Source: an uncultured Chloroflexia bacterium | GTDB lineage: Bacteria > Chloroflexota > Anaerolineae > Anaerolineales > Villigracilaceae | Length of the DNA: 64,000 nucleotides | Direction: 5' to 3' | Assembly: GCA_963781625.1 (NCBI GenBank) | Contig: CAWAGT010000014.1 | Span: 11,022 to 75,021, forward strand | Shown here: piece after piece, positions 1-64,000 of the stretch | How the letters are laid out: every line of letters begins with the position of its first letter | Position numbering within the stretch: position 1 is the first letter of the stretch | The notes under the pieces: generated by a model | Told to the model about the DNA's origin: nothing | The model's input: only the letters and a program-made list of their open reading frames with translations | Database searches by the model: none | Position numbers and translations under genes: made by a program

Positions 1-19
1 TCGGTCCGCTTTTGCTCAT

Positions 20-364
20 TTGCCATCACAAATGCTCGAAAAAATGGCCGTACTATACATCGATGTGAGTTGGGAAGAGTCCCTGCGGAAGAACCGTAAG
101 CGCTTTAATCCCGACAAACCCGATAGTATCCTCGAACACGGCATGGACGATTGGAAAATGGAACGTCTGTATAAGGACGTGGATTGGAGTGAGGTCAGTA
201 AAGATGATCCACAGTACCTGACCATTCAAGGTGTTCGCGTTCCCTATGTCATATTTGATAACGCAGATGATGTAACCACGCAGCGCGGCGCTGCCTTGGG
301 CGAAAGGTTGGAGCAGGCGTTGAAGAAATTGTGGACTTTTTACAAAGAACGAGTAAGGAATTGA
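20..364 (+). CDS. hypothetical protein, possibly 5'-truncated by the window edge
   Basis: 114-codon ORF from TTG at 20. The frame has no stop back to nt 2. No family recognised. Confidence 0.35.
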   Translation: MPSQMLEKMAVLYIDVSWEESLRKNRKRFNPDKPDSILEHGMDDWKMERLYKDVDWSEVSKDDPQYLTIQGVRVPYVIFDNADDVTTQRGAALGERLEQALKKLWTFYKERVRN

Positions 365-482
365 GAAGGATGTCGTCGCGAAGAGCTGCCGGTCGAGTGC
401 GCTGAGCAGAGCGATGCACGTATCGAGGCCAACGCGCTGCAGGAGTTGACCCGCACCGCCTTCGGCCCTTCCTCCATGAGAT

Positions 483-548
483 AAGGTGACAGTCACTTTT
501 GCAGAGCATCCCGGAATGGGATGAGTGAGACAAAGTGACTGTCACCTT
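483..548. repeat. 17-bp perfect inverted repeat with a 32-nt spacer; each arm carries a GTGAC-N-GTCAC palindrome
   Basis: 483-499 AAGGTGACAGTCACTTT is the reverse complement of 532-548 AAAGTGACTGTCACCTT. Read directly from the sequence. Confidence 0.8.
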
Positions 549-713
549 TGAGACTCCCCAACCTGCCAGGACGGCTGCTTCCCAACATCTTTGTAAACGC
601 AAAGGATTCATCCCTGATCGGCACCACAATAGCACTAAATCGGCAGAATATAGGACGAATACAGCTTGCCCATAGGCATCCCGAGCTCACTCCCTGGATA
701 AAAGGAAGGTAGG

Positions 714-1025
714 ATGGCAAAGGCCACACTCTCCCCGATGGTGGCAGTTCTACGCGGCAGGCTGGGCGATTACGTTTTCCGTCGCAGCCCGGACGGCCAA
801 TTGATCCTGAGCAAAGTGCCGGACATGTCCGGGGTGAAGTGGAGCAAGGCCCAGCAGGCTTATCGTCAACGCTTCAAACGGGCCATCACCTATGCCAAGG
901 CGGCGATGGCTGACCCGAAAGTACACGCGATCTATAAAAAGATGGCCGCCAAAAAGAACAAACATCCCTTCCGCATGGCCGTTTCGGATTACATCAAAGG
1001 CAATGACCTGTTTGCGCAGAAGTGA
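714..1025 (+). CDS. hypothetical small basic protein
   Basis: 103-aa ORF with GGAAGG upstream of the ATG. It is followed by a strong terminator. No family recognised. Confidence 0.5.
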   Translation: MAKATLSPMVAVLRGRLGDYVFRRSPDGQLILSKVPDMSGVKWSKAQQAYRQRFKRAITYAKAAMADPKVHAIYKKMAAKKNKHPFRMAVSDYIKGNDLFAQK

Positions 1026-1037
1026 AAGCACGAATCA

Positions 1038-1082
1038 ACCAGATAAAAAGAGCCAGCGCTTTGCTGGCTCTTTTTATCTGGT
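1038..1082. terminator. bidirectional rho-independent terminator between the 714-1025 gene and ssb
   Basis: About 21-bp perfect palindrome AACCAGATAAAAAGAGCCAGC / GCTGGCTCTTTTTATCTGGTT, with an A-run before and a T-run after. Confidence 0.7.
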
Positions 1083-1095
1083 TATTCAATTTTTC

Positions 1096-1479
1096 TCAGG
1101 CAGCGTAGGCCTCCACCTCTTCCTCACCCTGGGCGCTGCGTTCCCCGGCCGGTCGCCCATCCAGGAACTCCAGGGAGGAGGCGATTACTTTCGTGAAATA
1201 TCTTGGCTCCCCATTCACTTCATATTTATTGGTTTTCATCCGGCCTTCCAGATAGAGCAGGCTGCCTTTACGCAGGTAGCCCTGGCAGGTCTCGGCCAGG
1301 CGTCCCCAGGCTTCCACTTGCACCCATTCGGTATATTCCCTGGGCTCGCCGTCTTCGCCATTCCATTGGTTATTGACAGCCAACGTGAACTGGGTCACCT
1401 TCTTGCCTGTGGGGGTGAAGTGACTATCGGGGTCTCGCCCTAATCTGCCGATAAGTTGGACGCGGTTTAGAGCTGGCAT
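1096..1479 (-). CDS. ssb: single-stranded DNA-binding protein
   Basis: N-terminal OB-fold signature MPALNRVQLIGRLGRDPD...TEWVQVEAWGRLAE and an acidic C-terminal tail. Confidence 0.9.
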   Translation of the reverse strand: MPALNRVQLIGRLGRDPDSHFTPTGKKVTQFTLAVNNQWNGEDGEPREYTEWVQVEAWGRLAETCQGYLRKGSLLYLEGRMKTNKYEVNGEPRYFTKVIASSLEFLDGRPAGERSAQGEEEVEAYAA

Positions 1480-1595
1480 AACTCCCTCCTTTCGTTGCCT
1501 TCCGTGAAACTGTGACTTTTAGAGGACATGTGTACGTGTAACATATTTAAACTCCTTTTTTTCTCTAAAAGGGCTATTGAATTGTAAGGTGATTA

Positions 1596-1619
1596 TAGCA
1601 CAAATTTTCTATACGTCAA
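1596..1619 (+). promoter_or_regulatory. conserved motif TAGCACAAATTTTCTA(N)GTCAA, copy 1
   Basis: Near-identical to 2104-2129, which lies directly upstream of panC. Function unknown. Confidence 0.2.
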
Positions 1620-1648
1620 CGCAACCAGAGTACTAGAGGACAAAGGCA

Positions 1649-1683
1649 GAGCCGGACATGGAAATGTCCGGCTCCGTTCTTTT
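1649..1683 (+). terminator. rho-independent terminator oriented for the plus strand, with no plus-strand CDS upstream
   Basis: 11-bp perfect stem GAGCCGGACAT / ATGTCCGGCTC with a GGAA loop, followed by CGTTCTTTT. Confidence 0.5.
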
Positions 1684-1822
1684 ACCCTACATTACTCGAT
1701 GAAGCCTGTACGCTAGCTCGTATAATGCCTCACCTGCATCTGTATCGATCTTCAAGTTACTGTAATGTCTTGCTTTTGTTTCCCCTAAAAGAGCGGTTGG
1801 GTGCCCCTGGCAGGGTTATACT

Positions 1823-2068
1823 TCACTCACCCGCCGGGCCTGCCATGGCGGGGGCCTCAGGCTCTGCGGCGCCTCCGCTCTTCTTGAGCACCGGCAGGCC
1901 GGTCTTCATTTCAGCCACTTCATAGCCTTCCGGCACGGCGTCAAGCGTGCCATCCTTGATTTCCTTCGAGAAGAAGAACAGGACGCGCTCCTTGCCGGTG
2001 GAAGTCATGGATTTCTTGGTATGCAGGTAGTAGGTCACACCTTTCGAGTTGGTAAATGCGTAAGCCAT
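1823..2068 (-). CDS. hypothetical small protein
   Basis: 81-aa ORF with AGGAGA-type RBS sequence upstream of the ATG. No family recognised. Confidence 0.4.
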   Translation of the reverse strand: MAYAFTNSKGVTYYLHTKKSMTSTGKERVLFFFSKEIKDGTLDAVPEGYEVAEMKTGLPVLKKSGGAAEPEAPAMAGPAGE

Positions 2069-2103
2069 TTTTTCTCCTTTTCTAACGAGTTGTCCCGTAA
2101 GTT

Positions 2104-2129
2104 TAGCACAGATTTTCTACCGATGTCAA
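2104..2129 (+). promoter_or_regulatory. conserved motif TAGCACAGATTTTCTA(N)GTCAA, copy 2, upstream of panC
   Basis: Shares 15 of 16 nt of the core with 1596-1611. Ends 15 nt before the panC start. Confidence 0.2.
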
Positions 2130-2144
2130 TCAGGAGTTTCGTGT

Positions 2145-2978
2145 ATGCAAAGCGTCTCTAGTCTGCCCGATCTGCGCTCCGCCCGCCTCTCTTTCTCAGG
2201 GACGGTGGGTCTGGTGCCAACCATGGGCTACCTGCACGAGGGGCATCTTTCCCTGATCCGCCGCGCCCGAGGAGAATGTGAGCACGTGGTCGTCTCGATC
2301 TTCGTCAACCCGACCCAGTTCGGTCCTCAGGAGGATCTCTCCAACTACCCGCGTGACCTGGAGCGCGACCTGAAGCTGATGGCTCCGCTCGGCGTAGACC
2401 TGGTTTGGACGCCCAGGGCTGAGGATATGTATCCGCCCGGCTACCAGACCTGGGTGGAGGTGGAAACGATGACCCTTCCCCTGGAGGGCGCACAACGTCC
2501 CGGTCACTTCCGCGGCGTGACCACGGTCGTTGCCAAGCTGTTCAATGGCGTTCAGCCGCATAAGGCTTACTTTGGTCAGAAGGATGCCCAGCAGGCGGCC
2601 GTTCTGCGCCAGATGACGCGCGACTTGAACTACCCCATCGAGATCGTGGTCTGCCCCATTGTGCGGGAACCGGACGGCCTGGCGCTGTCCAGCCGCAACG
2701 TCTACCTAAACCCGCAGCAGCGCCAGGCCGCCACGGTACTCTATCGTTCGCTCAGTGCGGCGCAAGAGGCTTACTCAAACGGTGAACGGAACGCCGAGAA
2801 ACTGCGCCAGATGATGAGGGAGGTGCTGGCCGCCGAGCCGCTGGCCCAGATGCAATACGTCTCCTGCGCGGACTACGACACGCTGGAGGAGTTGGATACC
2901 GTAACCGGGAAGACCCTGCTTTCGATGGCTGTGTTTTTGGGAAAGACACGCTTGATCGATAATTTCGTGGTGGAATAA
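2145..2978 (+). CDS. panC: pantoate--beta-alanine ligase
   Basis: PTMGYLHEGHLSLI (HIGH-type motif), FVNPTQF and GQKDAQQ motifs typical of PanC. Confidence 0.93.
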   Translation: MQSVSSLPDLRSARLSFSGTVGLVPTMGYLHEGHLSLIRRARGECEHVVVSIFVNPTQFGPQEDLSNYPRDLERDLKLMAPLGVDLVWTPRAEDMYPPGYQTWVEVETMTLPLEGAQRPGHFRGVTTVVAKLFNGVQPHKAYFGQKDAQQAAVLRQMTRDLNYPIEIVVCPIVREPDGLALSSRNVYLNPQQRQAATVLYRSLSAAQEAYSNGERNAEKLRQMMREVLAAEPLAQMQYVSCADYDTLEELDTVTGKTLLSMAVFLGKTRLIDNFVVE

Positions 2979-3054
2979 ACGTCCTCACAGCTTCCCATCT
3001 TCGCAAGGATTTATTTTAGAGTAAACCTTCCCTTTTCTTTGTGATTTTCCCCCG

Positions 3055-3318
3055 TTATACCTGCTCGAAGCGCTCCACCGGGACGACAAAAAGCGTGGCC
3101 CGTCTTTCTCCGGAAGGCAGGGGCGTCAATTTGGCACGGATCAATTCCAGGGCGGAATCGACCCGCTCATCCCGCACGCCCAACAACAGAGTCACCACCC
3201 CGCTGCGTAGAAATCCACCCGTCGAAGCCACGCGCGTTACACGGTATTTCTCAGAGGTAAGCGCCTGGGTAATTTCGTCAGCATCGTTGTCCTTGACGAT
3301 GAGAATAATCATTTTCAT
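3055..3318 (-). CDS. darA: PII-like cyclic-di-AMP receptor, DarA/PstA (YaaQ) family, short paralog
   Basis: MKMIILIVKD...YRVTRVASTGGFLRSG...ATLFVVPVERFEQV aligns by eye with B. subtilis YaaQ. AAGGAG RBS before the ATG at 3318. The track ORF start at 3375 is probably too long. Confidence 0.75.
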   Translation of the reverse strand: MKMIILIVKDNDADEITQALTSEKYRVTRVASTGGFLRSGVVTLLLGVRDERVDSALELIRAKLTPLPSGERRATLFVVPVERFEQV

Positions 3319-3352
3319 TGCAATAACTCCTTGGTGCGACAGACCCTCGTGG

Positions 3353-3691
3353 TTATAGCTCTTCGAAGCGTTCAACGGGCAAAGCGAAGACGGTGGCGCC
3401 TCCCACGGTCACGGGAACAGGCGTCGGCATGGGAAGAGGCGAACCTTCCAAAGGCAGAGTCATGTACTCGATGCGCTGACGACAGGATTCTTCCAACGAT
3501 TTGAGAGCCTCTTCTTCCTGCCCCGCACGTATCCCAATCAGCAGTGTGGCATTGTGTCGACCCAGGAACCCACCCGCACTGGCCAGAAGCACAACCGGCA
3601 GGCCACGCTGTTCGAGGGCCTGTGTGGCGATATCCATATCCTGTTCCTGCACAACGGCAAGCATCAACAAGTCGATCGAAATAGTTTCCAT
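3353..3691 (-). CDS. darA: PII-like cyclic-di-AMP receptor, DarA/PstA family, long paralog
   Basis: LLASAGGFLGRHNATLLIGI...VTVGGATVFALPVERFEEL. GGAG RBS before the ATG at 3691. Confidence 0.7.
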   Translation of the reverse strand: METISIDLLMLAVVQEQDMDIATQALEQRGLPVVLLASAGGFLGRHNATLLIGIRAGQEEEALKSLEESCRQRIEYMTLPLEGSPLPMPTPVPVTVGGATVFALPVERFEEL

Positions 3692-3710
3692 ACAATCTCC
3701 GGCAAGATCC

Positions 3711-5003
3711 TTAGAACCATCTATAAAGAATAGTATACAAGATACTGGCAATTGCACAAGTAGCCAGCATCACCGGCAGACCGCGTTGAATCCATAACCT
3801 GGAGGTGATGGGCGTGCGGGTCTTTTCGGAAAGTTTTGCGACAATGATGTTGGTGGTGGAACCAACGATCGTGCCGTTGCCGCCGAAGCCCGCACCAAAT
3901 GCCAGCGCCCACCAGAAGGGCGTAATATCCACGCCTGCCTGACCCAGCCCGCGGATGACCGGAATCAAAGCGATGGTGATCGGGATATTGTCCACAACGG
4001 CCGAGAGTCCGGCGACGATCCAGATGAGCAGCACGCCGAACAGGACCGGCTCGACGTTCGAGGCGCCTTGGAGCAAGCCGACAATTGTTTCCAGTACCCC
4101 GGCCGCACCCAGCCCTCCAACCATGATGAACAGCGAGGTAAAAAAGATGAGCACACTCCATTCGATTTTCTTTAACATTTCATCGAGGTCGGGTCTGACC
4201 CACAGCAGGGCGCAGGCTGACCCACCCAGCGCCACAAAGGCAGGGCTTACGTTCAACAAGTGATGGACAAAGAACAGGAGAATGGTAGCAGCCAGTACGA
4301 TCAGCACGCGCCGCACGGTGACAGGATGATTGAGCGTCTCATCAGGATTGAGTTTCATGATTGCTTTGACACTGCGTGGACGTTTGGAAAGCTCCTTTTT
4401 GAATAGACGGCGCAATATGAATAAGGCGCTTGCCCAGACTATGATGACGATGGGCAGGGCATAGATCAGAAAGTCGATGAAGGAAAAACCGGCCGCAGAG
4501 GCGATCAAGACGTTGGGCGGGTCGCCCACCAGGGTAGCCACGCCGCCTGTATTCGATAGAATAGCTTCCGCAATAAGAAATGGCAGAGGGCTGATGCCCA
4601 GAATTTCACTTATCAGGATGGTGACCGGCGCGATCAATACCACGGCAGTCACGTTGGGCAGGAACATGGAAAGCACCGTCGTGATGCTGCCCAGCATCAT
4701 GAATAAGAGCATTGGTTTTCCCTTCGAGGCGCGCGCGGCCGAAACCGCCAGATACTCGAAGAAGCCCGTCGGCTCGAGCATGGCGACCAGGATCATCATG
4801 CCAAACAATAATCCCAGCGTGTTGAAGTCAATGGCCTTCAGCGCGGCTTCTTCCGAATAAAACCCCAGGATCTTTCCCAGCGCGACCATGAGTGCCGCGC
4901 CGGCAATCGCGACAATGGAACGGTTGATCTTTTCCGAAAAGATCAACACCAGGCTTCCAAAAAAGATAATGCAGGACAGGATGGCACCGATGGCCATGTT
5001 CAA
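3711..5003 (-). CDS. ArsB/NhaD-superfamily (citrate-transporter-like) permease
   Basis: 430-aa polytopic membrane protein with VATLVGDPPNVLIA and GGNGTIVGSTTNI motifs. Its start overlaps the CBS gene stop. Confidence 0.75.
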   Translation of the reverse strand: MNMAIGAILSCIIFFGSLVLIFSEKINRSIVAIAGAALMVALGKILGFYSEEAALKAIDFNTLGLLFGMMILVAMLEPTGFFEYLAVSAARASKGKPMLLFMMLGSITTVLSMFLPNVTAVVLIAPVTILISEILGISPLPFLIAEAILSNTGGVATLVGDPPNVLIASAAGFSFIDFLIYALPIVIIVWASALFILRRLFKKELSKRPRSVKAIMKLNPDETLNHPVTVRRVLIVLAATILLFFVHHLLNVSPAFVALGGSACALLWVRPDLDEMLKKIEWSVLIFFTSLFIMVGGLGAAGVLETIVGLLQGASNVEPVLFGVLLIWIVAGLSAVVDNIPITIALIPVIRGLGQAGVDITPFWWALAFGAGFGGNGTIVGSTTNIIVAKLSEKTRTPITSRLWIQRGLPVMLATCAIASILYTILYRWF

Positions 5004-5458
5004 TCCGCTTTGTGCCAGGAGGCGAGAACGGCAATCCCGATATCCACGCGCGAAGCCAGTCCGGTCAATTTTCCATCTATGGAAACCACCGGGATATCCT
5101 GCAGGTTATGTTTCAACATCAAGGCGTAGGCGCGCAATAAGCCTGCGTCTTCTTCAACGCTGATGGCCGGCTCCATTAAGCTTTCAATCGATTTGTCGAG
5201 CACTTTTGCGGAAGGACGCGTGGTCTCCACTGCGCCGAAATCGTGAACAAAATCCACATCCTCGATAAAGCGTACAAAATCTGGTAATTCCAAGGAGAGC
5301 AGATTCCGTAAGCCAACCACGCCGACGAGCTTGTTATCCTGATCCACTATGGGCAGCAAGCCAATATGATTTTCTACAAATACGGAAGCAGCCTCCCGTA
5401 CTGTAGAGGTGACAGGGATGGAAATAACGTTGTGTTTCATGGACTTGCTGATGTTCAT
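5000..5458 (-). CDS. CBS-pair domain protein
   Basis: Two CBS repeats (VISIPVTSTVREAA...LLPIVDQDNKLVGVV and ...IPVVSIDGKLTGLASRVDI). Confidence 0.8.
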   Translation of the reverse strand: MNISKSMKHNVISIPVTSTVREAASVFVENHIGLLPIVDQDNKLVGVVGLRNLLSLELPDFVRFIEDVDFVHDFGAVETTRPSAKVLDKSIESLMEPAISVEEDAGLLRAYALMLKHNLQDIPVVSIDGKLTGLASRVDIGIAVLASWHKAD

Positions 5459-5480
5459 TGGCTCTCCTCATTTTTTCCGG

Positions 5481-7310
5481 TTAGCTCTGGGATGGCACCT
5501 GAAACCGTTCACGATATTCTGGCAACTCGATCATCGGCGGACGGTCACGCTCGGCGATCTCCTCAATTTCCAATTTGAAGTCTTTCTGTTCATAACGGAT
5601 CAGTTTCATGGTCTTGTTGACATTTTCCAGGAAGCTCTGTTTATGACGGGCCTCGAGCTTATGCATCACGGCTTGAATGATCGCAAAGGACATTTTGCTC
5701 AACGCTTCCAAGGGCTGGTTATGGTGGATACGTTCCTGCAGATCGGCCTGGGCAATGGCACTCAGGTTGAACTTTTCCAGCATATCAATTAACAGGCCAA
5801 TCTCCACACCATAGCCCGAGAAGAAACTTAACTGCTCCAGGGCGGAGCGAAGCCCGCCGTACTCCCCTGAAAGCGGCTGGATCACTCCGGAGAGCTCCGG
5901 GTAGAACAAGTTCAGCAGCGGGCGTGCGGTCAGTTCGGTCACTCGGCCACCGCCGCCTGCCTGAACTTTATCGCCCACCCTCAAGGGTCGTTGATAAAAA
6001 CCCTTGATGAATTGAATATCAGGACGAAGAAGCAGAGGGCCGATCAGCCCATAGACAAAGCGTGGATGGATGTTGACAATATCCGTATCGATCCAGATCA
6101 GAATATCCCCATGTGTGCAGTAGAGGCTTTTCCAGAGCGCCTCCCCTTTGCCTTTGCGTGAACCATAGCGGGGTAAGACATCCTGATGGATATAGACAGG
6201 GACGCCCAAACTTTCGGCGATTTCCCGCGTGCGGTCGCTGGAATTGAAATCAATCAACACGATTTCGTCCAACAGCGGGGCATCCACCACCAGCGCTTGC
6301 TTGATGGTTTTGATGACGTTTCCAACAGTCTTTTCTTCGTTGAGCGCAGGAAATGCCAGGCTGATGGTAAGTCCGCGTTCGCGTTTCAAACTCAGCAGGT
6401 AATCCAGATCTTCGAACTCATTGGCGTGAAAGGTGTTCTCAGCAAACCATTTATCAACCAGCACGGAGATGGCGGTTTGGCCGGCTTCTTCGCTTTCCAG
6501 GCTATATTGCAGTGGCTGCCGGGTTTTGACCACAAGCACCCCCAACTCACTCTGCATCATCATCTGTTCGGCGACCGGACCGATGAAAAGTGTTTCTTCT
6601 GCCAAACGCGCACTGGCGCCCATGACAATTAAATTAAACCGAGGTGACGCCTCTAGAATGACTTTGGCCGGGGTGTCCGTGACAATTTGCTGCTTCTTCA
6701 CTTGGGGGAGGTTTTTCAGCACGTGTTCTATACCGCGAAAAGCCGCATCTTGTTTGGAGAGGGGGTCAGTGGAGACCATATGAAGAGAGGTGACCTCAAT
6801 TTGATGGAAACGCTGCATGGATAAGGCAATCCGCAGCGAGAGCTCAGCGTGAGGGCCGCCGCGCATCGGGATCAAAACGCTTTGTGGGTTGGCCGCCACA
6901 TGTGAATTGACAATCGCAATATCGCAGGGAGGGTAAGTCAATACTTCCGTCGGTGTCGTCTTTAAAATCTCAAATTGACAGGGATACTCCAGGATCAAAA
7001 GGTCAGGCTCTTCTTTTTCTATGAATTTTGTCAACTCATTCCATGGTTGGTGGGCGGCATACACTTCCGCCCAGTGATGGACGCCATTGACATCAGATAG
7101 CCCTTTCAGCGTCCGGCGCACTTCACGAGCGTACAGAGCCGCGGTGCTGAGCAATTCGTCCTGCGGAACATATACCAGGCCCACCAGGGTGACATTTTCA
7201 TCGCCGGCGATGGCACGTGCGGCATTGATCGCAGAGGTCTGTTCACAGCCATATACGATCGGAACCAGCACTTTTTTAAAGAGTTTTTTCTTAAAGGAGA
7301 CTTCATACAA
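5481..7310 (-). CDS. gpgS: fusion protein: N-terminal tandem universal-stress-protein-like domains plus C-terminal glucosyl-3-phosphoglycerate synthase (GT81-type)
   Basis: The C-terminal half carries RKGKGEALWKSL, WIDTDI and GGGRVTELTARPLLNLFYPEL...QPLSGEYG motifs typical of GpgS/MpgS. The N-terminal ~290 aa look like two USP-like alpha/beta modules. Confidence 0.7.
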   Translation of the reverse strand: MYEVSFKKKLFKKVLVPIVYGCEQTSAINAARAIAGDENVTLVGLVYVPQDELLSTAALYAREVRRTLKGLSDVNGVHHWAEVYAAHQPWNELTKFIEKEEPDLLILEYPCQFEILKTTPTEVLTYPPCDIAIVNSHVAANPQSVLIPMRGGPHAELSLRIALSMQRFHQIEVTSLHMVSTDPLSKQDAAFRGIEHVLKNLPQVKKQQIVTDTPAKVILEASPRFNLIVMGASARLAEETLFIGPVAEQMMMQSELGVLVVKTRQPLQYSLESEEAGQTAISVLVDKWFAENTFHANEFEDLDYLLSLKRERGLTISLAFPALNEEKTVGNVIKTIKQALVVDAPLLDEIVLIDFNSSDRTREIAESLGVPVYIHQDVLPRYGSRKGKGEALWKSLYCTHGDILIWIDTDIVNIHPRFVYGLIGPLLLRPDIQFIKGFYQRPLRVGDKVQAGGGGRVTELTARPLLNLFYPELSGVIQPLSGEYGGLRSALEQLSFFSGYGVEIGLLIDMLEKFNLSAIAQADLQERIHHNQPLEALSKMSFAIIQAVMHKLEARHKQSFLENVNKTMKLIRYEQKDFKLEIEEIAERDRPPMIELPEYRERFQVPSQS

Positions 7311-7324
7311 CCTCCTGATGATTC

Positions 7325-8539
7325 CTACATGAGAAGTGGTGCAATATTTTGCTGGTAAATACGCTCCCAGGTATATTGTCCGCGCACCAGTGCGCGCATT
7401 TGAAAGACGGAACTTGAAGCAAGTTGCTCTGCAATGACCATTGCCAGGTCATCGGGGTTGGCATCCGGCGAAAAAAAAGTGGCGTGTGCATCCCCCAGGC
7501 TTCGTAATGGCGGGATATCTGCACAGAAAATCGGCAGGTTCGCGAACCCGGCCTCCAAAACGGGAATGCCAAATCCCTCTTCACGGCTGGGCAGAATGAG
7601 TGCATCGGCCAGATGATAGAAATCCGAGATGACTTCATCAGGGACATAGTCCTTGGTCAACTCGGCCAGAAAGCAGATCGCATTCTCCACGCCCAGTTCT
7701 TTACGTAAAGCGATTAACTTCTCGAAGTATTTAACATTGGCAGGGTTGTGCGGCCCAAGCGGACCGGTGACGACCAATTTCGCCTGTGGAAAATCTCGCT
7801 TCAAACTCGCACAAACCCGTAGGGCCAGTTCAATATTTTTTCTTGTGGTAATGCGCACAGGTAGCAACAGCAACGGAGAGGCGTGCAGCAGATCCAGAGG
7901 TTGCACATAGTTGCGTGTTTGTTTTTCGAGTTTATGAAACCGCGCCACGTCCACGCCGTTGGGTACCACGGTAACGGCCTCTTCATCGATTTGAAACAGT
8001 TCGGCCAGTTCATGCCGACGCATCTCAGAGATCGTCACCTGTTTTACACCTCTCCAGGCCTGCCTGAGCAAGTCCCATGGATAGCCATCATATAGCTCAT
8101 CCCGATAACGCGGCGTTGTCCATGCCAGATCATGATGCCATAAAATGACGCGCAGATGATCATAACTTGTCAGGCTATGGACGGCAGCGGTCAGCGCAAG
8201 GTTCTTGTTCAGCGAACAGGCGTTATGAACAATAAGCGTATCTACATCACTCAAAATTCTACTGAGGTCCACAGTCAGTGACTCGACCAGCCCTGCGAAC
8301 TCAGGCGGGATGCGCCCGGCATCCAGGTCAGCCTTGATGGCCAGTACCTCCGGATGACGAGAGTCGGCTGTGGGAAGATGAACAAAAGGAATACGTGGAT
8401 CAACTTGCTCTCCTCGTCCTGCCACGATCCGGACCTGATGACCGGCATCAGCCATCAGGCGGGCATGATGCCCCAGGACGCTTTCAACGCCTCCGACCAC
8501 CGGCGGGGCCGAGTAATGCAGAAGAGCCACCTCGCTCAT
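7325..8539 (-). CDS. GT4-family (GT-B) glycosyltransferase
   Basis: N-terminal PPVVGGVESVL and C-terminal LILPSREEGFGIPVLEA (E-x7-E-like) motifs. Ends with TAG. Confidence 0.8.
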   Translation of the reverse strand: MSEVALLHYSAPPVVGGVESVLGHHARLMADAGHQVRIVAGRGEQVDPRIPFVHLPTADSRHPEVLAIKADLDAGRIPPEFAGLVESLTVDLSRILSDVDTLIVHNACSLNKNLALTAAVHSLTSYDHLRVILWHHDLAWTTPRYRDELYDGYPWDLLRQAWRGVKQVTISEMRRHELAELFQIDEEAVTVVPNGVDVARFHKLEKQTRNYVQPLDLLHASPLLLLPVRITTRKNIELALRVCASLKRDFPQAKLVVTGPLGPHNPANVKYFEKLIALRKELGVENAICFLAELTKDYVPDEVISDFYHLADALILPSREEGFGIPVLEAGFANLPIFCADIPPLRSLGDAHATFFSPDANPDDLAMVIAEQLASSSVFQMRALVRGQYTWERIYQQNIAPLLM

Positions 8540-10308
8540 TGTGATTTTTCTTGAGCAGCCTGGATGGCCAGATCGATGAACACAGCCGAGGACCAGCCAA
8601 ACATGGAAGCGGCTTTGGGTGGATTCTCACCGGTCATCGGGTCATAATATTCATAAATGTCATCGCGGCAGCAGATCAAATCCAGGGTGCGCTTGCGTAA
8701 TTCACGCGCCAGGTCGGCATAGCCCGAACGCTGCAATCCTTCGATCAACAGATAGTTCACGTTGACCCACGTTGGACCGCGCCACATTTCGTGCCGATCA
8801 TATTTGGGATCGTTCATGGCAACTGTGGGAATGGGATAACGTGACCAAAATTCATGTTCGTCCGTCAGATGCGCGACCAGACGGTCGGAAATTTCCGGCG
8901 GCATCTGGCCTGTGATCAACGGGAACAGGTTGAAAGGAGTCAGAACGTTCACGCGCGACCCATTCCTGGTGGCCCAAAAGAGGCCGCTCTCTGCATCCCA
9001 GACCAGATCGATCATCCGTTGCACCATGGTCGCGGCGCGTCCACGCCACATCTCCGCCTCCTCTTCCTTACCGATCACCCCGGCGATTTTTGCCAGCGCT
9101 TCCTGTTGAAGATATAGGTAGGTATTCAAGTCGGGCGACTGGACCGGCATGCCGTCGTCCCATAAGGGGCTGTCGTCCAAACCCGATGAATACGGATGCT
9201 GATATTCACAAAGGCTGTTGCCATCCGTATCGTTGTTATCGAACCACCAGTTATTCCAGCGCACGATCGGTTCATAGATTTCATCCAGGAATTCCCGGTC
9301 ACCATTCTGTTCATAGAGTTTATAGGCGGCCCAGGCGATCAGCGGTGGTTTCGTTACGTCTGCATCGACGGGATAGTCCAGGTGGGTCACCGCACCTTCA
9401 TCATGGATGGCATCCGGGATCATGCCGTCTTCGCGTTGATGATCCAAAACGATGCGAATTTGATCCTGCGCCAGATGCATTTCCACGTGACGATAAGCAA
9501 GAGCATGGAAGAAGGCATCCCATTGCCAGACGCCCACATAATGGATCATGGAGGGTGTCATCGCTTCGCGCGTGGTATAGAAGCGGGTGGAGATCAGGCC
9601 AGCACGCATGATCCACCAGGCGTAATAATATTGAGAGCGATATTCCTCCTGCACCTGTGGCGCGCTGGCAAACCAATCGTGCCAACGTTGAGCCGCGCCA
9701 TCCAGAGTCTCAGTGACATTCGGGATATAACGGTTGAAGCCCAGGCGCGGCGTAATATTCAGGAGCAGTGCCTTGCCGCCTTCGGAAGCATCGAGGTGCA
9801 GTTGAACAGATTGATTATCAGCATCCAGGGCGTTGGTGAGGTGAGAGACGATGTGCGCGTTCGTGGTGTAAGCCACGTTGCGGCGAATATCACCGGTCAA
9901 GCGCAATACGCCGCCGCGGCGGTCGGTTTGGATCTTGTCGAGGTTGGCGTTGAATTTAATGCCACACTGGGCGGAGGGTAAGGTGATCATTAGTGTTTCT
10001 ATATCCACGTAGGCCACAGTAAAAGTTCCGATGCGAGTCTCGCAGTCGATACGATGCGGATAAGTCGTTAAGTTGAGTTCAAGAGGATCCCCATCACCAT
10101 CGATGAAGACCCATTCGTCGATCAAAGGCTGGCGCTGGCGATAGGCTGCGAGTTGACCTTCACGTTTAAACCAGCGCTCTGCCAGGCGGATGGTGAAATG
10201 CTGATTGACATAAAAAATCAATAAGCGCGAGCCACGGTCGCTGAAGGGAATCTGGCGTAGATTGATGCGATCTTTTAAGAGATTCAAATATTCTGAAGTT
10301 ACATTCAT
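8536..10308 (-). CDS. GH63-like (alpha/alpha)6 glycoside hydrolase; candidate glucosyl/mannosylglycerate hydrolase
   Basis: SSGLDDSPLWD and WRGPTWVNVNYLLIEGL motifs. The ATG at 10308 has an AAGGAA RBS and avoids overlap with the upstream gene. Confidence 0.65.
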   Translation of the reverse strand: MNVTSEYLNLLKDRINLRQIPFSDRGSRLLIFYVNQHFTIRLAERWFKREGQLAAYRQRQPLIDEWVFIDGDGDPLELNLTTYPHRIDCETRIGTFTVAYVDIETLMITLPSAQCGIKFNANLDKIQTDRRGGVLRLTGDIRRNVAYTTNAHIVSHLTNALDADNQSVQLHLDASEGGKALLLNITPRLGFNRYIPNVTETLDGAAQRWHDWFASAPQVQEEYRSQYYYAWWIMRAGLISTRFYTTREAMTPSMIHYVGVWQWDAFFHALAYRHVEMHLAQDQIRIVLDHQREDGMIPDAIHDEGAVTHLDYPVDADVTKPPLIAWAAYKLYEQNGDREFLDEIYEPIVRWNNWWFDNNDTDGNSLCEYQHPYSSGLDDSPLWDDGMPVQSPDLNTYLYLQQEALAKIAGVIGKEEEAEMWRGRAATMVQRMIDLVWDAESGLFWATRNGSRVNVLTPFNLFPLITGQMPPEISDRLVAHLTDEHEFWSRYPIPTVAMNDPKYDRHEMWRGPTWVNVNYLLIEGLQRSGYADLARELRKRTLDLICCRDDIYEYYDPMTGENPPKAASMFGWSSAVFIDLAIQAAQEKSQ

Positions 10309-10310
10309 AT

Positions 10311-12032
10311 TTATTCCTTGCTCCTTAACCATAAAGTTTGATATGGCTTCAAAACCAAAATTCCGTCCGCGAAAGTGTGTATTAGATCGCCGGTGATCAA
10401 GTCGGTTAATTGGCTTGAAGATAAACCCAAGATATCTTTTGGATCAACCCTTACATGCTGAAGCTGATTTGAAATGTTATGCAGACACAGCACTCGCTGG
10501 CTCTCATCCGTGGAGAGTCGCAGCAGGGCGAATACCGTTTCTCCGCAATCGAGAACTTGTTGTTCGCCATGAGGATGAAACGCCGCGCAGGTGCGACGCG
10601 CTCTCAGACACTGAGCATAACGATTGAAAACATGATACCGCAACGAAGATTTGTCGGTTAGTTCATTTTCGAACGCGGCCGCCGCGAACTTTTGACGATT
10701 GATTGTACGGTTTCGCCCGGTTAAGTCAACACCTGCGTGCCAGCCGCGTGAACCGAACAGGCTATGAAAATAAATCCCGGGAACGCCGATCAGCGCCAGC
10801 ATGATGGCTTGCGAGGTGACAAAGCGATCCACTTGAATATCAGGCGCTTCTTTTGAGGCCGGGTCGGAGAGCGCATCAAAGTAATTGATATTGAGTTCAT
10901 AAGGCTTTTGTCCGCCGCTGGCTTCCTGTTTATAAGATACCAGGCCGCCGTGCTGAGTCACGCGTTCGATCAAGGCCTCAATTTCAGCCTCGGATAGAAT
11001 GCCGCGAGCGGGGTTGATGCCGATCCCATCATGCGATGCCAGAAAGTTGAAAAATGTGGTCTGGCTGGATGGTAACTTAAGCCCGGCTGCCCACTTCGAT
11101 AGGATGCGGCTGTTCTCTGTATAAAAAGTGTGCAGGACGAGAGGCGGCAAAGCAAAATTATAGACCATTTGCGCCTCATCCCTGCCATTCCCAAAATAAG
11201 AGATGTTATCGACATGGGGAACGTTTGTTTCGGTGATGAGCATGACATGCGGTGCGACCTCATCCAGCACGGCGCGGAACAAACGAATCACCCGATGAGT
11301 TTGGGGTAAATGAATACAGGAAGTGCTGATTTCTTTCCAAAGATAAGCAATGGCATCCAGCCGGATGAAATGGGCACCCTGCGCTGCGTAAAGCAGCAGT
11401 GTATCGATGATTTCCAAAAGTACATCCGGATCCTGATAATTGAGATCGACCTGATCTGTGCTGAAGGTGGTCCATACCTGCTTGAGACCTGATGGAGTAT
11501 GGAATTCGGTCAGGAGTGGCAGGGCGCGCGGTCGCACAACTTGAGAGAGATCTGGGTCTCTGTTCACCACAATAAAATAATCTCGATAATGCGGATCATC
11601 TTGTAAAAAGGCCTGGAACCAGGGGTGCTGTACGGAGGCATGATTGATGACCGCATCGAACATCAAACGGAAATGACGCTCCAGGGTCGAGATGTCATCC
11701 CAGTTTCCCAGAGCAGGATCGACCTGGCGATAATCCTTGACTGAGAAGCCATCATCCGAGGTCCAGGGATAAAACGGCAAGATATGAATTCCTCTTACTA
11801 CGCCATCCAGGTATCGATTGCAAAAATCCCCCAATGTTTCCAACGGCTTCTCGTTGGGTAACTGAAGTTGATCACCGTACGTAATCAGGATGGAATCCTG
11901 CTCTGTGACCCCGCCTGCGCGCTGAGGGATTCGCCTGGCACATTCTGTCATGATCGCTTGCAGACGATCCAACAATGCGGGGGCTTGCTCTGCTCCGTAA
12001 AGAAAGGTGAGGTGAGAGAGGAGGTCGGTCAT
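10311..12032 (-). CDS. GH13_18 sucrose-phosphorylase-family enzyme; candidate glucosylglycerate phosphorylase
   Basis: DAVINHAS, HFIRLDAIAYLWKE, ITETNVPH and NFLASHDGIG motifs (GH13 catalytic regions). Confidence 0.8.
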   Translation of the reverse strand: MTDLLSHLTFLYGAEQAPALLDRLQAIMTECARRIPQRAGGVTEQDSILITYGDQLQLPNEKPLETLGDFCNRYLDGVVRGIHILPFYPWTSDDGFSVKDYRQVDPALGNWDDISTLERHFRLMFDAVINHASVQHPWFQAFLQDDPHYRDYFIVVNRDPDLSQVVRPRALPLLTEFHTPSGLKQVWTTFSTDQVDLNYQDPDVLLEIIDTLLLYAAQGAHFIRLDAIAYLWKEISTSCIHLPQTHRVIRLFRAVLDEVAPHVMLITETNVPHVDNISYFGNGRDEAQMVYNFALPPLVLHTFYTENSRILSKWAAGLKLPSSQTTFFNFLASHDGIGINPARGILSEAEIEALIERVTQHGGLVSYKQEASGGQKPYELNINYFDALSDPASKEAPDIQVDRFVTSQAIMLALIGVPGIYFHSLFGSRGWHAGVDLTGRNRTINRQKFAAAAFENELTDKSSLRYHVFNRYAQCLRARRTCAAFHPHGEQQVLDCGETVFALLRLSTDESQRVLCLHNISNQLQHVRVDPKDILGLSSSQLTDLITGDLIHTFADGILVLKPYQTLWLRSKE

Positions 12033-12601
12033 TTTGATTTCCTGCCAGAGAAATTAATCAGCCGCGGCGATGAGCGTACAGGAAAGATGCCCTGCTGCAC
12101 GGAGCGCAGTTCCTCCACTGTGAAGAAGGCTTTCGGATGTGTCTCCTGAATAATATTTATCACCTCCGGAAGTTCCTTCCTCAGCACAACTGTGTAAACG
12201 ACTTGCACAGGACCGTTGGCTCCATGTCCATCCACATGGGTAACACCGTATCCATCCGAGTGTAAACGTGCAATAAGAGATTTTCCATCTTTGGAAAGAA
12301 AAGCGCGTACCACCAACGTGCCAATCGCCAATTTTTCCTCGATTAGCATGCCGGCGAAGTTGCCTACCGCAAAGCCGGCCGCGTAGGCCAGATAGGCCAC
12401 CAGGTTTTGCGCACCGCGTACGATCTGGGATACGATGGTGATCCAGATAAACACTTCCACAAAACCCAGCAGCGGCGCGAGATATTTTCTGCCGCGCGAA
12501 AGAAAGATGATGCGTATCGTTCCCAGCGTCACGTCGCAGATACGCGCCGCGAATACGATCAGTGGCAGGATCACCCAGGTAAACCAGTCAAAGGTCTGCA
12601 T
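12029..12601 (-). CDS. UPF0316/DUF2179 membrane protein
   Basis: MQTFDW...ARICDVTLGTIRIIFLSRG N-terminal TM region and a C-terminal DUF2179-like domain. ATG at 12601. Confidence 0.6.
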   Translation of the reverse strand: MQTFDWFTWVILPLIVFAARICDVTLGTIRIIFLSRGRKYLAPLLGFVEVFIWITIVSQIVRGAQNLVAYLAYAAGFAVGNFAGMLIEEKLAIGTLVVRAFLSKDGKSLIARLHSDGYGVTHVDGHGANGPVQVVYTVVLRKELPEVINIIQETHPKAFFTVEELRSVQQGIFPVRSSPRLINFSGRKSK

Positions 12602-12611
12602 GTGTATCGGC

Positions 12612-14106
12612 CTATAAGCTGCGGCTGTTGCCCATATTGGGCAGGATCCATTCATCGTTGTAGAAATCGCGCATGATCCTGTAGTAATACAATGCTTCCT
12701 TGTTCTGCAATTCGTAATCCCAATCCTGCTTGAGGCGCTGGTGTTCCGAAGAAAATTCCCGATCGGAAATTTCCGTCTCAGCGCGTTGGGTGATCAGGTC
12801 CGACGACCCTGCGCCTTTTGAAAATTTTTCCTTTGGGCGATTGATGATTTCCTCCGGCAGGTTGTCCACGAAAGACTGACGCAGCAGCGCTTTGGGTGTC
12901 CTGGAGTGGTGCATTTTCCAGTCGGCGGGAATGCCCATCGCAAGCGAAACAGATTGAACGTCCAGGAAGGGGACGCGGGCTTCCAATCCAAAGGCCATGG
13001 ACATACGGTCGGCACGCTGCAAATTCGTGTTGTGCAGGGCGTTCGTGATGTAGATCATTTCATCCTGCAGATCATCGGGCGTTTCATATCGAGATAAATA
13101 ATCGTAGCCCGCAAAAACTTCATCCGCGCCCTCGCCGGTGAGAATGACCCGCACATGCTCCGAGGCAAGTTTTGCCAGGAAATAATTGGGGATGGCACTG
13201 CGCACCAACGCGGGATCGAATGATTCGAGATGATACAAAACATCCGGCAGCGCCGCGACCATATCCTGCGAGTTGTAAACGTATTCGTGATGGATCGTGT
13301 CGAGATAAGCCGACATCTGATGCGCGGCCATCAGATCGGAACTCCCTTCCACACCGACCGCGAAAGAGTGGAGTTGTTCCGTCTCTTCGCGCGCCAGAGC
13401 GGTAACGATGCTGCTATCCAACCCACCGCTCAGACTCACGCCCACCGGCACATCGGCCAGCAGACGTTTATAGACCGCCTCGCGCAAGGTGGATTGGATG
13501 GCTGGTAGTGCCTGCTCTTCTGTTCCATCGAACGGTTGAATCGTTTCTTCGAGTTCGATAGTACTTGTGCCAGCCAAGCTGCGAGTGATACCAATGCCCG
13601 GCGGGAAATTCTTTTATATTTTTGACCAGCCCAACCAGTGCCTTGATCTCCGATGCAAAGAAGAAAAGTTTTTTGTCCCTGCTTCTGCCATAATATAAGG
13701 GTTTGATCCCGATTGGATCACGTGCCAGAAATATTTCTCCGTTGTGCTGAATGGCAAAGGCGAACATGCCATCCAGTAGTTCCACACATTCGGGGCCGAA
13801 TTTTCGATACAAATGGATCAAGACCTCTGTATCTGAGTGCGTTTTGGCATGCAGCGTGGGAAGATGTTTCCGCTTCAATTCGCGATAGTTGTAGATCTCA
13901 CCATTGAAAACAATGGATGTATCCTGATACTGCATGGGCTGACTTCCGCCCTCGATGTCCAGAATGGCGAGACGGGTATGTCCCAGCGTGCCATGGGGAA
14001 TATCCATCACGCCCTGACCATTCGGTCCGCGATGCGCAATATTTTTCACCATTTTATTAACGATTTGTATTGCTGGTTCCTGAAAAACTCCAGCGATTCC
14101 ACACAT
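12612..14106 (-). pseudogene. asnB: asparagine synthase (glutamine-hydrolysing), split by a frameshift near 13550-13575
   Basis: The N-terminal part MCGIAG...IKEFPAGHWYHSQLGWHKYY lies in one frame. The C-terminal part ...DVPVGVSLSGGLDSS...TGEGADEVFAGY lies in another. AGGAG RBS before the ATG at 14106. Confidence 0.85.
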
Positions 14107-14131
14107 GAGGTTTCTCCTTTGCTGTTCTGGT

Positions 14132-15499
14132 TTATGGGGATGGAGTGGTCGTGATGAGTGCCAGATAGGTCTCCGGCATCCATCCAACGCGACCTTCACC
14201 ATCCATGACTTCGACCCAAATGATCCCATCCACTTCCTGCCGGCCATAGAGCAGGGTGAGTACCTGCTTCTGGCGGACGATTCCGATCTCAGGCCCGCCC
14301 GGTGACTGATACAAGCGAAGCGGCGGGAGATTGGTCACTGCAACCTGCACCAAACCCGGGGTGGGAGTCGATGTCGGTGTTGAAGTAGAGGTGGCCGTTG
14401 CAGCTGGAATGAACGTGGGTGTGAGACTGGGCCCCGGTGTGTTTGACGGAGTCATCGTCGATGTCGGTGTGAACGTGGGCGGAATGAGAGGATCAAATTG
14501 TTCCGCAAAGACCTGATTCACTTTGAGGGAGACCGGTATTTGCAGGTCTGTCGCAATCTCTTTTTGCAAGGCGGTCACCTGTTCATAACGCAAGGGCGTA
14601 TTGGTACGCACGGTAATGATCATGTTCAACCCAGTCTGGGTGCGCTCCACATTGAGAGGGTCCACCAATTGTGCACCGTTCAAACGCGCAACCTCTGCTT
14701 TGACCACTTCGTTGATCTTGCGATTCTCGCTGGCTTCGTTGAAGAACTTGACGCTATACCACGAGAGTGGAATAAGCAAGGTAAACGTCAGGCTGGCAGC
14801 AAAGACCAACGATCTGGGAATGATCCGGCCTTCCGTTCGTCGCCTGGGCCCGAAGCCCTGTAGGAAAAATACAAGCGCGGCGGCAAAGGCAATCGTGATC
14901 GCATTTGTGATAAATAAAAGTGAGGCCCCTCCGGCGACATCCCAACGCTCCAGAGCAACACCTATGCCAATTGTACATAACGGTGGCATCAATGCGGTTG
15001 CAATGGCCACGCCTGGCAGGGCCGCGGAGAGGTTGGGGCGTGTCATCGCATACGCCGCGGCAAGTCCGCCTGCCAGCGCAATCACCAAATCGATCGGCGA
15101 AGGACGCGTGCGTGCCAGCACCTCCTGTGGAAGTTCCTGCAAAACAACGAACGGCAGGTCACGGTTGATGACCGTCATGAGAGCAGACAGCAGAACCGCC
15201 AGGGCCGCGCCACGCAACAAGGCTGAAAGCGCGGATCTTGCCAGCTTGGTATCGCCCGTGATGGAACCCAGTCCCAGTCCAATAATCGGCGACATCAGCG
15301 GGGCCACGAGCATCGCGCCGATGATGACGGCCGGCGAATTAGTGATCAGACCCATCGTGGCGATGCTGCACGACAACACAACGAGTACGAAAAAGTCGAT
15401 GCCTGGCGAGGCGCTGTCGGTTACTTCATCAATGATCTCCTTGCGTTCGTGACTTGACGGGGGATGAACGTAATGGTGAAACCGCTGCAGGATATTCAT
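14132..15499 (-). CDS. DUF389 membrane protein with a C-terminal Pro/Thr linker and SH3b-like domain
   Basis: VVLSCSIATMGLITNSPAVIIGAMLVAPLMSPI is typical of DUF389. The tail is PTFTPTSTMTPS...TPTSTPTPG followed by an SH3-like segment ...IIWVEVMDGEGRVGWMPETYL. Confidence 0.7.
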   Translation of the reverse strand: MNILQRFHHYVHPPSSHERKEIIDEVTDSASPGIDFFVLVVLSCSIATMGLITNSPAVIIGAMLVAPLMSPIIGLGLGSITGDTKLARSALSALLRGAALAVLLSALMTVINRDLPFVVLQELPQEVLARTRPSPIDLVIALAGGLAAAYAMTRPNLSAALPGVAIATALMPPLCTIGIGVALERWDVAGGASLLFITNAITIAFAAALVFFLQGFGPRRRTEGRIIPRSLVFAASLTFTLLIPLSWYSVKFFNEASENRKINEVVKAEVARLNGAQLVDPLNVERTQTGLNMIITVRTNTPLRYEQVTALQKEIATDLQIPVSLKVNQVFAEQFDPLIPPTFTPTSTMTPSNTPGPSLTPTFIPAATATSTSTPTSTPTPGLVQVAVTNLPPLRLYQSPGGPEIGIVRQKQVLTLLYGRQEVDGIIWVEVMDGEGRVGWMPETYLALITTTPSP

Positions 15500-15502
15500 A
15501 TA

Positions 15503-16603
15503 TCAATCGATGGCTCCTTCTTGAACAAAGCGCGTCAGTTCGCTGACACTCCACTGATCGAGCCCGAGTTTTTCCACAGTGCGGCCGCGTCGCCAGTAAT
15601 CGGTGCGATGAATAATGCTGGCGATGCGGATCATGCTTTCCATGCCACTCACAGAGACACCGTAACGCATGCCCAGGGAGGCGATTGGCACCAGGCTCAT
15701 CGGCACATCTTCGAAAAGGTAACGATGATAGAGCGTCGAAGGTGCTTTGATCCCATAATAGCCCGGTTGGTTGTGAATGGCATCATGCAGGCTTCCGCCG
15801 TCTGTGTTGTAGGCAAGTTTAAGCCATTCCAGCGCAGTCCGGGCGCGCAATCCCAGGGAAGAGGCGACCGTTACACGTTCACGGTCGAGCACCTCCAGCA
15901 TGCGCGCCACTGACGGAGTGACGCCGTCGATATAAAACTGATAATCTCCGTGAGTGGCCTCGATCCAGCCCATGTTCAATAAAGTCAGCGCCGGGTGGAA
16001 GATCGCTCCCATGTTATTTAATCCGGTGTTGAGTACGTCCACACCATCGATGAATTGAGGGTAGGCCTCACAAATGGCTTCCAGGACCCTGCGTGTCCGC
16101 GTAGCCGGGAGCGCGGCCAGCGGCACCGCTTCCTTGATACGAAAGATGCGCGCCTGTGCCGGCCCATCGGAGCGGGAGGCATAGATAAAGGTTTCCGCCT
16201 CCGCCACAGTGACATCCGCAGTGCAGCCATTTTCGCGTATCACTTTGGCAAATTCCAGCGCTCCACAAGTGCGCCCTGGATGCAGGATCACAATCTGTCC
16301 ATTTTTTAGATGCGGCGACATGGACTTTGCCATATCTGCGTGCGCAGAGGATGGCAAGACCACCATGATCACTTCTGCTTTATGGACGGCCTCTCCCATA
16401 TCCGATGTGACCAGGGCAAGTTCACCGAATCCATGCGGACCACTCTCAGCGCTGTCCAGTTCGATCCCACCCCGTTTTTTGATAATTTCCACATGTTCGG
16501 CCGTACGATTGAATAACGTGACTGAAAACCCCATCAGAGCCAGGTGTGCAGCCATGGCCTTACCGCCATGACCCGCACCGATCACTGTAAAAAATTTTGT
16601 CAT
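15503..16603 (-). CDS. NAD(P)-dependent octopine/nopaline (opine) dehydrogenase-family protein
   Basis: Rossmann motif VIGAGHGGKAMAAHL and a C-terminal FHPALTLLN region typical of the family. The ATG overlaps the stop of the upstream gene (ATGA). Confidence 0.7.
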   Translation of the reverse strand: MTKFFTVIGAGHGGKAMAAHLALMGFSVTLFNRTAEHVEIIKKRGGIELDSAESGPHGFGELALVTSDMGEAVHKAEVIMVVLPSSAHADMAKSMSPHLKNGQIVILHPGRTCGALEFAKVIRENGCTADVTVAEAETFIYASRSDGPAQARIFRIKEAVPLAALPATRTRRVLEAICEAYPQFIDGVDVLNTGLNNMGAIFHPALTLLNMGWIEATHGDYQFYIDGVTPSVARMLEVLDRERVTVASSLGLRARTALEWLKLAYNTDGGSLHDAIHNQPGYYGIKAPSTLYHRYLFEDVPMSLVPIASLGMRYGVSVSGMESMIRIASIIHRTDYWRRGRTVEKLGLDQWSVSELTRFVQEGAID

Positions 16604-18279
16604 TGGGATCTCCTTGGTTGGATGAGTTTTGACAAGCGTTTTTTCTCTGTGATTCTCTCTCCTTTGGCATCAACTGTCACACATGTGCCATTGATAATCC
16701 TGGTGTGTATTTCCCCACATCCGAATTTATTGTTTCGTAATTGCGGTGCGTCCATCAGACCAGAGGTCACCGCGCGTGTCAGAGTGGTCGCGTCGATGAA
16801 TGGGTCATCAGCTTCGGGTCCCGCGAGAGCCGAGATGGCTTCCAGTAAAAGAGTTGCCTCTTTCACCAGTTCCTTCCTCCGTTTGGTGATGGCTGGATCG
16901 GCCCTCATATCCGGCGCACCCCGTACTGCGTTCTCGATTGCGCGCCGTACGATTTTGCTGGCTTCGATTACATCCTCCGCGGTCGCGGCGTGATGCGCCT
17001 CGGTGTGACCGACAATGTGATAGATATGCGGCTTGAGCGCCATTTGAAGATACGTGGCCGCGGCCAGATGTCCGCGCGCTGCGTCGGGGTCAAGCGGATG
17101 GGAAAGTAAACCGATGCGAGTTTGTTTCCAGATGTTAAACGGCCCTTCACCCCCGGCCCCTCTCCCAGAACGGGCGAGGGGAGAAATCATATCCATCACC
17201 GCCAGCATCTTGGCAAGGTCCATTGCATCCGATAAACCGGGCGGGCTATTGAACATGAGTTGGGCGATGTAATCCTTCACACCGAAGGCACGCGCGTTAT
17301 ATGCCGAAAGATAGGCTGACACAACGAACACCACATCGGGCGCATCGCGCATCCCCCAGTGATGCGGCTCGTTCAATTCCACGGGAATATGATGCTCGCC
17401 ATACCATTTCATCACTTTTTGATGTTCACGGATCGAACCTTCCAGATCCCAGGGCCCGCGTCCATCCATTTGATTGAACCAAAACAGGGGAATCGCGCAC
17501 CAGGCGATATTGATCGTATCCACATACATCCCGGCCAGTCTTATAAAATCATCGGTGCCGGAATAGGTGCGCAACATTGGATAATTGCCGCGGCGGCTGG
17601 CTCGATATAAAGCGCGATAATCATCCGCCGAACGGACAGGTACACCGCCTGCGCCTTTGCGCCGCGGGTCCTGTCGTTCAGGATGAAAGAAATTTTCCTG
17701 GGCGTCCTGATCGATGCCCAGCGAGATCACATCCAATGCCTGCGCCTCGGCGATCTTTTCGATGCCTGCAATGGTGTCTTCCATGGTTGGCAGACCGAAG
17801 TGATGACGCAAGATCGGATAGGGCGATTTCCATTGGATGCGCTCAATGGTCGATTGAGGAAAATTCGCTTCGCCCAACGCCTCAGCCTGTTTCCCCTTTA
17901 AATAAGCGAGGATCGCCTCCGCCGGTTCGCTCCCGTCGAAGGCACGCTCGAAGAAACCGATCTTGCGAGCGCGTTCCACCACAGGCGGAGTCCCGCCAAA
18001 AGCAAAGCGGACACCCTGCTCATGCAAGTCTGAGGCAGCTTCGGCAAACTGACCTAATAAACGTTCACCCGTTTCCGGTGTGAGGCGATACGAAACACCG
18101 ACCATCTCCGCACCTTCGCGTTGTGCGGCGGAGATCATTTCCTCCACCGATACCGCGGGGCCAAGAAACACCGTACGCCAGCCTGCAGATTCGGCCAACC
18201 TCAAGAAGTTGGTTACCCCTGCCACGTGAACACATTCGCCTAACGCACCAGCCACGACCGTTTTCGTTTTTTGCTTCAA
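16600..18279 (-). CDS. B12-binding-like domain fused to an uncharacterised ~400-aa C-terminal domain
   Basis: The N-terminal ~130 aa resemble a cobalamin-binding Rossmann domain (VVAGALGECVHVAGV...MVGVSYRL...FAFGGTP). The C-terminal part was not recognised. Confidence 0.55.
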   Translation of the reverse strand: MKQKTKTVVAGALGECVHVAGVTNFLRLAESAGWRTVFLGPAVSVEEMISAAQREGAEMVGVSYRLTPETGERLLGQFAEAASDLHEQGVRFAFGGTPPVVERARKIGFFERAFDGSEPAEAILAYLKGKQAEALGEANFPQSTIERIQWKSPYPILRHHFGLPTMEDTIAGIEKIAEAQALDVISLGIDQDAQENFFHPERQDPRRKGAGGVPVRSADDYRALYRASRRGNYPMLRTYSGTDDFIRLAGMYVDTINIAWCAIPLFWFNQMDGRGPWDLEGSIREHQKVMKWYGEHHIPVELNEPHHWGMRDAPDVVFVVSAYLSAYNARAFGVKDYIAQLMFNSPPGLSDAMDLAKMLAVMDMISPLARSGRGAGGEGPFNIWKQTRIGLLSHPLDPDAARGHLAAATYLQMALKPHIYHIVGHTEAHHAATAEDVIEASKIVRRAIENAVRGAPDMRADPAITKRRKELVKEATLLLEAISALAGPEADDPFIDATTLTRAVTSGLMDAPQLRNNKFGCGEIHTRIINGTCVTVDAKGERITEKKRLSKLIQPRRSQ

Positions 18280-18507
18280 TGAGTATTCTCCTTTCTTTTC
18301 CTTCCCCCCTTCTCAGAACGACCCAACCCCATAATTTTTATACCATAAAAACCATGAGTCTCAAAAAATCATGGCGATTGTCTTGATTCCTTGTCGGGAT
18401 ACATACTCCGCCGCTCTGCGGCGAAAAGTTCTTACGGGGTTGGGATCTTTGATACCCCGTCCGCTTGCGGCGGGGTAATTCATTTAACGCCCCTATTCTT
18501 ATTGGAT

Positions 18508-20873
18508 TTATAAACAAACAGTAACTGGTTCGGGATCTGTGATCAGAACAGACTTGCCATTTGCAAAGACCACTTCTGTATTTTCCTGTCCCCGTATTAC
18601 TTTCAGCCCTTTATAGCTGATGCTTACATCCCAGGGGAAGGGATTCTCTCCCTCCAGTTTAACACACGTATTCGAAACGATCTCAACACCCAGGATTCTT
18701 AGAAATAAACCTACCGGTGCTAGGCCGGTCAACGCATTGCGTTCGCCGATGCCAGTCCCTTTTTCGGCGTGATAACGCGCGTAAAAGGCGCGGTTCCGTT
18801 TCAAATTTTGGATGACCGCATTCATCAGACGCGCCATCAGGCGCGCAGCCTCGGCGCGGAATCCGTATCTGAGCAGTCCCTCGCAGATGAACAGATTCCA
18901 CGGAAGATGCACCGCCTGTGAAATGGATTTCGCTTCCCGTTTGGTCAGAGACGGGCAGGCCGGTACGCCAAATGGACTCTGGAATCGTTTTGCGTCCAAG
19001 AGAGCGCGTCCGAGCATGGCCTGCGCGCGTTGTTCGTCGGGGATACCGGCCCAGAGAGGCATGAAGAGCGTATGGTCTTCGGTAGTGAAGTCCAGCGTAC
19101 TGACAATGATCGTATCTTCATCGCTTAGGCCGCGTACGGAAACCTTTGCAAGCTTGGAATACACCTTTTGCGTGGTGTAGATCAACCCATCATTGCGCCG
19201 TTGATATTTGCGGCTGGTAGTGACTTCATCTGCGGCTTTGGTAGAGAAGGTATACAGGCGGATGTCAGGTGACTTTGCCGCGGGGTTCTGAATCCGCACT
19301 TCGATCAATAAGCGGATGGGCTGCTCGAACTTCAATTTCAGGGAAATTGTGCCTGAGCCTTTCTGCCTTGCCAGCACCTTGCCAGATAGACTCAGTCCCG
19401 TGGCACGATCACGATAATGATACAAGCCGGTACGTGGCTGCCATGTCGACTCAATGGATTTGCGCAATTTCGCAGCCTGTTCGTGCAGCAGAGTCAGCGC
19501 GTCGTTCCGTTCAAGCCGTTCCGCCATTTTGATCAAAGAGGCAGCTTCGCGATATAACATCGCTTCCAGCGCCGGGCTATGGACTTGGGTAATATCCACA
19601 CCCAGCGACCATTCATGCCAGGCGTCGAAGAGTGGATTATCTTCAAAGCCGGTTTGCAGAATGTGACTCCATTGTGGTAAGCCATCATGGTCTGGGTCAT
19701 ATTCTGGAGAAAACCATACCCAAAAGAAATTTAGAAGAGGCGGAAAGACTTCATTAAAAATTTTGGGTCTTCCGATTGTTCATAGAGGTTCCAGGCCAGG
19801 CTGGCGAGCAGGGGCGCGGCCAGATAACGTCCACGCTGGCCTGCGAGGCCCGGCTTGCCATCGATGGAACCATCGGGAGCCTGGATGGCAAGAAAGTTCT
19901 CCAATAATTCATGCGCAGCGCGTGAGGCCGGTAAAACACTCGCTAGGTAATACGCTTCGAAAGGAGTTTGCCCGTTCCACGAAACCGGATAATCCAGGCC
20001 GTCGCCCTTGGGCGAGTACCCGTTATCGGGGCCGCGGGAGGAAACGTTGGAAGGATGGGGCAGATGGGTGTTTGGTGGAAAGAACAAGCCAAAGGCCGCG
20101 CTCTGACTCAGCGCAAAGGCTGCATCCCATTCCTTGTCGCCGGTGCGGATGTCGATGGTTTGGGCGGTGTTCACCAATTCGAGGCGGGCACGTTCCGCCT
20201 CCCAGAGCCGCGCCGCGGTTTGACGGGCGAGCTCAAAGGAAGCCTGCAAATCCTCCGTGGTGGCCTGCGCCCAGGTGAGTTGACGCGTGGCACCGGGACC
20301 CAGTTCCATATCCAGAAAGAGCGAGGGATAAGGCCCGGAACTATGTGCAGGTCCACCGGTCAAAAAGAGCACGGGGAAGAGTCCATCTGTCTGCCCGGCG
20401 AGCACATTGACCAGTTGCATCTGCGTACCCGTCATGCTTTGACCGTCGATGGGCGTGAGCACGGCGCATACTTCCATGCGAATCTGGCGTGTGGCTGTCG
20501 TTTTGTTGGTAATGCTGATGCGGCTGGCAACTGCCCGTGATCCTGGAACCCAATATTCTGTTGAAACGTCTATATTCTTTAAAGGAGAGTATTCGAGGAT
20601 GAGGAAGTTCGGATAAAAACGGCGGATGGTCGGCGGCAGGTCGAAAGCCCCCGGGTCACTGACGGTGATCTTCTCTTCGCAGAAGCGCAGGAAGATGCGC
20701 ATCGTTTTTGCCCGCAGCCCGAAGGTTGTATGAAGCGCAAGAGCGGCGGGCTCTCCACCGCCCAGGTTCATCTCCCAAATATGATCGTTGAGATAGTCCG
20801 GAATGGAGAGGCGTGAATCTGCTGCAAGGGTGAGGCAAAGTGGATCGCCGGAAGCGAGTGACCAATCACGCAT
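18508..20873 (-). pseudogene. second GH63-like (alpha/alpha)6 glycoside hydrolase, split by a frameshift at 19750-19765
   Basis: The upstream frame ends ...YEQSEDPKFL. The next frame continues NEVFPPLLNFFWVWFSPEYDPDHDGLPQWSHILQTGFEDNPLFDAW. Later motifs are HLPWNLFICEGLLRYG and YHAEKGTGIGE. Confidence 0.75.
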
Positions 20874-20997
20874 AGGTGTATTGTACGGGCAGAATGTCAA
20901 GAGGTCAAAGGGTATAATTCGCTTTCTAAAATACTCCGCTGGTTTCGATACATGGCGGAAGGCGCCACTACTCAACCGCAAACGCACAGGAGAAATT

Positions 20998-21444
20998 ATG
21001 GGCCTTTACTTTGAAGAATTCAGTGTTGGACAGAAAGTGGTTACAGACAAACGGACGGTTACTGATGAAGATATTATGAAATTTGCCGCGTTGTCTGGTG
21101 ACAACAATCGCATTCATACAGACCCTGAGTTCAGCAAGACCACTCCCTTTGGTAAACAGATCGCGCATGGACTTTTGGGATTGTCCATTGCTTCCGGTCT
21201 GGCGTGGCAGACAGGCATTCTGGATGGCACCGTGATAGCCTTTCGTGAAATCAATGAGTGGAAGTTCGTCAAGCCCGTGTTTATTGGTGATAGTATTTAC
21301 GTGAATTTGGAAGTCAAGGAAACCAAGGCCCTGCCGCGCATCGGTGGTGGTTCTGTAACGATTACCTTGGAAGTGAGAAATCAAAATGAGGAAGTTTGTC
21401 ATCGCGGTTCCTGGACCGTGTTGATGATGAGTAAACCAAAATAG
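20998..21444 (+). CDS. MaoC-like (R)-hydratase / hot-dog fold dehydratase
   Basis: DEDIMKFAALSGDNNRIHTDPEFSK...IAHGLL motif. AGGAGA RBS before the ATG at 20998. Confidence 0.85.
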   Translation: MGLYFEEFSVGQKVVTDKRTVTDEDIMKFAALSGDNNRIHTDPEFSKTTPFGKQIAHGLLGLSIASGLAWQTGILDGTVIAFREINEWKFVKPVFIGDSIYVNLEVKETKALPRIGGGSVTITLEVRNQNEEVCHRGSWTVLMMSKPK

Positions 21445-21670
21445 AAATCCTGACTCTGGTTGGTGGATGAACGCCGATTCAATTTACTCTTCTGAAGTTC
21501 AGAAGAAAGTTTGGACATGTAAGTTCCTGGCCCCGGATTTCACGAATTCTCACGGATGAACATGGAGAAAAAATCAGTGGAAATCTGTGTGATCCGTGGC
21601 GAAAATGGGGACGTCCGAATGCCTGTCCGGAGATCAGACTTTTGCCTATGATTGTTTTTGGTGAAATTTT

Positions 21671-24600
21671 ATGGATGAAGAAGAAGAGAAAAGAAGAGAA
21701 GAAGAAAATAGACGTTTCTTAAAACGGCTGATTGATTCAGAAGCAGAAACGCGTGCTGAACCTCCGGTGGAACCTAAAAAGGATGAACCCGCAGACTCAA
21801 CCGGCACAACGCGTGTGAGTCCACCGCACCGTACTCCTACTCCTGCGCCGGATCCTGGCCGGAAGACGCCTATCCCGCCACACATTGCACTGGATAAGGA
21901 CAACATGCCGCTGCCGCGCCGCGTCGATGAAGTGGATACGGAAGGCACGCGCGTTTCGCCTGCAGTCTACGATACTCCCAGCCGACCGAGAAGTACACAG
22001 CCGCGTCCGTCGCCAACTCAGCCACCGATCCAGCCTCCCTCGAAACCGGTCGCCTTCGATTGGAGACGCGGCTGGAGCGGATGTTTGTTGCGCGTCTTTC
22101 TCGTTGCTTTATTTGGTGCGGTGCTGCTACTGATCATCGGCGGATCGATCGCCCTTTATTCCTATTACTCGATCGCGCGTACCTTGCCCAGCGTTGAAGA
22201 TCTGCAAAACCGCGCCTCTCAATTCGAGACGACGCGCATCCTGGATCGCAATGGAGATCCACTGTATGAGATTCTGGATCCCAATGCCGGACGACGGACT
22301 TACGTCACCCTCGATAAGATTTCCCCGGTTCTACTCGCGGCGACAATTGCCACCGAAGACAAGGATTTTTACGAACATCCCGGCTTTGACTTTTGGGCCA
22401 TCACGCGTGCGCTATGGGACAACTATAAAACCAATGGGCAGGGCGGTGGCGCCTCGACCATTACCCAACAACTGGCGCGTGCCCTGTTGCTTTCCCCGGA
22501 AGAACGCGCAGAACGAACCTATTCGCGCAAAGCCCGTGAGATCATCCTGGCGGCTGAGATTACGCGTCGCTACTCCAAAGATCAAATCCTTGAACTGTAT
22601 CTCAATGAGATCTACTACGGCAATCTTGCCTATGGCATCGAAGCTGCTTCAGAAACGTATTTCGGCAAGACGGCCAATCAATTGGATCTGGCGGAAGCTT
22701 CCTTTCTGGCAGGCCTGCCACAATCTCCCTCGGTTTATGATATTTACACCAATCGCGATGTAGCCCTGGCACGCCAGCAACAGGTGCTCGTGTTGATGTT
22801 CGGTTTGAGCCAGTCGAATGGATGTATCAAAGTTAGCAATAGTCCCGTGCCCATCTGCGTCGATGCAGTTGCGGCGGCCAATGCGGCCGACGAGATCAAG
22901 ACCCGTACCTTCAACTCGCCAAACATCAATGCCCGTTATCCTCACTGGGTCAATTTCGTTCGCTCACAACTGGAAGAACAGTACGACGCGCAAACCATCT
23001 ATCGTTCCGGTTTCATCGTGTATACAACTCTCGATCCGACGCTTCAAGACGAAGCCCAGCGGCTGGTCACAGAACAGGTGGGGCTGCTCGCCGACAAGAA
23101 CGCGCATAACGGTGCGCTGGTGGCCATCAGGCCTTCGACGGGCGAAATCCTAGCCATGGTGGGCTCACCGGATTTCAACAACGAAGCCATCTCCGGGCAG
23201 ATCAACATGGCAGACAGTCCCACACGGCAACCGGGTTCCTCGATCAAACCGATCAATTATGTTGCCGCCTTCGAAAAAGGCTGGACGCCTGCCACTTTGA
23301 TCTGGGATGTGCCCAGCGAATTTCCGCCCTCTGGAGATCCCAACGATACGCGTGAACCATATAAACCGGTCGACTATGATGGCAGATTCCATGGCCCGGT
23401 CACTATCCGCACCGCATTATCGAATTCGTTCAATGTTCCCGCAGTCAAAACATTGGACTTCGTCGGCATTTATGATGATCCCAATACGCCCGAAAAAGAT
23501 GGCATGATCGCCATGGCCGAACGGCTGGGCATCACGACCTTCACAAGACCAGATTACGGCTTGTCTCTGACGCTGGGCGGTGGTGATGTCAGTTTGTTGG
23601 AACTGACCTCCGCTTATTCCGTGTTCGCCAATGGCGGCAAAAGAGTCCCGCCGGTATCGATTCTAAAGATCGTGGATTTCCAGGGCAATGTAGTCTATGA
23701 GTATCACCCGCCTGAAGCCGAGCAGGTGATACGCCCGGAACATGCCTTCCTGATCTCCTCCATCCTGTCCGATAATCAGGCGCGCTCATGGATGTTTGGT
23801 ACCAACTCGCTCTTGAACCTGCCCTTCCAGGTTGCGGCCAAGACTGGTACCACCAACGATTTCCGTGACAACTGGACGCTTGGCTATACTCCTGATCTGG
23901 TGACGGGCGTATGGGTCGGCAACGCAGATTACACGCCCATGGTCAATACCACCGGTCTTTCCGGTGCTGCGCCGATCTGGTCGTCTTTCATGCAATTTGC
24001 CGTGCCAATGGTCAGCGGCGGCTCGCCAACGCCTTTCACCGTTCCGCCGGGGATCACGGAAAAAGTGATCTGTTCGATTTCAGGGACGGAGCCTTCGCAG
24101 TGGTGCCGCGGTGGTCAGCGTAGTGAATTTTTTGCCAGCGACCAGCCGCCCTTACCGGCCTCACAGGATTTGCTGCGCCGCGTCGACATCGATACCTGGA
24201 CCGGATTGATCGCCGGTAACGCGTGCCCGGATTTCGTCAAAAATGATCTGGTGATGAACGTTGATGATGAGTGGGGACGCAAGTGGCTGAAAACCGGTGA
24301 TGGCCGCGCCTGGTTGGACGCGAACGGTCTGCCCAATAATCCTGTCTTTGCACCCAAGCGCGAGTGCAGTGCGGCCGATCCACATCCCATCCTGAAATTT
24401 GATAATTTTAACGACGGTGATGTCATCACTGATCCGCATCTGCCCATTAATGGCGTGATTGCGGTTGAAAACGGCGGCCTTTCCTCCTGGCGGCTCGAAT
24501 ACGGAACCGGCCCCGACCCGGATCAATGGATTCCCCTGGTAGATGGAAGACAGGCCTTTTCTGCTTCTTCGCTGATCTATACCTGGAATTTAGAGGATAT

Positions 24601-24844
24601 CTCGTCAGATAGAGTGACTCTGCGTCTCTATCTGTCTGACGGTAAGGATGGTTACGCAGAACGCCGCGTCACGCTCAACCTCAATCTGCCCACGCCCACC
24701 CCGGAGCCCGCCACCCCGACGCCAACCTCCGCTCCGCCAACCGAGGTTCCCACGAACACACCCGCGCCGGCCATCCCCACGGAAACGCCTACGATAATGC
24801 CTTCTCCATCAAATACACCTGCCATACCAACGAACACACCTTAG
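21671..24844 (+). CDS. class A penicillin-binding protein (GT51 transglycosylase plus transpeptidase) with a disordered N-terminus and Pro/Thr-rich C-terminus
   Basis: GT51 motifs ATEDKDFYEHPGFD and GASTITQQLAR. Transpeptidase motifs SSIKP, SNS-like and KTGTTND. Confidence 0.9.
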   Translation: MDEEEEKRREEENRRFLKRLIDSEAETRAEPPVEPKKDEPADSTGTTRVSPPHRTPTPAPDPGRKTPIPPHIALDKDNMPLPRRVDEVDTEGTRVSPAVYDTPSRPRSTQPRPSPTQPPIQPPSKPVAFDWRRGWSGCLLRVFLVALFGAVLLLIIGGSIALYSYYSIARTLPSVEDLQNRASQFETTRILDRNGDPLYEILDPNAGRRTYVTLDKISPVLLAATIATEDKDFYEHPGFDFWAITRALWDNYKTNGQGGGASTITQQLARALLLSPEERAERTYSRKAREIILAAEITRRYSKDQILELYLNEIYYGNLAYGIEAASETYFGKTANQLDLAEASFLAGLPQSPSVYDIYTNRDVALARQQQVLVLMFGLSQSNGCIKVSNSPVPICVDAVAAANAADEIKTRTFNSPNINARYPHWVNFVRSQLEEQYDAQTIYRSGFIVYTTLDPTLQDEAQRLVTEQVGLLADKNAHNGALVAIRPSTGEILAMVGSPDFNNEAISGQINMADSPTRQPGSSIKPINYVAAFEKGWTPATLIWDVPSEFPPSGDPNDTREPYKPVDYDGRFHGPVTIRTALSNSFNVPAVKTLDFVGIYDDPNTPEKDGMIAMAERLGITTFTRPDYGLSLTLGGGDVSLLELTSAYSVFANGGKRVPPVSILKIVDFQGNVVYEYHPPEAEQVIRPEHAFLISSILSDNQARSWMFGTNSLLNLPFQVAAKTGTTNDFRDNWTLGYTPDLVTGVWVGNADYTPMVNTTGLSGAAPIWSSFMQFAVPMVSGGSPTPFTVPPGITEKVICSISGTEPSQWCRGGQRSEFFASDQPPLPASQDLLRRVDIDTWTGLIAGNACPDFVKNDLVMNVDDEWGRKWLKTGDGRAWLDANGLPNNPVFAPKRECSAADPHPILKFDNFNDGDVITDPHLPINGVIAVENGGLSSWRLEYGTGPDPDQWIPLVDGRQAFSASSLIYTWNLEDISSDRVTLRLYLSDGKDGYAERRVTLNLNLPTPTPEPATPTPTSAPPTEVPTNTPAPAIPTETPTIMPSPSNTPAIPTNTP

Positions 24845-24888
24845 GAAGGTTTCTCGGACTGTTCTGGATGACACGAGAATAACAAGCC

Positions 24889-25332
24889 ATGATCACGATT
24901 ACGGTCAGCGAATTGATTCCTGTTTTGCAAGTGGCGATTGGACCGGTTGTTTTAATTTCAGGCGTGGGATTGCTCATCCTCTCACTGACGAACCGCCTCG
25001 GGCGTGTGATCGATCGTGGTCGCAGCCTCATCCGGGAGAAGCCCGAATCCCTGGATCGGAATCCTCCCACCACGGCGCAGCAACTGCAAATCCTTTCGCG
25101 ACGCGCACGTTTGTTGCAGCGCTCCATTGTTTTCGCGACAGTCTGTGTACTGTTTGCGGCGGTACTGGTGATTGCCTTGTTCTTCACCGCGGCTTTGAAC
25201 ATTGAGGATGCCTGGTTCATTGGGTTGCTGTTCATCGGTGCCATGGCATCACTGATTATTTCCCTGGTTGCCTTTCTCCAGGAGTTAAATCAGTCGCTGA
25301 TTGCGTTTCGCCTGGATATTGGTGAAGAATAG
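24889..25332 (+). CDS. DUF2721 membrane protein
   Basis: ISGVGLLILSLTNRLGRVIDRGRSL motif and three predicted TM segments. Confidence 0.6.
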   Translation: MITITVSELIPVLQVAIGPVVLISGVGLLILSLTNRLGRVIDRGRSLIREKPESLDRNPPTTAQQLQILSRRARLLQRSIVFATVCVLFAAVLVIALFFTAALNIEDAWFIGLLFIGAMASLIISLVAFLQELNQSLIAFRLDIGEE

Positions 25333-25341
25333 AGTTGATCG

Positions 25342-25536
25342 ATGAACGGACAAACCCGTGCCAACCTCAAACCCGGTCTGACCGTACTGATCGTCCTGAA
25401 ACAGGATCAACGCACCGGCAAATTAACCAAAGGCGTCATCAAAGATATTCTGACAAAATCACCTACACATCCACATGGGATTAAAGTTCGCCTGGAAAGT
25501 GGCGCCGTGGGACGCGTAAAAGAAATCATCGCCTGA
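25342..25536 (+). CDS. ywbE: YwbE-family small protein (DUF2196)
   Basis: VLKQDQRTGKLTKGVIKDILTKSPTHPHGIKVRLESGAVGRV closely resembles B. subtilis YwbE. Confidence 0.8.
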   Translation: MNGQTRANLKPGLTVLIVLKQDQRTGKLTKGVIKDILTKSPTHPHGIKVRLESGAVGRVKEIIA

Positions 25537-25570
25537 ACATTGAAATATCAAATTGACTTTGGGAGCATGC

Positions 25571-25885
25571 ATGTCTGATTCAACTTCTCGTCCTATTCGT
25601 TATGTGGTCTTTCACACGCCAGGCGCCAAATGGCAGCCTGGGATTGATTTCCGGGAACAGGATGGTGTGGGAGAACACGTCCAACATTACTTAAAACTTC
25701 ACCAGCAGGGAAAACTTGAACTCGGCGGGCCATTCCTGCTGCAGGATGCTGGCGGTATGATGGTCGCCACCAGGGATGTCTCGCAGGCGGAACTGGAAGC
25801 TTTCGCCGCTACAGATCCGGCCGTACAATCCGGCCTGCTCAATTACGAAGTTCGCCCGTGGCTGACCGCCATGGAGCATGATTAA
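25571..25885 (+). CDS. YciI-like protein
   Basis: About 104 aa with the pattern HL..H...G.L.LGGPF. GGGAG RBS before the ATG at 25571. Confidence 0.55.
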   Translation: MSDSTSRPIRYVVFHTPGAKWQPGIDFREQDGVGEHVQHYLKLHQQGKLELGGPFLLQDAGGMMVATRDVSQAELEAFAATDPAVQSGLLNYEVRPWLTAMEHD

Positions 25886-25897
25886 CAGGAGGCATTC

Positions 25898-26332
25898 ATG
25901 ATCCGAAAACTTGCACATCTCAATTTCGTCACGAACGATCTTTCCAAAATCATTGACTTCTATGTCAACAAACTGGGGCTCAAGGTAAAATTCACGCTCA
26001 ATAACAAAAATGGGGAACCATTTGGTTATTACTTCGCATGTGGTGATGCCACTTTCCTCGAGTTTTTCGACCAGGCCATGGCGGCTGAAGTCTGGGGCGG
26101 GAAAGTGGAGGACTTGAACATCGGTACACGCTATCGACATTTCTGTTTCGAAGTCACCGGTCTGGATGATTATTGCCAGGAGCTAAAAAGCAAAGGCGTA
26201 TCTGTCACGGATATTTCCATGGGCATGGATAACTCCCGCCAGGCCTGGATCGCCGATCCGGATGGCAATCAGATCGAGTTGATGGAGTACGGTCATGCCA
26301 GCTCGCAGCTTACCGGCAGGACCGCAATGTAA
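25898..26332 (+). CDS. VOC (glyoxalase/bleomycin-resistance/dioxygenase) family protein
   Basis: AHLNFVTNDL...FYVNKLGL...HFCFEV...ADPDGNQIELMEY. Confidence 0.8.
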   Translation: MIRKLAHLNFVTNDLSKIIDFYVNKLGLKVKFTLNNKNGEPFGYYFACGDATFLEFFDQAMAAEVWGGKVEDLNIGTRYRHFCFEVTGLDDYCQELKSKGVSVTDISMGMDNSRQAWIADPDGNQIELMEYGHASSQLTGRTAM

Positions 26333-26347
26333 GTAGGATATGTTTGA

Positions 26348-26668
26348 ATGATCAGTCGCATCTGGCACGGTTATACGAGCTTCGAGAATGCGGACATTTA
26401 CGAAAACCTGCTCAAGGATGAAATTTTTGTCGGCATTCGCGATCAAAACATCCCTGGCTTTCGCGAAATCCAATTATTTCGCCGCCGATTGGAAAACGAA
26501 GATGAGTTCATTACGGTCATGTGGTTTGACTCGCTGGAGGCGGTGAAGGCCTTTGCCGGGGAAGAATATGAAATCGCTGTAGTTCCTCCCAAAGCACGCG
26601 CGGTGCTCTCCCATTTCGATGAACGTTCCCAACATTACGAAGTCCGCGAAACGTTGAGCGCGAAGTAG
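26348..26668 (+). CDS. ABM (dimeric alpha/beta-barrel) domain protein
   Basis: 106-aa ORF with ...FITVMWFDSLEAVKAFAG... typical of antibiotic-biosynthesis-monooxygenase-like folds. Confidence 0.5.
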   Translation: MISRIWHGYTSFENADIYENLLKDEIFVGIRDQNIPGFREIQLFRRRLENEDEFITVMWFDSLEAVKAFAGEEYEIAVVPPKARAVLSHFDERSQHYEVRETLSAK

Positions 26669-26690
26669 ATAACCATGTTGAGAAAGACAA

Positions 26691-26725
26691 AAATGGAGCG
26701 TTCAAAAAACGCTCCATTTTGTTTT
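26691..26725. terminator. bidirectional rho-independent terminator
   Basis: 12-bp stem AAATGGAGCGTT / AACGCTCCATTT with flanking A- and T-runs. It sits between convergent genes. Confidence 0.7.
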
Positions 26726-26748
26726 CCACGTGCACAATATGGATTTGA

Positions 26749-27996
26749 TTATCGAACGACCACTGCATCCAAAGAGCCACTGTTTTGTTTTTTGCTCGCA
26801 GGAACGAAGACCAGTTTAAGCGTGTGGCTGCCCGAAGTCAATTGACCTGAATAGTCCCAACGTTGCTGGTTGACATTGCCTCCCTTTTGGTCGAGAGTGG
26901 TGACCAGTTTATCGTCCACATAAATTTTCATCTTGCCGAAGGTCTTACCACTCTTATAGAGAATGCTGAAGGATCTTCCTTTGAAAGGCAGTGTGACAGA
27001 GGCGCCATCCTTGGTCGTCAGTTTATAGGACCTGTCATAAGCCCTTTTGGTAATTACAGTTTTCCAGCCGGATGAGTAGGCAAAGGCACTGTTTTTGTCA
27101 TCATAAACGATCTCAGCCGAGGGACTGCCACCTGAAGTCGGGGATTCCGTTGGTGTAACCACTGGAGTCGGAGGGATGACCGTTGGAGGTATGATGGTCG
27201 GAGGCGTGGTCGTTGCGGGTGGTTGGGAGCTTGATCCGGACATGTCATAATCCGCGATCTCGAAACTTTTCACCAGTACCTTCATAGATTTATTGTCCTG
27301 GTCTGCGGCGCCATCGATGCCAACGTTCAGGCGGGTTACCACTCTCTCGTCGGCAGGGACGCTATCGGGGGAAAGGCGTTCAGTTCCCGCAGCTATGATT
27401 TTTCCATCCACCTTGAAATACCATGGCGCCTTATCGGCCACGTTTCCATAAAGCTCAAAGACATGTTCACCAACGGGCAGGGGATCAGAGGACTTATAAA
27501 CAACTTTCTTAGACACATTTTGATGGTCGGCGATGATGCCAAATTTGTGACTGCTGAAAATGTAAACCGAGGTTCTCAGTTCATTTGTATCGGAGGCACC
27601 GAACTGCTCTCCGTTCAGCGTTGTTCCAAAATTATCCGTATTGAGCAGTCGAAAACCTGCCTGTTGCTGGTCATAGAAATTCGATGGCAACACGATCACG
27701 GCCCTCATATAGAAAGTGCTGGGAGCCTTTCCGGTCTGCTCAGGTAATTTGTATTTTATGCGGGCGTAATGAGTTTTGGCTGCGTTGCCTCCGGCTTGAC
27801 AGACCCAGCCATCAGATGTGGCAGTAATGGTCTCGGCAGAGCCCGACTTTTCAAATTCCCAATCGGATAAATTGCCGAGCGCTAAACGCTCGTGGAAAGC
27901 AGCGTATTGGGGGGCGGCTTGGGCATGGGAAAACATTCCCAGGGCCATCATCAAAGCTGTGAGCATGCTTGCGACTCGGTATATTTTTTTGTTCAT
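26749..27996 (-). CDS. secreted two-domain protein (lectin/lyase-like N-domain, Pro/Thr linker, carbohydrate-binding-like C-domain)
   Basis: Signal peptide MNKKIYRVASMLTALMMALGMFSHAQA, a PPATTTPPTIIPPTVIPPTPVVTPT linker and a C-terminal ...GSHTLKLVFV...LDAVVV pattern. Confidence 0.6.
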   Translation of the reverse strand: MNKKIYRVASMLTALMMALGMFSHAQAAPQYAAFHERLALGNLSDWEFEKSGSAETITATSDGWVCQAGGNAAKTHYARIKYKLPEQTGKAPSTFYMRAVIVLPSNFYDQQQAGFRLLNTDNFGTTLNGEQFGASDTNELRTSVYIFSSHKFGIIADHQNVSKKVVYKSSDPLPVGEHVFELYGNVADKAPWYFKVDGKIIAAGTERLSPDSVPADERVVTRLNVGIDGAADQDNKSMKVLVKSFEIADYDMSGSSSQPPATTTPPTIIPPTVIPPTPVVTPTESPTSGGSPSAEIVYDDKNSAFAYSSGWKTVITKRAYDRSYKLTTKDGASVTLPFKGRSFSILYKSGKTFGKMKIYVDDKLVTTLDQKGGNVNQQRWDYSGQLTSGSHTLKLVFVPASKKQNSGSLDAVVVR

Positions 27997-28333
27997 TGTT
28001 GTCTCCTTCGTATGTAAGCTCGCAGTGTGATTGCTTTATCGCGATGCTTGATGATCAGATTTGTTTTGTATTCTTGCCAAAGGGGCTTGTGGGGCGGCTT
28101 AATACAAAGCTTCCGCCATCATATGGTGAACAAAAAAATAATTAATAGGAACAGGGTACTGAATCGACTGACACATCTGTAAACGTAATACTTAGGTCAT
28201 GGGGAATTGCCTGTTTATGCGCTGGAGGCTGAGAATTGTTTAAAAAAGTCATAACATTCCTGCAAACTGGACAAAAACAAGCAAATTCAATGGATTTCCG
28301 CTATAAAAAAGCCCCTATGCTATACTCGCGCCC

Positions 28334-29590
28334 ATGAATGTCCTGCGCTCCTTGAAGCATCGCCCTTTTGCGTTGTTGTGGGCAGGCCAGACCACATCGC
28401 GTTTGGGTGATAGTCTTTACCGGATTGCACTGGCATGGTGGGTGTTGGAAAAAACTGGTTCTGCTGTTGCGATGGGAACCGTACTCGTCTTTTCCCAGAT
28501 TCCCATGTTGTTGTTTTTACTGGTAGGCGGTGTAGTCGTGGATCGTCTGCCGCGTATTCGCATCATGTTTGTTTCAGATGCACTGAGTGGTTTGGTCGTT
28601 GGATTGATTGCTGTTTTCACCTGGCTGAACGGTTTACAGATATGGCATATCTATATCGCCAGTATGCTCTTTGGGTTTGTGGAGGCATTCTTTTTCCCTG
28701 CGTATCAGGCTGTGATTCCACAACTCACGCCATCGGAATTATTGACCAGCGCCAACTCGTTAAATGGTTTGAGTCAACGCGTTACCGGAGTTATTGGTCC
28801 CTCGTTGGGTGCGATCCTGGTCGCGGCGGGCGGCACCTCCCTGACCTTCGGGTTGGACGCGCTGTCATTCTTTATCTCCGCCTTTTGTGTTTTACCCATA
28901 CTTCGTTCCAACCTGGACAAAAACCAAACTGAGGCAAAGGTCTCTGAAGCGGCGGGCAGGAAACAGCCCGCGCCAGAGGCGCTTCGACAAGGCATTCTTG
29001 AGCTGCGTGCGGGATTCAAGTTCGTCGTCACCATCCCATGGATTTGGATCACCATCCTGCTCTTCGGATTTGTCAACATCATGGTCGCCGGGCCAAGCGC
29101 GGTGTCAATGCCATTCTTCATCAAGGACGACCTTGGCGCGGATGTGGAATTACTGGGTTTGTTCAGTTCTGCCACATCGCTGGGCTTTGTCCTCGGTATG
29201 ATCTGGCTGGGGCAATATGTTCACCTTCATCGTCGGGGCCCGCTTGCTTATTTTTCTGTGACCATGACAGGAGTGACCCTCCTGCCGTTTGCATTCAAAT
29301 TGCCCGTTCCAATTTTGATGGCAGCCATGCTCATCAGCGGACTTTCGCTCTCTGTTTTCTCGCTGATCTGGACTCACACCCTGCAGGAAATGGTCCCTGT
29401 CAAAATGCTTGGGCGCGTATCTTCCATTGACGCGTTGGGTTCTTTTGTTTTATTGCCCATTGGTTTTGCCTTGTCAGGCTGGGCGACGGATCTGCTTGGC
29501 GCACCAACTGTGTTCTTGGTGGGTGGTCTTGGGGTGATCATGTTGACGCTGCTTGGTCTATCTCATCCCGCGATTCGCAACCTCGATTAA
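28334..29590 (+). CDS. MFS transporter
   Basis: 418 aa, about 12 TM segments, with a GGVVVDRLPRIRIM loop motif between TM2 and TM3. Confidence 0.85.
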   Translation: MNVLRSLKHRPFALLWAGQTTSRLGDSLYRIALAWWVLEKTGSAVAMGTVLVFSQIPMLLFLLVGGVVVDRLPRIRIMFVSDALSGLVVGLIAVFTWLNGLQIWHIYIASMLFGFVEAFFFPAYQAVIPQLTPSELLTSANSLNGLSQRVTGVIGPSLGAILVAAGGTSLTFGLDALSFFISAFCVLPILRSNLDKNQTEAKVSEAAGRKQPAPEALRQGILELRAGFKFVVTIPWIWITILLFGFVNIMVAGPSAVSMPFFIKDDLGADVELLGLFSSATSLGFVLGMIWLGQYVHLHRRGPLAYFSVTMTGVTLLPFAFKLPVPILMAAMLISGLSLSVFSLIWTHTLQEMVPVKMLGRVSSIDALGSFVLLPIGFALSGWATDLLGAPTVFLVGGLGVIMLTLLGLSHPAIRNLD

Positions 29591-29617
29591 TCACGCCAAT
29601 CGGGAGAAACCAAAACA

Positions 29618-30460
29618 ATGAAACTTGGCATCGTGACCAATTCGACCTGTGATTTGCCCCAATACCTGATCGAACAATATGAGCTTGAGGTTATCCCTTC
29701 CATCCTGGTTTTGGATGGGAAAGAATATGTGGATGGGACAGGCCTGACGCGCGACGAGTTTTATAGGCGATTGCCAGCGCTGCGCTCTGTGCATCAGCCG
29801 ACCACTGCTGCGCCTTCGATCGGTGAGTTCTTATCCCGTTACGATTCCCTCTTCAGGCGCGGCTGTGACCAGATCCTCTCCCTTCACGCTGCAGCCACGC
29901 TGACTTCCATCCTGAACGTTGCGCGCCAGGCCGCGAACGATTTCCCGGGCCGCGTCACTTGTGTGGATAGCACCTCGCTCTCGTTGGGCCTCGGCTTTCA
30001 GGTACTGGCCGCGGCCGAGGCCGCCGAGCTGGGACTGCCAGCCGCGCTCGAGGCGCTCGCCTCCACACGCCAACGGCTTCGCGTCTATGCCGCCTTGGAT
30101 ACCATGGAGAACTTGCGTCACAGCGGACGTGTGCCGGCGCTGATTGCCATGCTGGGCAGTCTGTTGAATATCAAGCCGTTGATCGAATTGACAAATGGAG
30201 AAGTCAAAGCTGTCGGCGCGGTACGCACTACCAGTCAGGCGAACGAAAGAATGCTGGAGCTTTTGCTGGAATCCGATTCCCTGGAACGATTGGCAATTTT
30301 GCATACTGGCGCTGAAGGCCGTGCCAGGGAGTTTCTCAATGAACTGATGCTAAAAGCCAGCCAATCGATACCGCGCGATATTTTGCTGGTGAATGTGACT
30401 ACAGTCATTGGCACGCATGTCGGCCCAAATGGCTTGGGTTTTGCAGTGGTAAGGAAGTAA
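29618..30460 (+). CDS. DegV-family fatty-acid-binding protein
   Basis: KLGIVTNSTCDLP N-terminus and a 280-aa DegV-like layout. Confidence 0.85.
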   Translation: MKLGIVTNSTCDLPQYLIEQYELEVIPSILVLDGKEYVDGTGLTRDEFYRRLPALRSVHQPTTAAPSIGEFLSRYDSLFRRGCDQILSLHAAATLTSILNVARQAANDFPGRVTCVDSTSLSLGLGFQVLAAAEAAELGLPAALEALASTRQRLRVYAALDTMENLRHSGRVPALIAMLGSLLNIKPLIELTNGEVKAVGAVRTTSQANERMLELLLESDSLERLAILHTGAEGRAREFLNELMLKASQSIPRDILLVNVTTVIGTHVGPNGLGFAVVRK

Positions 30461-30513
30461 AAAATGGTTGCGTACGGGATTGAAAACCGGTAAGATAAGG
30501 ACAGGAGTTCCCT

Positions 30514-30834
30514 ATGACTTTAAATACTCGAAAAGTTCTAAAAAAGCTAAAAATGGAACTGCTTCGAATCTGTGGGGAGCAACTTGCCAGCGTCATCCTT
30601 TATGGCTCGCAAGCGCGTGGCGACGCCCGTGCTGACTCAGATATAGATGTTTTGATGGTCATCCAGGGTGATTTTAATTACATTGAACTATTAAAGCGCT
30701 CTGATGATCTGGCAGCCTCTCTTTCTCTTGAGAATGACATTGTTATTTCGCGGGCCTTTGTTTCAGAAAAAGATTATAAGGAAAGGCAAACTCCATTCCT
30801 TATGAATGTTCGCCGTGAGGGAATTGCAGTATGA
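30514..30834 (+). CDS. MNT-type nucleotidyltransferase antitoxin
   Basis: LYGSQARGDARADSDIDVLMV (GS-x9-DxD). Overlaps the start of the downstream HEPN gene. Confidence 0.85.
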   Translation: MTLNTRKVLKKLKMELLRICGEQLASVILYGSQARGDARADSDIDVLMVIQGDFNYIELLKRSDDLAASLSLENDIVISRAFVSEKDYKERQTPFLMNVRREGIAV

Positions 30835-31214
30835 AACCTGAAGCTCAGGAATTAATGGATAAAACGGTGCGAAGTTTGAAAACTGCAGAGAAAATTCTCA
30901 AAGATGGAGAAGTGGACTTTGCCGGTTCAAGAGCGTATTACGCCATGTTCTATGTGGCGGAGGCACTGCTTTTGCAACGCGATCTTTCTTTTTTCAGTCA
31001 TTCCGCAGTAACTGCCAATTTTGGAAAAGAATTTGCAAAGACCGGAATCTTAAATCCCAAATTCCATAACTATCTTATCAAGGCTCAGGACAGGCGCAAT
31101 ATTGGCGATTATGCGATAGGCAATCATCTCACCCAATAGGAAGTTCGCGAAATGCTGGCATGGGCCAAGGAGTTTATCAAAGCAGCCGAGAGTTACCTGA
31201 GGCAGGCGTTTTGA
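30831..31214 (+). pseudogene. HEPN-domain toxin with an in-frame TAG at 31137-31139
   Basis: The HEPN-like helices YAMFYVAEALL and QDRRNIGDYA precede the TAG. The same frame then reads EVREMLAWAKEFIKAAESYLRQAF before a TGA at 31212-31214. Confidence 0.6.
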
Positions 31215-31281
31215 TGGAAATCTAAAGCAGGATTGGTTCAGCCAGTAGGGGATAAACATTTCCCCATGATAAAATAATCTC

Positions 31282-33807
31282 ATGCAACCTTCATTGGAAA
31301 AGTTACGAAAATTCTTCCGTCTTGAACACGAAAACGGATATAGCAACAACGCCATTATTGGCGGCCTGGCCAAAATGCTCGATTACTGGGAGGGGGAGGC
31401 TCGTGCGGATCATATTCAGGAAGAAGTCATTCAGGCGGTTGTGCAGCGGCTTCGCTCTTATGACGGACTCAGCCCCCAGTCGCGTGCCGACGCGTTGAAA
31501 GGGCTGTGGAAACGCATCGGGGAAACGTATCCCGAAGCGCAGCACAAACAACGCGGCCCTGCGCCTCGTCAGCATGCGAGCGAAGAGGTGGGCGAAAGGC
31601 ACGCCGAGCGGACAGAGCCTGGAGCACAGGCCTCTGAAACTCCCCAGGCGGAACCTCAAAGACAGGAACGCCATCAGCGTCCCACACCGCCACCGCGCGC
31701 CGAGACCACGCCCGGCGCGAAGACCTCTGCCACGCCAGCCGCACTGGATGCAAAGCTGACGGTGCTTCAGGGAGTCGGCCCGCGCCATGCCGAGACCTTC
31801 GCCAAACTGGGTCTGCAAACGCTCGGCGATATGCTCTACTACTATCCGCGGCGCTATGACGATTATTCACAACTCAAGCCCATCAAGGATCTGTTCTACA
31901 GCGAGCAGATCACAGTGATCGGTACGATCCAGAGCGTGCATACCCGACCGATCCGCAGCGGCAAGGCCTCGATTGTCGAAGTGATCATCAGCGATGGCAC
32001 CGGTGGCTTGCGTCTCTCGTTCTTCAATCAACCCTGGCTGGCCAACCGCTTCAAGTCGGGTGATGCCATTTCCGTTTCGGGCAAGGTGGATCAATATCTT
32101 GGCCGTCTGGTTATGAACGGTCCGGACTGGGAATCCGTGGATGTGGAAAGTTTGCACACCAATCGGATTGTGCCGGTGTATCCACTGACCGAACGCATCA
32201 CGCAAAAGTGGCTGCGAAATGTGATGAAGCAGGTGGTGGAATACTGGGCGCCCAGGGTGGCGGATGCGCTGCCCGATAGTGTTCGTTCGTCCGCACACTT
32301 GACAACGTTACCGGATGCCTTGATGCAGGTGCATTTCCCTGATTCACAGGAGCAGCTGCAGGCCGCCCGCGAACGCCTGGCCTTCGATGAAATCTTTTAT
32401 CTGCAGATGGGCGTGCTGCGCCAAAAGCGCGACTGGAAATCAGTGGAGGCCAGACGCTTCCCTGTCTCCGACGAATGGCTGGATGCGCGTTTAAAGAGTT
32501 TGCCGTTCACCCTGACTTCTGCCCAGCAAAACGCGCTCAAGGACATTCGCGCCGACCTCGACTCGGGCAAACCGATGAACCGGCTCTTGCAGGGTGACGT
32601 GGGTTCCGGTAAAACCGTCGTCGCCGCGTTGGCCACAGGCATGATCGTCAGTAATGGTTCGCAGGCTGCCATTATGGCGCCCACCTCCATTTTGGCGGAG
32701 CAACATTATCGCAACTTTACACGTCTATTGGCGGGCGAAAATGGAATCCTGGAGGAGGGCCAGATCCGCCTGTTGATCGGAGACACCTCTGAGGCTGAGA
32801 AGGAGGCGATCCGCGCAGGCCTGGCGGAGGGTGCCATCAAAATCGTCATCGGCACCCACACCATCATCGAGGAGCCGGTTGTCTTTCAGGATTTGCAATT
32901 CGCGGTGATCGATGAACAGCATCGCTTTGGTGTGGAACAGCGCGCCGCGCTGCGCACCAAGGGTACCAATCCCCATCTGTTGGTGATGACCGCCACGCCC
33001 ATCCCGCGCTCCCTGGCGCTGACGTTGTATGGCGACCTGGATTTATCCATCATGGATGAGATGCCGGCCGGCAGACGTCCCATCGATACCTTTGTGCTTC
33101 GTCCACAGGAACGCGAGCGCGCCTTCACCCTGTTGCGCGGACAGATCAAAGATGGCAAACAGGCTTTCATTATTTATCCGCTGATCGAAGAGAGTGATAA
33201 GGTTGATGCCCGCGCCGCCGTGGATGATTATGAGACTCTTTCGAATGAAGTCTTTCGCAATTTGAAGCTGGGACTATTACATGGTCGTATGCGTCCTGCG
33301 GAAAAAGACGAGACGATGTTGAAGTTCCGCGACAAGCAATATAACATCCTGGTTTCGACCACGGTCGTCGAAGTGGGCGTGGACGTGCCGAACGCGACCG
33401 TGATGCTGATCGAAGGCGCGGATCGTTTTGGCCTGGCGCAACTGCATCAGTTGCGCGGACGCGTCGGGCGTGGCGCGGATCAGTCCTATTGTTTGTTGAT
33501 TCCCACGCATGAAGACGCTGCTGAGAATGAACGCTTGCAGGCGATGGCCGAGTCGAATGATGGCTTCGTGTTGGCCGAAAAGGATTTACAACAACGCGGC
33601 CCCGGCGAATTTCTGGGTACCAGACAATCCGGGTATGCGAGCGGCTTGCGCATGGCCAGTATCACGGACGTGAAGTTGATCGAAAAGGCGCGCACCCAGG
33701 CGAAGAATTTGTTCGAGCAGGATGCCGATCTTTCCCAACCGGAACATGCTTTGCTGGCCGAAGCCTTCGGCAGATTCTGGGGGGAAGGCAAAGGGGATGT
33801 AAGTTAA
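31282..33807 (+). CDS. recG: ATP-dependent DNA helicase RecG with a ~165-aa low-complexity N-terminal extension
   Basis: LQGDVGSGKT, VIDEQHRFGV, VMTATPIPRSL and QLRGRVGRG helicase motifs. Confidence 0.92.
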   Translation: MQPSLEKLRKFFRLEHENGYSNNAIIGGLAKMLDYWEGEARADHIQEEVIQAVVQRLRSYDGLSPQSRADALKGLWKRIGETYPEAQHKQRGPAPRQHASEEVGERHAERTEPGAQASETPQAEPQRQERHQRPTPPPRAETTPGAKTSATPAALDAKLTVLQGVGPRHAETFAKLGLQTLGDMLYYYPRRYDDYSQLKPIKDLFYSEQITVIGTIQSVHTRPIRSGKASIVEVIISDGTGGLRLSFFNQPWLANRFKSGDAISVSGKVDQYLGRLVMNGPDWESVDVESLHTNRIVPVYPLTERITQKWLRNVMKQVVEYWAPRVADALPDSVRSSAHLTTLPDALMQVHFPDSQEQLQAARERLAFDEIFYLQMGVLRQKRDWKSVEARRFPVSDEWLDARLKSLPFTLTSAQQNALKDIRADLDSGKPMNRLLQGDVGSGKTVVAALATGMIVSNGSQAAIMAPTSILAEQHYRNFTRLLAGENGILEEGQIRLLIGDTSEAEKEAIRAGLAEGAIKIVIGTHTIIEEPVVFQDLQFAVIDEQHRFGVEQRAALRTKGTNPHLLVMTATPIPRSLALTLYGDLDLSIMDEMPAGRRPIDTFVLRPQERERAFTLLRGQIKDGKQAFIIYPLIEESDKVDARAAVDDYETLSNEVFRNLKLGLLHGRMRPAEKDETMLKFRDKQYNILVSTTVVEVGVDVPNATVMLIEGADRFGLAQLHQLRGRVGRGADQSYCLLIPTHEDAAENERLQAMAESNDGFVLAEKDLQQRGPGEFLGTRQSGYASGLRMASITDVKLIEKARTQAKNLFEQDADLSQPEHALLAEAFGRFWGEGKGDVS

Positions 33808-33819
33808 TTTAGGAGAAAC

Positions 33820-34338
33820 ATGGTCAGAGCATTATTCCCGGGTACGTTCGATCCCATTCATTACGGCCATATCGATATTGCCGAGCGAGCGGCGCGGCTG
33901 TTCGATGAGATCGTCATGGCGGTCTACGACAAGCCATTGAAGACCTTGATGTTCGCACCCGAAGAACGCATGGAGCTTGTCCGCCAGTCGTTCAATGGCA
34001 ACGCAAAGATCAAGGTGACCGGCTATAGCGGTCTGACGGTGGAGTTTGCGCGTCAGATCGATGCGCAGGTGATCGTGCGTGGTCTGCGCGTGTTTTCCGA
34101 TTTTGAATTCGAGTTCCGCATGGGCCTGGCGAATCAACGTCTGGCCAGTGACATCGAAACGGTGGCCTTCATCACTGCCGAGGAACATACCTTCCTCTCC
34201 TCCAGCACGGTCAAGGAGATCGCTTCGCTGGGCGGCGATGTTTCGAGCATGGTGCCCGCCCATGTGGATGAAGCGTTGAAGGCCAAAGTATTGAACCTGG
34301 GCGATGGACATTCGCTCCCCAACGCGTTACGTGATTAA
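33820..34338 (+). CDS. coaD: pantetheine-phosphate adenylyltransferase
   Basis: ALFPGTFDPIHYGHIDI (T/HxGH) and ISSSTVKEI motifs. Confidence 0.92.
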   Translation: MVRALFPGTFDPIHYGHIDIAERAARLFDEIVMAVYDKPLKTLMFAPEERMELVRQSFNGNAKIKVTGYSGLTVEFARQIDAQVIVRGLRVFSDFEFEFRMGLANQRLASDIETVAFITAEEHTFLSSSTVKEIASLGGDVSSMVPAHVDEALKAKVLNLGDGHSLPNALRD

Positions 34339-34380
34339 AAAATGCGATAGAATTGGAAGCATCCGTTAAACGGAGGCGTT

Positions 34381-34875
34381 ATGGACATCCTGCAATTGAT
34401 CGACCGGCTGGAAGAACTCTTCAACGAGAGCAAGAACGTGCCCTTCACCAAGAATGTGATGGTGGATGAAGACCGTATGCTGGACATCATCGACCAGATG
34501 CGCATTGCCATCCCGGAGGAAGTGAAGAAGGCCCAGCAACTGCTCGGTCAACGGGACCGCGTCCTGGCGCAGGCGCAGGAGGAAGCCAACCGCACGTTGG
34601 AGCTGGCCCGTCAGAAGGCGGATCAACTCGTGATGAAGGATGGCATCACGCAGGAAGCCCAGCGCCGCGCCGAACAGATCCTGGCACAGGCGCGTTCCGA
34701 GGCGGAGAGCACCCGCGCCGATGCGGATGATTATGTGCTCGACAGCCTCACCCAGCTACAAGCGGAATTGGACCGGCTCAACAACCAGGTGAACAATGGC
34801 ATTCGCACGGTCAAGGATGAACAAGCGCGGCGTACCTCCACTTCAGCGCCGGTATCTCCGCAGGCGGAAAAGTAG
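34381..34875 (+). CDS. conserved coiled-coil protein, function unknown
   Basis: 164-aa ORF rich in heptad-like E/Q/R/A repeats. GGAGG RBS upstream. Confidence 0.5.
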   Translation: MDILQLIDRLEELFNESKNVPFTKNVMVDEDRMLDIIDQMRIAIPEEVKKAQQLLGQRDRVLAQAQEEANRTLELARQKADQLVMKDGITQEAQRRAEQILAQARSEAESTRADADDYVLDSLTQLQAELDRLNNQVNNGIRTVKDEQARRTSTSAPVSPQAEK

Positions 34876-35129
34876 GTAGCGCGGAATAGCATTCCGCATA
34901 GGTTATGAGGCCGCCGGGGTTTCCACACCTGCAGGATGTGCCAAGCAAATCATGTGCGGTGCCAGTGTATGGTCGAGAAGAACGCTCGACCTACTCAACC
35001 ACCGGACGGCGGCTTGAGCCAAGAGTCAAACAAAAAGCCAACCCATTGAACCGGGCTGGCTTTTTTCGTTATAACCTTCGGATGGCTAATCATGTCGTTC
35101 TAGCGAAGCACACCGCTACGCTGCAGTGC

Positions 35130-35213
35130 AGGTGAGAATCCCGCCGCATAGCGGCGAGACGCTTCTTTTGGTTTCGATACGGGTGAGAAGTACACTTACC
35201 CTACTCAACCAGC
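35130..35213. repeat. extragenic repeat of the GGTTTCGATACG...ACTCAACCA family
   Basis: 35170-35213 aligns with 60510-60556. A shorter related copy lies at 34975-35003. Confidence 0.6.
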
Positions 35214-35215
35214 AT

Positions 35216-36290
35216 TCAGGGTGACCAGGGAGGTGTTTCTTTTTTCTTTTCCTGCTCGGCCTGTCTGCCGAACCAAAATGCCGCAACCGGGTTGCGTTTG
35301 ATGAACAACTCATAGATCAACACGGAGCCGGCCACGCCCATGAAGAACCCGATCCAAATCGAGAGCGGTCGATTCTCGATCACGGCGTAGACCTTCTGTC
35401 CCCAGAAGTCCTGAATGGGCACGTGGAAGATCAGGATGATGAGCGAAATCTTGCCGAAGTAACTGAACAGCGAGGTGAGTTTACCCGTGCGCAATTCGAT
35501 TTGCCGGGACAGAGCCAGGATGAAGAGGATACCGAGCAGCGACTCCAGTGTATTGAGGGGATAAGACTCATATAGCCGCGTGTTGAAGTCGATGCGCGCT
35601 TTGAAAAAGATATTCAACAGAAACAATCCCGCGCCGCTGCCGAGCAAAAGGAAAAGATTGTCGAAGGTTTTTTCGCTGATCAGCGGCTTGATCTCGGTGC
35701 CCAGGATGAAGAAAAATCCGCTCAGGAGCACGAGGTCGAGGCTGAAGGGCAGACCCCATAGTTCATATGTTTTCCCGGCTACGGAAAGCGAGAATGGATA
35801 AAAGCTTTGCAGGAATAGACTGGAAATCGCAAGAGTTCGCGAGCAATACGATCCAGCGCAGCCAACGGTTCTTAAACTTGCCAAAGAGGAAGAAGAAAAA
35901 GAAGGCATACAGACTGACCACGAATAAATGCGGCAGGAACCATAACTGCACCCAGTCGATGTAATGCCCGGTGCCATACAGTGACTTGACGATGCGCTGG
36001 ATGGCCGTTTGAAAGCTCATCTTCTCGAAGGAAACGGAAGTAAAGTAGATCAGAAAGAGGGTAAACAAATAGGGCTTCAACAAACCGTTGAAGCGCTTTT
36101 TGAAGAACTCCAGGAAGGGGATGGCTGGATTGAGGAACAGACCCGACAGAAAAAAGAACAGCGGGATGTGAAAGGAATAGATGACCTGATAGAAGAAGGG
36201 CGAGATGAATCCGAAGTCGTTGTGACCCAGCACCACCAGCAAAATACCGATGCCTCTGGCAATGTCAATGTATACGATGCGTTTGGGCAT
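35216..36290 (-). pseudogene. acyltransferase-3 family membrane protein, split by a frameshift near 35820-35860
   Basis: N-terminal part MPKRIVYIDIARGIGILLVVLGH...FHIPLFFFLSG in one frame. C-terminal TM segments continue in the overlapping ORF 35216-35977. Confidence 0.7.
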
Positions 36291-36314
36291 GGGAAAAATT
36301 CCTCTGCCCTGATT

Positions 36315-37184
36315 TTACCCCGCGAAGGCGAAGGCCGGCATCCCTTCCACATTGGTCTCCAGACGGAACACGCCGCCGGTCAGCGGATACTGCGCCAACG
36401 CCTCTGCGTCCAGTTCCTTGCGGGCGGAGGTGAGGTAGAGTTCGTTCAGGTTCTTACCGCCGAATACACAGCAGGAGACGTTCTTCGCAGGGACGGGGAT
36501 CTGTTCCAGCAACTGGCCGGTAAGCGGATTCCATTTGGTGACCTGTGCGCCGCCCCACATGGCGATCCATAGATTCCCCTGGGTGTCGGAGGTCATGCCG
36601 TCGGGCCAGCCCAAAGCTCCGGGCACGGAGACCGCCACCCTTCGACCTCCGAGCGCGCCCGTTTCCAGATCATAATCAAAGGCCTGAACCTGGCGCGTGG
36701 GCGTGTCGATGTAATAAAAAGTTTTGTAATCGGGGCTCCAGGTCAGGCCATTGGAGATGGTGATATTCCCCAACAGTTTTGTTGTTGAACGTCCATCGCA
36801 GGAGTAGAGCGAACCGGTTGGCTCTTCCTCGTTGAGATTCATCGTTCCTGCGATGAAGCGGCCGCGCGGGTCGCACTTGCCGTCGTTGAAACGGTTGGTT
36901 GACGGTTCATTCTCCAGGTAGATGAGAGGCGTCAATTCAAGGGACTCCAGCTCGAGGCCCGCGAAGTTGAGGCGTCCTTCCGCATCGGTCAACGCCAAGA
37001 CCAGGCCTCCGTTTTCACGCGGGACCAGGCAGCCGATCAAGCCATCCAGTTGAAGCAGGATGTTCCCTTCGGCATGGACGCGCTTGTCCAGAATATCCAG
37101 CCAGTAGAGGGTCTGCGTGTGCGCGTCCCAGACCGGGCCTTCGCCGAGACGTGCTTTTGCATCGTAGAGCAGTTCTGTTTGCAT
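36315..37184 (-). CDS. SMP-30/gluconolactonase/LRE-family protein
   Basis: LGEGPVWD...LYWLDI, FNDGKCDPRGRF and PDGMTSDTQGNLW motifs. Confidence 0.88.
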   Translation of the reverse strand: MQTELLYDAKARLGEGPVWDAHTQTLYWLDILDKRVHAEGNILLQLDGLIGCLVPRENGGLVLALTDAEGRLNFAGLELESLELTPLIYLENEPSTNRFNDGKCDPRGRFIAGTMNLNEEEPTGSLYSCDGRSTTKLLGNITISNGLTWSPDYKTFYYIDTPTRQVQAFDYDLETGALGGRRVAVSVPGALGWPDGMTSDTQGNLWIAMWGGAQVTKWNPLTGQLLEQIPVPAKNVSCCVFGGKNLNELYLTSARKELDAEALAQYPLTGGVFRLETNVEGMPAFAFAG

Positions 37185-37226
37185 AGTATGTTTGCGGTTC
37201 GCAGGGGCGAGATGACCTCGCCCTTA

Positions 37227-38180
37227 CTAAAACCAATCCCTTTTATAGAAGATGAAGATTGCCAGGGCGGTGAGACTTAATGAAATGCCCAGCACGGTGA
37301 AAAAGGCCAGCGGATGCTGTTCGCCGGGCAGGCTGACGTTCATGCCATAGAAGGCGGCCACCACCGCCGGCACATTGATGATGATCGTGATGGCGGCTAG
37401 GGCCTTCATCACGCCGTTCAGGTTGTTGGAGATGATCGAGGCGAAGGCATCCATCATGGAGGCAAGGATCTCGGTGTTGATGCTGGTCATCTGGATGGCC
37501 TGCTGGTTCTCGGTCAGCACATCTTCGAGCAGATCCGAATCCTCTTCGTAATAGTTGAAGATCTGTGTGCGTTGGACGCGCTCCATCATCACTTCATTCG
37601 AGCGCAGGGCGGTGGCAAAGTAGGTGAGACTCTTCTGGTACCTGAGCAGTTCCATCAACTCACGGTTGCGCGTGGACTTCTGCAACTGGTCCTCGATGGC
37701 CTCGGTGGTGCGGTTGATCTCCCGTAAATGTGTAAGATAGCGCGTGGCCGTTTCGAGGAAGATGTACAAGGCGAAGCGATAACGCTTGCCGGTTTTGAGC
37801 AGACGATATTTGCCGTTGGACAGCACCGTGAACATGTCCTTGTCGTAACGGCAGATGGTGACGATGGTATTGCCTTTGATCATGATTCCCAGCGGAATGG
37901 TGGTGTAGGGGATGTCGCTCTCCGGCTGGCTGTGCGGGATGCGGATCAGGATGAAGGTGTAGTCTTCGTCCCGTTCGATGCGCGGCATTTCATCCAGATC
38001 GAGGGAATAGTTCACGTAATCCATGTCGATCCCCCAACCGACCAGTTTTTGCGTTTCCTCGGGGGTGGGGTCGACCACTTTGACCCAGGTGCCATTGGCC
38101 ATGGAGTCGAGTTGTGCGAGTCCCTGCTCGGTGGTTTTATAAATGGTGAGCATGACTACCTCCTTGCGTGATTTCATCAC
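37227..38180 (-). CDS. corA: CorA-family magnesium/cobalt transporter
   Basis: C-terminal YGMNV signature followed by two TM segments. The exact start is uncertain (several ATG codons at the 5' end). Confidence 0.88.
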   Translation of the reverse strand: MMKSRKEVVMLTIYKTTEQGLAQLDSMANGTWVKVVDPTPEETQKLVGWGIDMDYVNYSLDLDEMPRIERDEDYTFILIRIPHSQPESDIPYTTIPLGIMIKGNTIVTICRYDKDMFTVLSNGKYRLLKTGKRYRFALYIFLETATRYLTHLREINRTTEAIEDQLQKSTRNRELMELLRYQKSLTYFATALRSNEVMMERVQRTQIFNYYEEDSDLLEDVLTENQQAIQMTSINTEILASMMDAFASIISNNLNGVMKALAAITIIINVPAVVAAFYGMNVSLPGEQHPLAFFTVLGISLSLTALAIFIFYKRDWF

Positions 38181-38540
38181 GCAGGGAGCGCGCTTAGCTC
38201 CTCCGTGATGTCAATTTATGGGTCTTGCGCCGCGTACCGCGCCCGACGGCTGGTACTGGGCGGCTGGCTCTCGCTGGAACCTGAATCGTTCTCTTCCTTG
38301 GGAAACATCAATAATTATCCTTGCCACATTAACAGTGCAAGTATTTTACGCCCGTTGAGGGGATTCTACAACGATATGGGGAGTGATTCGTAACCCCGGC
38401 TGTTTTCCACGATTAATCACAGGGCAACTTTCATTGTTGAGTCTAATAACACTGTTCTCTCCCTTACTCCGCTGACCAGGAACTCCCTATATTCCTTTTG
38501 AAATATATGGCATACTTACACAAAGTAAACAGGAGCCATC

Positions 38541-39121
38541 ATGTTGCCAGATTTTCCAAAGGAAAAAGCAATACTCTCAAAGTTTTGGAATGAGTATCTT
38601 GTTCGCAAACACCGGGAGCTTCTAGGTTATTTTGCGACAATTCCTTCTTTTACAATTCATGAAGGGGACAGATGGAAAATCGAACGACCCGATGGTACTA
38701 AGTCCGAGAAGCCGTATGAAGAACTATCAAGTGGATTTACCCTTGACCTGAAAGAAGTACCTGATTTAACTCCTGAAAAGATTAGGGCAAAACTGGACAA
38801 AGTGGCTGAGAATGCTGCATCGTTGATGATCCAGGGTCTTTTTAGAGAGATCAAACAAGCAACATAGTAAACGCAAAAGGACAACCGTTTACCAAAGAGC
38901 ATTTTCTGGAATTGTTAGACAAAAAAGAATCAGACTTTGCCCCTGATGGGGAATTGATTGCTCCAGCCACAATAATGCATCCAGATATGTGGAAGGCTAA
39001 TGAGGCGAAGTTTAAGGAATGGGAACAAGATAAGGGATTTACAACTCGGCACGAAGAAATAATTAATAAGAAACGGGAGGCGTGGCGTGTAAGAGAGGCT
39101 CTTAGAAAACTGGTTGATTAG
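38541..39121 (+). pseudogene. island gene 1, unknown function, frameshifted near 38846-38870
   Basis: The frame-0 ORF ends ...LFREIKQAT*. The frame-2 ORF is open from 38846 (..NIVNAKGQPFTKEHFLELLDKKESDF...). Its stop overlaps the TTG start of island gene 2. Confidence 0.5.
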
Positions 39122-39789
39122 CGTCAATGAAAAATCTTTTCAAATACCATTCTGCCAATTATTAACTGGAGAAGGTTATCGAGTAGTTCACATGTCGCGT
39201 CATGGACCTTTTAAATCTGGAAAAGATATTTTAGCGATTGACCCAGAAGGAGTTCCTTGCGCCTTTCAACTAAAAGGTAGTACTGGAAAAATCTCACAGA
39301 AAGAATGGGCTAAATATATTGATCAAGCAGTTAGATTGGTTGAAATACCAATCGTGCATCCTTCTGTTGATGAGAAAAAGCAAAGAAATGTAATCATCAG
39401 ATAAAGGGCGAACAGTCTCATTGTTAGCTTTTTGGGCAATCTCCGAACCAAACAAAGGTGATTTCACCGCAGAAATTGCTCAAAGCGCCAGAATTTGTGT
39501 TCGGGCTATTTCTGACCAATACAGAAAAAGCAAAGAAAAGTGTTTTTTGTGACAAATGGAGAACTCGATGAAGAAGTACGACTTGAAATAAGTGACCGAA
39601 ACAGAGAATGGGAAAGACGCGGTTTTCCCACTTTGACAGTGGTGGTTAAAGGAGAACTTCTTGCCAGATTTTTGAGGCTACATGATAATTTATGGCCCAA
39701 GGAACTTGTTGCACACAAAACATTACTTGAATTATTCCTAGAAGATAGTGCTGGATATTTATTGATATTTCAATAATTAATGTTCCACT

Positions 39790-40290
39790 GTGGCGATCTT
39801 GTGCGCTAATAGCGGCATGAGACCATTTGGAACATCCGAACAATTAGCGGGTCGCCGGGAGCGCGCCTTGGGTCTGCTGCGACGGGGTCTAAGGCCAAGC
39901 GAGGTTGCAAAGCAGGTAGGCGCGACGCGGCAAACTGTGAACCGATGGCAGCGGGAATCTCGGTCATCCAAACACAAGTCCAAATCGCAACCGCGTGAGG
40001 TAGGGCGTCCCAGTCGTTTATCGGCCGCTGCCCAGCGGCGCTTGACCAGTGCATTAAAACGTGGAGCGTACGCCAATGGCTATGCCGAAGATTATTGGAC
40101 GTTGGACCGCATAGCGCATTTGATCTGGGATATGTTTGGCATCCGTTATCGTGTGAGTGGTGTTTGGTACGTGATGCAGCGCTTGGGGTGGAGTTGTCAA
40201 AAGCCCCAACGTCGGAGTTACGCGCGGGACGAGCCCGCGATTGCTCATTGGAAACGCTACGCCTGGCCGCAGCTAAAAAAAGTGGCTTGA
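39790..40290 (+). CDS. IS630-family transposase, N-terminal HTH part (orfA)
   Basis: LRPSEVAKQVGATRQTVNRWQ (HTH) and WTLDRIAHLIWDMFGIRYRVSGVWYVMQRLGWSCQKP (winged helix). Ends just after the A7 run. Confidence 0.85.
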   Translation: MAILCANSGMRPFGTSEQLAGRRERALGLLRRGLRPSEVAKQVGATRQTVNRWQRESRSSKHKSKSQPREVGRPSRLSAAAQRRLTSALKRGAYANGYAEDYWTLDRIAHLIWDMFGIRYRVSGVWYVMQRLGWSCQKPQRRSYARDEPAIAHWKRYAWPQLKKVA

Positions 40291-40852
40291 GCTTCATGCG
40301 CGGCTGTTTTTACTCGACAAATCCGGCTTTTCGGAGGTATCGCCACTCAAGCGCACATGGGCGTTGCGTGCTCATACACCTACCCGATCCACTAGCCTCA
40401 AACACAATGAGCGACTGAATCTGATTGGCGGCATCGGCGTGACTGCGGCTAAACGCAAGATCAAATTGCATCTTCGGTCCTATCGTAAATCGATCAGTGG
40501 CGAGGGAGTTATTCGTTTCCTCAAGCACCTGTTGAATTCCAACAGAGGAGCGATCGTCCTGGTGTGGGACCGACATCCCATTCACCGGCGCGCCAAGGTC
40601 AAAGATTTTATCGCACAACACCCACGCCTTCATGTCTATGAGTTCCCTACCGCTGCTCCCGAACTCAACCCCACAGAATTCGTGTGGACCCAACTCAATG
40701 AATACGTTACGGGTACTGCACCGCATAACGCCACTGAACTTCGGAATTTTGTCTTCGCCGGTATTGCTCGAACCCGCCGTTCCTCAAGTCGTCTTTGGGC
40801 TTGTATCCAGGCATCGGACCTGCCTTGGAAAAGATCAAGTTTGGAACATTAA
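40277..40852 (+). CDS. IS630-family transposase, DDE catalytic part (orfB, +1 frame relative to orfA)
   Basis: The frame is open from 40277 inside the A7 run. Motifs: LFLLDKSGF, VLVWDRHPIHR and EFPTAAPELNPTEFVW (D, D, E regions). Confidence 0.8.
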   Translation, partial: KKWLELHARLFLLDKSGFSEVSPLKRTWALRAHTPTRSTSLKHNERLNLIGGIGVTAAKRKIKLHLRSYRKSISGEGVIRFLKHLLNSNRGAIVLVWDRHPIHRRAKVKDFIAQHPRLHVYEFPTAAPELNPTEFVWTQLNEYVTGTAPHNATELRNFVFAGIARTRRSSSRLWACIQASDLPWKRSSLEH

Positions 40853-42016
40853 TTATTGAAATATCAGTAGATAGACCAAAACTTGCTAATTTTCTCTTGG
40901 ATGTTCTTCAGGGGATCAATAAAACAAATAAAGCAGAGCAGGCGCGTTCGTTATCAAGCTTGGCGCTGATAACTGAATATGCTATTCATCTATATGTTGA
41001 AAAGAAAAACCATGTTGCTGTTATTGAGGCTTGGACCATTTATCTGGCTGCGATTGTTTCATTTGCAACAAAGCATAAATTCCAGAAAAGAATTGGAAAT
41101 CAGATTTTCATCTTGCTCTCGAGTCCATTGACCAAGCATTTTTGGGTTTAATTGAAGTAATTAAAGAGCGAAGGCATTTTGTGGAAGGTAATCCCATGGT
41201 TGATTGATGCACCTTTTTATCGTGGCAGGATAAAAAGGTTAGCCGGATTGCTGGCCTCATTTGCCATTTGGAAGAAATCGGTTGACGACAATTGGAAAGA
41301 TGAAGACATCCTTTCATTCATTAATGAAAACCAGAAGCATTTTCACTTGTGGGGAGAAGCAGTTGTTCCTCAATTACTTTCAATAACATGGTTTTTACGT
41401 CCTAATGGAATTGAACCACGGGCCTCTAGGCTGCTCGATGCGATAGCGCGAGGAATTTGCACTAATAATCTAACTCCAGAAGGCAATGGACTTGCCGATG
41501 TAGTAATCAATCAAACAGGACTTTCCGAGACCATTCAAAAAGAAAACTTTAAAGGACGTTCTTATACTTTGGAAGGTATCATTCACATATTGACGCGGTG
41601 GGGATGGAGAGGAATTCTTGAGGAACTTTGGCCTCAATTCACAAGAATTGATTATGTGGAATATAAGACCGATAAACCTTGGGAATTTTGTCATTGGCAT
41701 ACTGAAACCGGAAAATTGATTGTAAACAGACCAAAATTTCCACAAAGCTGGCGTGAGCTACAAGAAGAAGCTGATGCGATTGATGTATCCTATATTCCCA
41801 ATGTGCTACTTGAAAATCCGTCAATTCTGTTGCTGTTTCTAATTGTCTATCCCCATCGTTTCACAAAAGATGTCATAAAATTCTTGGATGACAAGTTCAC
41901 AGATTTATGAAACGTTCCCGACAGCAAAACAACTATCAGGGATGTTTCATCTCTAAATATTTCCCTACGACTTCGGAAACCTACTTACTATCTTCGCTGC
42001 TGCTAATATAAGTTCT

Positions 42017-42376
42017 TTAGCCGTCATCTGCCTCACACAAAACCTTCCCCTCTTTGACCACATCGCGCAGGAACCAATAGCCTATATCCAAGCGCTCTTG
42101 CAATCGTTTTGGAGTTTGCACTATTAAATCCGGGCCAAACATTACGTTCAGATGGCAATGAATCTCCAGGGATTGTTGTACTTCCCTGAGCTGGGCATCC
42201 ATGACGACCAGCAGATCCACGTCACTTTCGAGGTGGGGATTTCCGCGGGCATACGAGCCAAACAAAATGATCTTTTGCGGCTTGAACTTTTCCACGATCT
42301 GTTCCACCACCTGGTCAATGGCTTCCTGCGGAATGCGCTTGCGTTCATCAATTGTTGGAACTTTTACAACAACCAT
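42017..42376 (-). CDS. MNT-type nucleotidyltransferase, orphan (no adjacent HEPN ORF)
   Basis: ILFGSYARGNPHLESDVDLLVVMD. Confidence 0.8.
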   Translation of the reverse strand: MVVVKVPTIDERKRIPQEAIDQVVEQIVEKFKPQKIILFGSYARGNPHLESDVDLLVVMDAQLREVQQSLEIHCHLNVMFGPDLIVQTPKRLQERLDIGYWFLRDVVKEGKVLCEADDG

Positions 42377-42401
42377 CGTGAGGTAATTATACAGCTACTT
42401 T

Positions 42402-42438
42402 AAAGACAGAGCCTCCCAATTCGGGAGGCTCTGTCTTT
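42402..42438 (-). terminator. rho-independent terminator downstream of the esterase gene
   Basis: 16-bp perfect stem AAAGACAGAGCCTCCC / GGGAGGCTCTGTCTTT with a 5-nt loop. Confidence 0.6.
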
Positions 42439-42477
42439 CCAGGGGATGGTGTTGGAGCCAATCGCAAAACTAAATCA

Positions 42478-43353
42478 TCATTTTCCCTGAAAGATAAATC
42501 TCAGCCCGCGGTTGTAGGCTTCGGGTTTGTTCCCCGCGTGACGCTCCCCGGCGATGACGCGCGTCTCCATCTCCAAGGCGGTGTAGTTGCGCTTGTTGAG
42601 AACCCAGACGAATTCCTGTACGGGCCGCGCCATCTCCTCCAACTCACCGACGCTGAGGAATAACCTGACCGGCAAGTCCTGGTGAGCGCTCGCGTAGTCA
42701 GCTTCCTGTTGGAAGGCGAAGCGATCCCCATAGGTCACGATCGGACTGCCGATGATATATCCGCTGAAGAGGCTCGGGTCGCTGAACATGGCATACAAAG
42801 TGAAGGTGCCCCCGAAGGAACTGCCCAATAACACTCTGCGCGCCGGATCGATCGGATAGTTGGACTCGACGAAAGGCATCAACTGCTCTTTGATGAAGCG
42901 CAGAAACTTGGGCGCATCCCCCGAACCGGAGATGAATAGATCGTGGACCGGAGTGTAGTCCATGGCGCGCAAGGCTCCGTAATCGGGTTGGTCCCCCGAA
43001 TAGGTAATGCCAACGATGATCATCTCCGGCACGAACTTGTCGTAGAGCAATCCGCCGTAGACGGAATCGAGCAGCTTGAAATCCCATTGTCCATCGAGCA
43101 CGTAGAGCACAGGATATTTCTTCCACTTGCTGGGCGTGTACCCATCCGGGAGACGGACGTAAATATCGTAGTCCCGGCCGGTCGCCGAGGACTTGAGTTG
43201 TCTCACCTCCGTGCTGGGCATGCTCACCCGCTCAAATTCCGGAGTCTGCGTCTCGGGGGCCCGCGCTGATGAAGTTCCCGGCGCGCAGGCAATGATCGTT
43301 TGAACAAGCAATATGGCCAGCATGAGGGCGGTCGTTCGGGATGAAAATCTCAT
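42478..43353 (-). CDS. secreted alpha/beta-hydrolase (putative esterase, PF00756-like), probable lipoprotein
   Basis: YPVLYVLDGQWDF and GSSFGGTF motifs. LVQTIIAC lipobox-like signal. AAGGAA RBS before the ATG at 43353. Confidence 0.75.
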   Translation of the reverse strand: MRFSSRTTALMLAILLVQTIIACAPGTSSARAPETQTPEFERVSMPSTEVRQLKSSATGRDYDIYVRLPDGYTPSKWKKYPVLYVLDGQWDFKLLDSVYGGLLYDKFVPEMIIVGITYSGDQPDYGALRAMDYTPVHDLFISGSGDAPKFLRFIKEQLMPFVESNYPIDPARRVLLGSSFGGTFTLYAMFSDPSLFSGYIIGSPIVTYGDRFAFQQEADYASAHQDLPVRLFLSVGELEEMARPVQEFVWVLNKRNYTALEMETRVIAGERHAGNKPEAYNRGLRFIFQGK

Positions 43354-43486
43354 CGTTGATTTCCTTCTATGGAAATCATATAGCGAATCCCCCGCCGTTT
43401 CATGTGTCATTTGTCTTAAAAAGGGTGCAGGAAATTTTTCCTTTTAGAGTCCCACAAATCAAACTCATCCCCCGACTTTGGCCTTG

Positions 43487-43957
43487 CTAAATCCAACGAC
43501 GGACTCGGGTGCAATATTGTTCGTACGCCTCCGCAAAGACTTCCTTCAATCCCCTTTCCTCCAAAGGGATGACAATCCAATTGAGATAAGCAAGTACAAA
43601 GGGCAGAAGAATTACCGGCCAGATTTGAGTCAAAAGTCCGGCCTCGCCCAGGTACGCCAGCGTTAAACTGACATACATCGGGTTGCGGCTCAATCGATAC
43701 GGTCCCTAGGTCACCAGATTGGTGGAGATTTCACCTGGCGTGGTGGTGGTGCTGACCTTATGAAAGATATACAAACTCCAACCCGCAAACCCGGCGCCGA
43801 TTACAAACAGCAGAGCCCCGGCGAGCTTGACGATGGAGATCCATTGTAGTGATTGAATATTCCAGGGCAATAGAACCTGCAAGCCGGCGCCGATCAGATA
43901 AACCAGCACAAAGACCCACGGCACCGGAATACGCAAAAGAAATTTAAAAGGATTCAT
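43487..43957 (-). pseudogene. isoprenylcysteine carboxyl methyltransferase-like (ICMT/PEMT-family) membrane protein with an in-frame TAG at 43706-43708
   Basis: Reads ...GEISTNLVT*GPYRLSRNPMYVSLTLAYLG. The stop sits inside the conserved LVTxGPYxxxRNPMY motif, and both halves are in the same frame. Confidence 0.7.
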
Positions 43958-43983
43958 TTGTCTATGGTTATCCTGTCAAAAAA

Positions 43984-44847
43984 CTAATCTTTCGGCGGTC
44001 CCATGAAAATGCGATCGTGCATTTCTGTCAGGGGCCAATCACCCTTCCCATCCCAGCCAAAACGCCAGGGACTGATGCCCTCCACCCACCAGGTCACGCC
44101 CGCCTTTTCATAGGCGGCTACGTCAGCCAGATCCTCATCGCGATTCTTTGCACGCTTGTTGCGTTTGAGGACCAGATCAAACGGCGCCTCCGCCGGCCGA
44201 TGCTGGTAAACATAGTTGTGGATGTCCCTGAATTGCTCCGGGCTAAGATCCCGCATGAAATCATCCCGATTGAGGGGGAAAACTCCCTCCCAGCGTGCCG
44301 CCCGCCGGAACGGCGCTTTGTTCGGCCATGATCCGGCAGCCCAGATCGGTATGCGAGGCTGCTGAACGGGAGTCGGCATGAACAGGGCCTCCTTGATCTG
44401 ATAATGTTCGCCGGCATAGCTGAACGGCTTCCCCTGCCACAAACCGGCCAGGACTTCCAATCCTTCATCCAGCATGGCGGCGCGCACCTTGAGATCGCTC
44501 GGCTCACCCAGATAATCGAACTCTTCCAGGTTCACTCCCAGGCCCACTCCCAACGTGAGGCGGCCATTCGACACATGATCAATGGATACGGTCTCGCGCG
44601 CTAATTTCCAGGGACAACGACGCGGCAAAGGGGTCACCAAAGTGCCCAGACGGATGTGCTCGGTATTCAGTGACATGGCCGTCAGCGCCACCCACGGATC
44701 GACCAGGCCATCCGGCCAGTCCGTGAAGACGTGATCCCACAGAAAGAAACCTTCCCAACCGGCTGCTTCAGCCTCCCGCGCCATGGCGGCGAGCAGGCGG
44801 GCATCTGCATAGGGCCCAAATATTGGAATGTACAGGCCAAAGCGCAT
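43984..44847 (-). CDS. LLM-class (luciferase-like) flavin/F420-dependent oxidoreductase
   Basis: MRFGLYIP...AEAAGWEGFFLWDH and LGVGLG motifs. Confidence 0.8.
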   Translation of the reverse strand: MRFGLYIPIFGPYADARLLAAMAREAEAAGWEGFFLWDHVFTDWPDGLVDPWVALTAMSLNTEHIRLGTLVTPLPRRCPWKLARETVSIDHVSNGRLTLGVGLGVNLEEFDYLGEPSDLKVRAAMLDEGLEVLAGLWQGKPFSYAGEHYQIKEALFMPTPVQQPRIPIWAAGSWPNKAPFRRAARWEGVFPLNRDDFMRDLSPEQFRDIHNYVYQHRPAEAPFDLVLKRNKRAKNRDEDLADVAAYEKAGVTWWVEGISPWRFGWDGKGDWPLTEMHDRIFMGPPKD

Positions 44848-44906
44848 CTCAACCTCCTTTTGAATGAGCGGCCCAACTACGAATTACCGATTACCAATTA
44901 CAACTA

Positions 44907-46122
44907 TTACTTCACCAAGCTCATAAACAAGATGCCAGCCAGCAAGGCCATCAATGCGCCGAAGAAGAACGGTGCGCTGGCGCCGAAGCCCGTCCACGTG
45001 CCGAGGCCCTGCCACAACAAGCCTGCGATCAACGAAGCAGGCAGCACGGTGATGCCCACCGCGGCGTTGTAGAATCCGTAGGCGGTGCCGCGCTGCGTAT
45101 CGGGTACCAGGTCGGCGACCAGGGCGCGGGCGGTGCCCTCCGTGGCAGCGTAATACAATCCATACAATGCGAACAGTGCCCAAATTTCCCCACCGGTTTT
45201 GGAAAACGCGAATCCCAGATACACCAATCCATAAGCCAGCCAGCCGCCCAGGATCACCCGTCTGCGTCCCACTTTATCCGACCACGCCCCGAGCGGCCCG
45301 GCCATGATCGTATACAACACGTTGAAGGTCAGTGACATGCCCATCACTTGCAGGATGCTCAAGCCGCGCTCCTGTCCGCGTAATAAGATGAAGGCATCGG
45401 AGGAATTGCCAAGCGTAAACAAGATGAGCACGAACAAAAAGTATTTGAAGCGCGGATCTACATCCTTGAGAGATAGACGCTTCATCTCTACCCCGCCGCC
45501 GGCTCCCGTCACCTCGACCGCACCAAAGGCCAGAACCAGTACCGCCAACACGCCCGGGATGATGCTGACCAGCACGATCAACTTGAAGGTGTCGAGTGAA
45601 AGTTCCAAGGCCTGGGCTTGAGTTCCGCCAGACGATAAAGGCGGCAATCCCCAATCCGAGGAAGGCGCCGAAGGTGTCACTGGCGCGGTGCAGGCCGAAG
45701 GCCAGTCCGCGCTGCTTGTCATCGATTGAGGCGGCGATCAAGGCATCGCGCGGCGCGGTACGGATGCCTTTCCCGATCCGGTCCGCCACCCGGACTCCCA
45801 GCACCCAGCCCCAAGCACCCGCGAAATATAAAAGGGGCTTGGTCAACGTCGAGAGGGCATATCCGACCACAGCAAAAGGTTTGCGCTTCCCGAAGCGGTC
45901 GGACAATGCGCCGAAGAAGATCTTCAATAAGCTGGCGGTCGTTTCGGCAATGCCTTCGATCAGACCGATGACCGCCGTCCGCACGCCGAGGATGTTTGCC
46001 AGGAAAAAAGGAATCAGGTTCAGCAGCATCTCCGAAGAGATGTCGTTGAGCAGCGACGTGGCGGACATCACCCACACGTTGCGCGGCAGGCGTTGCAGGG
46101 CTGGTTTATTCATTATCTTCAA
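44907..46122 (-). pseudogene. MFS transporter split by a frameshift near 45620-45635
   Basis: N-terminal half (..GALSDRFGKRKPF..) lies in ORF 45274-46122. C-terminal half (..GAWSDKVGRRRVI..) lies in ORF 44907-45722. The two overlap in different frames. Confidence 0.75.
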
Positions 46123-46131
46123 TCCTTTCTC

Positions 46132-47469
46132 TTAAGCGGTTTGTGTTTGGGCGGCGCGGCGTAACAGCAGGAAGCCGATGATACCTGCCAGAAGAGAGGC
46201 GCACAGGATCCCAGTTTTGGCGCTCTCCAGGGCAGGCGATTCGCCAAAGGCCAGATCTGAAATAAAAAGTGACATGGTGAAACCGATGCCTGCCAGCCAA
46301 CTCACGCCATAAATATGCCACCAGTTGACATCGTCCGGCAGCTCGGCCAGTTTGCTTTTCACGATCAGCCAGGAAAACGTGCTGATGCCAACCTGTTTGC
46401 CGATGATCAAACCAAGAATCACTCCCAAGGCAACCGGGTCGGCGATGGCAGCCAGGAAGTTGTTTCCGATGATCACCCCCACGTTGGCCAGGGCAAAGAA
46501 AGGCATGATCCCATAAGCCACCCAGGGATGCAGGGAGTGTTCCAGTCTTTGCAGGGGCGTTTCCGCGTGTTCGGCCAGTTCTTCCAGGGTTTGCAGGGCG
46601 GCACGCTGAGTCAGGCTGAGATAGCCATCGCCTTGATCGGTGCTTTCAAACTCATCCAGCACTGCGCGGCTATGCTTGACGAAATCCTTGTCGTTCAGGC
46701 GCGCTCGTGAGGGAATGGTCAGGGCCAGCAATACACCGGCAATCGTGGGATGGACTCCGGAATACAGAAAAGCCAGCCACAGGCCGATACCCAGGATCGA
46801 ATACACCAGCGGGTTGCGAACGCCCAGCAAATTACAGAGGATCAGCAGCATGAGGAGCATGGCTGCCACGCCCAGTGTGAGCCAGACAATCTCACTTGTA
46901 TAAAAGAGTGCGATGATCAAAACTGCGCCGAGGTCATCCACCACCGCCACCGCCGTGAGAAATACTTTCAAGGAAACCGGTACACGCTTGCCAAGCAACG
47001 CCAGCACGCCCAGCGCAAAGGCAATGTCAGTGGCCATCGGGATGCCCCAGCCGGCACTGCCGGCTTTATCATGATTGAAGGCCGCGTAAATCAGTGCAGG
47101 GAACAGCATGCCCCCCACCGCGGCGGCCACCGGCAGGATGGCTTTGCGGAAGGAGGCCAGTTCACCGATCAAAATCTCGCGCTTGATCTCCAGGCCGACC
47201 ACAAAAAAGAAGATTGCCATCAAGCCATCGTTGATCCATAGGATCAGCGGTTTGGACAGTTCATAATTTCCATAACCAAAGGTTAATTTATCTTTCCAGA
47301 GGGCATGATAACTTTCGCTCCATAGCGAATTTGCCCAGATCAAGGCGATGATCGTGGCAACCAGTAAGAGAATGCCGCTGGAGGCTTCCTGTTGCAGAAA
47401 TTCCTGTAACGGTGATAGAAGTTTTTCTACAGGGGTGCGTTCCACTAAAATCTTGTTGTTCTTTGTCAC
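46132..47469 (-). CDS. nhaA: Na+/H+ antiporter NhaA
   Basis: VAVVDDLGAVLIIALFY (the DD pair) and the overall NhaA-like TM layout. Confidence 0.88.
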   Translation of the reverse strand: MTKNNKILVERTPVEKLLSPLQEFLQQEASSGILLLVATIIALIWANSLWSESYHALWKDKLTFGYGNYELSKPLILWINDGLMAIFFFVVGLEIKREILIGELASFRKAILPVAAAVGGMLFPALIYAAFNHDKAGSAGWGIPMATDIAFALGVLALLGKRVPVSLKVFLTAVAVVDDLGAVLIIALFYTSEIVWLTLGVAAMLLMLLILCNLLGVRNPLVYSILGIGLWLAFLYSGVHPTIAGVLLALTIPSRARLNDKDFVKHSRAVLDEFESTDQGDGYLSLTQRAALQTLEELAEHAETPLQRLEHSLHPWVAYGIMPFFALANVGVIIGNNFLAAIADPVALGVILGLIIGKQVGISTFSWLIVKSKLAELPDDVNWWHIYGVSWLAGIGFTMSLFISDLAFGESPALESAKTGILCASLLAGIIGFLLLRRAAQTQTA

Positions 47470-47544
47470 ATCAAACTCCCGATTTTCTTTTGATATTACC
47501 TCCGATAAAGAAAGGCGGAGGTTGATCCTCCGCTACTGTGGGAA

Positions 47545-47970
47545 TTACTCCTCACCTTCATCGCCGGCCATGCCCGGTTGTTCAACCTTGAGCACCTCTC
47601 CGTGCATATCGATGATGATGCGGAAGCCCATCATTCCCAGATAGGCGCGCAAGTCCTCAGGCAATCCGGTCTGCATGAGTTGATCGAATTGCTTATCGAT
47701 ATTCTTCAATTGTTGTTCGATGGCGGCTTTCGTGAACACGTCCTCCTGACCGAGCATTTTGGCAGTCTGCTCTGATAAGAAGTCTTCACTGCCTTTCATC
47801 ATCTCGGCCATTTGATTGAGCACGGTCCGGTCCACCTGTTCGGCGGGGATGTGACGGCGGAAACCCGCGTCATCCACCACGTAACAGGGTTCATCGCCCA
47901 CCAAAGCTGATTCGGCGGCATTTCCAAATTCATCGATCACGAGTCCGGCAAAAAGAGGTGCGCGGGGCAT
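47545..47970 (-). CDS. hypothetical acidic protein
   Basis: 141-aa ORF. Its start overlaps the upstream stop (TAATG). No family recognised. Confidence 0.5.
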   Translation of the reverse strand: MPRAPLFAGLVIDEFGNAAESALVGDEPCYVVDDAGFRRHIPAEQVDRTVLNQMAEMMKGSEDFLSEQTAKMLGQEDVFTKAAIEQQLKNIDKQFDQLMQTGLPEDLRAYLGMMGFRIIIDMHGEVLKVEQPGMAGDEGEE

Positions 47971-48551
47971 TAGCTGCTCTGTCTCCCTTCGATGGCCGCC
48001 AGCAAAATGCCTGCAGCAATGCCGATGCGGCGATCCAATAGATGGTTTAAGTCCATGCTGAAGCCCAGGTTCAATTCATAACGGAACGGGTTGAAGTTTT
48101 GTTTTAAGTCCGCGACACGCGTGGTGCCGAAGGTAATGTCATAGTTCTGAGACAGCCATGAGCCGAGCAGGAGCCGGCGCAAGAGCGCCAACCTAACGCT
48201 GTCCTCGAATAATTTTCCGACCAGGCGATCGTTCGCGTCCAGCACTTCCCATTCATCACGCAGGATCGATTGCAAATCCCGGCGGCGCAACACACCAACC
48301 TTTTGATTGGTCAGCGCGTCCACCACATCGTAGGCCGCGGAGAAATCGATGATCTGGCGCGCCTGAATGCTGAGCACTTCCTGTGACTTGTTCTCATCCG
48401 AGAACACGCGGATGTCCTCGCGCAGGCGAAACATCTTTTGTTCGCTGAACATGACGAGGTCCCCCAGCGGATCATAGAAACGGAACTTGCCTGTCAGCGC
48501 GATGGCCTGTCGCTTGAGGAGATAGGTTGGAAATTGGAAGACGGGATTCAT
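47970..48551 (-). CDS. hypothetical protein, possibly tubby/LOR (scramblase-like) fold
   Basis: 193-aa ORF. The pattern of short beta-strand repeats is reminiscent of LURP-one-related proteins. Weak call. Confidence 0.4.
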   Translation of the reverse strand: MNPVFQFPTYLLKRQAIALTGKFRFYDPLGDLVMFSEQKMFRLREDIRVFSDENKSQEVLSIQARQIIDFSAAYDVVDALTNQKVGVLRRRDLQSILRDEWEVLDANDRLVGKLFEDSVRLALLRRLLLGSWLSQNYDITFGTTRVADLKQNFNPFRYELNLGFSMDLNHLLDRRIGIAAGILLAAIEGRQSS

Positions 48552-48557
48552 GTTCTT

Positions 48558-49592
48558 CTAAAAGATGTGAACTTGCGTGCCCTGGCCCGGCAAATGGAGA
48601 TAATCCACATCCGGCGGGACGACCGGCTTGGTCCAGCGATACAAAAACTTGGCGGACTCTGATGGCAGGTTCACACAACCGTGGCTGCGCGGACGACCAT
48701 AATCGTTGTGCCAGTAGGTGCCGTGGAAGGCATTGCCCGCGCCGGTGAAAAATGAACACCAGGGCACGCCGGGCAAACTATACACGGTCTCATCTTCCAA
48801 CGCGTCGCCTTCGTTCGTCATGTGCACCGAAGGCCCTTTGTGATATGTAAGGAAGTCGCCCGTGGGTGTATCCGTGCCCTTGACTCCGCTGGAACAGCGT
48901 TCCGAGAAGACCAGCTTCTCGCCTTCGAAGGCGGTCACCAGTTGCGTGCCCAGATCGACAACGATATGTTTTTCCTCATCCGGCACATCCGGAGAAAGCG
49001 GAGCCAACTCCTCGGCCGGTACCAGGCGCATGTCGTGCGCGGCAACGTAAAGGGATTTCTTGAGATACAAATCGTAGATCTCGTACCAGATACTTTTTTC
49101 CTCGCGCGTGACGATGGCTCTCTTCACCCAATGTGTCGTACCATAATAAATGCGATAGCCGCGCTTGGCGTACACATAAGGATCTTTCCGCGTGTCACTG
49201 AAAGGGACAACGATCTCGCCGACCTGTCCTTTTTCAGGGATATTAAACAATGGCTTTTGATAGTTTGTCTCCACGGGCTGGACCCAGCCTGAGTAGGTGT
49301 ATCCATCCCCGTTGAGCTGGTACCACGTGCGATTATAAGGATTGCCCTCTTCGCCATTCTCATCGATCGAGGTGATGTCCACGACCTGGTCCGCGCCGAA
49401 GAGATGGAGCTTGTTGGCGTTGAAGGCCGGGTCATCATAAAGAGGAATGCCGCTCCAGGTGATGCGTCCCTGTTTGGGTGTTGTCGTCTCAGCCAGGGCG
49501 CGGTCGAGGCGCAGATCGCCTAAAGCAAAAGCAAGCGAGCCGGCGCTGGCGAGTTTGAGAAATTCGCGGCGAGAGATTTGTGGATTGAGCAT
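48558..49592 (-). CDS. L,D-transpeptidase (YkuD domain) with a Tat-type signal
   Basis: SRREFLKL twin-arginine motif. Catalytic FHGTYWHNDYGRPRSHGCVNL. Confidence 0.88.
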   Translation of the reverse strand: MLNPQISRREFLKLASAGSLAFALGDLRLDRALAETTTPKQGRITWSGIPLYDDPAFNANKLHLFGADQVVDITSIDENGEEGNPYNRTWYQLNGDGYTYSGWVQPVETNYQKPLFNIPEKGQVGEIVVPFSDTRKDPYVYAKRGYRIYYGTTHWVKRAIVTREEKSIWYEIYDLYLKKSLYVAAHDMRLVPAEELAPLSPDVPDEEKHIVVDLGTQLVTAFEGEKLVFSERCSSGVKGTDTPTGDFLTYHKGPSVHMTNEGDALEDETVYSLPGVPWCSFFTGAGNAFHGTYWHNDYGRPRSHGCVNLPSESAKFLYRWTKPVVPPDVDYLHLPGQGTQVHIF

Positions 49593-49755
49593 GGGATAAG
49601 TTTACCCGCAAAGCCATGAGGTGCGCGAGGGTTATTACTTTATTCTTATACTCTGATTTCGATGAAAAAGTTCCAACCTTCATAGAACGTCCCGAGGGTG
49701 TTCCCGGAAAACATTGTTCAGCTGTTCAAACCTTCAGGCCGTTTTGGGCTATTTC

Positions 49756-50787
49756 TTAAACTTTGATTTCCACCCTGGTTCCCACGTGTCCATAGACCAG
49801 TTGCTTATCCGGTGGGACGCTTGGCATCGTCCAACGGAAAAGCCATTTGGCCGCCTGCGGCGTCAGATTGATGCAACCATGACTATGCGGGTGACCGTAA
49901 TCGTTGTGCCAGTATGTCCCATGGAAAGAAATCCCACTTTCGGTGATGTAAAGCACCCAGGGTACACCGGGCAGGTCAAAGCCATTGGAGGCGATATCCC
50001 CGGCTGCCATGTGCCGCGTGGGACGTTTATGGTAGGTGATGAAACTTCCAACTGGCGTTGTGTATGTTCCACTGAGTCGTTTGCCACCCGAAGAAATACG
50101 TGTGGCGAAGACGGTCCGTCCATTTTCATAAGCCAGCAGCAATTGATCGTCCAGACGTACTTCGACGTGCTTATTTTCGTTCGGAACATCTGGAGATAAC
50201 GGAGCCAGTTCCTCGTCGGAGAGGTTGCGGATGTGACTCGCGGGGACGTAATAATATTGTTCGAATTTATCGTCCAACAGGGAATACCAGACACTTCCAT
50301 CTGCTTCACTGATCGTGCTGGTCATGACCCAGTGTACCGTTTCGTAATACAAACGATAAACCACGTCTGCGTTCGGATCCGCTTCCAAACGTGCTTCAGT
50401 GTAAGGCACGCTGACCTCTCCCAGCACGCCTCTGGTGGGGATGGACTGCGGTTCGTTGAGAATCGTGCGCACCGGCTGGATGCCGCCTGAATACACATAC
50501 CCACCCTCTTCAAGTTCGTACCAGACGCGGTTATAAGCGGACTGATCTTCACCAATGGTGGTGTTGGTGATGGAGAGCACCAGATCGCGCCAATAAAGTT
50601 TTTTCCATTTGGCTTTGGGATTCGGTTCATCGTAGGACCGGAGGATGCCATTCACAACGCGGCCTTGTAACGTATCAAAGTCATCCTGCTGGTTGAGATG
50701 GAAGGGGAGGTCCGGCAATATCATCCCCATCAAGCCGTAACTGCTCAATTTAAGAAAATCACGTCGGGATAGAACGGCCTTGCTCAT
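49756..50787 (-). CDS. L,D-transpeptidase (YkuD domain) with a Tat-type signal, paralog of 48558-49592
   Basis: SRRDFLKL. FHGTYWHNDYGHPHSHGCINL. Same domain order as its neighbour. Confidence 0.88.
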   Translation of the reverse strand: MSKAVLSRRDFLKLSSYGLMGMILPDLPFHLNQQDDFDTLQGRVVNGILRSYDEPNPKAKWKKLYWRDLVLSITNTTIGEDQSAYNRVWYELEEGGYVYSGGIQPVRTILNEPQSIPTRGVLGEVSVPYTEARLEADPNADVVYRLYYETVHWVMTSTISEADGSVWYSLLDDKFEQYYYVPASHIRNLSDEELAPLSPDVPNENKHVEVRLDDQLLLAYENGRTVFATRISSGGKRLSGTYTTPVGSFITYHKRPTRHMAAGDIASNGFDLPGVPWVLYITESGISFHGTYWHNDYGHPHSHGCINLTPQAAKWLFRWTMPSVPPDKQLVYGHVGTRVEIKV

Positions 50788-50801
50788 CTTCAGGTCTTCA
50801 A

Positions 50802-50858
50802 GTGACGGTCACTTGGCTTCCAGCTCTTCAAATGCGTTTTGCAAAAAGTGACCGTCAC
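50802..50858. repeat. pair of GTGAC-N-GTCAC palindromes in the intergenic region between two Ldt genes
   Basis: GTGACGGTCAC at 50802-50812 and GTGACCGTCAC at 50848-50858. The flanks (AAGTGAC..GTCACTT) match the pair at 486-545. Confidence 0.75.
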
Positions 50859-50867
50859 CTTTCGTGA

Positions 50868-52040
50868 TCAATAATGCACATTCACCAATGTGCCCACGGA
50901 AGCCCAGTTAAATAACCAGGCCGCGTCTTCCGTGCGAAGGTTTACGCATCCATAACTCATGGGTGTTCCAAAATTATGATGCCAGTAGGTACCGTGCAAT
51001 CCGTAGCTTTCATAGAAATACATAATGTAGGGGACATCAGGCAGGAAGTAGCCAGGCCCCGACATATTTCCATAACGGAGCTTGACGTAGATTTTATACT
51101 GTCCTGTGACAGTGGGAGTTAACCACGTTCCAGTCGAAACGATGAAGGAATTTACCACCGTCTCGCCTTCATAAGCATAGACACTTTGATGGGTCAGATC
51201 CACATCGATCCACCGCGTGTTCTTGCCATTACTGGCTATGGCTGGCAACTGCCCGGAGGGAGCCGGCGCCGCAAATTCGCTGGTGGGCGTATCTTCGATA
51301 ATCGTCATGGCCATGGCGCCTGGCGTTGCGGTTGCTTCCGGGATGGCCGTTAATTCGGTTGGAACTTCCGTGGGCGCCAAGGCGGGCGTCTCGGTTGGAT
51401 CGGGACTCGTGCCGGGCACGGGGGTAGCCAGATCAGGCGTGGGTGTATCAGCAAGCTGTTGTGCGAAAGCGCTGACATTAATGGGAGTGATCGATGGCTT
51501 GGCGATCTCTGCCGGTGCCCAGAGATTTTCCTGTGTTGGTGCGGGCGCACTGACACTGCTGACAATGGAGGCCAGCGCGGGGCTGGTCAAGGCGAAGAAG
51601 GCCAGAAAACCAAAGGCCACACATGCCACACCGAGCAATAGAACGGGGACCAGCCAGTTTCTTCCCTGGTATTTTCGTCGAGGGGTGGGTGTGACCGTTT
51701 TATGGGCAGCGGTTTGTGAGAGGTCGTTCTGCGGTTCGTTCGACCCCCTTCGACTTCGCTCAGGATCTACCTGAGCCTGTTTCAGTTTCCCTGTGGCCCA
51801 TTCCACGGCGCGCTGCGCGCGGGCGCTATCCGGGTTAAGTTCCAGGGCCTTCTTGGCGTAGGCCAACGCCTCTGTGGGATTCGGATCGGAGGCGGCCAGA
51901 ATCAACCAGGCGTCTTCCATTTCGGGTACGAGCAACGCGGCTCGTTCTCCCAACTTCCTTGCTGCCGGGCGATCCCCGTTACGCAGAGCCTCACGTGCTT
52001 TTGCGATCAGTTCACGAGCTTCGACGAATTTGGTGTTCAT
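50868..52040 (-). CDS. TPR - TM - Pro/Thr linker - L,D-transpeptidase fusion protein
   Basis: N-terminal TPR-like helices, one TM segment (WLVPVLLLGVACVAFGFLAFFAL) and a C-terminal LHGTYWHHNFGTPMSYGCVNL. Confidence 0.8.
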   Translation of the reverse strand: MNTKFVEARELIAKAREALRNGDRPAARKLGERAALLVPEMEDAWLILAASDPNPTEALAYAKKALELNPDSARAQRAVEWATGKLKQAQVDPERSRRGSNEPQNDLSQTAAHKTVTPTPRRKYQGRNWLVPVLLLGVACVAFGFLAFFALTSPALASIVSSVSAPAPTQENLWAPAEIAKPSITPINVSAFAQQLADTPTPDLATPVPGTSPDPTETPALAPTEVPTELTAIPEATATPGAMAMTIIEDTPTSEFAAPAPSGQLPAIASNGKNTRWIDVDLTHQSVYAYEGETVVNSFIVSTGTWLTPTVTGQYKIYVKLRYGNMSGPGYFLPDVPYIMYFYESYGLHGTYWHHNFGTPMSYGCVNLRTEDAAWLFNWASVGTLVNVHY

Positions 52041-52128
52041 AAAAGGCCCTTTAATAAAAAGATCAATGCCATCTACTCAAGACGTTGTTCACCATATACT
52101 TATAAATAAGAGACTGCTTCATCCCTTA

Positions 52129-52833
52129 CTACCATTGAATTTCCACCGTGGTACCAATCTCGGCCCAGTTGTATAAGAGCTGTGCGTTATAGGTGCTGAG
52201 CACGACACATCCATAAGAAACCGGCCGGCCGAGATAACCTTCCCATAGCGTAGCGCCGTTGGGCAAAATGGGCAAAGCATGAATTCCATTCTCCAGGCTG
52301 CCGGCCCAGTAAATGCCCAGCCAGTCCGGCATCCAAATATTCCAGGTGGCACCGTAGGCATTGGGAATCTTGCTTTGTACGTGGAAGACGCCCACGCGCG
52401 TGGCATTGTTGATCCCAGTGGAGGCGACAAAACTATACAGGAGAGCATTATTTTCGTAGACGTACATATGCTGCTCGGAAATATCCACGAGAATATATTT
52501 TTCTCCACCGGCGGTGGGAACATCTTTGTGGGATGAGTCTTGCGCGACCGGCACATCAGCCTCATCCACGATCTTCATGGTCATCACGCCGGGAGTCTCG
52601 GTCGCTGGGATAGTGGTTTCGGTGGGGGGTGGAATAGATGTAGCTGTGTAAGCCAGCTTGGGAACATTGGCATAAGCCCACAAGTTTTCCTGGGTGGCTG
52701 TCGGCGTGGCAAAGATCGCCGCGCCTGCCGGGGAGGCCGCGTAAAAGAAGAGGCCGCCTCCAATGCCGAGGAATACCAGGATCAGCAACAGGCTGGAGAT
52801 GAGGCGCAGGCGTCCGCTGGAAGAGGCGCTCAT
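52129..52833 (-). CDS. membrane-anchored L,D-transpeptidase
   Basis: N-terminal TM segment and a C-terminal HALP...GRPVSYGCVVL YkuD motif. Confidence 0.8.
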   Translation of the reverse strand: MSASSSGRLRLISSLLLILVFLGIGGGLFFYAASPAGAAIFATPTATQENLWAYANVPKLAYTATSIPPPTETTIPATETPGVMTMKIVDEADVPVAQDSSHKDVPTAGGEKYILVDISEQHMYVYENNALLYSFVASTGINNATRVGVFHVQSKIPNAYGATWNIWMPDWLGIYWAGSLENGIHALPILPNGATLWEGYLGRPVSYGCVVLSTYNAQLLYNWAEIGTTVEIQW

Positions 52834-53702
52834 TGGTTCAAATCCGGAGTGGGAGTCGGATCGACGTTTTCGTTATGGGCAAAGCACGTGATGCCTTCGA
52901 CCACCCCCTGCGCGATCAAGTCAGTGTGCTTTGTGAGGATCTCGCGATCCAGGTTGAGAAAGCCTGTTTCGATGATGGCAGCCACGGTGCTCGGATCGAT
53001 TTCGCGGAAGGCATGATACTCGCGCATATCGCTGGTAATGCTGCCAGCATGGAAGGTCAATTGGGTGACGCGCTGATAGCGATCCACCAGACAGGCGGTG
53101 AGCCGGTTGGCGCGATTGATATCATAGGTATTCAAGGCCGCGGCGACCTTGAAGCCTGTGGCCTCATCGTTGATGTATTCGCAGAAATCGTTGTGGATGG
53201 AGACGATGGCGAGGGCGCGATAGCCGTTCAAGCGGGTGTCGAACTCGCGCAGCAGGTCCACCTGATAGCCCAGCTGTGTCAGTTGCTCCTGGACCAGCGC
53301 GGCGATCTTCAAATTTACATCAGCCTCGGTGAGCGTAACGTTTCCGTTCCCATCGAGACAGACTGCACCTAAGTCGTTACCGGAATGCCCGGCCACAATA
53401 CCAATACGCAGTTGTTGGGGTTGAGAGACTGGTTGCTGTGCCTCCCCTTCCACGGCGCGCGGCGTTAGGATCAAGCTCAACTGGTTATAGAGATCACCTG
53501 CCACCAGTCCACGCGAGGGCAGTGCAGTAAAGAGCGTTGCCATCAGGATGGCAATGCCAATGGTCGTTTGCACTGCACGCAACGGATTGCTACGGCGGCG
53601 CGGAGTACGCGGAGGCGTTGTTTCCATATCGCGTATCCAAATAGTACCTTTGAAAGCAAGAACGTGCAAGGGATGAAATTTGGTTTTTGGCTTGACTCCC
53701 AC
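52830..53702 (-). CDS. N-acetylmuramoyl-L-alanine amidase (Amidase_3)
   Basis: IGIVAGHSGND...TEADVNLKIA...ALAIVSIHNDF motifs. GAGGAG RBS before the GTG at 53702. Confidence 0.82.
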   Translation of the reverse strand: MGVKPKTKFHPLHVLAFKGTIWIRDMETTPPRTPRRRSNPLRAVQTTIGIAILMATLFTALPSRGLVAGDLYNQLSLILTPRAVEGEAQQPVSQPQQLRIGIVAGHSGNDLGAVCLDGNGNVTLTEADVNLKIAALVQEQLTQLGYQVDLLREFDTRLNGYRALAIVSIHNDFCEYINDEATGFKVAAALNTYDINRANRLTACLVDRYQRVTQLTFHAGSITSDMREYHAFREIDPSTVAAIIETGFLNLDREILTKHTDLIAQGVVEGITCFAHNENVDPTPTPDLNQ

Positions 53703-53773
53703 CCTGCTCCTCGTTATGATGAATTTTTATTGGAGAAATTATAAGTCTGGATCCTGAAAAACTTAGGCGTGCC

Positions 53774-54226
53774 ATGCGGGCCTGGACAACAGGCGTGGCC
53801 GTTGTAACTGCCACTTATGCAGGTGAACAGTATGGCATGACTGTGAATTCATTTACCTCCATTTCATTGGAGCCGCCACTGATCTCGGTCGCGTTGAAAC
53901 AGTTAACCCATACACATGAGTTGGTTGTAAAAGCCGGTATGTTCGCGGTGACAATTCTTGCTTCAGAGCAGAAGGAGCTTGCTGATCGTTTTGCCGGAAA
54001 GTTTCCAAACATGCCAAATCGCTTTGAAGGTTTGGAAACTGACAGTCTGGAGATCGATGCGCCGCTGTTAAAAAACGGAATGGCCTATTTCAATTGTCGT
54101 GTCGTCCAGTCCATCCCGGTGGGTGAGAATACGCTCTTTGTAGCGGAAGTCATCGCGGCGCGTGGAGAAGGCGACGGCTTCCCTTTGGTGTATCATAATC
54201 GTGAGTATTGGAAGTTAACCAGGTAG
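53774..54226 (+). CDS. flavin reductase-like FMN-binding protein
   Basis: TGVAVVTA...GMTVNSFTSISLEPPLISVAL. The true start may lie upstream at a non-ATG codon, because the frame is open from 53723. Confidence 0.8.
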   Translation: MRAWTTGVAVVTATYAGEQYGMTVNSFTSISLEPPLISVALKQLTHTHELVVKAGMFAVTILASEQKELADRFAGKFPNMPNRFEGLETDSLEIDAPLLKNGMAYFNCRVVQSIPVGENTLFVAEVIAARGEGDGFPLVYHNREYWKLTR

Positions 54227-54258
54227 TAGTTCGTTAAAGAAGTGGGAGGGGCAGGAGC

Positions 54259-54831
54259 ATGCAAGATAAACTGACCAACGAAGACCAAAAAAATTTGCTC
54301 CGCCTGGCACGGGAGGCGATGGAACGCGGCGTGCGAGGTGAAAAATTAATGCCGCTCGATGAAGACTCCCTGCCGCCGAGTTTGCGCGAGCAAGAGTCGA
54401 CATTTATCACGCTGACCGTACGCGGTGAATTGCGCGGCTGTATCGGCGGTCTGGAAGCGTGTCAGTCACTGGCCGAGGACGTTCGTCAGCATGCCCTCGC
54501 CGCGGCGCTCGAAGATCCGCGTTTCCCTCCGGTGCGGGAAGAGGAATTAAACGGGATTCAGATCGAGGTGTCGCGCCTGACGCGTCCGCTGCCCTTGGAA
54601 TATCAGGATGCGGACGATCTGTTATCCAAACTGCATCCGTTTGTGGATGGTGTCATTCTGCGCGATGGGCCTTATCGGCGTGCAACCTTCCTCCCGCAGG
54701 TTTGGGAAAAGATTCCCGATCCCGCCGAGTTCCTGAATAATCTTTGCTACAAAATGGGAGTCAATCACGATTTGTGGCGCAGCAAGCATTTGGAGGTGCA
54801 GGTGTATCAAGTGGAGGAGTTTCACGAGTGA
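54259..54831 (+). CDS. AMMECR1-domain protein (AmmeMemoRadiSam system protein A type)
   Basis: FITLTVRGELRGCIG...DPRFPPV...ATFLPQVW motifs. Confidence 0.85.
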   Translation: MQDKLTNEDQKNLLRLAREAMERGVRGEKLMPLDEDSLPPSLREQESTFITLTVRGELRGCIGGLEACQSLAEDVRQHALAAALEDPRFPPVREEELNGIQIEVSRLTRPLPLEYQDADDLLSKLHPFVDGVILRDGPYRRATFLPQVWEKIPDPAEFLNNLCYKMGVNHDLWRSKHLEVQVYQVEEFHE

Positions 54832-54861
54832 TGCGTTGCACGAGTAGGGTAAAATCTGCCT

Positions 54862-56751
54862 ATGGCTGACGATGCGGTCTTCCAGGAAGCAATAGAAGCT
54901 CTGCGCGAGGGAAACAAGACCCGCGCCCGTGAACTACTCACCGAACTGTTAAAGAACGATCAGAATAACGCGACCTATTGGGTTTGGATGAGTTCCACAG
55001 TGGATACCGCCAGGGAGCGGATCTATTGCCTGCAAACGGCGCTCAAACTGGACCCCGAAAATGCTGCCGCCAAACGCGGTTTGATCCTGCACGGCGCGTT
55101 ACCCGCGGATGATGCCGTTCAGCCTTTTCCGGTAAACCGGCCGCGGGCCTGGGAAGAAAAACTTTTACTCGCACATGAAAAGCCAAAGCTGAAAGGCTGG
55201 GCGGCTGTACGTGCCAGCCCAATGGTGCGCCTGGGAGGGTTCGTTGCGCTTGGCGCGGTTTTAATCGGTGCCGTGGTATTTGGCTTTATCATCCCGCGCG
55301 CCAATCAGGGTTCGCGCCTGCCAACGTTTACCCCCGGTCCTTCGCCAACTTTTACCTTGACGCCCACCGCCCTCAACGCGACCAGCCAGCCTCAAGTGGC
55401 CGGCACGCCTGCTCCGCTTTCCGAATTGGTCGCCGTGCCTTATACAGCAACGCCTTTATATGTCAACACGCCGCGCCCGCCCGAAATCGCGGGACATGTA
55501 TCGCGTGGTCGAAGCTGCCTACGAAAAAGGGGATTGGGACGCGGTCATTCAGGGGATGCAGGATATTATCCGCATTGAACCGGAGGCTGCGGACGCGTAT
55601 TATTACATCGGCGAAGCCTATCGTTTCAAGGAAGATTACGCCAACGCGCTCAATGCCTATGAGTCTGCGCTGGGCGTAAATTCGGACTTCGGTCCTGCTT
55701 ACGTGGGAATCGCACGCGCCCGCCTCGGGATCGATCCCAATGCGAATGTCCTTTCATTTTTAGACGATGCCATCCGGCTGGATCCGAAATTTGGAGAGGC
55801 TTATCTGGAGCGCGCCAGGGTCAAATTGCGGGATAACGATATCGAAGGTGCCCTGGCTGACCTGGCTCAGGCAGACCGTCGACTACCAGATTCTCCGTTG
55901 GTATATTATTACCTGGCACAGGCAAGGGTGAAGGAAGGTGATTTGGATCTGGCCCTGGCCGCGGCCAAACGCTCCAATGAACTGGATGTGACATCTCTGC
56001 CAACCTATCTTCTGCTCGGCCAGATTTATGCTGACACTGGAGATGAGACGGAAGCAGTTCAGGCGCTGGAAATTTATCTCAAATATGAACCAGACAACGC
56101 CGCGGCTTATTTGCTGCTGGGCAGGATGTATTACGAGGACCAGGAATATGAAGAAGCGGTCAATGCCATGAACCGGGTCATTGCACGCGAGAAAATCAGC
56201 GTGAACCTTATCTCTACCGCTTCTTATCGAATGTGGAGCTTGGCCATGGTGACCTGGCAGATGACGACCTGGCCACGGTCGAGTTGTATTATTCCAATTC
56301 CTTTGATGTCAATCTGGCAATAGTCCGTCTGCATCTAATTCAGAAGCGCAATGGAAGTGCCTTGCTGGCTGTAGACAAACTCATCGCGCTGGCTGAAACG
56401 GATGAGCAAAAATCGCAGGCATATTACTGGGCGGGAACGGTTTATGAAATACGCAAGGATTTTAGGAATGCGGCGCGTTACTGGCAAAGGTTATTGGACT
56501 TGCCCGAGGATGCCATGACCCAGGAAATGCGACAGGAAGCCAGCGATCATTTCTACGCGATTTACACCGCGACCCCTTCCCCGGCACCGCGCAGCTCAAC
56601 TCCCACGCGGACGCCAACCCGGACGCCGACAAGAACGCCGACCCGCACACCAACTCCTACGAGGACCCCCACGCGGACTCCAACACCTACAAGAACACCA
56701 ACTCGGACTCCCACCAGCACACCCACTCGTACCCCCACACCAACTCCATGA
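54862..56751 (+). pseudogene. membrane-anchored TPR-repeat protein with a (PTRT)n tail, read in three ORF pieces (two opposite frameshifts)
   Basis: Frame 1 covers 54862-55490, frame 2 covers about 55490-56193, and the frame-1 phase resumes from about 56194. TPR consensus runs through all three pieces. Confidence 0.7.
56596..56751 (+). repeat. coding tandem repeat, about 12-nt period, encoding (P-T-R-T)n / (T-P)n
   Basis: [50 protein letters not shown] at the C-terminus of the TPR protein. Confidence 0.9.
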
Positions 56752-56786
56752 TCAAGAAGGCGACTGGGAGATCAGTCGCCTTTCAT

Positions 56787-57194
56787 CTACTTCTTCCCAT
56801 ACTTTGCACGATCTTCGGGACATGGACACAACGCGCGCAGATAATGCCAGTTGTAGATGCCATAATCGTGTCCATCCTCCCAGACGATGGTTAAAGCGTA
56901 GGAACCGACCGCCACCACATTGCTAATACGCGTGGAGGATGAATCTCCTAATTTGATATCGAACACTTCCGCGTCGGGCTCGGATTTCATGTTCTCGTGC
57001 CCGCCGCGACAGGAGGCACAGGGACAGGCGGCACGCAATAATTCAAAAGGATAAACGCTGGTGTGCCCATCGTTCCAATTGATGGTAAATTCCTTCGTTT
57101 TTTTATTTGCCGTAATGCCAGTTGGTTTTTCGTTCATATTCAACTCGATTTCCTCTCCCAGCTGGAGAGGGGCCAGGGGTAAGGGAGACGTCAT
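56787..57194 (-). CDS. DUF971 (gamma-butyrobetaine hydroxylase N-terminal-like) protein
   Basis: LRAACPCASC and NWHYLRALCPC motifs. Alternative start ATG at 57137 with a GAGGA RBS. The 57194 start overlaps the upstream stop (ATGA). Confidence 0.75.
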   Translation of the reverse strand: MTSPLPLAPLQLGEEIELNMNEKPTGITANKKTKEFTINWNDGHTSVYPFELLRAACPCASCRGGHENMKSEPDAEVFDIKLGDSSSTRISNVVAVGSYALTIVWEDGHDYGIYNWHYLRALCPCPEDRAKYGKK

Positions 57195-57661
57195 GGTGCC
57201 GGAATATAGCTCAGAAAATCTGCAGCGGCCCAGCCAGCGCGCGTATCATCATATGGGGCGACCAGATACCACCACTGATAGCCATCCACTTCGCGCGGTC
57301 CGTCCTGCACGAGGAAGACTTCCGAGTCAAAGCCGAGAAAATCTGGATTGCCGTTCAGTCCTGGTTCAGAGCGAATGCGCAAGCCTTCGCCCTCCGTGCC
57401 GGCGATCTGCACATAGTTGCCGATGGCGATTCCGGCCTGGGGCGTGGGTGAGGCGAAGGGATCGATGGTGGGCGTGGGTGGCGCTCCGGAGGTCCCGGTT
57501 GGGGCGGGGATCACCGTCAAATCCGCCGGGGCAAACCCAATGTCGGAAGAGCGGGGCGCTGAGGTCCATCCGATCGAGATGGCGGTGATAAGTAGCAAAA
57601 TCCCGGCGAAGAGAAGCGCGCCGAGGATCACGCGCCGGTTGAAGAGGTCGCGAGCGTTCAT
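57191..57661 (-). CDS. membrane-anchored SH3b-domain protein
   Basis: N-terminal TM segment, a Pro/Thr linker, then GNYVQIAGTEGEGLRIRSEPG...GYQWWYL, an SH3-like pattern. Confidence 0.6.
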   Translation of the reverse strand: MNARDLFNRRVILGALLFAGILLLITAISIGWTSAPRSSDIGFAPADLTVIPAPTGTSGAPPTPTIDPFASPTPQAGIAIGNYVQIAGTEGEGLRIRSEPGLNGNPDFLGFDSEVFLVQDGPREVDGYQWWYLVAPYDDTRAGWAAADFLSYIPAP

Positions 57662-58614
57662 ACGATTGCCTCATGGTTCATGTTCATCAATAATTCCATA
57701 CCGCGCGGCGGCATGAGCATTTTCAGCGCACGCGTTTGAACAGTGATCTCGGCTTTTTGTACAAAGCCGCGCGCCTCGCCGTCAGTCTGGACCCAGTAGG
57801 GAGAATCGGCCTCCACACGCAGGTTCCGGAATGTGATGCGATGCGCAGCATCGGAATTAACATGACTGCCGCGCCAGAGATCATAGGCGTGACGAAGCGC
57901 GTCGCCCAGGTTGCTTCCGTTGAACAGCCAGAGATCGAGCAGACCATCATCCAGATAAGCCTCAGGCGAAATGATGGAAAGACCGCCCATGTAGTGACGG
58001 ATGTTGGTTGCCACCGCCAGAATGAAGTTTCCTTCCACTTCATGCTCGTCTGCCCATAAGCGCAAACGAATGCCGCCCCATTGCGCCGCGTTCAGGATGG
58101 CCTTCGCCGCGTATTCAGGCATGGCCAGAAATTTATCCAAACGGACGCGCGGCTCCAGCGATTGGATCGTCAGCGCATCCAGGCCGATACCAGCCCACAT
58201 CATAAAGGCAAACTCGTTGCACCTGCCCACATCCACAACACAGGCGGGCGCGTTTGCGAGAATGGAGGCATTCTGGCGCAACACCCAGGGATGGGTCAAG
58301 GCGAATGGGCGCAGTCCCAGTTCGATGCTCCAGACGTTGGCTGTGCCCGCGGGCAGGACTGCCAATGCCGTGTCAGAACCGATCAATCCATTGACCACGT
58401 TACCGATCGTTCCATCGCCGCCAACGGCGAAGACCGCCTCTTTTTTCTCAGCCGCGGCCTGCCTCGCCACTGCGATGGTATGGTCTCCGCTTTGAGTCTC
58501 GACTGCATCTATTTTCCATCCATTGGACTCCAGTTCTTTGATCGCCGGTTTGAGAAAAGGTTTGACTGAAAAACGACCTGCCGCGGGATTGTAAACGATG
58601 ATCGCACTGCGCAT
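57658..58614 (-). CDS. diacylglycerol/lipid kinase-family protein (YegS/BmrU-like)
   Basis: AIIVYNPAAG and FAVGGDGTIGNVVNGL motifs. The start is uncertain (ATG at 58614 or TTG at 58662). Confidence 0.82.
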   Translation of the reverse strand: MRSAIIVYNPAAGRFSVKPFLKPAIKELESNGWKIDAVETQSGDHTIAVARQAAAEKKEAVFAVGGDGTIGNVVNGLIGSDTALAVLPAGTANVWSIELGLRPFALTHPWVLRQNASILANAPACVVDVGRCNEFAFMMWAGIGLDALTIQSLEPRVRLDKFLAMPEYAAKAILNAAQWGGIRLRLWADEHEVEGNFILAVATNIRHYMGGLSIISPEAYLDDGLLDLWLFNGSNLGDALRHAYDLWRGSHVNSDAAHRITFRNLRVEADSPYWVQTDGEARGFVQKAEITVQTRALKMLMPPRGMELLMNMNHEAIV

Positions 58615-58734
58615 GGGCAGGATTATAACTCTCCCGGCCTCCCAAATATGTCCCGAATTCAAGCGTGGTGAATTGGGTATGTTGGATTTTGATTTCTTCC
58701 CGCATATTTGGGTGGGGTATAATCTTTTAAGATT

Positions 58735-59814
58735 ATGAATGAAGGGATGTTACTCAACAATCGTTATCAACTGCTTGAGCGACTCGGCTCAGGTGGTATG
58801 TCCGATGTGTTTCGCGCCCGCGATCTCATGTTGGAACGCTCGGTTGCCATCAAGGTACTGCACGAAAATTATTCGAATGACGAGGCCTTTCAGGAACGCT
58901 TCCGTCAGGAAGCGCGCGCCGCGGCCAACCTGTCACATCCCAACATCGTGACCGTTCATGACTTTGGCTTTGATCATGGTCAACTCTTTATTGTGATGGA
59001 ATATCTTCCGGGCAAGGATCTGAAGACCCTCCTGCGTCAGCGCGGGCGCTATTCCGTTGATGAGGCCATTCCATTGATGGTACAAGCTTGTGCGGGAATC
59101 GGTTACGCCCACCGCGCGGGACTTGTCCATTGCGATATCAAGCCGCATAACATGATCGTCACCCCCGATGGTCGCCTCAAAGTGACGGACTTTGGCATCG
59201 CCCGCGCCCTTTCCACCATCACGCCCGATGAACGCGCCGATGTGGTCTGGGGCTCGCCGCAATACTTTTCGCCGGAACAGGCTGTTGGGGAACCGCCCTC
59301 GCCCGCTTCCGATGTATATTCACTGGGTGTTGTGCTCTATGAAGTATTGACCGGCGCGCTGCCTTTCACCGCTCCCACCAGCGAGGATCTCGCCCGCCTG
59401 CATCTGGAAGCCAGGCCGATTCCTCCGAGTGAGTACGTGCCGGATATCCCCTCTGCTTTGGAAGAGATCATTCTCAAAGTTTTATCGAAGGAACCTTCCG
59501 CTCGTTATCGTACCGCAGACCAATTGGGACGCGTCCTTCTGCGCTTCGGGACTCAGAAGGATACGGCACCCACGCCTGCGTTAAGCCTGACCCCCGAAGT
59601 TGCCTCTACGTATCGTCAATCGGAGCCACCCCCCTCTTCCATTCCAAGGATGTCCGCGACTCCTCCCCGCGCTGAACCTGCGTTCTCCATCCCAGAAATC
59701 CCCATGCCGGATGTCGACTGGGCCTCTGTGGGTCTGGGTCTCATTGCCCTGGTCGCCGTTGGTGGCTTGATCCCGCTGTGGATCTATATCTTTTTCTTAT
59801 ACAACCCTCGTTAA
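58735..59814 (+). CDS. Hanks-type Ser/Thr protein kinase with a C-terminal TM anchor
   Basis: GSGGMSDVF, AIKVL, HCDIKPHN, DFGIA and SPEQ motifs. Confidence 0.9.
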   Translation: MNEGMLLNNRYQLLERLGSGGMSDVFRARDLMLERSVAIKVLHENYSNDEAFQERFRQEARAAANLSHPNIVTVHDFGFDHGQLFIVMEYLPGKDLKTLLRQRGRYSVDEAIPLMVQACAGIGYAHRAGLVHCDIKPHNMIVTPDGRLKVTDFGIARALSTITPDERADVVWGSPQYFSPEQAVGEPPSPASDVYSLGVVLYEVLTGALPFTAPTSEDLARLHLEARPIPPSEYVPDIPSALEEIILKVLSKEPSARYRTADQLGRVLLRFGTQKDTAPTPALSLTPEVASTYRQSEPPPSSIPRMSATPPRAEPAFSIPEIPMPDVDWASVGLGLIALVAVGGLIPLWIYIFFLYNPR

Positions 59815-60482
59815 TGAACAAGTATGTTATTTCTTCATCCATCCTCTCCGCTGATTTTGCCCGTCTCGGCGAACAGATTGCGACAGCTGAATCCGCCGGC
59901 GCGGATTGGATTCACATCGATGTAATGGATGGGCATTTCGTCCCGAACATTACGATGGGACCATTTATCGTCAAAACCTGCAGTCGGATCACGAAACTGC
60001 CTCTGGATGTCCATTTGATGATCGAAGAGCCTGAACGTTACATTGAAGTATTTGCCGAATCCGGCGCCAATCATTTGACAGTCCACGTGGAGACTTGTCC
60101 GGATCTATCGAATACTTTAAAACAAATCAAATCGCTGGGCTGCACTGCGGGTGTCGTCTTGAATCCACCTACGCCTGTCAGCGAGATCGAGCCTTTTTTG
60201 GCGGAGGCAGACTTGGTCCTGGTGATGAGCGTGAACCCCGGTTACTCGGGGCAAAGCTTCATGCCGCAGACCATCGCCAAAGTGGCGGCGGTCCGCCAAA
60301 AATTGGATGCCTTGGGTTCCCCTGCCTGGCTTGAAGTAGACGGTGGAATCGATGTTGAGACTTTGCCCAAAATGAAAGAAGCGGGCGCTATGGCTTTCGT
60401 CGCAGCCACGGCCATCTTCAAGTATCCGCAGGGAATCGAGGCAGGAATCAATGCGCTGCGAGGGGCGATTGCAAGTTCCTAA
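59814..60482 (+). CDS. rpe: ribulose-phosphate 3-epimerase
   Basis: SSSILSADFARLGEQI, HIDVMDGHFVPN and MSVNPGYSGQ motifs. The ATG overlaps the kinase stop (TAATG). Confidence 0.92.
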   Translation: MNKYVISSSILSADFARLGEQIATAESAGADWIHIDVMDGHFVPNITMGPFIVKTCSRITKLPLDVHLMIEEPERYIEVFAESGANHLTVHVETCPDLSNTLKQIKSLGCTAGVVLNPPTPVSEIEPFLAEADLVLVMSVNPGYSGQSFMPQTIAKVAAVRQKLDALGSPAWLEVDGGIDVETLPKMKEAGAMAFVAATAIFKYPQGIEAGINALRGAIASS

Positions 60483-60490
60483 CTCCAATG

Positions 60491-60568
60491 GGAGATTGCT
60501 TCGGGCTCGGGTTTCGATACGAGCGCGAACAGCACTCGCTCCACTCAACCACCAGCCCTCGCAATGAC
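60491..60568. repeat. extragenic repeat GGAGATTGCTTCGG...GGTTTCGATACG...ACTCAACCACC...CTCGCAATGAC
   Basis: Shares its internal segment with 35170-35213 and its termini with the inverted copies at 60944-61041. Confidence 0.6.
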
Positions 60569-60585
60569 ATTAGGGTTATGAAACA

Positions 60586-60618
60586 AAAATCACGATCCAT
60601 TTTGGATCGTGATTTTTT
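60586..60618. terminator. bidirectional terminator between rpe and rpmB
   Basis: Stem ATCACGATCC / GGATCGTGAT with an ATTTT loop, an A-run before and a T5 run after. Confidence 0.7.
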
Positions 60619-60636
60619 GTCTTGTAATCCGGTCGT

Positions 60637-60822
60637 TTACGCGGCGGTTTTGGTCAGGCTCTTGATGCACTTGGCGCATAACACCTTGTGCACGGGGCGG
60701 CCGTTCTCCATCACCAGGGTCTTTTGCAGGTTCGGTTTGAACTTGCGGTTGGTGGCACGCTGGGAGAAGGAGCGGTTGTGACCGAAGCTGGTGGATTTAC
60801 CGCAATTTGCACACTTAGCCAT
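60637..60822 (-). CDS. rpmB: 50S ribosomal protein L28
   Basis: MAKCANCGKSTSFGHNRSFSQRATNRKFKPNLQK.... The track ORF is over-extended; the ATG is at 60822. Confidence 0.92.
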   Translation of the reverse strand: MAKCANCGKSTSFGHNRSFSQRATNRKFKPNLQKTLVMENGRPVHKVLCAKCIKSLTKTAA

Positions 60823-60943
60823 TTTCTTGAAACATCCTTTCTTGCTATAATTCCGATTCCATTTGCCCTCTTTCAGAGAGGACGGCATTTTACCACACAT
60901 CCCGGCCTTTCTCAAGCTGGGATGATAGAATAGAGACCAACAT

Positions 60944-61041
60944 GTCATTGCGAGCCGTTCTTTGGCGAAGTAATCTCTTGTTCCACTGAGGATTGCCTCA
61001 TCGCTTGCGCTCAATACCAGCAGGACAGCCTTCGCAATGAC
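60944..61041. repeat. two inverted copies of the GTCATTGCGAG...GAAG(C/T)AATCTC-type extragenic repeat
   Basis: GTCATTGCGAG at 60944-60954 and CGCAATGAC at 61033-61041. Internal segments GGCGAAGTAATCTC and GAGGATTGCCTC. Confidence 0.55.
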
Positions 61042-61168
61042 ATAATCAGTAAGTCACGAAAGAATCAAAAGAAGCCCGAAAATAGGGGCCTGGGCGTAAG
61101 CCCGCACCCCAATTTATGGAGAATCTCTCGGTTTTCGTGAAGTATTGATAATACATAATGAGGAAAAC

Positions 61169-61526
61169 ATGGGCGAAGAAAAGACATCTCTGGGCGGGAT
61201 TCACATCTCACCAAATGCAGTGGCGACCATTGCGTACCATGCCACCCTGGAATCGTACGGCGTGGTGGGCCTGGCGCCGAAGAATATTGCGGATGGCATT
61301 GTAAAGACGATCACGCGCGAAGCCTTCGCGGGGCGTATCTGTTCATTACAATGGCGAAGATATCGACATCGAGATTCATATCATCGTGGAATATGGGACG
61401 CGTATCAACTCGGTGGCGGAAAGCGTGGCGAATACCGTGCGCTTCCAGGTGGAAAAGGCATTAGGTCTGAAAGTCAACACCATCAACGTCCACGTGGCAG
61501 GGCTGCGCGTGAGCAGTCCTGACTAG
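61169..61526 (+). pseudogene. Asp23/Gls24-family protein, frameshifted at the G4 run 61330-61333
   Basis: The N-terminal part IHISPNAVATIAYHATLESYGVVGL lies in one frame. The conserved C-terminal part GVSVHYNGEDIDIEIHIIVEYGTRINSVAESVANTVRFQVEKALGLKVNTINVHVAGLRV lies in the next frame and ends with TAG at 61524-61526. Confidence 0.8.
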
Positions 61527-61539
61527 GAGCAGAAGTGTC

Positions 61540-63207
61540 ATGGCAGTAGATACCGTTCGTGTTGAGAAACTCCGCAAGCAATCGATCAACGGTCAGTCAA
61601 TGAAGCGTCTCGTGGAAGCCGGTATGATCTGGCTGCGTACGAATCAACAGACGGTCAACACGTTGAATGTCTTTCCTGTGCCGGATGGCGATACCGGTAC
61701 CAACATGGTGCTGACCATGCAATCCGCCTGGAGCGAGATCAAGGATCTGGGTCAGCGCAACATCAGCGAAATGGCCGCGGCCGTATCGAAGGGCGCGCTG
61801 ATGGGTGCGCGCGGGAATTCAGGCGTGATCCTTTCCCAGTTGTGGCGCGGCTTTGCGCGCGGCCTGCATGGCGCAGAAGTGTTGGATAGTCCTGCTCTGG
61901 TCAAAGCCTTCGGCGAAGCGCGTGATACCGCTTATAAGGGAGTCGTCCGTCCGGTGGAGGGGACGATCCTTACCGTTGCCCGCGGCGTGGCTGAAGCAAC
62001 GGAGGCAGCTCTTGGGTCCACGCAAGATCCGATCCGTATCCTGGAGATCGCGGTGAAGGCTGCGGACGAGGCAGTCAAAAAGACGCCGGATCTGTTGCCA
62101 GTCCTCAAACAGGCGGGCGTGGTTGATTCGGGGGGCAAAGGTTTGTTCTTTATCCTGGAAGGAATGCTGCGACATGTGTATGGGGAGTCGCTCGAAACAC
62201 CAATTATGAATGTGCAACCGATCTCAAGCATGCAGATGCAGGACGCCATGGAAGAAGTGGAAGATGGGCAGGATTATGAGGTGGTGGTGGATTTCCTGCC
62301 TGCCGAAGATTTCGAATTGCAAACATTCTACGGGCACCTGGAAGAGATTGGCACCTCCATTCAGGTGGGTGAAGGGGAAGGCATGTATCGCATGCACATC
62401 CATGTGCCACTCGAAAAACGTTATGAGCCAATCGATTACATCATGGGTATCGGCACCATTACGAAAGTTGCCATGGAAAATTTACTGGCACAGATGGATG
62501 ATATCCAGAAGGGCAAAGCCAGTCGTATTTCTTTTGCCAACGTGGAGCCCGGGCAGATCGCGGTCGTGGCTGTTTCCCCCGGCGCGGGATTAAGCCGCAT
62601 CTTTGCCAGCCTGGGTGTGGCCGCGGTGGTGGAGGGCGGCCAGACGATGAATCCTTCCACCCAGGATATTTTGGATTCGTTCGAAAACCTGCCCACCGAT
62701 AAGATCATCCTCCTGCCGAATAATAAGAACATTATTATGGCCGCGAACCAGGCCAGGGAGGTCACCGTCAAACAAGTGGCAGTCATACCGAGCAGGACGA
62801 TTCCTCAGGGACTGGCTGCTATGCTCTCGCTTCAACCTGACGGGGAACTGGATTCCGTTTCCGATAAGATGACCAAAGCCTTGGCCCAGGTGCTCTCAGG
62901 CGAAATCACGATCGCGACCCGCTCGGTTGAAATCGATGGAGTGAATGTCAAAGAGGGACAGGTGATCGCGCTGCTGGATGGCAAGCTGGTGTTCTCGGCC
63001 GGTTCCCTGGAAGAAGCCTGCCTGGGATTGTTGGAAAAGGCGAACGCGGCGGAGCATGAGTTGATCACTTTGCTCTATGGACAGGATCTCACCCATGCAG
63101 AAGCGAACCGCATCGCTGATGTTATTCGGCAAGCATATTCTAGCCTGGAGGTGGAGGTGCAGGAGGGTGGCCAGCCGCACTATCAGTTTATCATGTCCAT
63201 TGAATGA
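61540..63207 (+). CDS. yloV: DAK2-domain protein (YloV family)
   Basis: VFPVPDGDTGTNM and ARGNSGVILSQ motifs. Sits in the conserved position after asp23. Confidence 0.88.
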   Translation: MAVDTVRVEKLRKQSINGQSMKRLVEAGMIWLRTNQQTVNTLNVFPVPDGDTGTNMVLTMQSAWSEIKDLGQRNISEMAAAVSKGALMGARGNSGVILSQLWRGFARGLHGAEVLDSPALVKAFGEARDTAYKGVVRPVEGTILTVARGVAEATEAALGSTQDPIRILEIAVKAADEAVKKTPDLLPVLKQAGVVDSGGKGLFFILEGMLRHVYGESLETPIMNVQPISSMQMQDAMEEVEDGQDYEVVVDFLPAEDFELQTFYGHLEEIGTSIQVGEGEGMYRMHIHVPLEKRYEPIDYIMGIGTITKVAMENLLAQMDDIQKGKASRISFANVEPGQIAVVAVSPGAGLSRIFASLGVAAVVEGGQTMNPSTQDILDSFENLPTDKIILLPNNKNIIMAANQAREVTVKQVAVIPSRTIPQGLAAMLSLQPDGELDSVSDKMTKALAQVLSGEITIATRSVEIDGVNVKEGQVIALLDGKLVFSAGSLEEACLGLLEKANAAEHELITLLYGQDLTHAEANRIADVIRQAYSSLEVEVQEGGQPHYQFIMSIE

Positions 63208-64000
63208 CCGAGCCTGATTTTCTTCAATACGATATTGCCGCGGTCATTCCCTGTTATCGGGTGGAGCGGGAAATTCAGTCTGTTTTACAGAAGGTGCCAG
63301 CTTATATCAAACAGATTATCGTGGTGGATGATGCTTCGCCGGATGCCACGCGTGATCTGGTCACTGCCTCCGCGAAGATAGATCGACGTATCACCTTGTT
63401 CCGTCATTCATCCAACCAGGGCGTGGGCGGTGCAATGATCACTGGCTATCGCAAGGCGTTGGAGTTGAACGCGCAGATCGTGGTCAAGATCGACGGTGAT
63501 GATCAAATGGATGTGGATCATCTGCCTGCATTGCTCAAGCCGCTGATCGAGGGAAAGGCTGATTACACCAAAGGGAATCGTTTTCGCGATTTTCAATCCC
63601 TGCAAAGAATGCCACTGATCCGGCGTGTGGGCAATATGGGGTTGGGTTTTTTAGCCAAGGCTGCCACAGGCTATTGGAATTTGTTCGATCCCACCAATGG
63701 ATTCAACGCCATCCGAGCAGAAGCTTTGGCACAACTGCCCTTGGACAAAATTGATCGCACTTATTATTTCGAGACTTCGATGCTCGCCAACCTATATTTG
63801 ATCGGCGCTGCGGTTAAAGATGTCCCCATGCCGGCTCGTTATCAGGGTGAGGTCTCCAGCTTATTGATCCATCGCATCCTGTTTGAGTTCCCTCAAAAGC
63901 TCTTCGTTACCTTTGTTCGCAGGATTTTGCTTAAAAATTTTATTTACGATTTTTCGATGGCGACCATTTATCTGTTGACCGGCCTGCCACTTTTTCTTTT
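63204..64000 (+). CDS. GT2-family glycosyltransferase, 3'-truncated by the window end (not in the supplied ORF track)
   Basis: ATG at 63204 overlaps the yloV stop. The translation reads AAVIPCYRVEREI...IIVVDDASPDAT...NQGVGGAMITGY...KIDGDDQMD, with no stop before nt 64000. Confidence 0.8.
   Translation, partial: MTEPDFLQYDIAAVIPCYRVEREIQSVLQKVPAYIKQIIVVDDASPDATRDLVTASAKIDRRITLFRHSSNQGVGGAMITGYRKALELNAQIVVKIDGDDQMDVDHLPALLKPLIEGKADYTKGNRFRDFQSLQRMPLIRRVGNMGLGFLAKAATGYWNLFDPTNGFNAIRAEALAQLPLDKIDRTYYFETSMLANLYLIGAAVKDVPMPARYQGEVSSLLIHRILFEFPQKLFVTFVRRILLKNFIYDFSMATIYLLTGLPLFL

Follow-up and report, generated by a model that had tools for sequence, protein, structure and literature searches.

Two small genes for PstA/DarA-type PII-like proteins lie in tandem in the window, the 64-kb stretch of Chloroflexota DNA analyzed here, next to genes for a permease, a CBS protein and a fusion of a USP region to glucosyl-3-phosphoglycerate synthase (GpgS). 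The locus raises the question of whether the two proteins connect c-di-AMP to the functions of their neighbors and, if so, through which of them. A sequence-only reading had proposed a c-di-AMP-responsive module for osmolyte uptake and synthesis. The five co-directional, closely spaced genes that it described are present at 3055-7310 on the minus strand. In the order 5' to 3', they encode the USP-GpgS fusion (5481..7310), the CBS pair (5000..5458), the CitMHS/ArsB-type permease (3711..5003), the long protein DarL (3353..3691) and the short protein DarS (3055..3318). With corrected gene starts, the successive gaps are 22, -4, 19 and 34 nt, the negative value being the overlap of the permease start with the CBS stop. 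The string is as tight as had been claimed, but it is not self-contained: these genes make up the 3' end of an approximately 18-kb, tightly packed co-directional string that extends upstream to about position 20.9 kb of the window.

The mechanical ORF lengths of 134 and 106 amino acids were rejected as overlong because both ORFs contain an internal ATG preceded by a ribosome-binding site (RBS). DarL starts at the ATG at 3691 behind the RBS GGAG, giving 112 amino acids, and DarS starts at the ATG at 3318 behind AAGGAG, giving 87. These lengths match those of the homologues, which number more than 2000 each (111 to 112 amino acids for DarL and 87 for DarS). Both small ORFs were found to match the c-di-AMP receptor family, as had been proposed. 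With 81.7 bits for DarS and 73.8 bits for DarL, both exceed the gathering score of 27 of PF06153 (CdAMP_rec, Pfam), and the DarL match covers profile positions 3 to 108 of 109. Full-length alignments link DarL to the PDB entries 4rww (E=9e-16) and 4RLE, and DarS aligns to 4rle (E=4.9e-16). The AF2 model of DarS (pLDDT 86.3) has the beta-alpha-beta-beta-alpha-beta fold of PII-like ferredoxin type; its top 16 Foldseek matches are all PstA/DarA proteins (TM 0.73 to 0.82, the best at 0.79 to 0.82), followed by classical PII proteins. On the DarA equivalog model NF058593 (NCBIfam), the two proteins reach 78.9 and 81.2 bits, far under the cutoff of 140. By profile score, DarL and DarS are thus classed as members of the PF06153 family, not as DarA equivalogs.

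The two proteins share the fold and family of the solved PstA/DarA proteins (4RLE, 4D3H, 4WK1 and 4RWW), including a short T'-loop with the GGFL motif. DarL also has the full B'-loop (approximately residues 68 to 92), G94-G95-A96 and the D12/R67 pair, whereas DarS lacks the B'-loop of about 22 amino acids and R67 and carries K/R-R in place of the GG of GGA. PstA/DarA is encoded by one gene, in Firmicutes within the tmk (thymidylate kinase) operon (PMC4475381), while here two obligatorily paired paralogs lie beside antiporter and compatible-solute genes in a Chloroflexota host.

Of 80 species-level loci from Anaerolineales, 79 have DarL as the gene immediately preceding DarS, which is more than chance would give; the median distance between the two is 18 nt. 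Both the family match and conservation in relatives, on which the sequence-only reading had staked itself, were therefore found, although what is conserved is narrower than it had supposed. It is the DarL-DarS pair that stays constant; the five-gene set does not. For 71 loci, the co-directional gene directly upstream was recorded; it encodes CitMHS at 18, a CPA2-associated 119-amino-acid protein at 16, a 790-amino-acid MGH-like glycoside hydrolase (GH) at 14, CPA1 at 7, NhaA at 3 and USP-GpgS at 2. The permease and CBS module of the window thus adjoins the pair in only 18 of these 71 loci. Since the upstream genes are replaced between loci, no single neighbor can be named as the DarA target. 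That the neighboring transporter comes from at least five unrelated families also argues against one specific protein-protein contact. Most of the replacements are Na+/H+-type cation antiporters, an indication of ion homeostasis no less than of osmolyte uptake. Where 4 kb or more of upstream sequence was available (56 loci), 52 loci have an antiporter or permease gene (CitMHS+CBS, CPA2, CPA1, NhaA or Na/Ca exchanger) and/or a glucosylglycerate-type gene within 8 kb upstream. The proposed link to compatible-solute genes and transporters is thus supported.

Related proteins in other Chloroflexota join the two forms in a single chain, the long domain first and the short domain second. Such fusions make up about 40 of the top 150 representative matches and at least 311 database proteins, and their domain order is the gene order of the split pair. 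Their gene order differs from that of the Anaerolineales loci, and in 6 of 9 contexts the fusion gene is next to GT4-USP-GpgS, GH13/GH63, a trehalose-type synthase or the AsnB/B12/octopine-DH set. The association of receptor and osmolyte genes thus recurs independently. This result bears on the possibility that the neighborhood reflects synteny only, the pair sitting beside a hot spot of gene turnover, flanked by ruvA and panC, that gathers salt-stress genes, with the real target elsewhere, such as a transcription factor. The backbone ruvC-ruvA ... pair-u407-ROK-panC-ssb is indeed kept while the island content varies, and a Fic gene (three loci) or ruvA (two loci) can lie directly upstream of the pair. 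Because one order supplied all 80 loci, the neighborhood association is in part due to shared ancestry. GlnR, claimed in Staphylococcus aureus (PMC13484208), is the one PstA target reported. We nevertheless consider synteny alone quite unlikely to be the explanation, given that the upstream genes are co-directional with the pair across gaps of mostly 1 to 30 nt, that 52 of 56 loci have antiporter or glucosylglycerate-type genes upstream and that the fusions again adjoin such genes.

The c-di-AMP pocket of PstA sits between subunits, and each side gives different residues (PMC4316997). Contact residues and mutant effects were taken from the SaPstA and LmPstA structures (PMC4316997, PMC4475381), in which changing GGFL to AAAA and the T28A mutation abolish c-di-AMP binding and N41A weakens it. 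In the window, DarS keeps R26, T28, G47, GGFL, F99 and Q108 and has V at the N41 position. DarL keeps GGFL, N41, GGA, T97 and F99, with P, V and E at R26, T28 and Q108. T28 and N41 therefore never occur in one chain of the window pair (T28/V41 in DarS and V28/N41 in DarL). Largely the same division runs through the relatives. R26 and T28 are each present in 83/83 DarS sequences and Q108 in 82/83; of the T'-loop motif, G34 is kept in 83/83, G35 in 81/83, F36 in 78/83 and L37 in 70/83. N41 and G94-G95 are found in 0/83. In the DarL set, GGFL, GGA and F99 are each kept in 82/82 sequences and N41 in 81/82, and the counts for R26, T28 and Q108 are 1, 24 and 18 of 82. Judged from these residues, DarS corresponds to the "monomer A" half of the PstA pocket and DarL to the "monomer B" half. 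These complementary half-pockets are a new point, missed in the sequence-only reading.

Because the pocket halves of DarL and DarS are complementary, a heteromer with one composite site is predicted, and the pattern suggests that the two proteins may work only as a mixed complex. A precedent exists in methanogens, where the adjacent PII paralog genes NifI1 and NifI2 lie inside the operon of the regulated process and encode a 2:1 heterotrimer with asymmetric ligand sites, one subunit having a longer effector loop (PMC12439982). DarL and DarS resemble this system in being adjacent, co-occurring PII-family paralogs. They differ in that NifI1/NifI2 is a classical PII complex that binds ATP/ADP and 2-oxoglutarate and targets the nitrogenase NifDK, whereas the DarL/DarS heteromer is one that we infer from sequence.

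The two proteins might instead form independent homotrimers, co-transcribed for the same stress response, with DarS a minimal, lower-affinity c-di-AMP receptor and DarL a ligand-blind or apo-type partner binder. All solved PstA/DarA proteins are homotrimeric (PMC4316997, PMC4475381). Stand-alone short forms are widespread and keep N41 in 39 of 73 representative clusters, so the short form can probably work alone. DarL keeps T28 and Q108 in about 18 of 82 species and there could bind ligand as a homotrimer, by analogy with LmPstA, which has G26. Across the whole family, no motifs are better conserved than GGFL, N41 and GGA, and DarL could retain them for structural reasons. In the fusions, both domains keep R26, T28 and N41, so that complementary halves are a property of the split pair of Anaerolineales only. 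A 1:1 fusion is ill matched to a three-subunit ring, and two tethered, stacked homotrimers match it at least as well; an AF2 model of one fusion gave a pTM of 0.72, read here as a score only. Independent homotrimers leave unexplained, however, why the invariant residues are the exact complementary halves of the pocket while the other halves drift and why DarL and DarS are adjacent in 79 of 80 loci, and we regard this arrangement as rather unlikely.

It is also conceivable that the pair no longer senses c-di-AMP and binds another adenine nucleotide (ATP, ADP, AMP or cAMP), like SbtB. Both proteins fall far under the DarA equivalog cutoff (79 and 81 versus 140 bits), and each has lost a residue whose mutation abolishes (T28, in DarL) or weakens (N41, in DarS) c-di-AMP binding. 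A search of the 64-kb window and of the other loci retrieved found no diadenylate cyclase (DAC) gene, so c-di-AMP production by this organism is an assumption. Against such a change of ligand, both proteins have the PstA-specific GGFL T'-loop, together they retain the full pocket, and PDB alignments show no Walker-A-type B-loop, as found in ATP-binding PII proteins, in either one. Another ligand is therefore very unlikely in our estimation.

We accordingly return to the mixed complex, with the pair read as the last two genes of an osmoadaptation (salt/osmotic-stress) string, and propose the following course of events. DarL and DarS would assemble as a mixed PII-type trimer. Its sole canonical c-di-AMP pocket would form where the "monomer A" face of DarS (R26, T28, G47 and Q108) meets the "monomer B" face of DarL (the T'-loop GGFL, N41, G94-G95-A96, T97 and F99). 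Ligand in this single site would reorder the B'-loop of DarL, the presumed partner-binding element, and the c-di-AMP level would thereby be coupled to the co-transcribed Na+/H+-type antiporters and permeases and to glucosylglycerate synthesis and turnover. That a DarL/DarS mixed complex couples c-di-AMP to the ion and compatible-solute functions of the operon in this general way has, in our judgment, an even chance of being correct. The stricter version, an obligate heterotrimer with a single composite pocket in which the DarL B'-loop directly gates the Na+/H+-type antiporters and/or USP-GpgS, is tentative and somewhat unlikely. If true, the obligate heterotrimer would bring the number of known heteromeric PII-type complexes to two and would be the first such complex among receptors for cyclic dinucleotides, and gating by the B'-loop would give the long-enigmatic PstA/DarA family a concrete physical target class.

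Regulation of this kind has parallels. In GlnK-AmtB and SbtB-SbtA, a PII or PII-like regulator is encoded beside the transporter that it plugs. The present locus likewise has a small PII-type gene directly downstream of, and co-transcribed with, a membrane transporter gene; the transporter is fixed in those systems, whereas here it comes from at least five families, none of them universal. SbtB, a PII-like transporter regulator, is reported also to bind c-di-AMP (PMC8654305). In Firmicutes, CpaA and KhtTU place cation/proton antiport under c-di-AMP control in ion and osmotic homeostasis (PMC10636490). c-di-AMP acts there on RCK_C domains or on the KhtT subunit, while the candidate receptor here is a PII-like pair; no RCK domain was detected among the genes of the 64-kb window.

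The sequence-only reading had also considered the CBS protein and the USP domain as c-di-AMP modules, which leads to a scheme with c-di-AMP bound by the CBS protein and the USP domains as well as by the DarA paralogs, all of which would together control an osmolyte uptake permease and GpgS. CBS and USP domains do bind c-di-AMP in some Firmicute proteins (PMC4686210, PMC10636490), and one tight string of genes encodes the DarA, CBS and USP domains alike. Pfam profiles found two CBS domains (PF00571, two stretches, 74.6 bits) in the 152-amino-acid stand-alone CBS protein and one Usp domain (37.4 bits, residues 144 to 262) in the 609-amino-acid fusion, the first 140 or so residues of which have no assignment. 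The best PDB match of the USP region is the tandem-USP protein Rv2623; this match is weak (E=0.007), so the GpgS part and one USP domain of the "USP-USP-GpgS" description are borne out and the second USP is only plausible. The c-di-AMP motif of the KdpD USP domain is SXS-X20-FTAXY (PMC4686210). A regex search found no such motif in the fusion protein, nor does that protein contain G-x2-G-x9-G(S/T). The CBS protein scores 24.9 bits on the CbpB/DarB model NF041630, against a cutoff of 125, and its PDB matches at E<=1e-4 are generic CBS proteins, with no DarB/CbpB structure among them. These data provide no evidence for either protein as an additional c-di-AMP receptor, and most relatives keep the pair without the permease and CBS genes. 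We consider the multireceptor scheme highly improbable.

In relatives, the CBS gene directly precedes the CitMHS permease gene without exception, and this constant adjacency makes the CBS protein a likely regulatory subunit of that permease. The permease (430 amino acids) matches PF03600 over the full profile (274.7 bits, positions 1 to 336 of 336), with weaker matches to ArsB (52 bits) and DASS models and a score of 231 bits, under the cutoff, on a MamN-like model (NCBIfam). In the PDB, it matches VcINDY/NadC over part of its length (63 bits) and ArsB over its full length (54 bits). Its nearest solved relatives by these alignments are VcINDY/DASS and ArsB, and it is an IT-superfamily permease (CitMHS/ArsB/NhaD/DASS type).

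GpgS, together with the GT4, GH63/MGH-like and GH13 genes next to it, resembles the glucosylglycerate/mannosylglucosylglycerate pathway (GpgS, GpgP, MggA and glucosylglycerate hydrolase); these genes and those farther upstream are all on the minus strand. Residues 285 to 596 of the fusion match the GpgS equivalog NF010496 at 365.6 bits, above the cutoff of 262, and the protein also matches Glycos_transf_2 (Pfam); unlike in the known pathway, GpgS here has a USP region at its N terminus. The string yielded no GpgP phosphatase. The GT4 glycosyltransferase (7325..8539; Glycos_transf_1 and Glyco_transf_4), whose gene adjoins USP-GpgS in relatives, usually as a pair, possibly performs a second glycosylation step of glucosylglycerate. 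It matches the mannosylglucosylglycerate synthase model weakly (68 bits against a cutoff of 640) and by this score is not an MggA/MggS orthologue. The GH63/mannosylglycerate-hydrolase (MGH)-like protein (8536..10332; PF22422, 267 bits) scores 96.7 bits, under the cutoff, on the glucosylglycerate hydrolase model. The GH13 sucrose-phosphorylase-like enzyme (10311..12032), with an alpha-amylase domain and 198 bits on TIGR03852 (under the cutoff of 334), is a candidate glucoside phosphorylase. Upstream of it, the string (12029..20987) encodes a DUF5698-DUF2179 membrane protein, a frameshifted AsnB-like protein, DUF389, octopine-DH-like and B12-binding proteins and a frameshifted 790-amino-acid MGH-like GH. 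These genes also lie upstream of DarL-DarS in relatives and beside a fused receptor in locus L095.

All five open reading frames claimed for positions 3055-7310 in the sequence-only reading were present in the ORF map of the window, on the minus strand. As had been proposed, both small frames belong to the c-di-AMP receptor family PF06153 (CdAMP_rec), with scores of 73.8 and 81.7 bits against a gathering score of 27; the window contains no other PF06153 gene. Their mechanically called frames were overlong, and the starts were reset by upstream ribosome-binding sites. The long form, DarL (3353-3691, minus strand), starts at ATG 3691 behind GGAG and encodes 112 amino acids (aa), and the short form, DarS (3055-3318, minus strand), starts at ATG 3318 behind AAGGAG and encodes 87 aa; each length is matched exactly by more than 2,000 database homologues. 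Sequence identity is 34% between DarL and DarS and 36 to 38% between either of them and Bacillus subtilis DarA. The AF2 model of DarS had a pLDDT of 86.3, and its top Foldseek matches were PstA/DarA proteins with a TM score of about 0.8. These data establish family membership and fold. The two proteins are nevertheless not DarA equivalogs, and neither DarL alone nor DarS alone carries T28 together with N41 (PstA/DarA numbering). The other three of the five genes encode a USP-GpgS protein (5481-7310) with Glycos_transf_2 and one Usp domain, which matched NF010496 (glucosyl-3-phosphoglycerate synthase) at 365.6 bits (cutoff, 262); a CBS pair protein (5000-5458) with CBS domain matches; and a permease (3711-5003) with a full-length CitMHS match of 274.7 bits and weaker ArsB, DASS, and NhaB matches. 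With the corrected starts, the gaps along the five genes are 22, -4, 19, and 34 nt.

A DarS alignment was scanned against one genome per GTDB species, yielding 80 loci with DarS identities of 60 to 92%, nearly all titled Anaerolineales, Anaerolinea, or Chloroflexota. In tblastn-anchored gene maps, DarL lay directly upstream of DarS at 79 of the 80 loci (median gap, 18 nt), counts that are not independent events because all 80 paired loci belong to one order. The one exception has its start at the edge of a contig. The conserved backbone order is ruvC-ruvA, a variable island, DarL-DarS, a 407-aa protein whose signal sequence is of the lipoprotein type, ROK, panC, and ssb. Among the 71 loci with enough upstream sequence, the co-directional gene adjoining DarL was a CitMHS permease, always preceded by a CBS gene (18 loci), a 119-aa gene following a CPA2 Na_H_Exchanger (16 loci), a 790-aa glycoside hydrolase resembling mannosylglycerate hydrolase (MGH; 14 loci), a 517-aa CPA1-type Na_H_Exchanger (7 loci), NhaA or Fic (3 loci each), or USP-GpgS or ruvA (2 loci each); a Na/Ca exchanger was frequently found one gene beyond. 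This variety indicates that the DarL-DarS pair is the constant element and that several arrangements exist, among them the five-gene order of the window. Upstream sequence extended for 4 kb or more at 56 loci; at 52 of these an antiporter or permease gene, a glucosylglycerate-type gene, or both lay within 8 kb upstream, and both types occurred together at 20 of those 52. Two contigs with the Anaerolineales-type DarL-DarS-panC-ssb order (L025 and L064) carry Bacteroidota and Ignavibacteriaceae MAG names, probably through contamination during binning and not through transfer.

Of all the results, the complementary split of pocket residues between the two proteins is the most interesting and the most readily tested. 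In Staphylococcus aureus PstA, c-di-AMP is bound at each monomer-monomer interface, where monomer A contributes R26 (by a cation-pi contact), T28, the backbone of G47, and Q108, and monomer B contributes the T'-loop (F36 stacking and the F36/L37 amides), N41, and F99; LmPstA adds T97 and the G94 amide. The T28A and GGFL-to-AAAA mutations abolish binding, N41A strongly weakens it, and R26 is dispensable (PMC4316997; PMC4475381). We aligned 83 DarS and 82 DarL sequences to DarA. On the monomer A side, R26 is present in 83/83 DarS and 1/82 DarL sequences (P in 60, S in 14), T28 in 83/83 and 24/82 (V in 49), G47 in 83/83 and 80/82, and Q108 in 82/83 and 18/82 (E in 61). On the monomer B side, N41 is present in 0/83 DarS (V in 73) and 81/82 DarL sequences, the G94-G95 pair of the GGA motif in 0/83 (K/R-R instead) and 82/82, T97 in 74/83 and 81/82, and F99 in 83/83 and 82/82. 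GGFL is mostly retained in DarS and found in 82/82 DarL sequences, and the B'-loop and R67 are absent from DarS and present in DarL. The window proteins follow the majority pattern (R-T...V...Q in DarS, P-V...N...E in DarL). The pocket half that has been lost from one paralog is thus kept in the other, apparently under purifying selection. On this residue pattern, the canonical site would be rebuilt only where DarS as monomer A meets DarL as monomer B, a junction that would occur exactly once in a mixed trimer of either composition, L2S or LS2. DarL retains T28 and Q108 in a clade of about 18 species and could bind ligand by itself there.

Natural fusions of the two forms were found in an exhaustive phmmer search of 1.84 billion representatives with DarS, which returned 1,608 matches. 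About 40 of the best 150 of these were long-plus-short fusions of 200 to 260 aa, composed of a long PstA-like domain, a linker of 25 to 45 aa, and a short domain, in the same order as the genes; the search also gave 73 stand-alone short forms. A larger database contained at least 311 such fusions, and those with a named source were all from Chloroflexota or Anaerolineales. Both domains of one natural fusion were confidently modeled by AF2 (pLDDT, 79.7; pTM, 0.72). Nine fusion gene contexts were read. Two had the order ATP-grasp, fusion, GT4, and a 590-aa USP-GT2; one had ATP-grasp, fusion, and GH13, with GH63 further along; one had GH63, GT4, and a trehalose-type synthase/phosphatase after the fusion and a CLC channel and cation ATPase upstream; one had fusion, Usp, AsnB, B12-binding, and octopine-DH genes, the set found upstream in the window; and four were unrelated or unclear. 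The fusions support the view that the long and short forms act together, and they support a compatible-solute link that is independent of Anaerolineales synteny. R26, T28, and N41 are retained in both fused domains. Mixed trimers accommodate a 1:1 chain no better than a pair of tethered homotrimers would, and the fusions are therefore no proof of a heterotrimer. Genes for a response regulator (OmpR type), a histidine kinase (HAMP-HisKA), and a D-Ala-D-Ala-ligase-like ATP-grasp protein recur ahead of the fusions (L087, L089, L091, L096, and L097), and L089 carries three fused paralogs on one contig.

For the separate proteins, we infer that DarL and DarS assemble into a mixed trimer that has a single c-di-AMP site, and binding is predicted to require both together. 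Ligand binding would then order the DarL B'-loop, the loop proposed to bind effectors in PstA (PMC4316997), and the ordered loop would control the operon-encoded transporters, USP-GpgS, or both. The sequence-only reading had proposed a c-di-AMP-responsive osmolyte module. Genomic association supports that general idea, but not the CBS and USP proteins as additional receptors or the permease as the target. The USP region does not contain the KdpD SXS-X20-FTAXY motif or the ATP motif G-x2-G-x9-G(S/T), and among solved structures it is closest to that of the tandem-USP protein Rv2623 (E=0.007). The CBS protein is generic, scoring 24.9 bits with the CbpB model (cutoff, 125), and no DarB/CbpB was among its PDB matches. 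Assignment of the permease as the DarA target is unsupported, the adjacent transporter being drawn from at least five families; the target is possibly a feature that these transporters share, one of several, or a nonadjacent protein. Among proteins of solved structure, the permease is closest to the Na+/dicarboxylate symporter VcINDY, which it matches in part, and to ArsB, which it matches over the full length; both NhaD-like Na+/H+ antiport and organic-anion uptake (glycerate, glucosylglycerate) are possible. A tblastn search with an approximate diadenylate cyclase domain query found none in the window or 97 loci, a result that applies to those sequences and has no bearing on the remainder of the genome. 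In Firmicutes, c-di-AMP governs potassium and osmolyte homeostasis (PMC10636490), and glucosylglycerate, an anionic solute without nitrogen, accumulates when nitrogen is limiting (PMC5381378). Pairing the two is physiologically coherent, which is an argument rather than evidence.

The location of a PII-type gene 3' of a transporter gene has analogues in GlnK-AmtB and SbtB-SbtA. Campeotto et al. remarked on three PstA paralogs in two Chloroflexi (PMC4316997), without later analysis. Our literature searches (Chloroflexi PstA, PII-like proteins with antiporters, USP-GpgS fusions) found no earlier description of paired or fused PstA forms or of their association with antiporters or GpgS. DarL-DarS is a real, conserved, and previously undescribed PstA/DarA variant. 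What this family acts on has been an open question for some ten years: DarA function is given as unknown in a 2023 review (PMC10636490), and GlnR, in a July 2026 preprint, is the first claimed protein target (PMC13484208). The split and fused forms within Na+/H+ antiport and glucosylglycerate-type operons of Chloroflexota provide a short list of candidate partners. If the proposed mechanism is true, heteromeric PII signaling would reach beyond NifI1/NifI2, c-di-AMP would be tied to sodium and anionic-solute homeostasis outside Firmicutes, and the pair would illustrate how evolution can reduce a symmetric sensor with three sites to a sensor with one.

Tight same-strand packing continues beyond the five genes to about 20.9 kb, which places DarL-DarS at the 3' end of a long string with many glucosylglycerate-type compatible-solute genes. 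Upstream of USP-GpgS, all on the minus strand, are genes for GT4, a GH63/mannosylglycerate-hydrolase-like enzyme, and a GH13 sucrose-phosphorylase-like enzyme; further upstream are a DUF5698-DUF2179 membrane protein, an AsnB-like gene, DUF389, and an octopine-DH-like gene; and a B12-binding protein and the 790-aa MGH-like hydrolase lie at the far end. Promoter and terminator consensus scans of 2.9 to 21.5 kb gave counts at the shuffled expectation and therefore say nothing about operon limits. Rfam at gathering thresholds gave zero matches in the whole window, and so no ydaO-type c-di-AMP riboswitch. On the opposite strand, panC converges directly on DarS (3055 to 2978), and the 407-aa signal-peptide protein and ROK genes that follow DarS in most relatives are missing from the window. 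The AsnB-like gene (GATase_7 plus Asn_synthase; 12612-14247, minus strand) is in two frames whose query ranges overlap (1-188 and 165-497), and in relatives the protein is one 497-aa chain; the frameshift, near 13.58 kb, means either that the gene is a pseudogene or that the assembly contains an indel. The string has another frameshift, which splits the MGH-like hydrolase into two frames (18508-20987, minus strand; query 1-378 and 334-788), which adjoins the pair upstream in 14 relatives. The B12-binding, octopine-DH-like, and AsnB-like amidotransferase set, with DUF5698-DUF2179 and DUF389 (12029-18279, minus strand; L001), also occurs beside the pair in Anaerolineales and beside a fused receptor (L095:7757-11823), and it may be an uncharacterized solute-synthesis pathway. 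An NhaA-type Na+/H+ antiporter gene (46132-47469, minus strand), located away from the pair, encodes a protein that shares 43% identity with the NhaA found ahead of DarL-DarS in relatives.

Further small proteins accompany the pair in relatives. A protein of 117 to 121 aa (L003:9283-9642 and 17 other loci) is always encoded between the CPA2 Na+/H+ exchanger and DarL. A Pfam search of the 119-aa form gave no match; hhalign against DarS, DarL, and Escherichia coli GlnB gave only a weak GlnB match (31 columns, E=0.0023), located at the N terminus in the beta1-alpha1-beta2/T-loop region. This protein may represent a third PII-like member, specific to the antiporter. Two species have a third DarA-like paralog (L016:5490-5822 and L018:5473-5799) that is 44 to 47% identical to DarL and carries A26, T28, N41, GGA, and E108; the gene order there is third paralog-CBS-permease-DarL-DarS.

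Follow-up and report, generated by a model that had tools for sequence, protein, structure and literature searches.

The AT-rich segment that lies between corA and an orphan MNT-type nucleotidyltransferase gene in the window (the whole stretch of 64,000 nucleotides that was analysed) is best explained, and in our judgement rather probably so, as a horizontally acquired, inactivated copy of a widespread and nameless two-gene cassette whose intact form is a nuclease-based conflict module. The two genes, called A and B here, are both dead in this genome, and the cassette is a fossil without activity in it. Since strictly linked intact pairs are present in many phyla and are often located beside or inside anti-phage systems, the pair is probably an undescribed defence module. 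An anti-phage or anti-MGE module had already been proposed by a sequence-only reading of the locus, and linkage and genomic context, from which the defence role is read, support this proposal.

Setting and origin of the cassette

The features of the locus are collected in Table 1. A drop in base composition between corA and the MNT gene, which had earlier been noticed by eye, was confirmed by computation: GC is about 0.39–0.41 over 38400–42016, and 0.37–0.41 in gene A, in the three pieces of gene B and in the spacer between gene B and the MNT gene, against 0.54–0.59 in the flanks; for comparison, the value is 0.54 for corA, 0.56 for the esterase and 0.53 for the window as a whole. The insertion sequence within gene B has a host-like GC of 0.53, unlike the AT-rich cassette around it. 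At another Chloroflexi locus (L018), the A/B pair has a GC of 0.36 versus 0.595. The gene order corA-(SGL)-acyltransferase is kept in 80 relatives, and the cassette is absent from the corA slot in all 80 of these corA-syntenic relatives. The low GC, which recurs at other Chloroflexi loci, together with the site being empty in these relatives, shows that the cassette is foreign in origin.

On the right side, only 106 nt separate the stop of the MNT gene from the stop of gene B. No HEPN partner follows this MNT gene, and an MNT-HEPN pair is present 7 kb from the cassette. Neighbouring TA-type genes had been counted in favour of a defence module; these genes do exist, but the argument drawn from them is weak.

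Table 1. Features of the locus, with positions in the window.
Feature	Position	Strand	Remarks
corA	37227..38180	-	Left flank, conserved backbone gene; Pfam CorA 1.8e-53
Foreign AT-rich cassette, both genes with short flanks	38400..42016	+	Between corA and orphan MNT gene
Gene A pseudogene	38541..39121	+	16-nt frameshifting deletion; overlaps gene B start by 35 nt
Gene B pseudogene	39087..41910	+	GTG start; intact homologs about 527 aa; six lesions
Mrr-type PD-(D/E)xK nuclease domain (gene B, residues 1 to about 150)	39087..39689	+	Interrupted by 150-bp insertion
Premature stop, gene B codon 2 (TAA)	39090..39092	+	CAA (Gln) in homologs
150-bp insertion in gene B	39392..39541	+	131 bp plus second copy of 19-nt direct repeat; introduces stop
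IS630-family insertion sequence	39762..40869	+	About 1106 bp plus duplicated TA target; inside gene B
1-nt deletion, gene B	41083..41090	+	CAGGAAAAG -> CAGAAAAG at 41085/86; homologs CAG GAA AAG; -1 frameshift
4-nt tandem duplication GATTGATG, gene B	41202..41209	+	Frame shift, creates TGA
21-nt in-frame deletion junction, gene B	41494..41505	+	At 41499/41500; PYHGLGE lost
Orphan MNT-type nucleotidyltransferase gene	42017..42376	-	Right flank; Pfam NTP_transf_2 2.7e-12

Gene structure and lesions

The sequence-only reading had described two co-oriented genes with overlapping stop and start, at 38541–39121 and 39114–41910. The pair is real, but gene B starts at GTG 39087 and not at TTG 39114, and the 35-nt overlap between A and B has the same geometry as at intact loci. 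Gene B becomes a single ORF after repair, as had been proposed, with an intact length of 527 aa instead of about 510 aa, and the repaired protein is 80% identical to an intact homolog of this length (P0001) over 99% of its length. The decay is worse than had been noted, with seven lesions in all, one in gene A and six in gene B. Both repairs proposed earlier, removal of 39389–39538 (equivalent to 39392–39541) and of 39762–40869, restore the gene B frame, and the frame changes suspected near 38860, 41085 and 41200 correspond to a 16-nt deletion, the 1-nt deletion and the 4-nt duplication, respectively; the stop at codon 2 of gene B and the 21-nt deletion had been missed.

In gene A, the deletion of 16 nt at about 38859/38860 shifts the frame and brings in stops at 38865–38870, leaving ORFs of 38541–38867 and 38912–39121 in different frames. 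The gap is seen in DNA alignment with three other loci (L013, L015 and L007), and the repaired A protein aligns with P0121 over 100% of its length at 75% identity. The start of gene B reads GTG TAA GAG AGG CTC TTA GAA AAC TGG where the homologs have MQERLLENW, and the C-to-T change behind the stop at codon 2 is an Ala-to-Val replacement in the overlapping A frame. The 150-bp insertion is bounded by 19-nt direct repeats (39373–39391 and 39523–39541), and its removal also restores the alignment with homologs; it has no second copy within the window and no Rfam match, and its folding is not unusual (z = -1.4).

The IS match that had been reported inside the module is an IS630-family element inserted in gene B, as its transposase, its inverted repeats and its TA target all show. 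The terminal inverted repeats (32 nt, 94%) are within 39756–39787 and 40842–40873; the transposase is split into an HTH ORF (39790–40290; Pfam HTH_33, 1.8e-20) and a DDE ORF (40364–40852; DDE_3, 2.8e-14); each end has a TA, and when the element is cut out precisely, with one TA left behind, gene B is in frame again. The 1-nt deletion was shown by three-frame translation and homolog alignment (TKHDIQEKNW). At the 4-nt duplication, frame 0 reads EGNPMVD* and frame 1 goes on from DAPFYRGR, the homologs having V-D-x-x-FYRGR. The 21-nt deletion (alignment columns 401–420) takes out Tyr386, which is invariant among the homologs. Identical lesions were found in two further public assemblies of the same population (L011, with 99.3–100% identity across the cassette, and L012, with 99.8%), and the lesions are therefore not an assembly artefact.

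Distribution and linkage of the gene pair

Grouped at 50% identity, the B family falls into about 1,460 clusters; 1,464 representatives reach E<=1e-3, and the best 150 of them are all full length. Among 185,579 species genomes we found 121 relatives, distributed over many bacterial phyla and also over Bathyarchaeia and Nitrososphaerota; none of 50,697 phage records gave a match, and 72,556 plasmids gave a single, distant one. The sequence-only reading depended on homologs being located together and in variable regions, and in 78 of 80 genome loci, often near defence genes, gene A was indeed found directly upstream of B and overlapping it by 29–35 nt; the other two loci are cut by contig ends. 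A and B are co-oriented and both reading frames are kept across the overlap, which indicates coupled translation and fixed stoichiometry. No third conserved gene stands beside the pair across the loci. Pfam, NCBIfam, PHROGs and PADLOC hold no model for the family, and existing labels are restricted to a few distant members, loosely named "restriction endonuclease".

Domains of the two proteins

On the basis of predicted topology, invariant residues and Foldseek matches, the N-terminus of B is assigned to the PD-(D/E)xK superfamily, Mrr-type. A restriction-endonuclease-like core had been recognised earlier, and this core is confirmed except that the residue called E20 is E29 and is outside the columns conserved at 90% or more. 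The motifs are E15, E43-S-G-K-D47 and Q61-L-K63; E15, E43 and D47 are the conserved acidic residues of the domain, and H39, E43, G45, D47, Q61 and K63 are invariant across 102 B sequences. The AlphaFold model of B (pLDDT 91, pTM 0.85) predicts an alpha-beta-beta-beta-alpha-beta order at the N-terminus (H15-28, E32-36, E48-51, E57-63, H71-86, E101-106), D47 being at the beginning of beta2 and Q61-x-K63 within beta3. Foldseek probabilities for this domain are 0.96 for NucS (2vld), 0.97 for Card1 (6wxw) and 1.00 for phage Mrr-type restriction endonucleases. Against the Pfam Mrr_cat model (PF04471), whose gathering threshold is 21 bits, the repaired B of the window scores 12.6 bits and the N-terminal domain of P0001 17.2 bits, both sub-threshold, and matches at E<=1 were seen for 7 of 27 members of the family (best 0.0011); a distant homolog on a Rhodococcus plasmid (hhalign probability 99.2), which carries the NCBI label "restriction endonuclease", scores 22.8 bits and is above the threshold. 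Model topology, Foldseek and this distant homolog thus all place the motif inside a PD-(D/E)xK core.

The remaining C-terminal part of B, about 370 aa, is predicted to be an all-alpha domain and is conserved in the family. Intact A homologs are proteins of 198 aa, mainly helical, for which the predicted model is only moderate (pLDDT 79) and gave no structural match in Foldseek. Searches of Pfam, NCBIfam, PHROGs, PADLOC, PDB sequences and Foldseek gave no significant match for the C-terminal 370 aa and no significant family for A, in agreement with the earlier reading, which could assign neither of them, and profile and structure searches placed neither protein in a known non-defence family. 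Pfam, NCBIfam and structure searches detected no modified-DNA reader in A or in the C-terminal region of B, 370 aa long. A P-loop or NTPase was not matched either, and the model of B consists of nuclease and helical domains only. Neither protein has a significant match among the PADLOC-DB v2.0.0 models (including HEC and PDC), A giving no hit at all; a Csx1 match of B (E=0.0019, 15.8 bits), which spans a helical stretch, was judged spurious.

B shares with Mrr the PD-(D/E)xK core, the acidic-x-G-x-D loop and Q-x-K; phage Mrr-type enzymes are its best structural matches, and the Mrr_cat model spans its whole nuclease domain, with scores below threshold in this clade and above it in a distant homolog. 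In Mrr, however, the nuclease is C-terminal and accompanied by a winged-helix DNA reader, whereas that of B is N-terminal and has no winged helix, and the 370-aa all-helical domain and the obligatory 198-aa partner gene also set B apart. Card1/Can2 and NucS/EndoMS can be superposed on B locally, over the nuclease core (Foldseek 0.96–0.97, about 100–130 columns, with 97–99 columns in the match to CARF-nuclease effectors), but a CARF domain, a NucS N-terminal domain and a cyclic-oligoadenylate context are all missing from B, and the likeness is one of the superfamily core only. In Avs2 and Upx, a large domain that senses phage terminase is joined to a PD-(D/E)xK/Mrr-like nuclease effector (PMC13601566). 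B resembles both in combining such a nuclease with a large domain that is mostly helical or unannotated, and resembles Upx in having no NTPase, but no sequence homology or structural homology was detected; Upx is larger than 1,100 aa with a C-terminal nuclease, whereas B has 527 aa and always occurs with A. Avs/STAND sensors have a central STAND NTPase, which B lacks.

Genomic context of intact pairs

In two metagenome-assembled genomes the pair is embedded in a known system, in one between HmaA and HmaB (L031) and in the other within a type I RM operon, between HsdM/HsdS and HsdR (L053). This is the genomic signature of the Hma-embedded (HEC) and RM/BREX/DISARM-embedded (PDC) defence candidates of Payne et al. 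(2024), in whose supplements we found no mention of the A/B family; as PADLOC v2.0.0 has no model for A or B, and no model of either candidate set matches them, the family appears not to have been flagged earlier as a candidate. A type ISP/IIG RM enzyme is directly upstream of the pair in 9 loci by cluster assignment, the 9–11 type ISP cases not being independent because they are mostly from Poribacteria. Hma or type I RM genes adjoin the pair in L015, L038, L040, L045, L055, L060, L062 and L063, and other immediate neighbours include BrxL, HerA, PtuA, a CBASS cyclase, AbiD, a type III REase, PDC-S01, PDC-S11 and HEC-01. In L009 the pair is on an ICE, near AbiH and an Eco57I-type RM enzyme.

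Counted within 6 kb, 18 of 81 loci have RM or Hma genes beside the pair, and the count is 21 of 79 when the distance is 10 kb; at least six phyla are represented. In a crude control, the same five RM/Hma queries matched 21/79 A/B loci and 0/80 corA loci, a comparison biased by queries drawn from the test set and by control loci that are shorter and from one lineage. Against the defence reading, about 60% of the loci have no recognisable defence neighbour, and housekeeping neighbours such as aminotransferase, PurL, methylmalonyl-CoA mutase and ribonucleotide reductase are frequent. By its recurrent island or embedded location in unrelated taxa the pair qualifies operationally as defence-associated, with the control being crude.

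Alternative explanations

One alternative is a selfish toxin-antitoxin or addiction cassette, in which B would be a DNA-cutting toxin and A its coupled antidote, kept because its loss kills and giving no protection against phages. As in type II toxin-antitoxin operons, a small upstream gene overlaps a larger effector gene, here a nuclease, in a compact and mobile unit; linkage is strict, the cassette is AT-rich and patchy in distribution, and the pair is often inserted alone among housekeeping genes. TA genes are near the pair in L005 and in the window, and interrupted A/B copies are found in several genomes, as a costly toxin would predict. We nevertheless regard this explanation as unlikely: the components of such operons are much smaller, A having 198 aa without an HTH, RHH, AbrB or other antitoxin DNA-binding domain and without an antitoxin-family match, and B being far above the typical type II toxin size, with its extra conserved 370-aa domain and no toxin-family match, and embedding in Hma and type I RM operons is a pattern tied to defence cargo. 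A clean separation from the preferred explanation is not available, because many TA modules also defend. The Mrr likeness, the Q-x-K motif variant as in the profile matches of that family, the NCBI name of the distant homolog and the frequent adjacency to RM systems would also suit a type IV restriction enzyme of the Mrr kind, in which the helical domain and A recognise modified foreign DNA for direct cutting, without abortive infection or protein sensing. This is improbable in our view, since no reader such as the Mrr N-terminal winged helix, SRA or YTH was detected, the C-terminal domain of B is unlike any DNA-binding fold in PDB, the domain order is the reverse of that of Mrr, and such enzymes normally need no strictly linked partner of this kind.

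The pair might instead help a mobile element to move or to persist, acting as a nuclease of the homing or transposition-associated type plus an accessory protein. This would fit a discrete cassette of foreign composition that recurs on unrelated backgrounds, an ICE and a plasmid among them, and TnsA-type and homing nucleases do share the PD-(D/E)xK fold. Yet integrase, transposase and terminal repeats do not travel with the pair, intergenic gaps to the neighbours are often under 60 nt and leave no room for element ends, and a tyrosine recombinase adjoins the pair in 2–3 loci only, which makes this very improbable. Least credible of all is a housekeeping function in DNA repair or recombination like that of NucS/EndoMS, which the Foldseek alignment of the nuclease domain might suggest: only about 121 of 185,579 species genomes carry the pair, which is patchy in its distribution, is absent at this site from 80 close relatives, has foreign GC, decays here freely without replacement, and lacks the NucS N-terminal DNA-binding domain in B.

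Proposed mechanism and meaning

As a nuclease-based conflict module, the A/B pair would act against phages or plasmids. The parts played by A and by B's helical domain are purely what we infer: the helical domain, alone or with A, may restrain the nuclease until a cue derived from an invader is sensed, and the released Mrr-type domain would then cut DNA, so that the infection is stopped or the cell is killed. We put forward, as a tentative and bolder view, that the pair could be a new and widespread NTPase-free two-component immune module, in which a new all-helical fold, with or without A, would directly sense an invader molecule and free the Mrr-type nuclease. Embedded as cargo in Hma and RM systems, such a module would pass from one bacterial or archaeal phylum to another.

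For this genome the meaning is modest: the dead cassette marks, as a fossil, where a variable slot exists upstream of corA. The family itself has no annotation model and yet is broad, occurring in many bacterial phyla and some archaea, and it shows the signature of a defence system: the two genes keep a fixed architecture, the active site of the nuclease is invariant, and the pair is located in or near known defence systems. If validated, it would add to nuclease-based immunity a sensor fold and a partner protein that are both new, and several hundred pairs now registered as "hypothetical protein" could be annotated.

Composition and decay of the A/B cassette

In the sliding-window profile, the GC content falls from 0.54–0.59 to 0.39–0.41 across approximately 38250–42000 and rises again to 0.52–0.55 over 39750–40750 within the low-GC stretch; the dip against the flanks, which the sequence-only reading had judged by eye, is thus confirmed by computation. 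The ORF listing of the plus strand gives pieces of two genes in the same orientation, as that reading had described. These genes, A and B, form a cassette (38400–42016) between corA and an orphan nucleotidyltransferase (MNT) gene, and their lesions were catalogued by alignment to intact homologs. The earlier description of a decayed two-gene module stands, with three corrections: where B starts, which lesions are present and which glutamate is conserved. When both insertions in B are cut out in silico, the repair that had been suggested, B becomes one continuous frame save for one short excursion into another frame. Promoter and terminator scans of the cassette gave nothing better than shuffled sequences. 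There are no tRNA genes within the window and no Rfam match across 37000–43500, indicating that a tRNA-linked integration site is absent.

Identical lesions were found in two further public assemblies (L011 and L012) at 99.3–100% identity, and therefore the lesions are biological and not assembly errors. L011, which at first appeared 92% identical, was considered as a second lineage with shared decay, and this was rejected by segment-wise comparison, in which its cassette is 99.3–100% identical to the window with a few divergent patches. Because both assemblies come from the same population, the shared lesions attest the reality of the decay and not its age. The cassette in this genome is a non-functional fossil.

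As a separate observation, most segments of L011 (ENA ERZ25039539 contig_24406) match the window at 99.3–100% identity, and the SGL gene, corA and an MFS gene (window 36315–38180 and 44907–46122) at only 77–86%. Several genes of this contig are broken up, with recG in three pieces. These features suggest patches of inter-strain recombination or a long-read assembly that is noisy or chimeric.

Features of the cassette and its flanks, lesions of A and B, and loci with an adjoining restriction-modification (RM) enzyme
Feature	Position or locus	Strand	GC	Detail
corA	37227–38180	-	0.54	left flank
Gene A	38541–39121	+	0.41	pseudogene
Gene A lesion	~38859/60	+		16-nt deletion
Gene B	39087–41910	+	0.37–0.39	pseudogene; GC of three pieces
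Gene B start GTG and premature stop	39087	+		start 35 nt upstream of A stop; codon 2 is TAA (Gln in homologs)
Gene B lesion	39392–39541	+		150-bp insertion
Gene B lesion	39762–40869	+	0.53	inserted IS630 element
Gene B lesion	41085/86	+		1-nt deletion
Gene B lesion	41202–41209	+		4-nt duplication
Gene B lesion	41499/500	+		21-nt in-frame deletion; invariant tyrosine lost
B–MNT spacer			0.40
MNT gene	42017–42376	-		right flank
Esterase			0.56
RM-A-B, type ISP/IIG	L024, L025, L028, L029, L033, L035, L036, L060, L068			gaps ~40–55 nt
RM-A-B, type ISP/IIG	L037, L067			added by tblastn

Insertions within gene B

The 150-bp insertion consists of 131 bp of unassigned origin between the copies of a 19-nt direct repeat, AGAAAAAGCAAAGAAA[T/A]GT, which the repeat search located at 39373 and 39523, 150 bp apart; target duplications are not usually so long. 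The window contains the 131-bp insert only once; the insert matches nothing in Rfam and shows no significant secondary structure. Clear terminal repeats are absent, and the inverted similarity between its ends (CAGATAAAGGGCGAACA / TGTTCGGGCTATTTCTG) is weak.

The longer insertion is an IS630-family element with a TA duplication on its flanks; the repeat search found 32-nt inverted repeats at 39756–39787 and 40842–40873, which enclose two ORFs with HTH_33 and DDE_3 domains, and the insertion sequence suspected inside the module is confirmed by these features. There is no further IS630 copy in the window. Its transposase (39790–40852) is interrupted precisely at an A7 run (40274–40280), with an HTH ORF before the run and a DDE ORF after it, and the +1 frame of the DDE ORF opens right after this run, between …PQLKK and KWLELHARLFLLDKSGF…; the split could reflect a simple frameshift mutation or slippage-dependent expression.

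Family size, linkage and spread

Repaired B (514 aa) aligns over its full length to proteins of about 527 aa at up to 80% identity, and these matches carry no Pfam domain and are labelled 'hypothetical protein' at most. The matches of repaired A form a family of 198-aa proteins, with identities reaching 75%. An exhaustive HMM search gave 1,464 cluster representatives at E≤1e-3, of which 724 reach E≤1e-30, and the architecture is very stable because the best 150 of the 1,464 are all full length. Intact syntenic pairs, for which the sequence-only reading had proposed to search, were found: an A homolog lies directly upstream, ending 29–35 nt inside B, in 78 of the 80 retrieved loci, the other two being cut off at contig ends. 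Genomes with an intact pair include Neomoorella stamsii DSM 26217 (NZ_PVXL01000048.1), Massilia sp. 2TAF26 (NZ_JBFRFV010000017.1) and a Chloroflexi MAG (VGNF01000105.1), whose copy shares 80% identity with that of the window. Clustering of all neighbouring ORFs gave no third conserved gene. Since the overlap is conserved both as C-terminal sequence of A and as N-terminal sequence of B, it is dual-coding. Split A or B genes also occur in L043, L044, L045, L066, L081 and L093, several of which are long-read MAGs, and these may represent sequencing error rather than decay.

In one-genome-per-species data, relatives were found in 121 of 185,579 species, including Chloroflexota, Poribacteria, Acidobacteriota, Bacteroidota, Proteobacteria, Verrucomicrobiota and Planctomycetota, as well as Firmicutes (Neomoorella, Desulfovirgula), Bathyarchaeia and Nitrososphaerota. 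So wide a scatter in so rare a family is as expected from horizontal transfer. No homolog was recovered from phage genomes, and plasmids gave only one distant pair, on Rhodococcus qingshengii plasmid pdjl-6-4 (L094, NZ_CP096567.1 10597–12685), which has the same 35-nt overlap and is related to the family with hhalign probabilities of 99.2 (B) and 88.5 (A). The B protein of this pair, named 'restriction endonuclease' in RefSeq, exceeds the Mrr_cat threshold (22.8 vs 21 bits). An OLD-type ATP-dependent endonuclease, an RNase_T exonuclease and an AAA ATPase fragment lie on one side of this pair, with a hypothetical gene and a 1167-aa DEAD/DEAH helicase on the other; a larger defence island may include the pair on this 517-kb mobilizable plasmid.

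Predicted fold of B and A

A confident AlphaFold2 model of B from an alignment of 102 sequences (pLDDT 91, pTM 0.85) predicts that the first ~150 residues follow the alpha-beta-beta-beta-alpha-beta topology of PD-(D/E)xK nucleases, with D47 opening strand 2 and Q61-L-K63 within strand 3. H39, E43, G45, D47, Q61 and K63 are invariant in all 102 sequences; in place of the E20 of the sequence-only reading, the conserved acidic residues are E43 and D47, with E15 at least 90% conserved. Foldseek gave no global match for the whole model, and local matches of the nuclease domain to NucS (probability 0.96) and Card1 (0.97) in PDB; in BFVD it matched phage 'restriction endonuclease' or Mrr-type proteins (probability 1.00, rmsd 3.3–4.1 Å, 111–151 columns). 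Pfam Mrr_cat covers the whole nuclease domain, sub-threshold in the window clade, and matches 7 of 27 family members (best E=0.0011). Model topology, the invariant D47, Q61 and K63 and the local matches together support the PD-(D/E)xK-like core that had been recognized.

The C-terminal ~370 residues of B are predicted to be all-alpha and contain a scatter of invariant residues, polar and aromatic: N222, E228, W230, D287, R294, W335-G-E337, Y386, S412, W475 and P509-H-R511; they match nothing in PDB or any profile library, and Foldseek returned only low-probability TPR or solenoid matches. The A model (pLDDT 79) is mostly helical with one predicted hairpin, and has no structural match. Searches of A and B against Pfam, NCBIfam, PHROGs and PADLOC gave no significant assignment, so that the earlier failure to place A and the large remainder of B in a family stands, and neither these libraries nor PDB place either protein in a non-defence family. 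Weak profile matches to LinB-like_C (0.11), Csx1 (0.0019), CheD and a Mycoplasma lipoprotein were isolated, in helical regions, and were judged spurious; PDB profile searches with full-length B and its N-terminal domain gave chance matches only (RecA, calbindin, GST, lipase).

Genomic neighbours of intact pairs

In most Chloroflexi loci the pair has a lower GC content than the sequence on either side. By cluster assignment, 9 loci (11 by tblastn count) have a type ISP/IIG RM enzyme immediately before the pair; most are from Poribacteria, with one Bacteroidota MAG among them, and this recurrent order may reflect co-transfer in one island or a functional link between enzyme and pair. PADLOC placed the pair between HmaA and HmaB in L031 and next to Hma genes in L038, L040, L055 and L063; it is embedded in type I RM in L053 (HsdM-HsdS-A-B-x-HsdR) and adjoins type I RM in L015, L045, L060 and L062. 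RM or Hma genes lie within 6 kb of the pair in 18 of 81 loci. The other immediate neighbours (n=123) include PDC-S01, mad8, PtuA, HEC-01, BrxL, HerA, type III REase, CBASS cyclase, PDC-S11, AbiD and a type I specificity subunit, and many remaining neighbours are plainly housekeeping genes. One conjugative element carries a copy as cargo, beside AbiH and an Eco57I-type enzyme; another copy adjoins PhdYeFM-ParE, and another lies within a PKS/NRPS cluster. Five RM/Hma queries matched 21 of 79 A/B loci (1.38 Mb) and none of 80 corA loci (0.48 Mb), a crude control that overstates the contrast because the queries were drawn from the A/B test set.

According to Payne et al. (2024), a single embedded instance is enough to suspect a defence role. 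The PADLOC check that had been proposed gave no significant match for A or B, including none to the embedded-candidate models (HEC, PDC) of those authors, and the accessible part of their supplements does not mention Mrr_cat or RefSeq hosts of the pair.

A variable slot beside corA

We compared the window with 80 metagenomic contigs (L095–L174) whose CorA is 80–91% identical. The downstream synteny corA-(SGL)-acyltransferase is kept in these relatives, and the far side, with the MFS gene and homologs of window genes 47545–49592, is also conserved. Upstream of corA, A, B, the MNT gene and the IS are absent in 80/80 relatives, as the accessory-island reading had implied; their slot is empty or is occupied by PMT_2-type glycosyltransferases, which an acyltransferase may accompany, by a GGDEF protein or by a family-B DNA polymerase. 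In the window, the slot between the MFS gene and corA (including 42377–47545) holds a luciferase-like oxidoreductase, small membrane proteins, an esterase, the MNT gene and the cassette. Because the contents differ between conserved sides, the MFS–corA region is a variable slot, with A/B as lineage-specific cargo.

A second AT-rich islet (30514–31139, GC 0.43–0.47) between a DegV gene and recG carries an intact overlapping toxin-antitoxin pair of MNT (106 aa) and HEPN (102 aa); the MNT gene beside the cassette is without a HEPN partner.

Putative function

A and B constitute an obligate two-gene unit with a conserved Mrr-type active site and a large conserved helical domain, which is horizontally mobile and often associated with immune loci. 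We propose that B would be a DNA nuclease effector whose activity would be gated by its helical domain and A, and that an invader-derived signal would release the nuclease, leading to restriction or abortive infection. By architecture, the nearest functional analogues are Avs2, in which a helical sensor carries Mrr-like effectors, and Upx, a sensor with a PD-(D/E)xK nuclease and no NTPase, both of which detect phage terminase (PMC13601566). A/B has no homology to either, and both, considered as its named identity in the literature search, were set aside as analogues and not relatives.

That A/B is a defence module is the reading we favour, as probable. We regard a pure addiction module as rather improbable, and a type IV restriction system, to be weighed beside the Mrr-type active site, as slightly less probable again; a mobility-related function and a housekeeping function are both unlikely. 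For the defence module, every test proposed with the sequence-only reading and run here supports its hedged view of a possible uncharacterised defence system in decay. With this putative function, the A/B family falls among nuclease-effector conflict systems and is not categorically new, and the interest of the find lies in this family, not in the dead copy of this genome.
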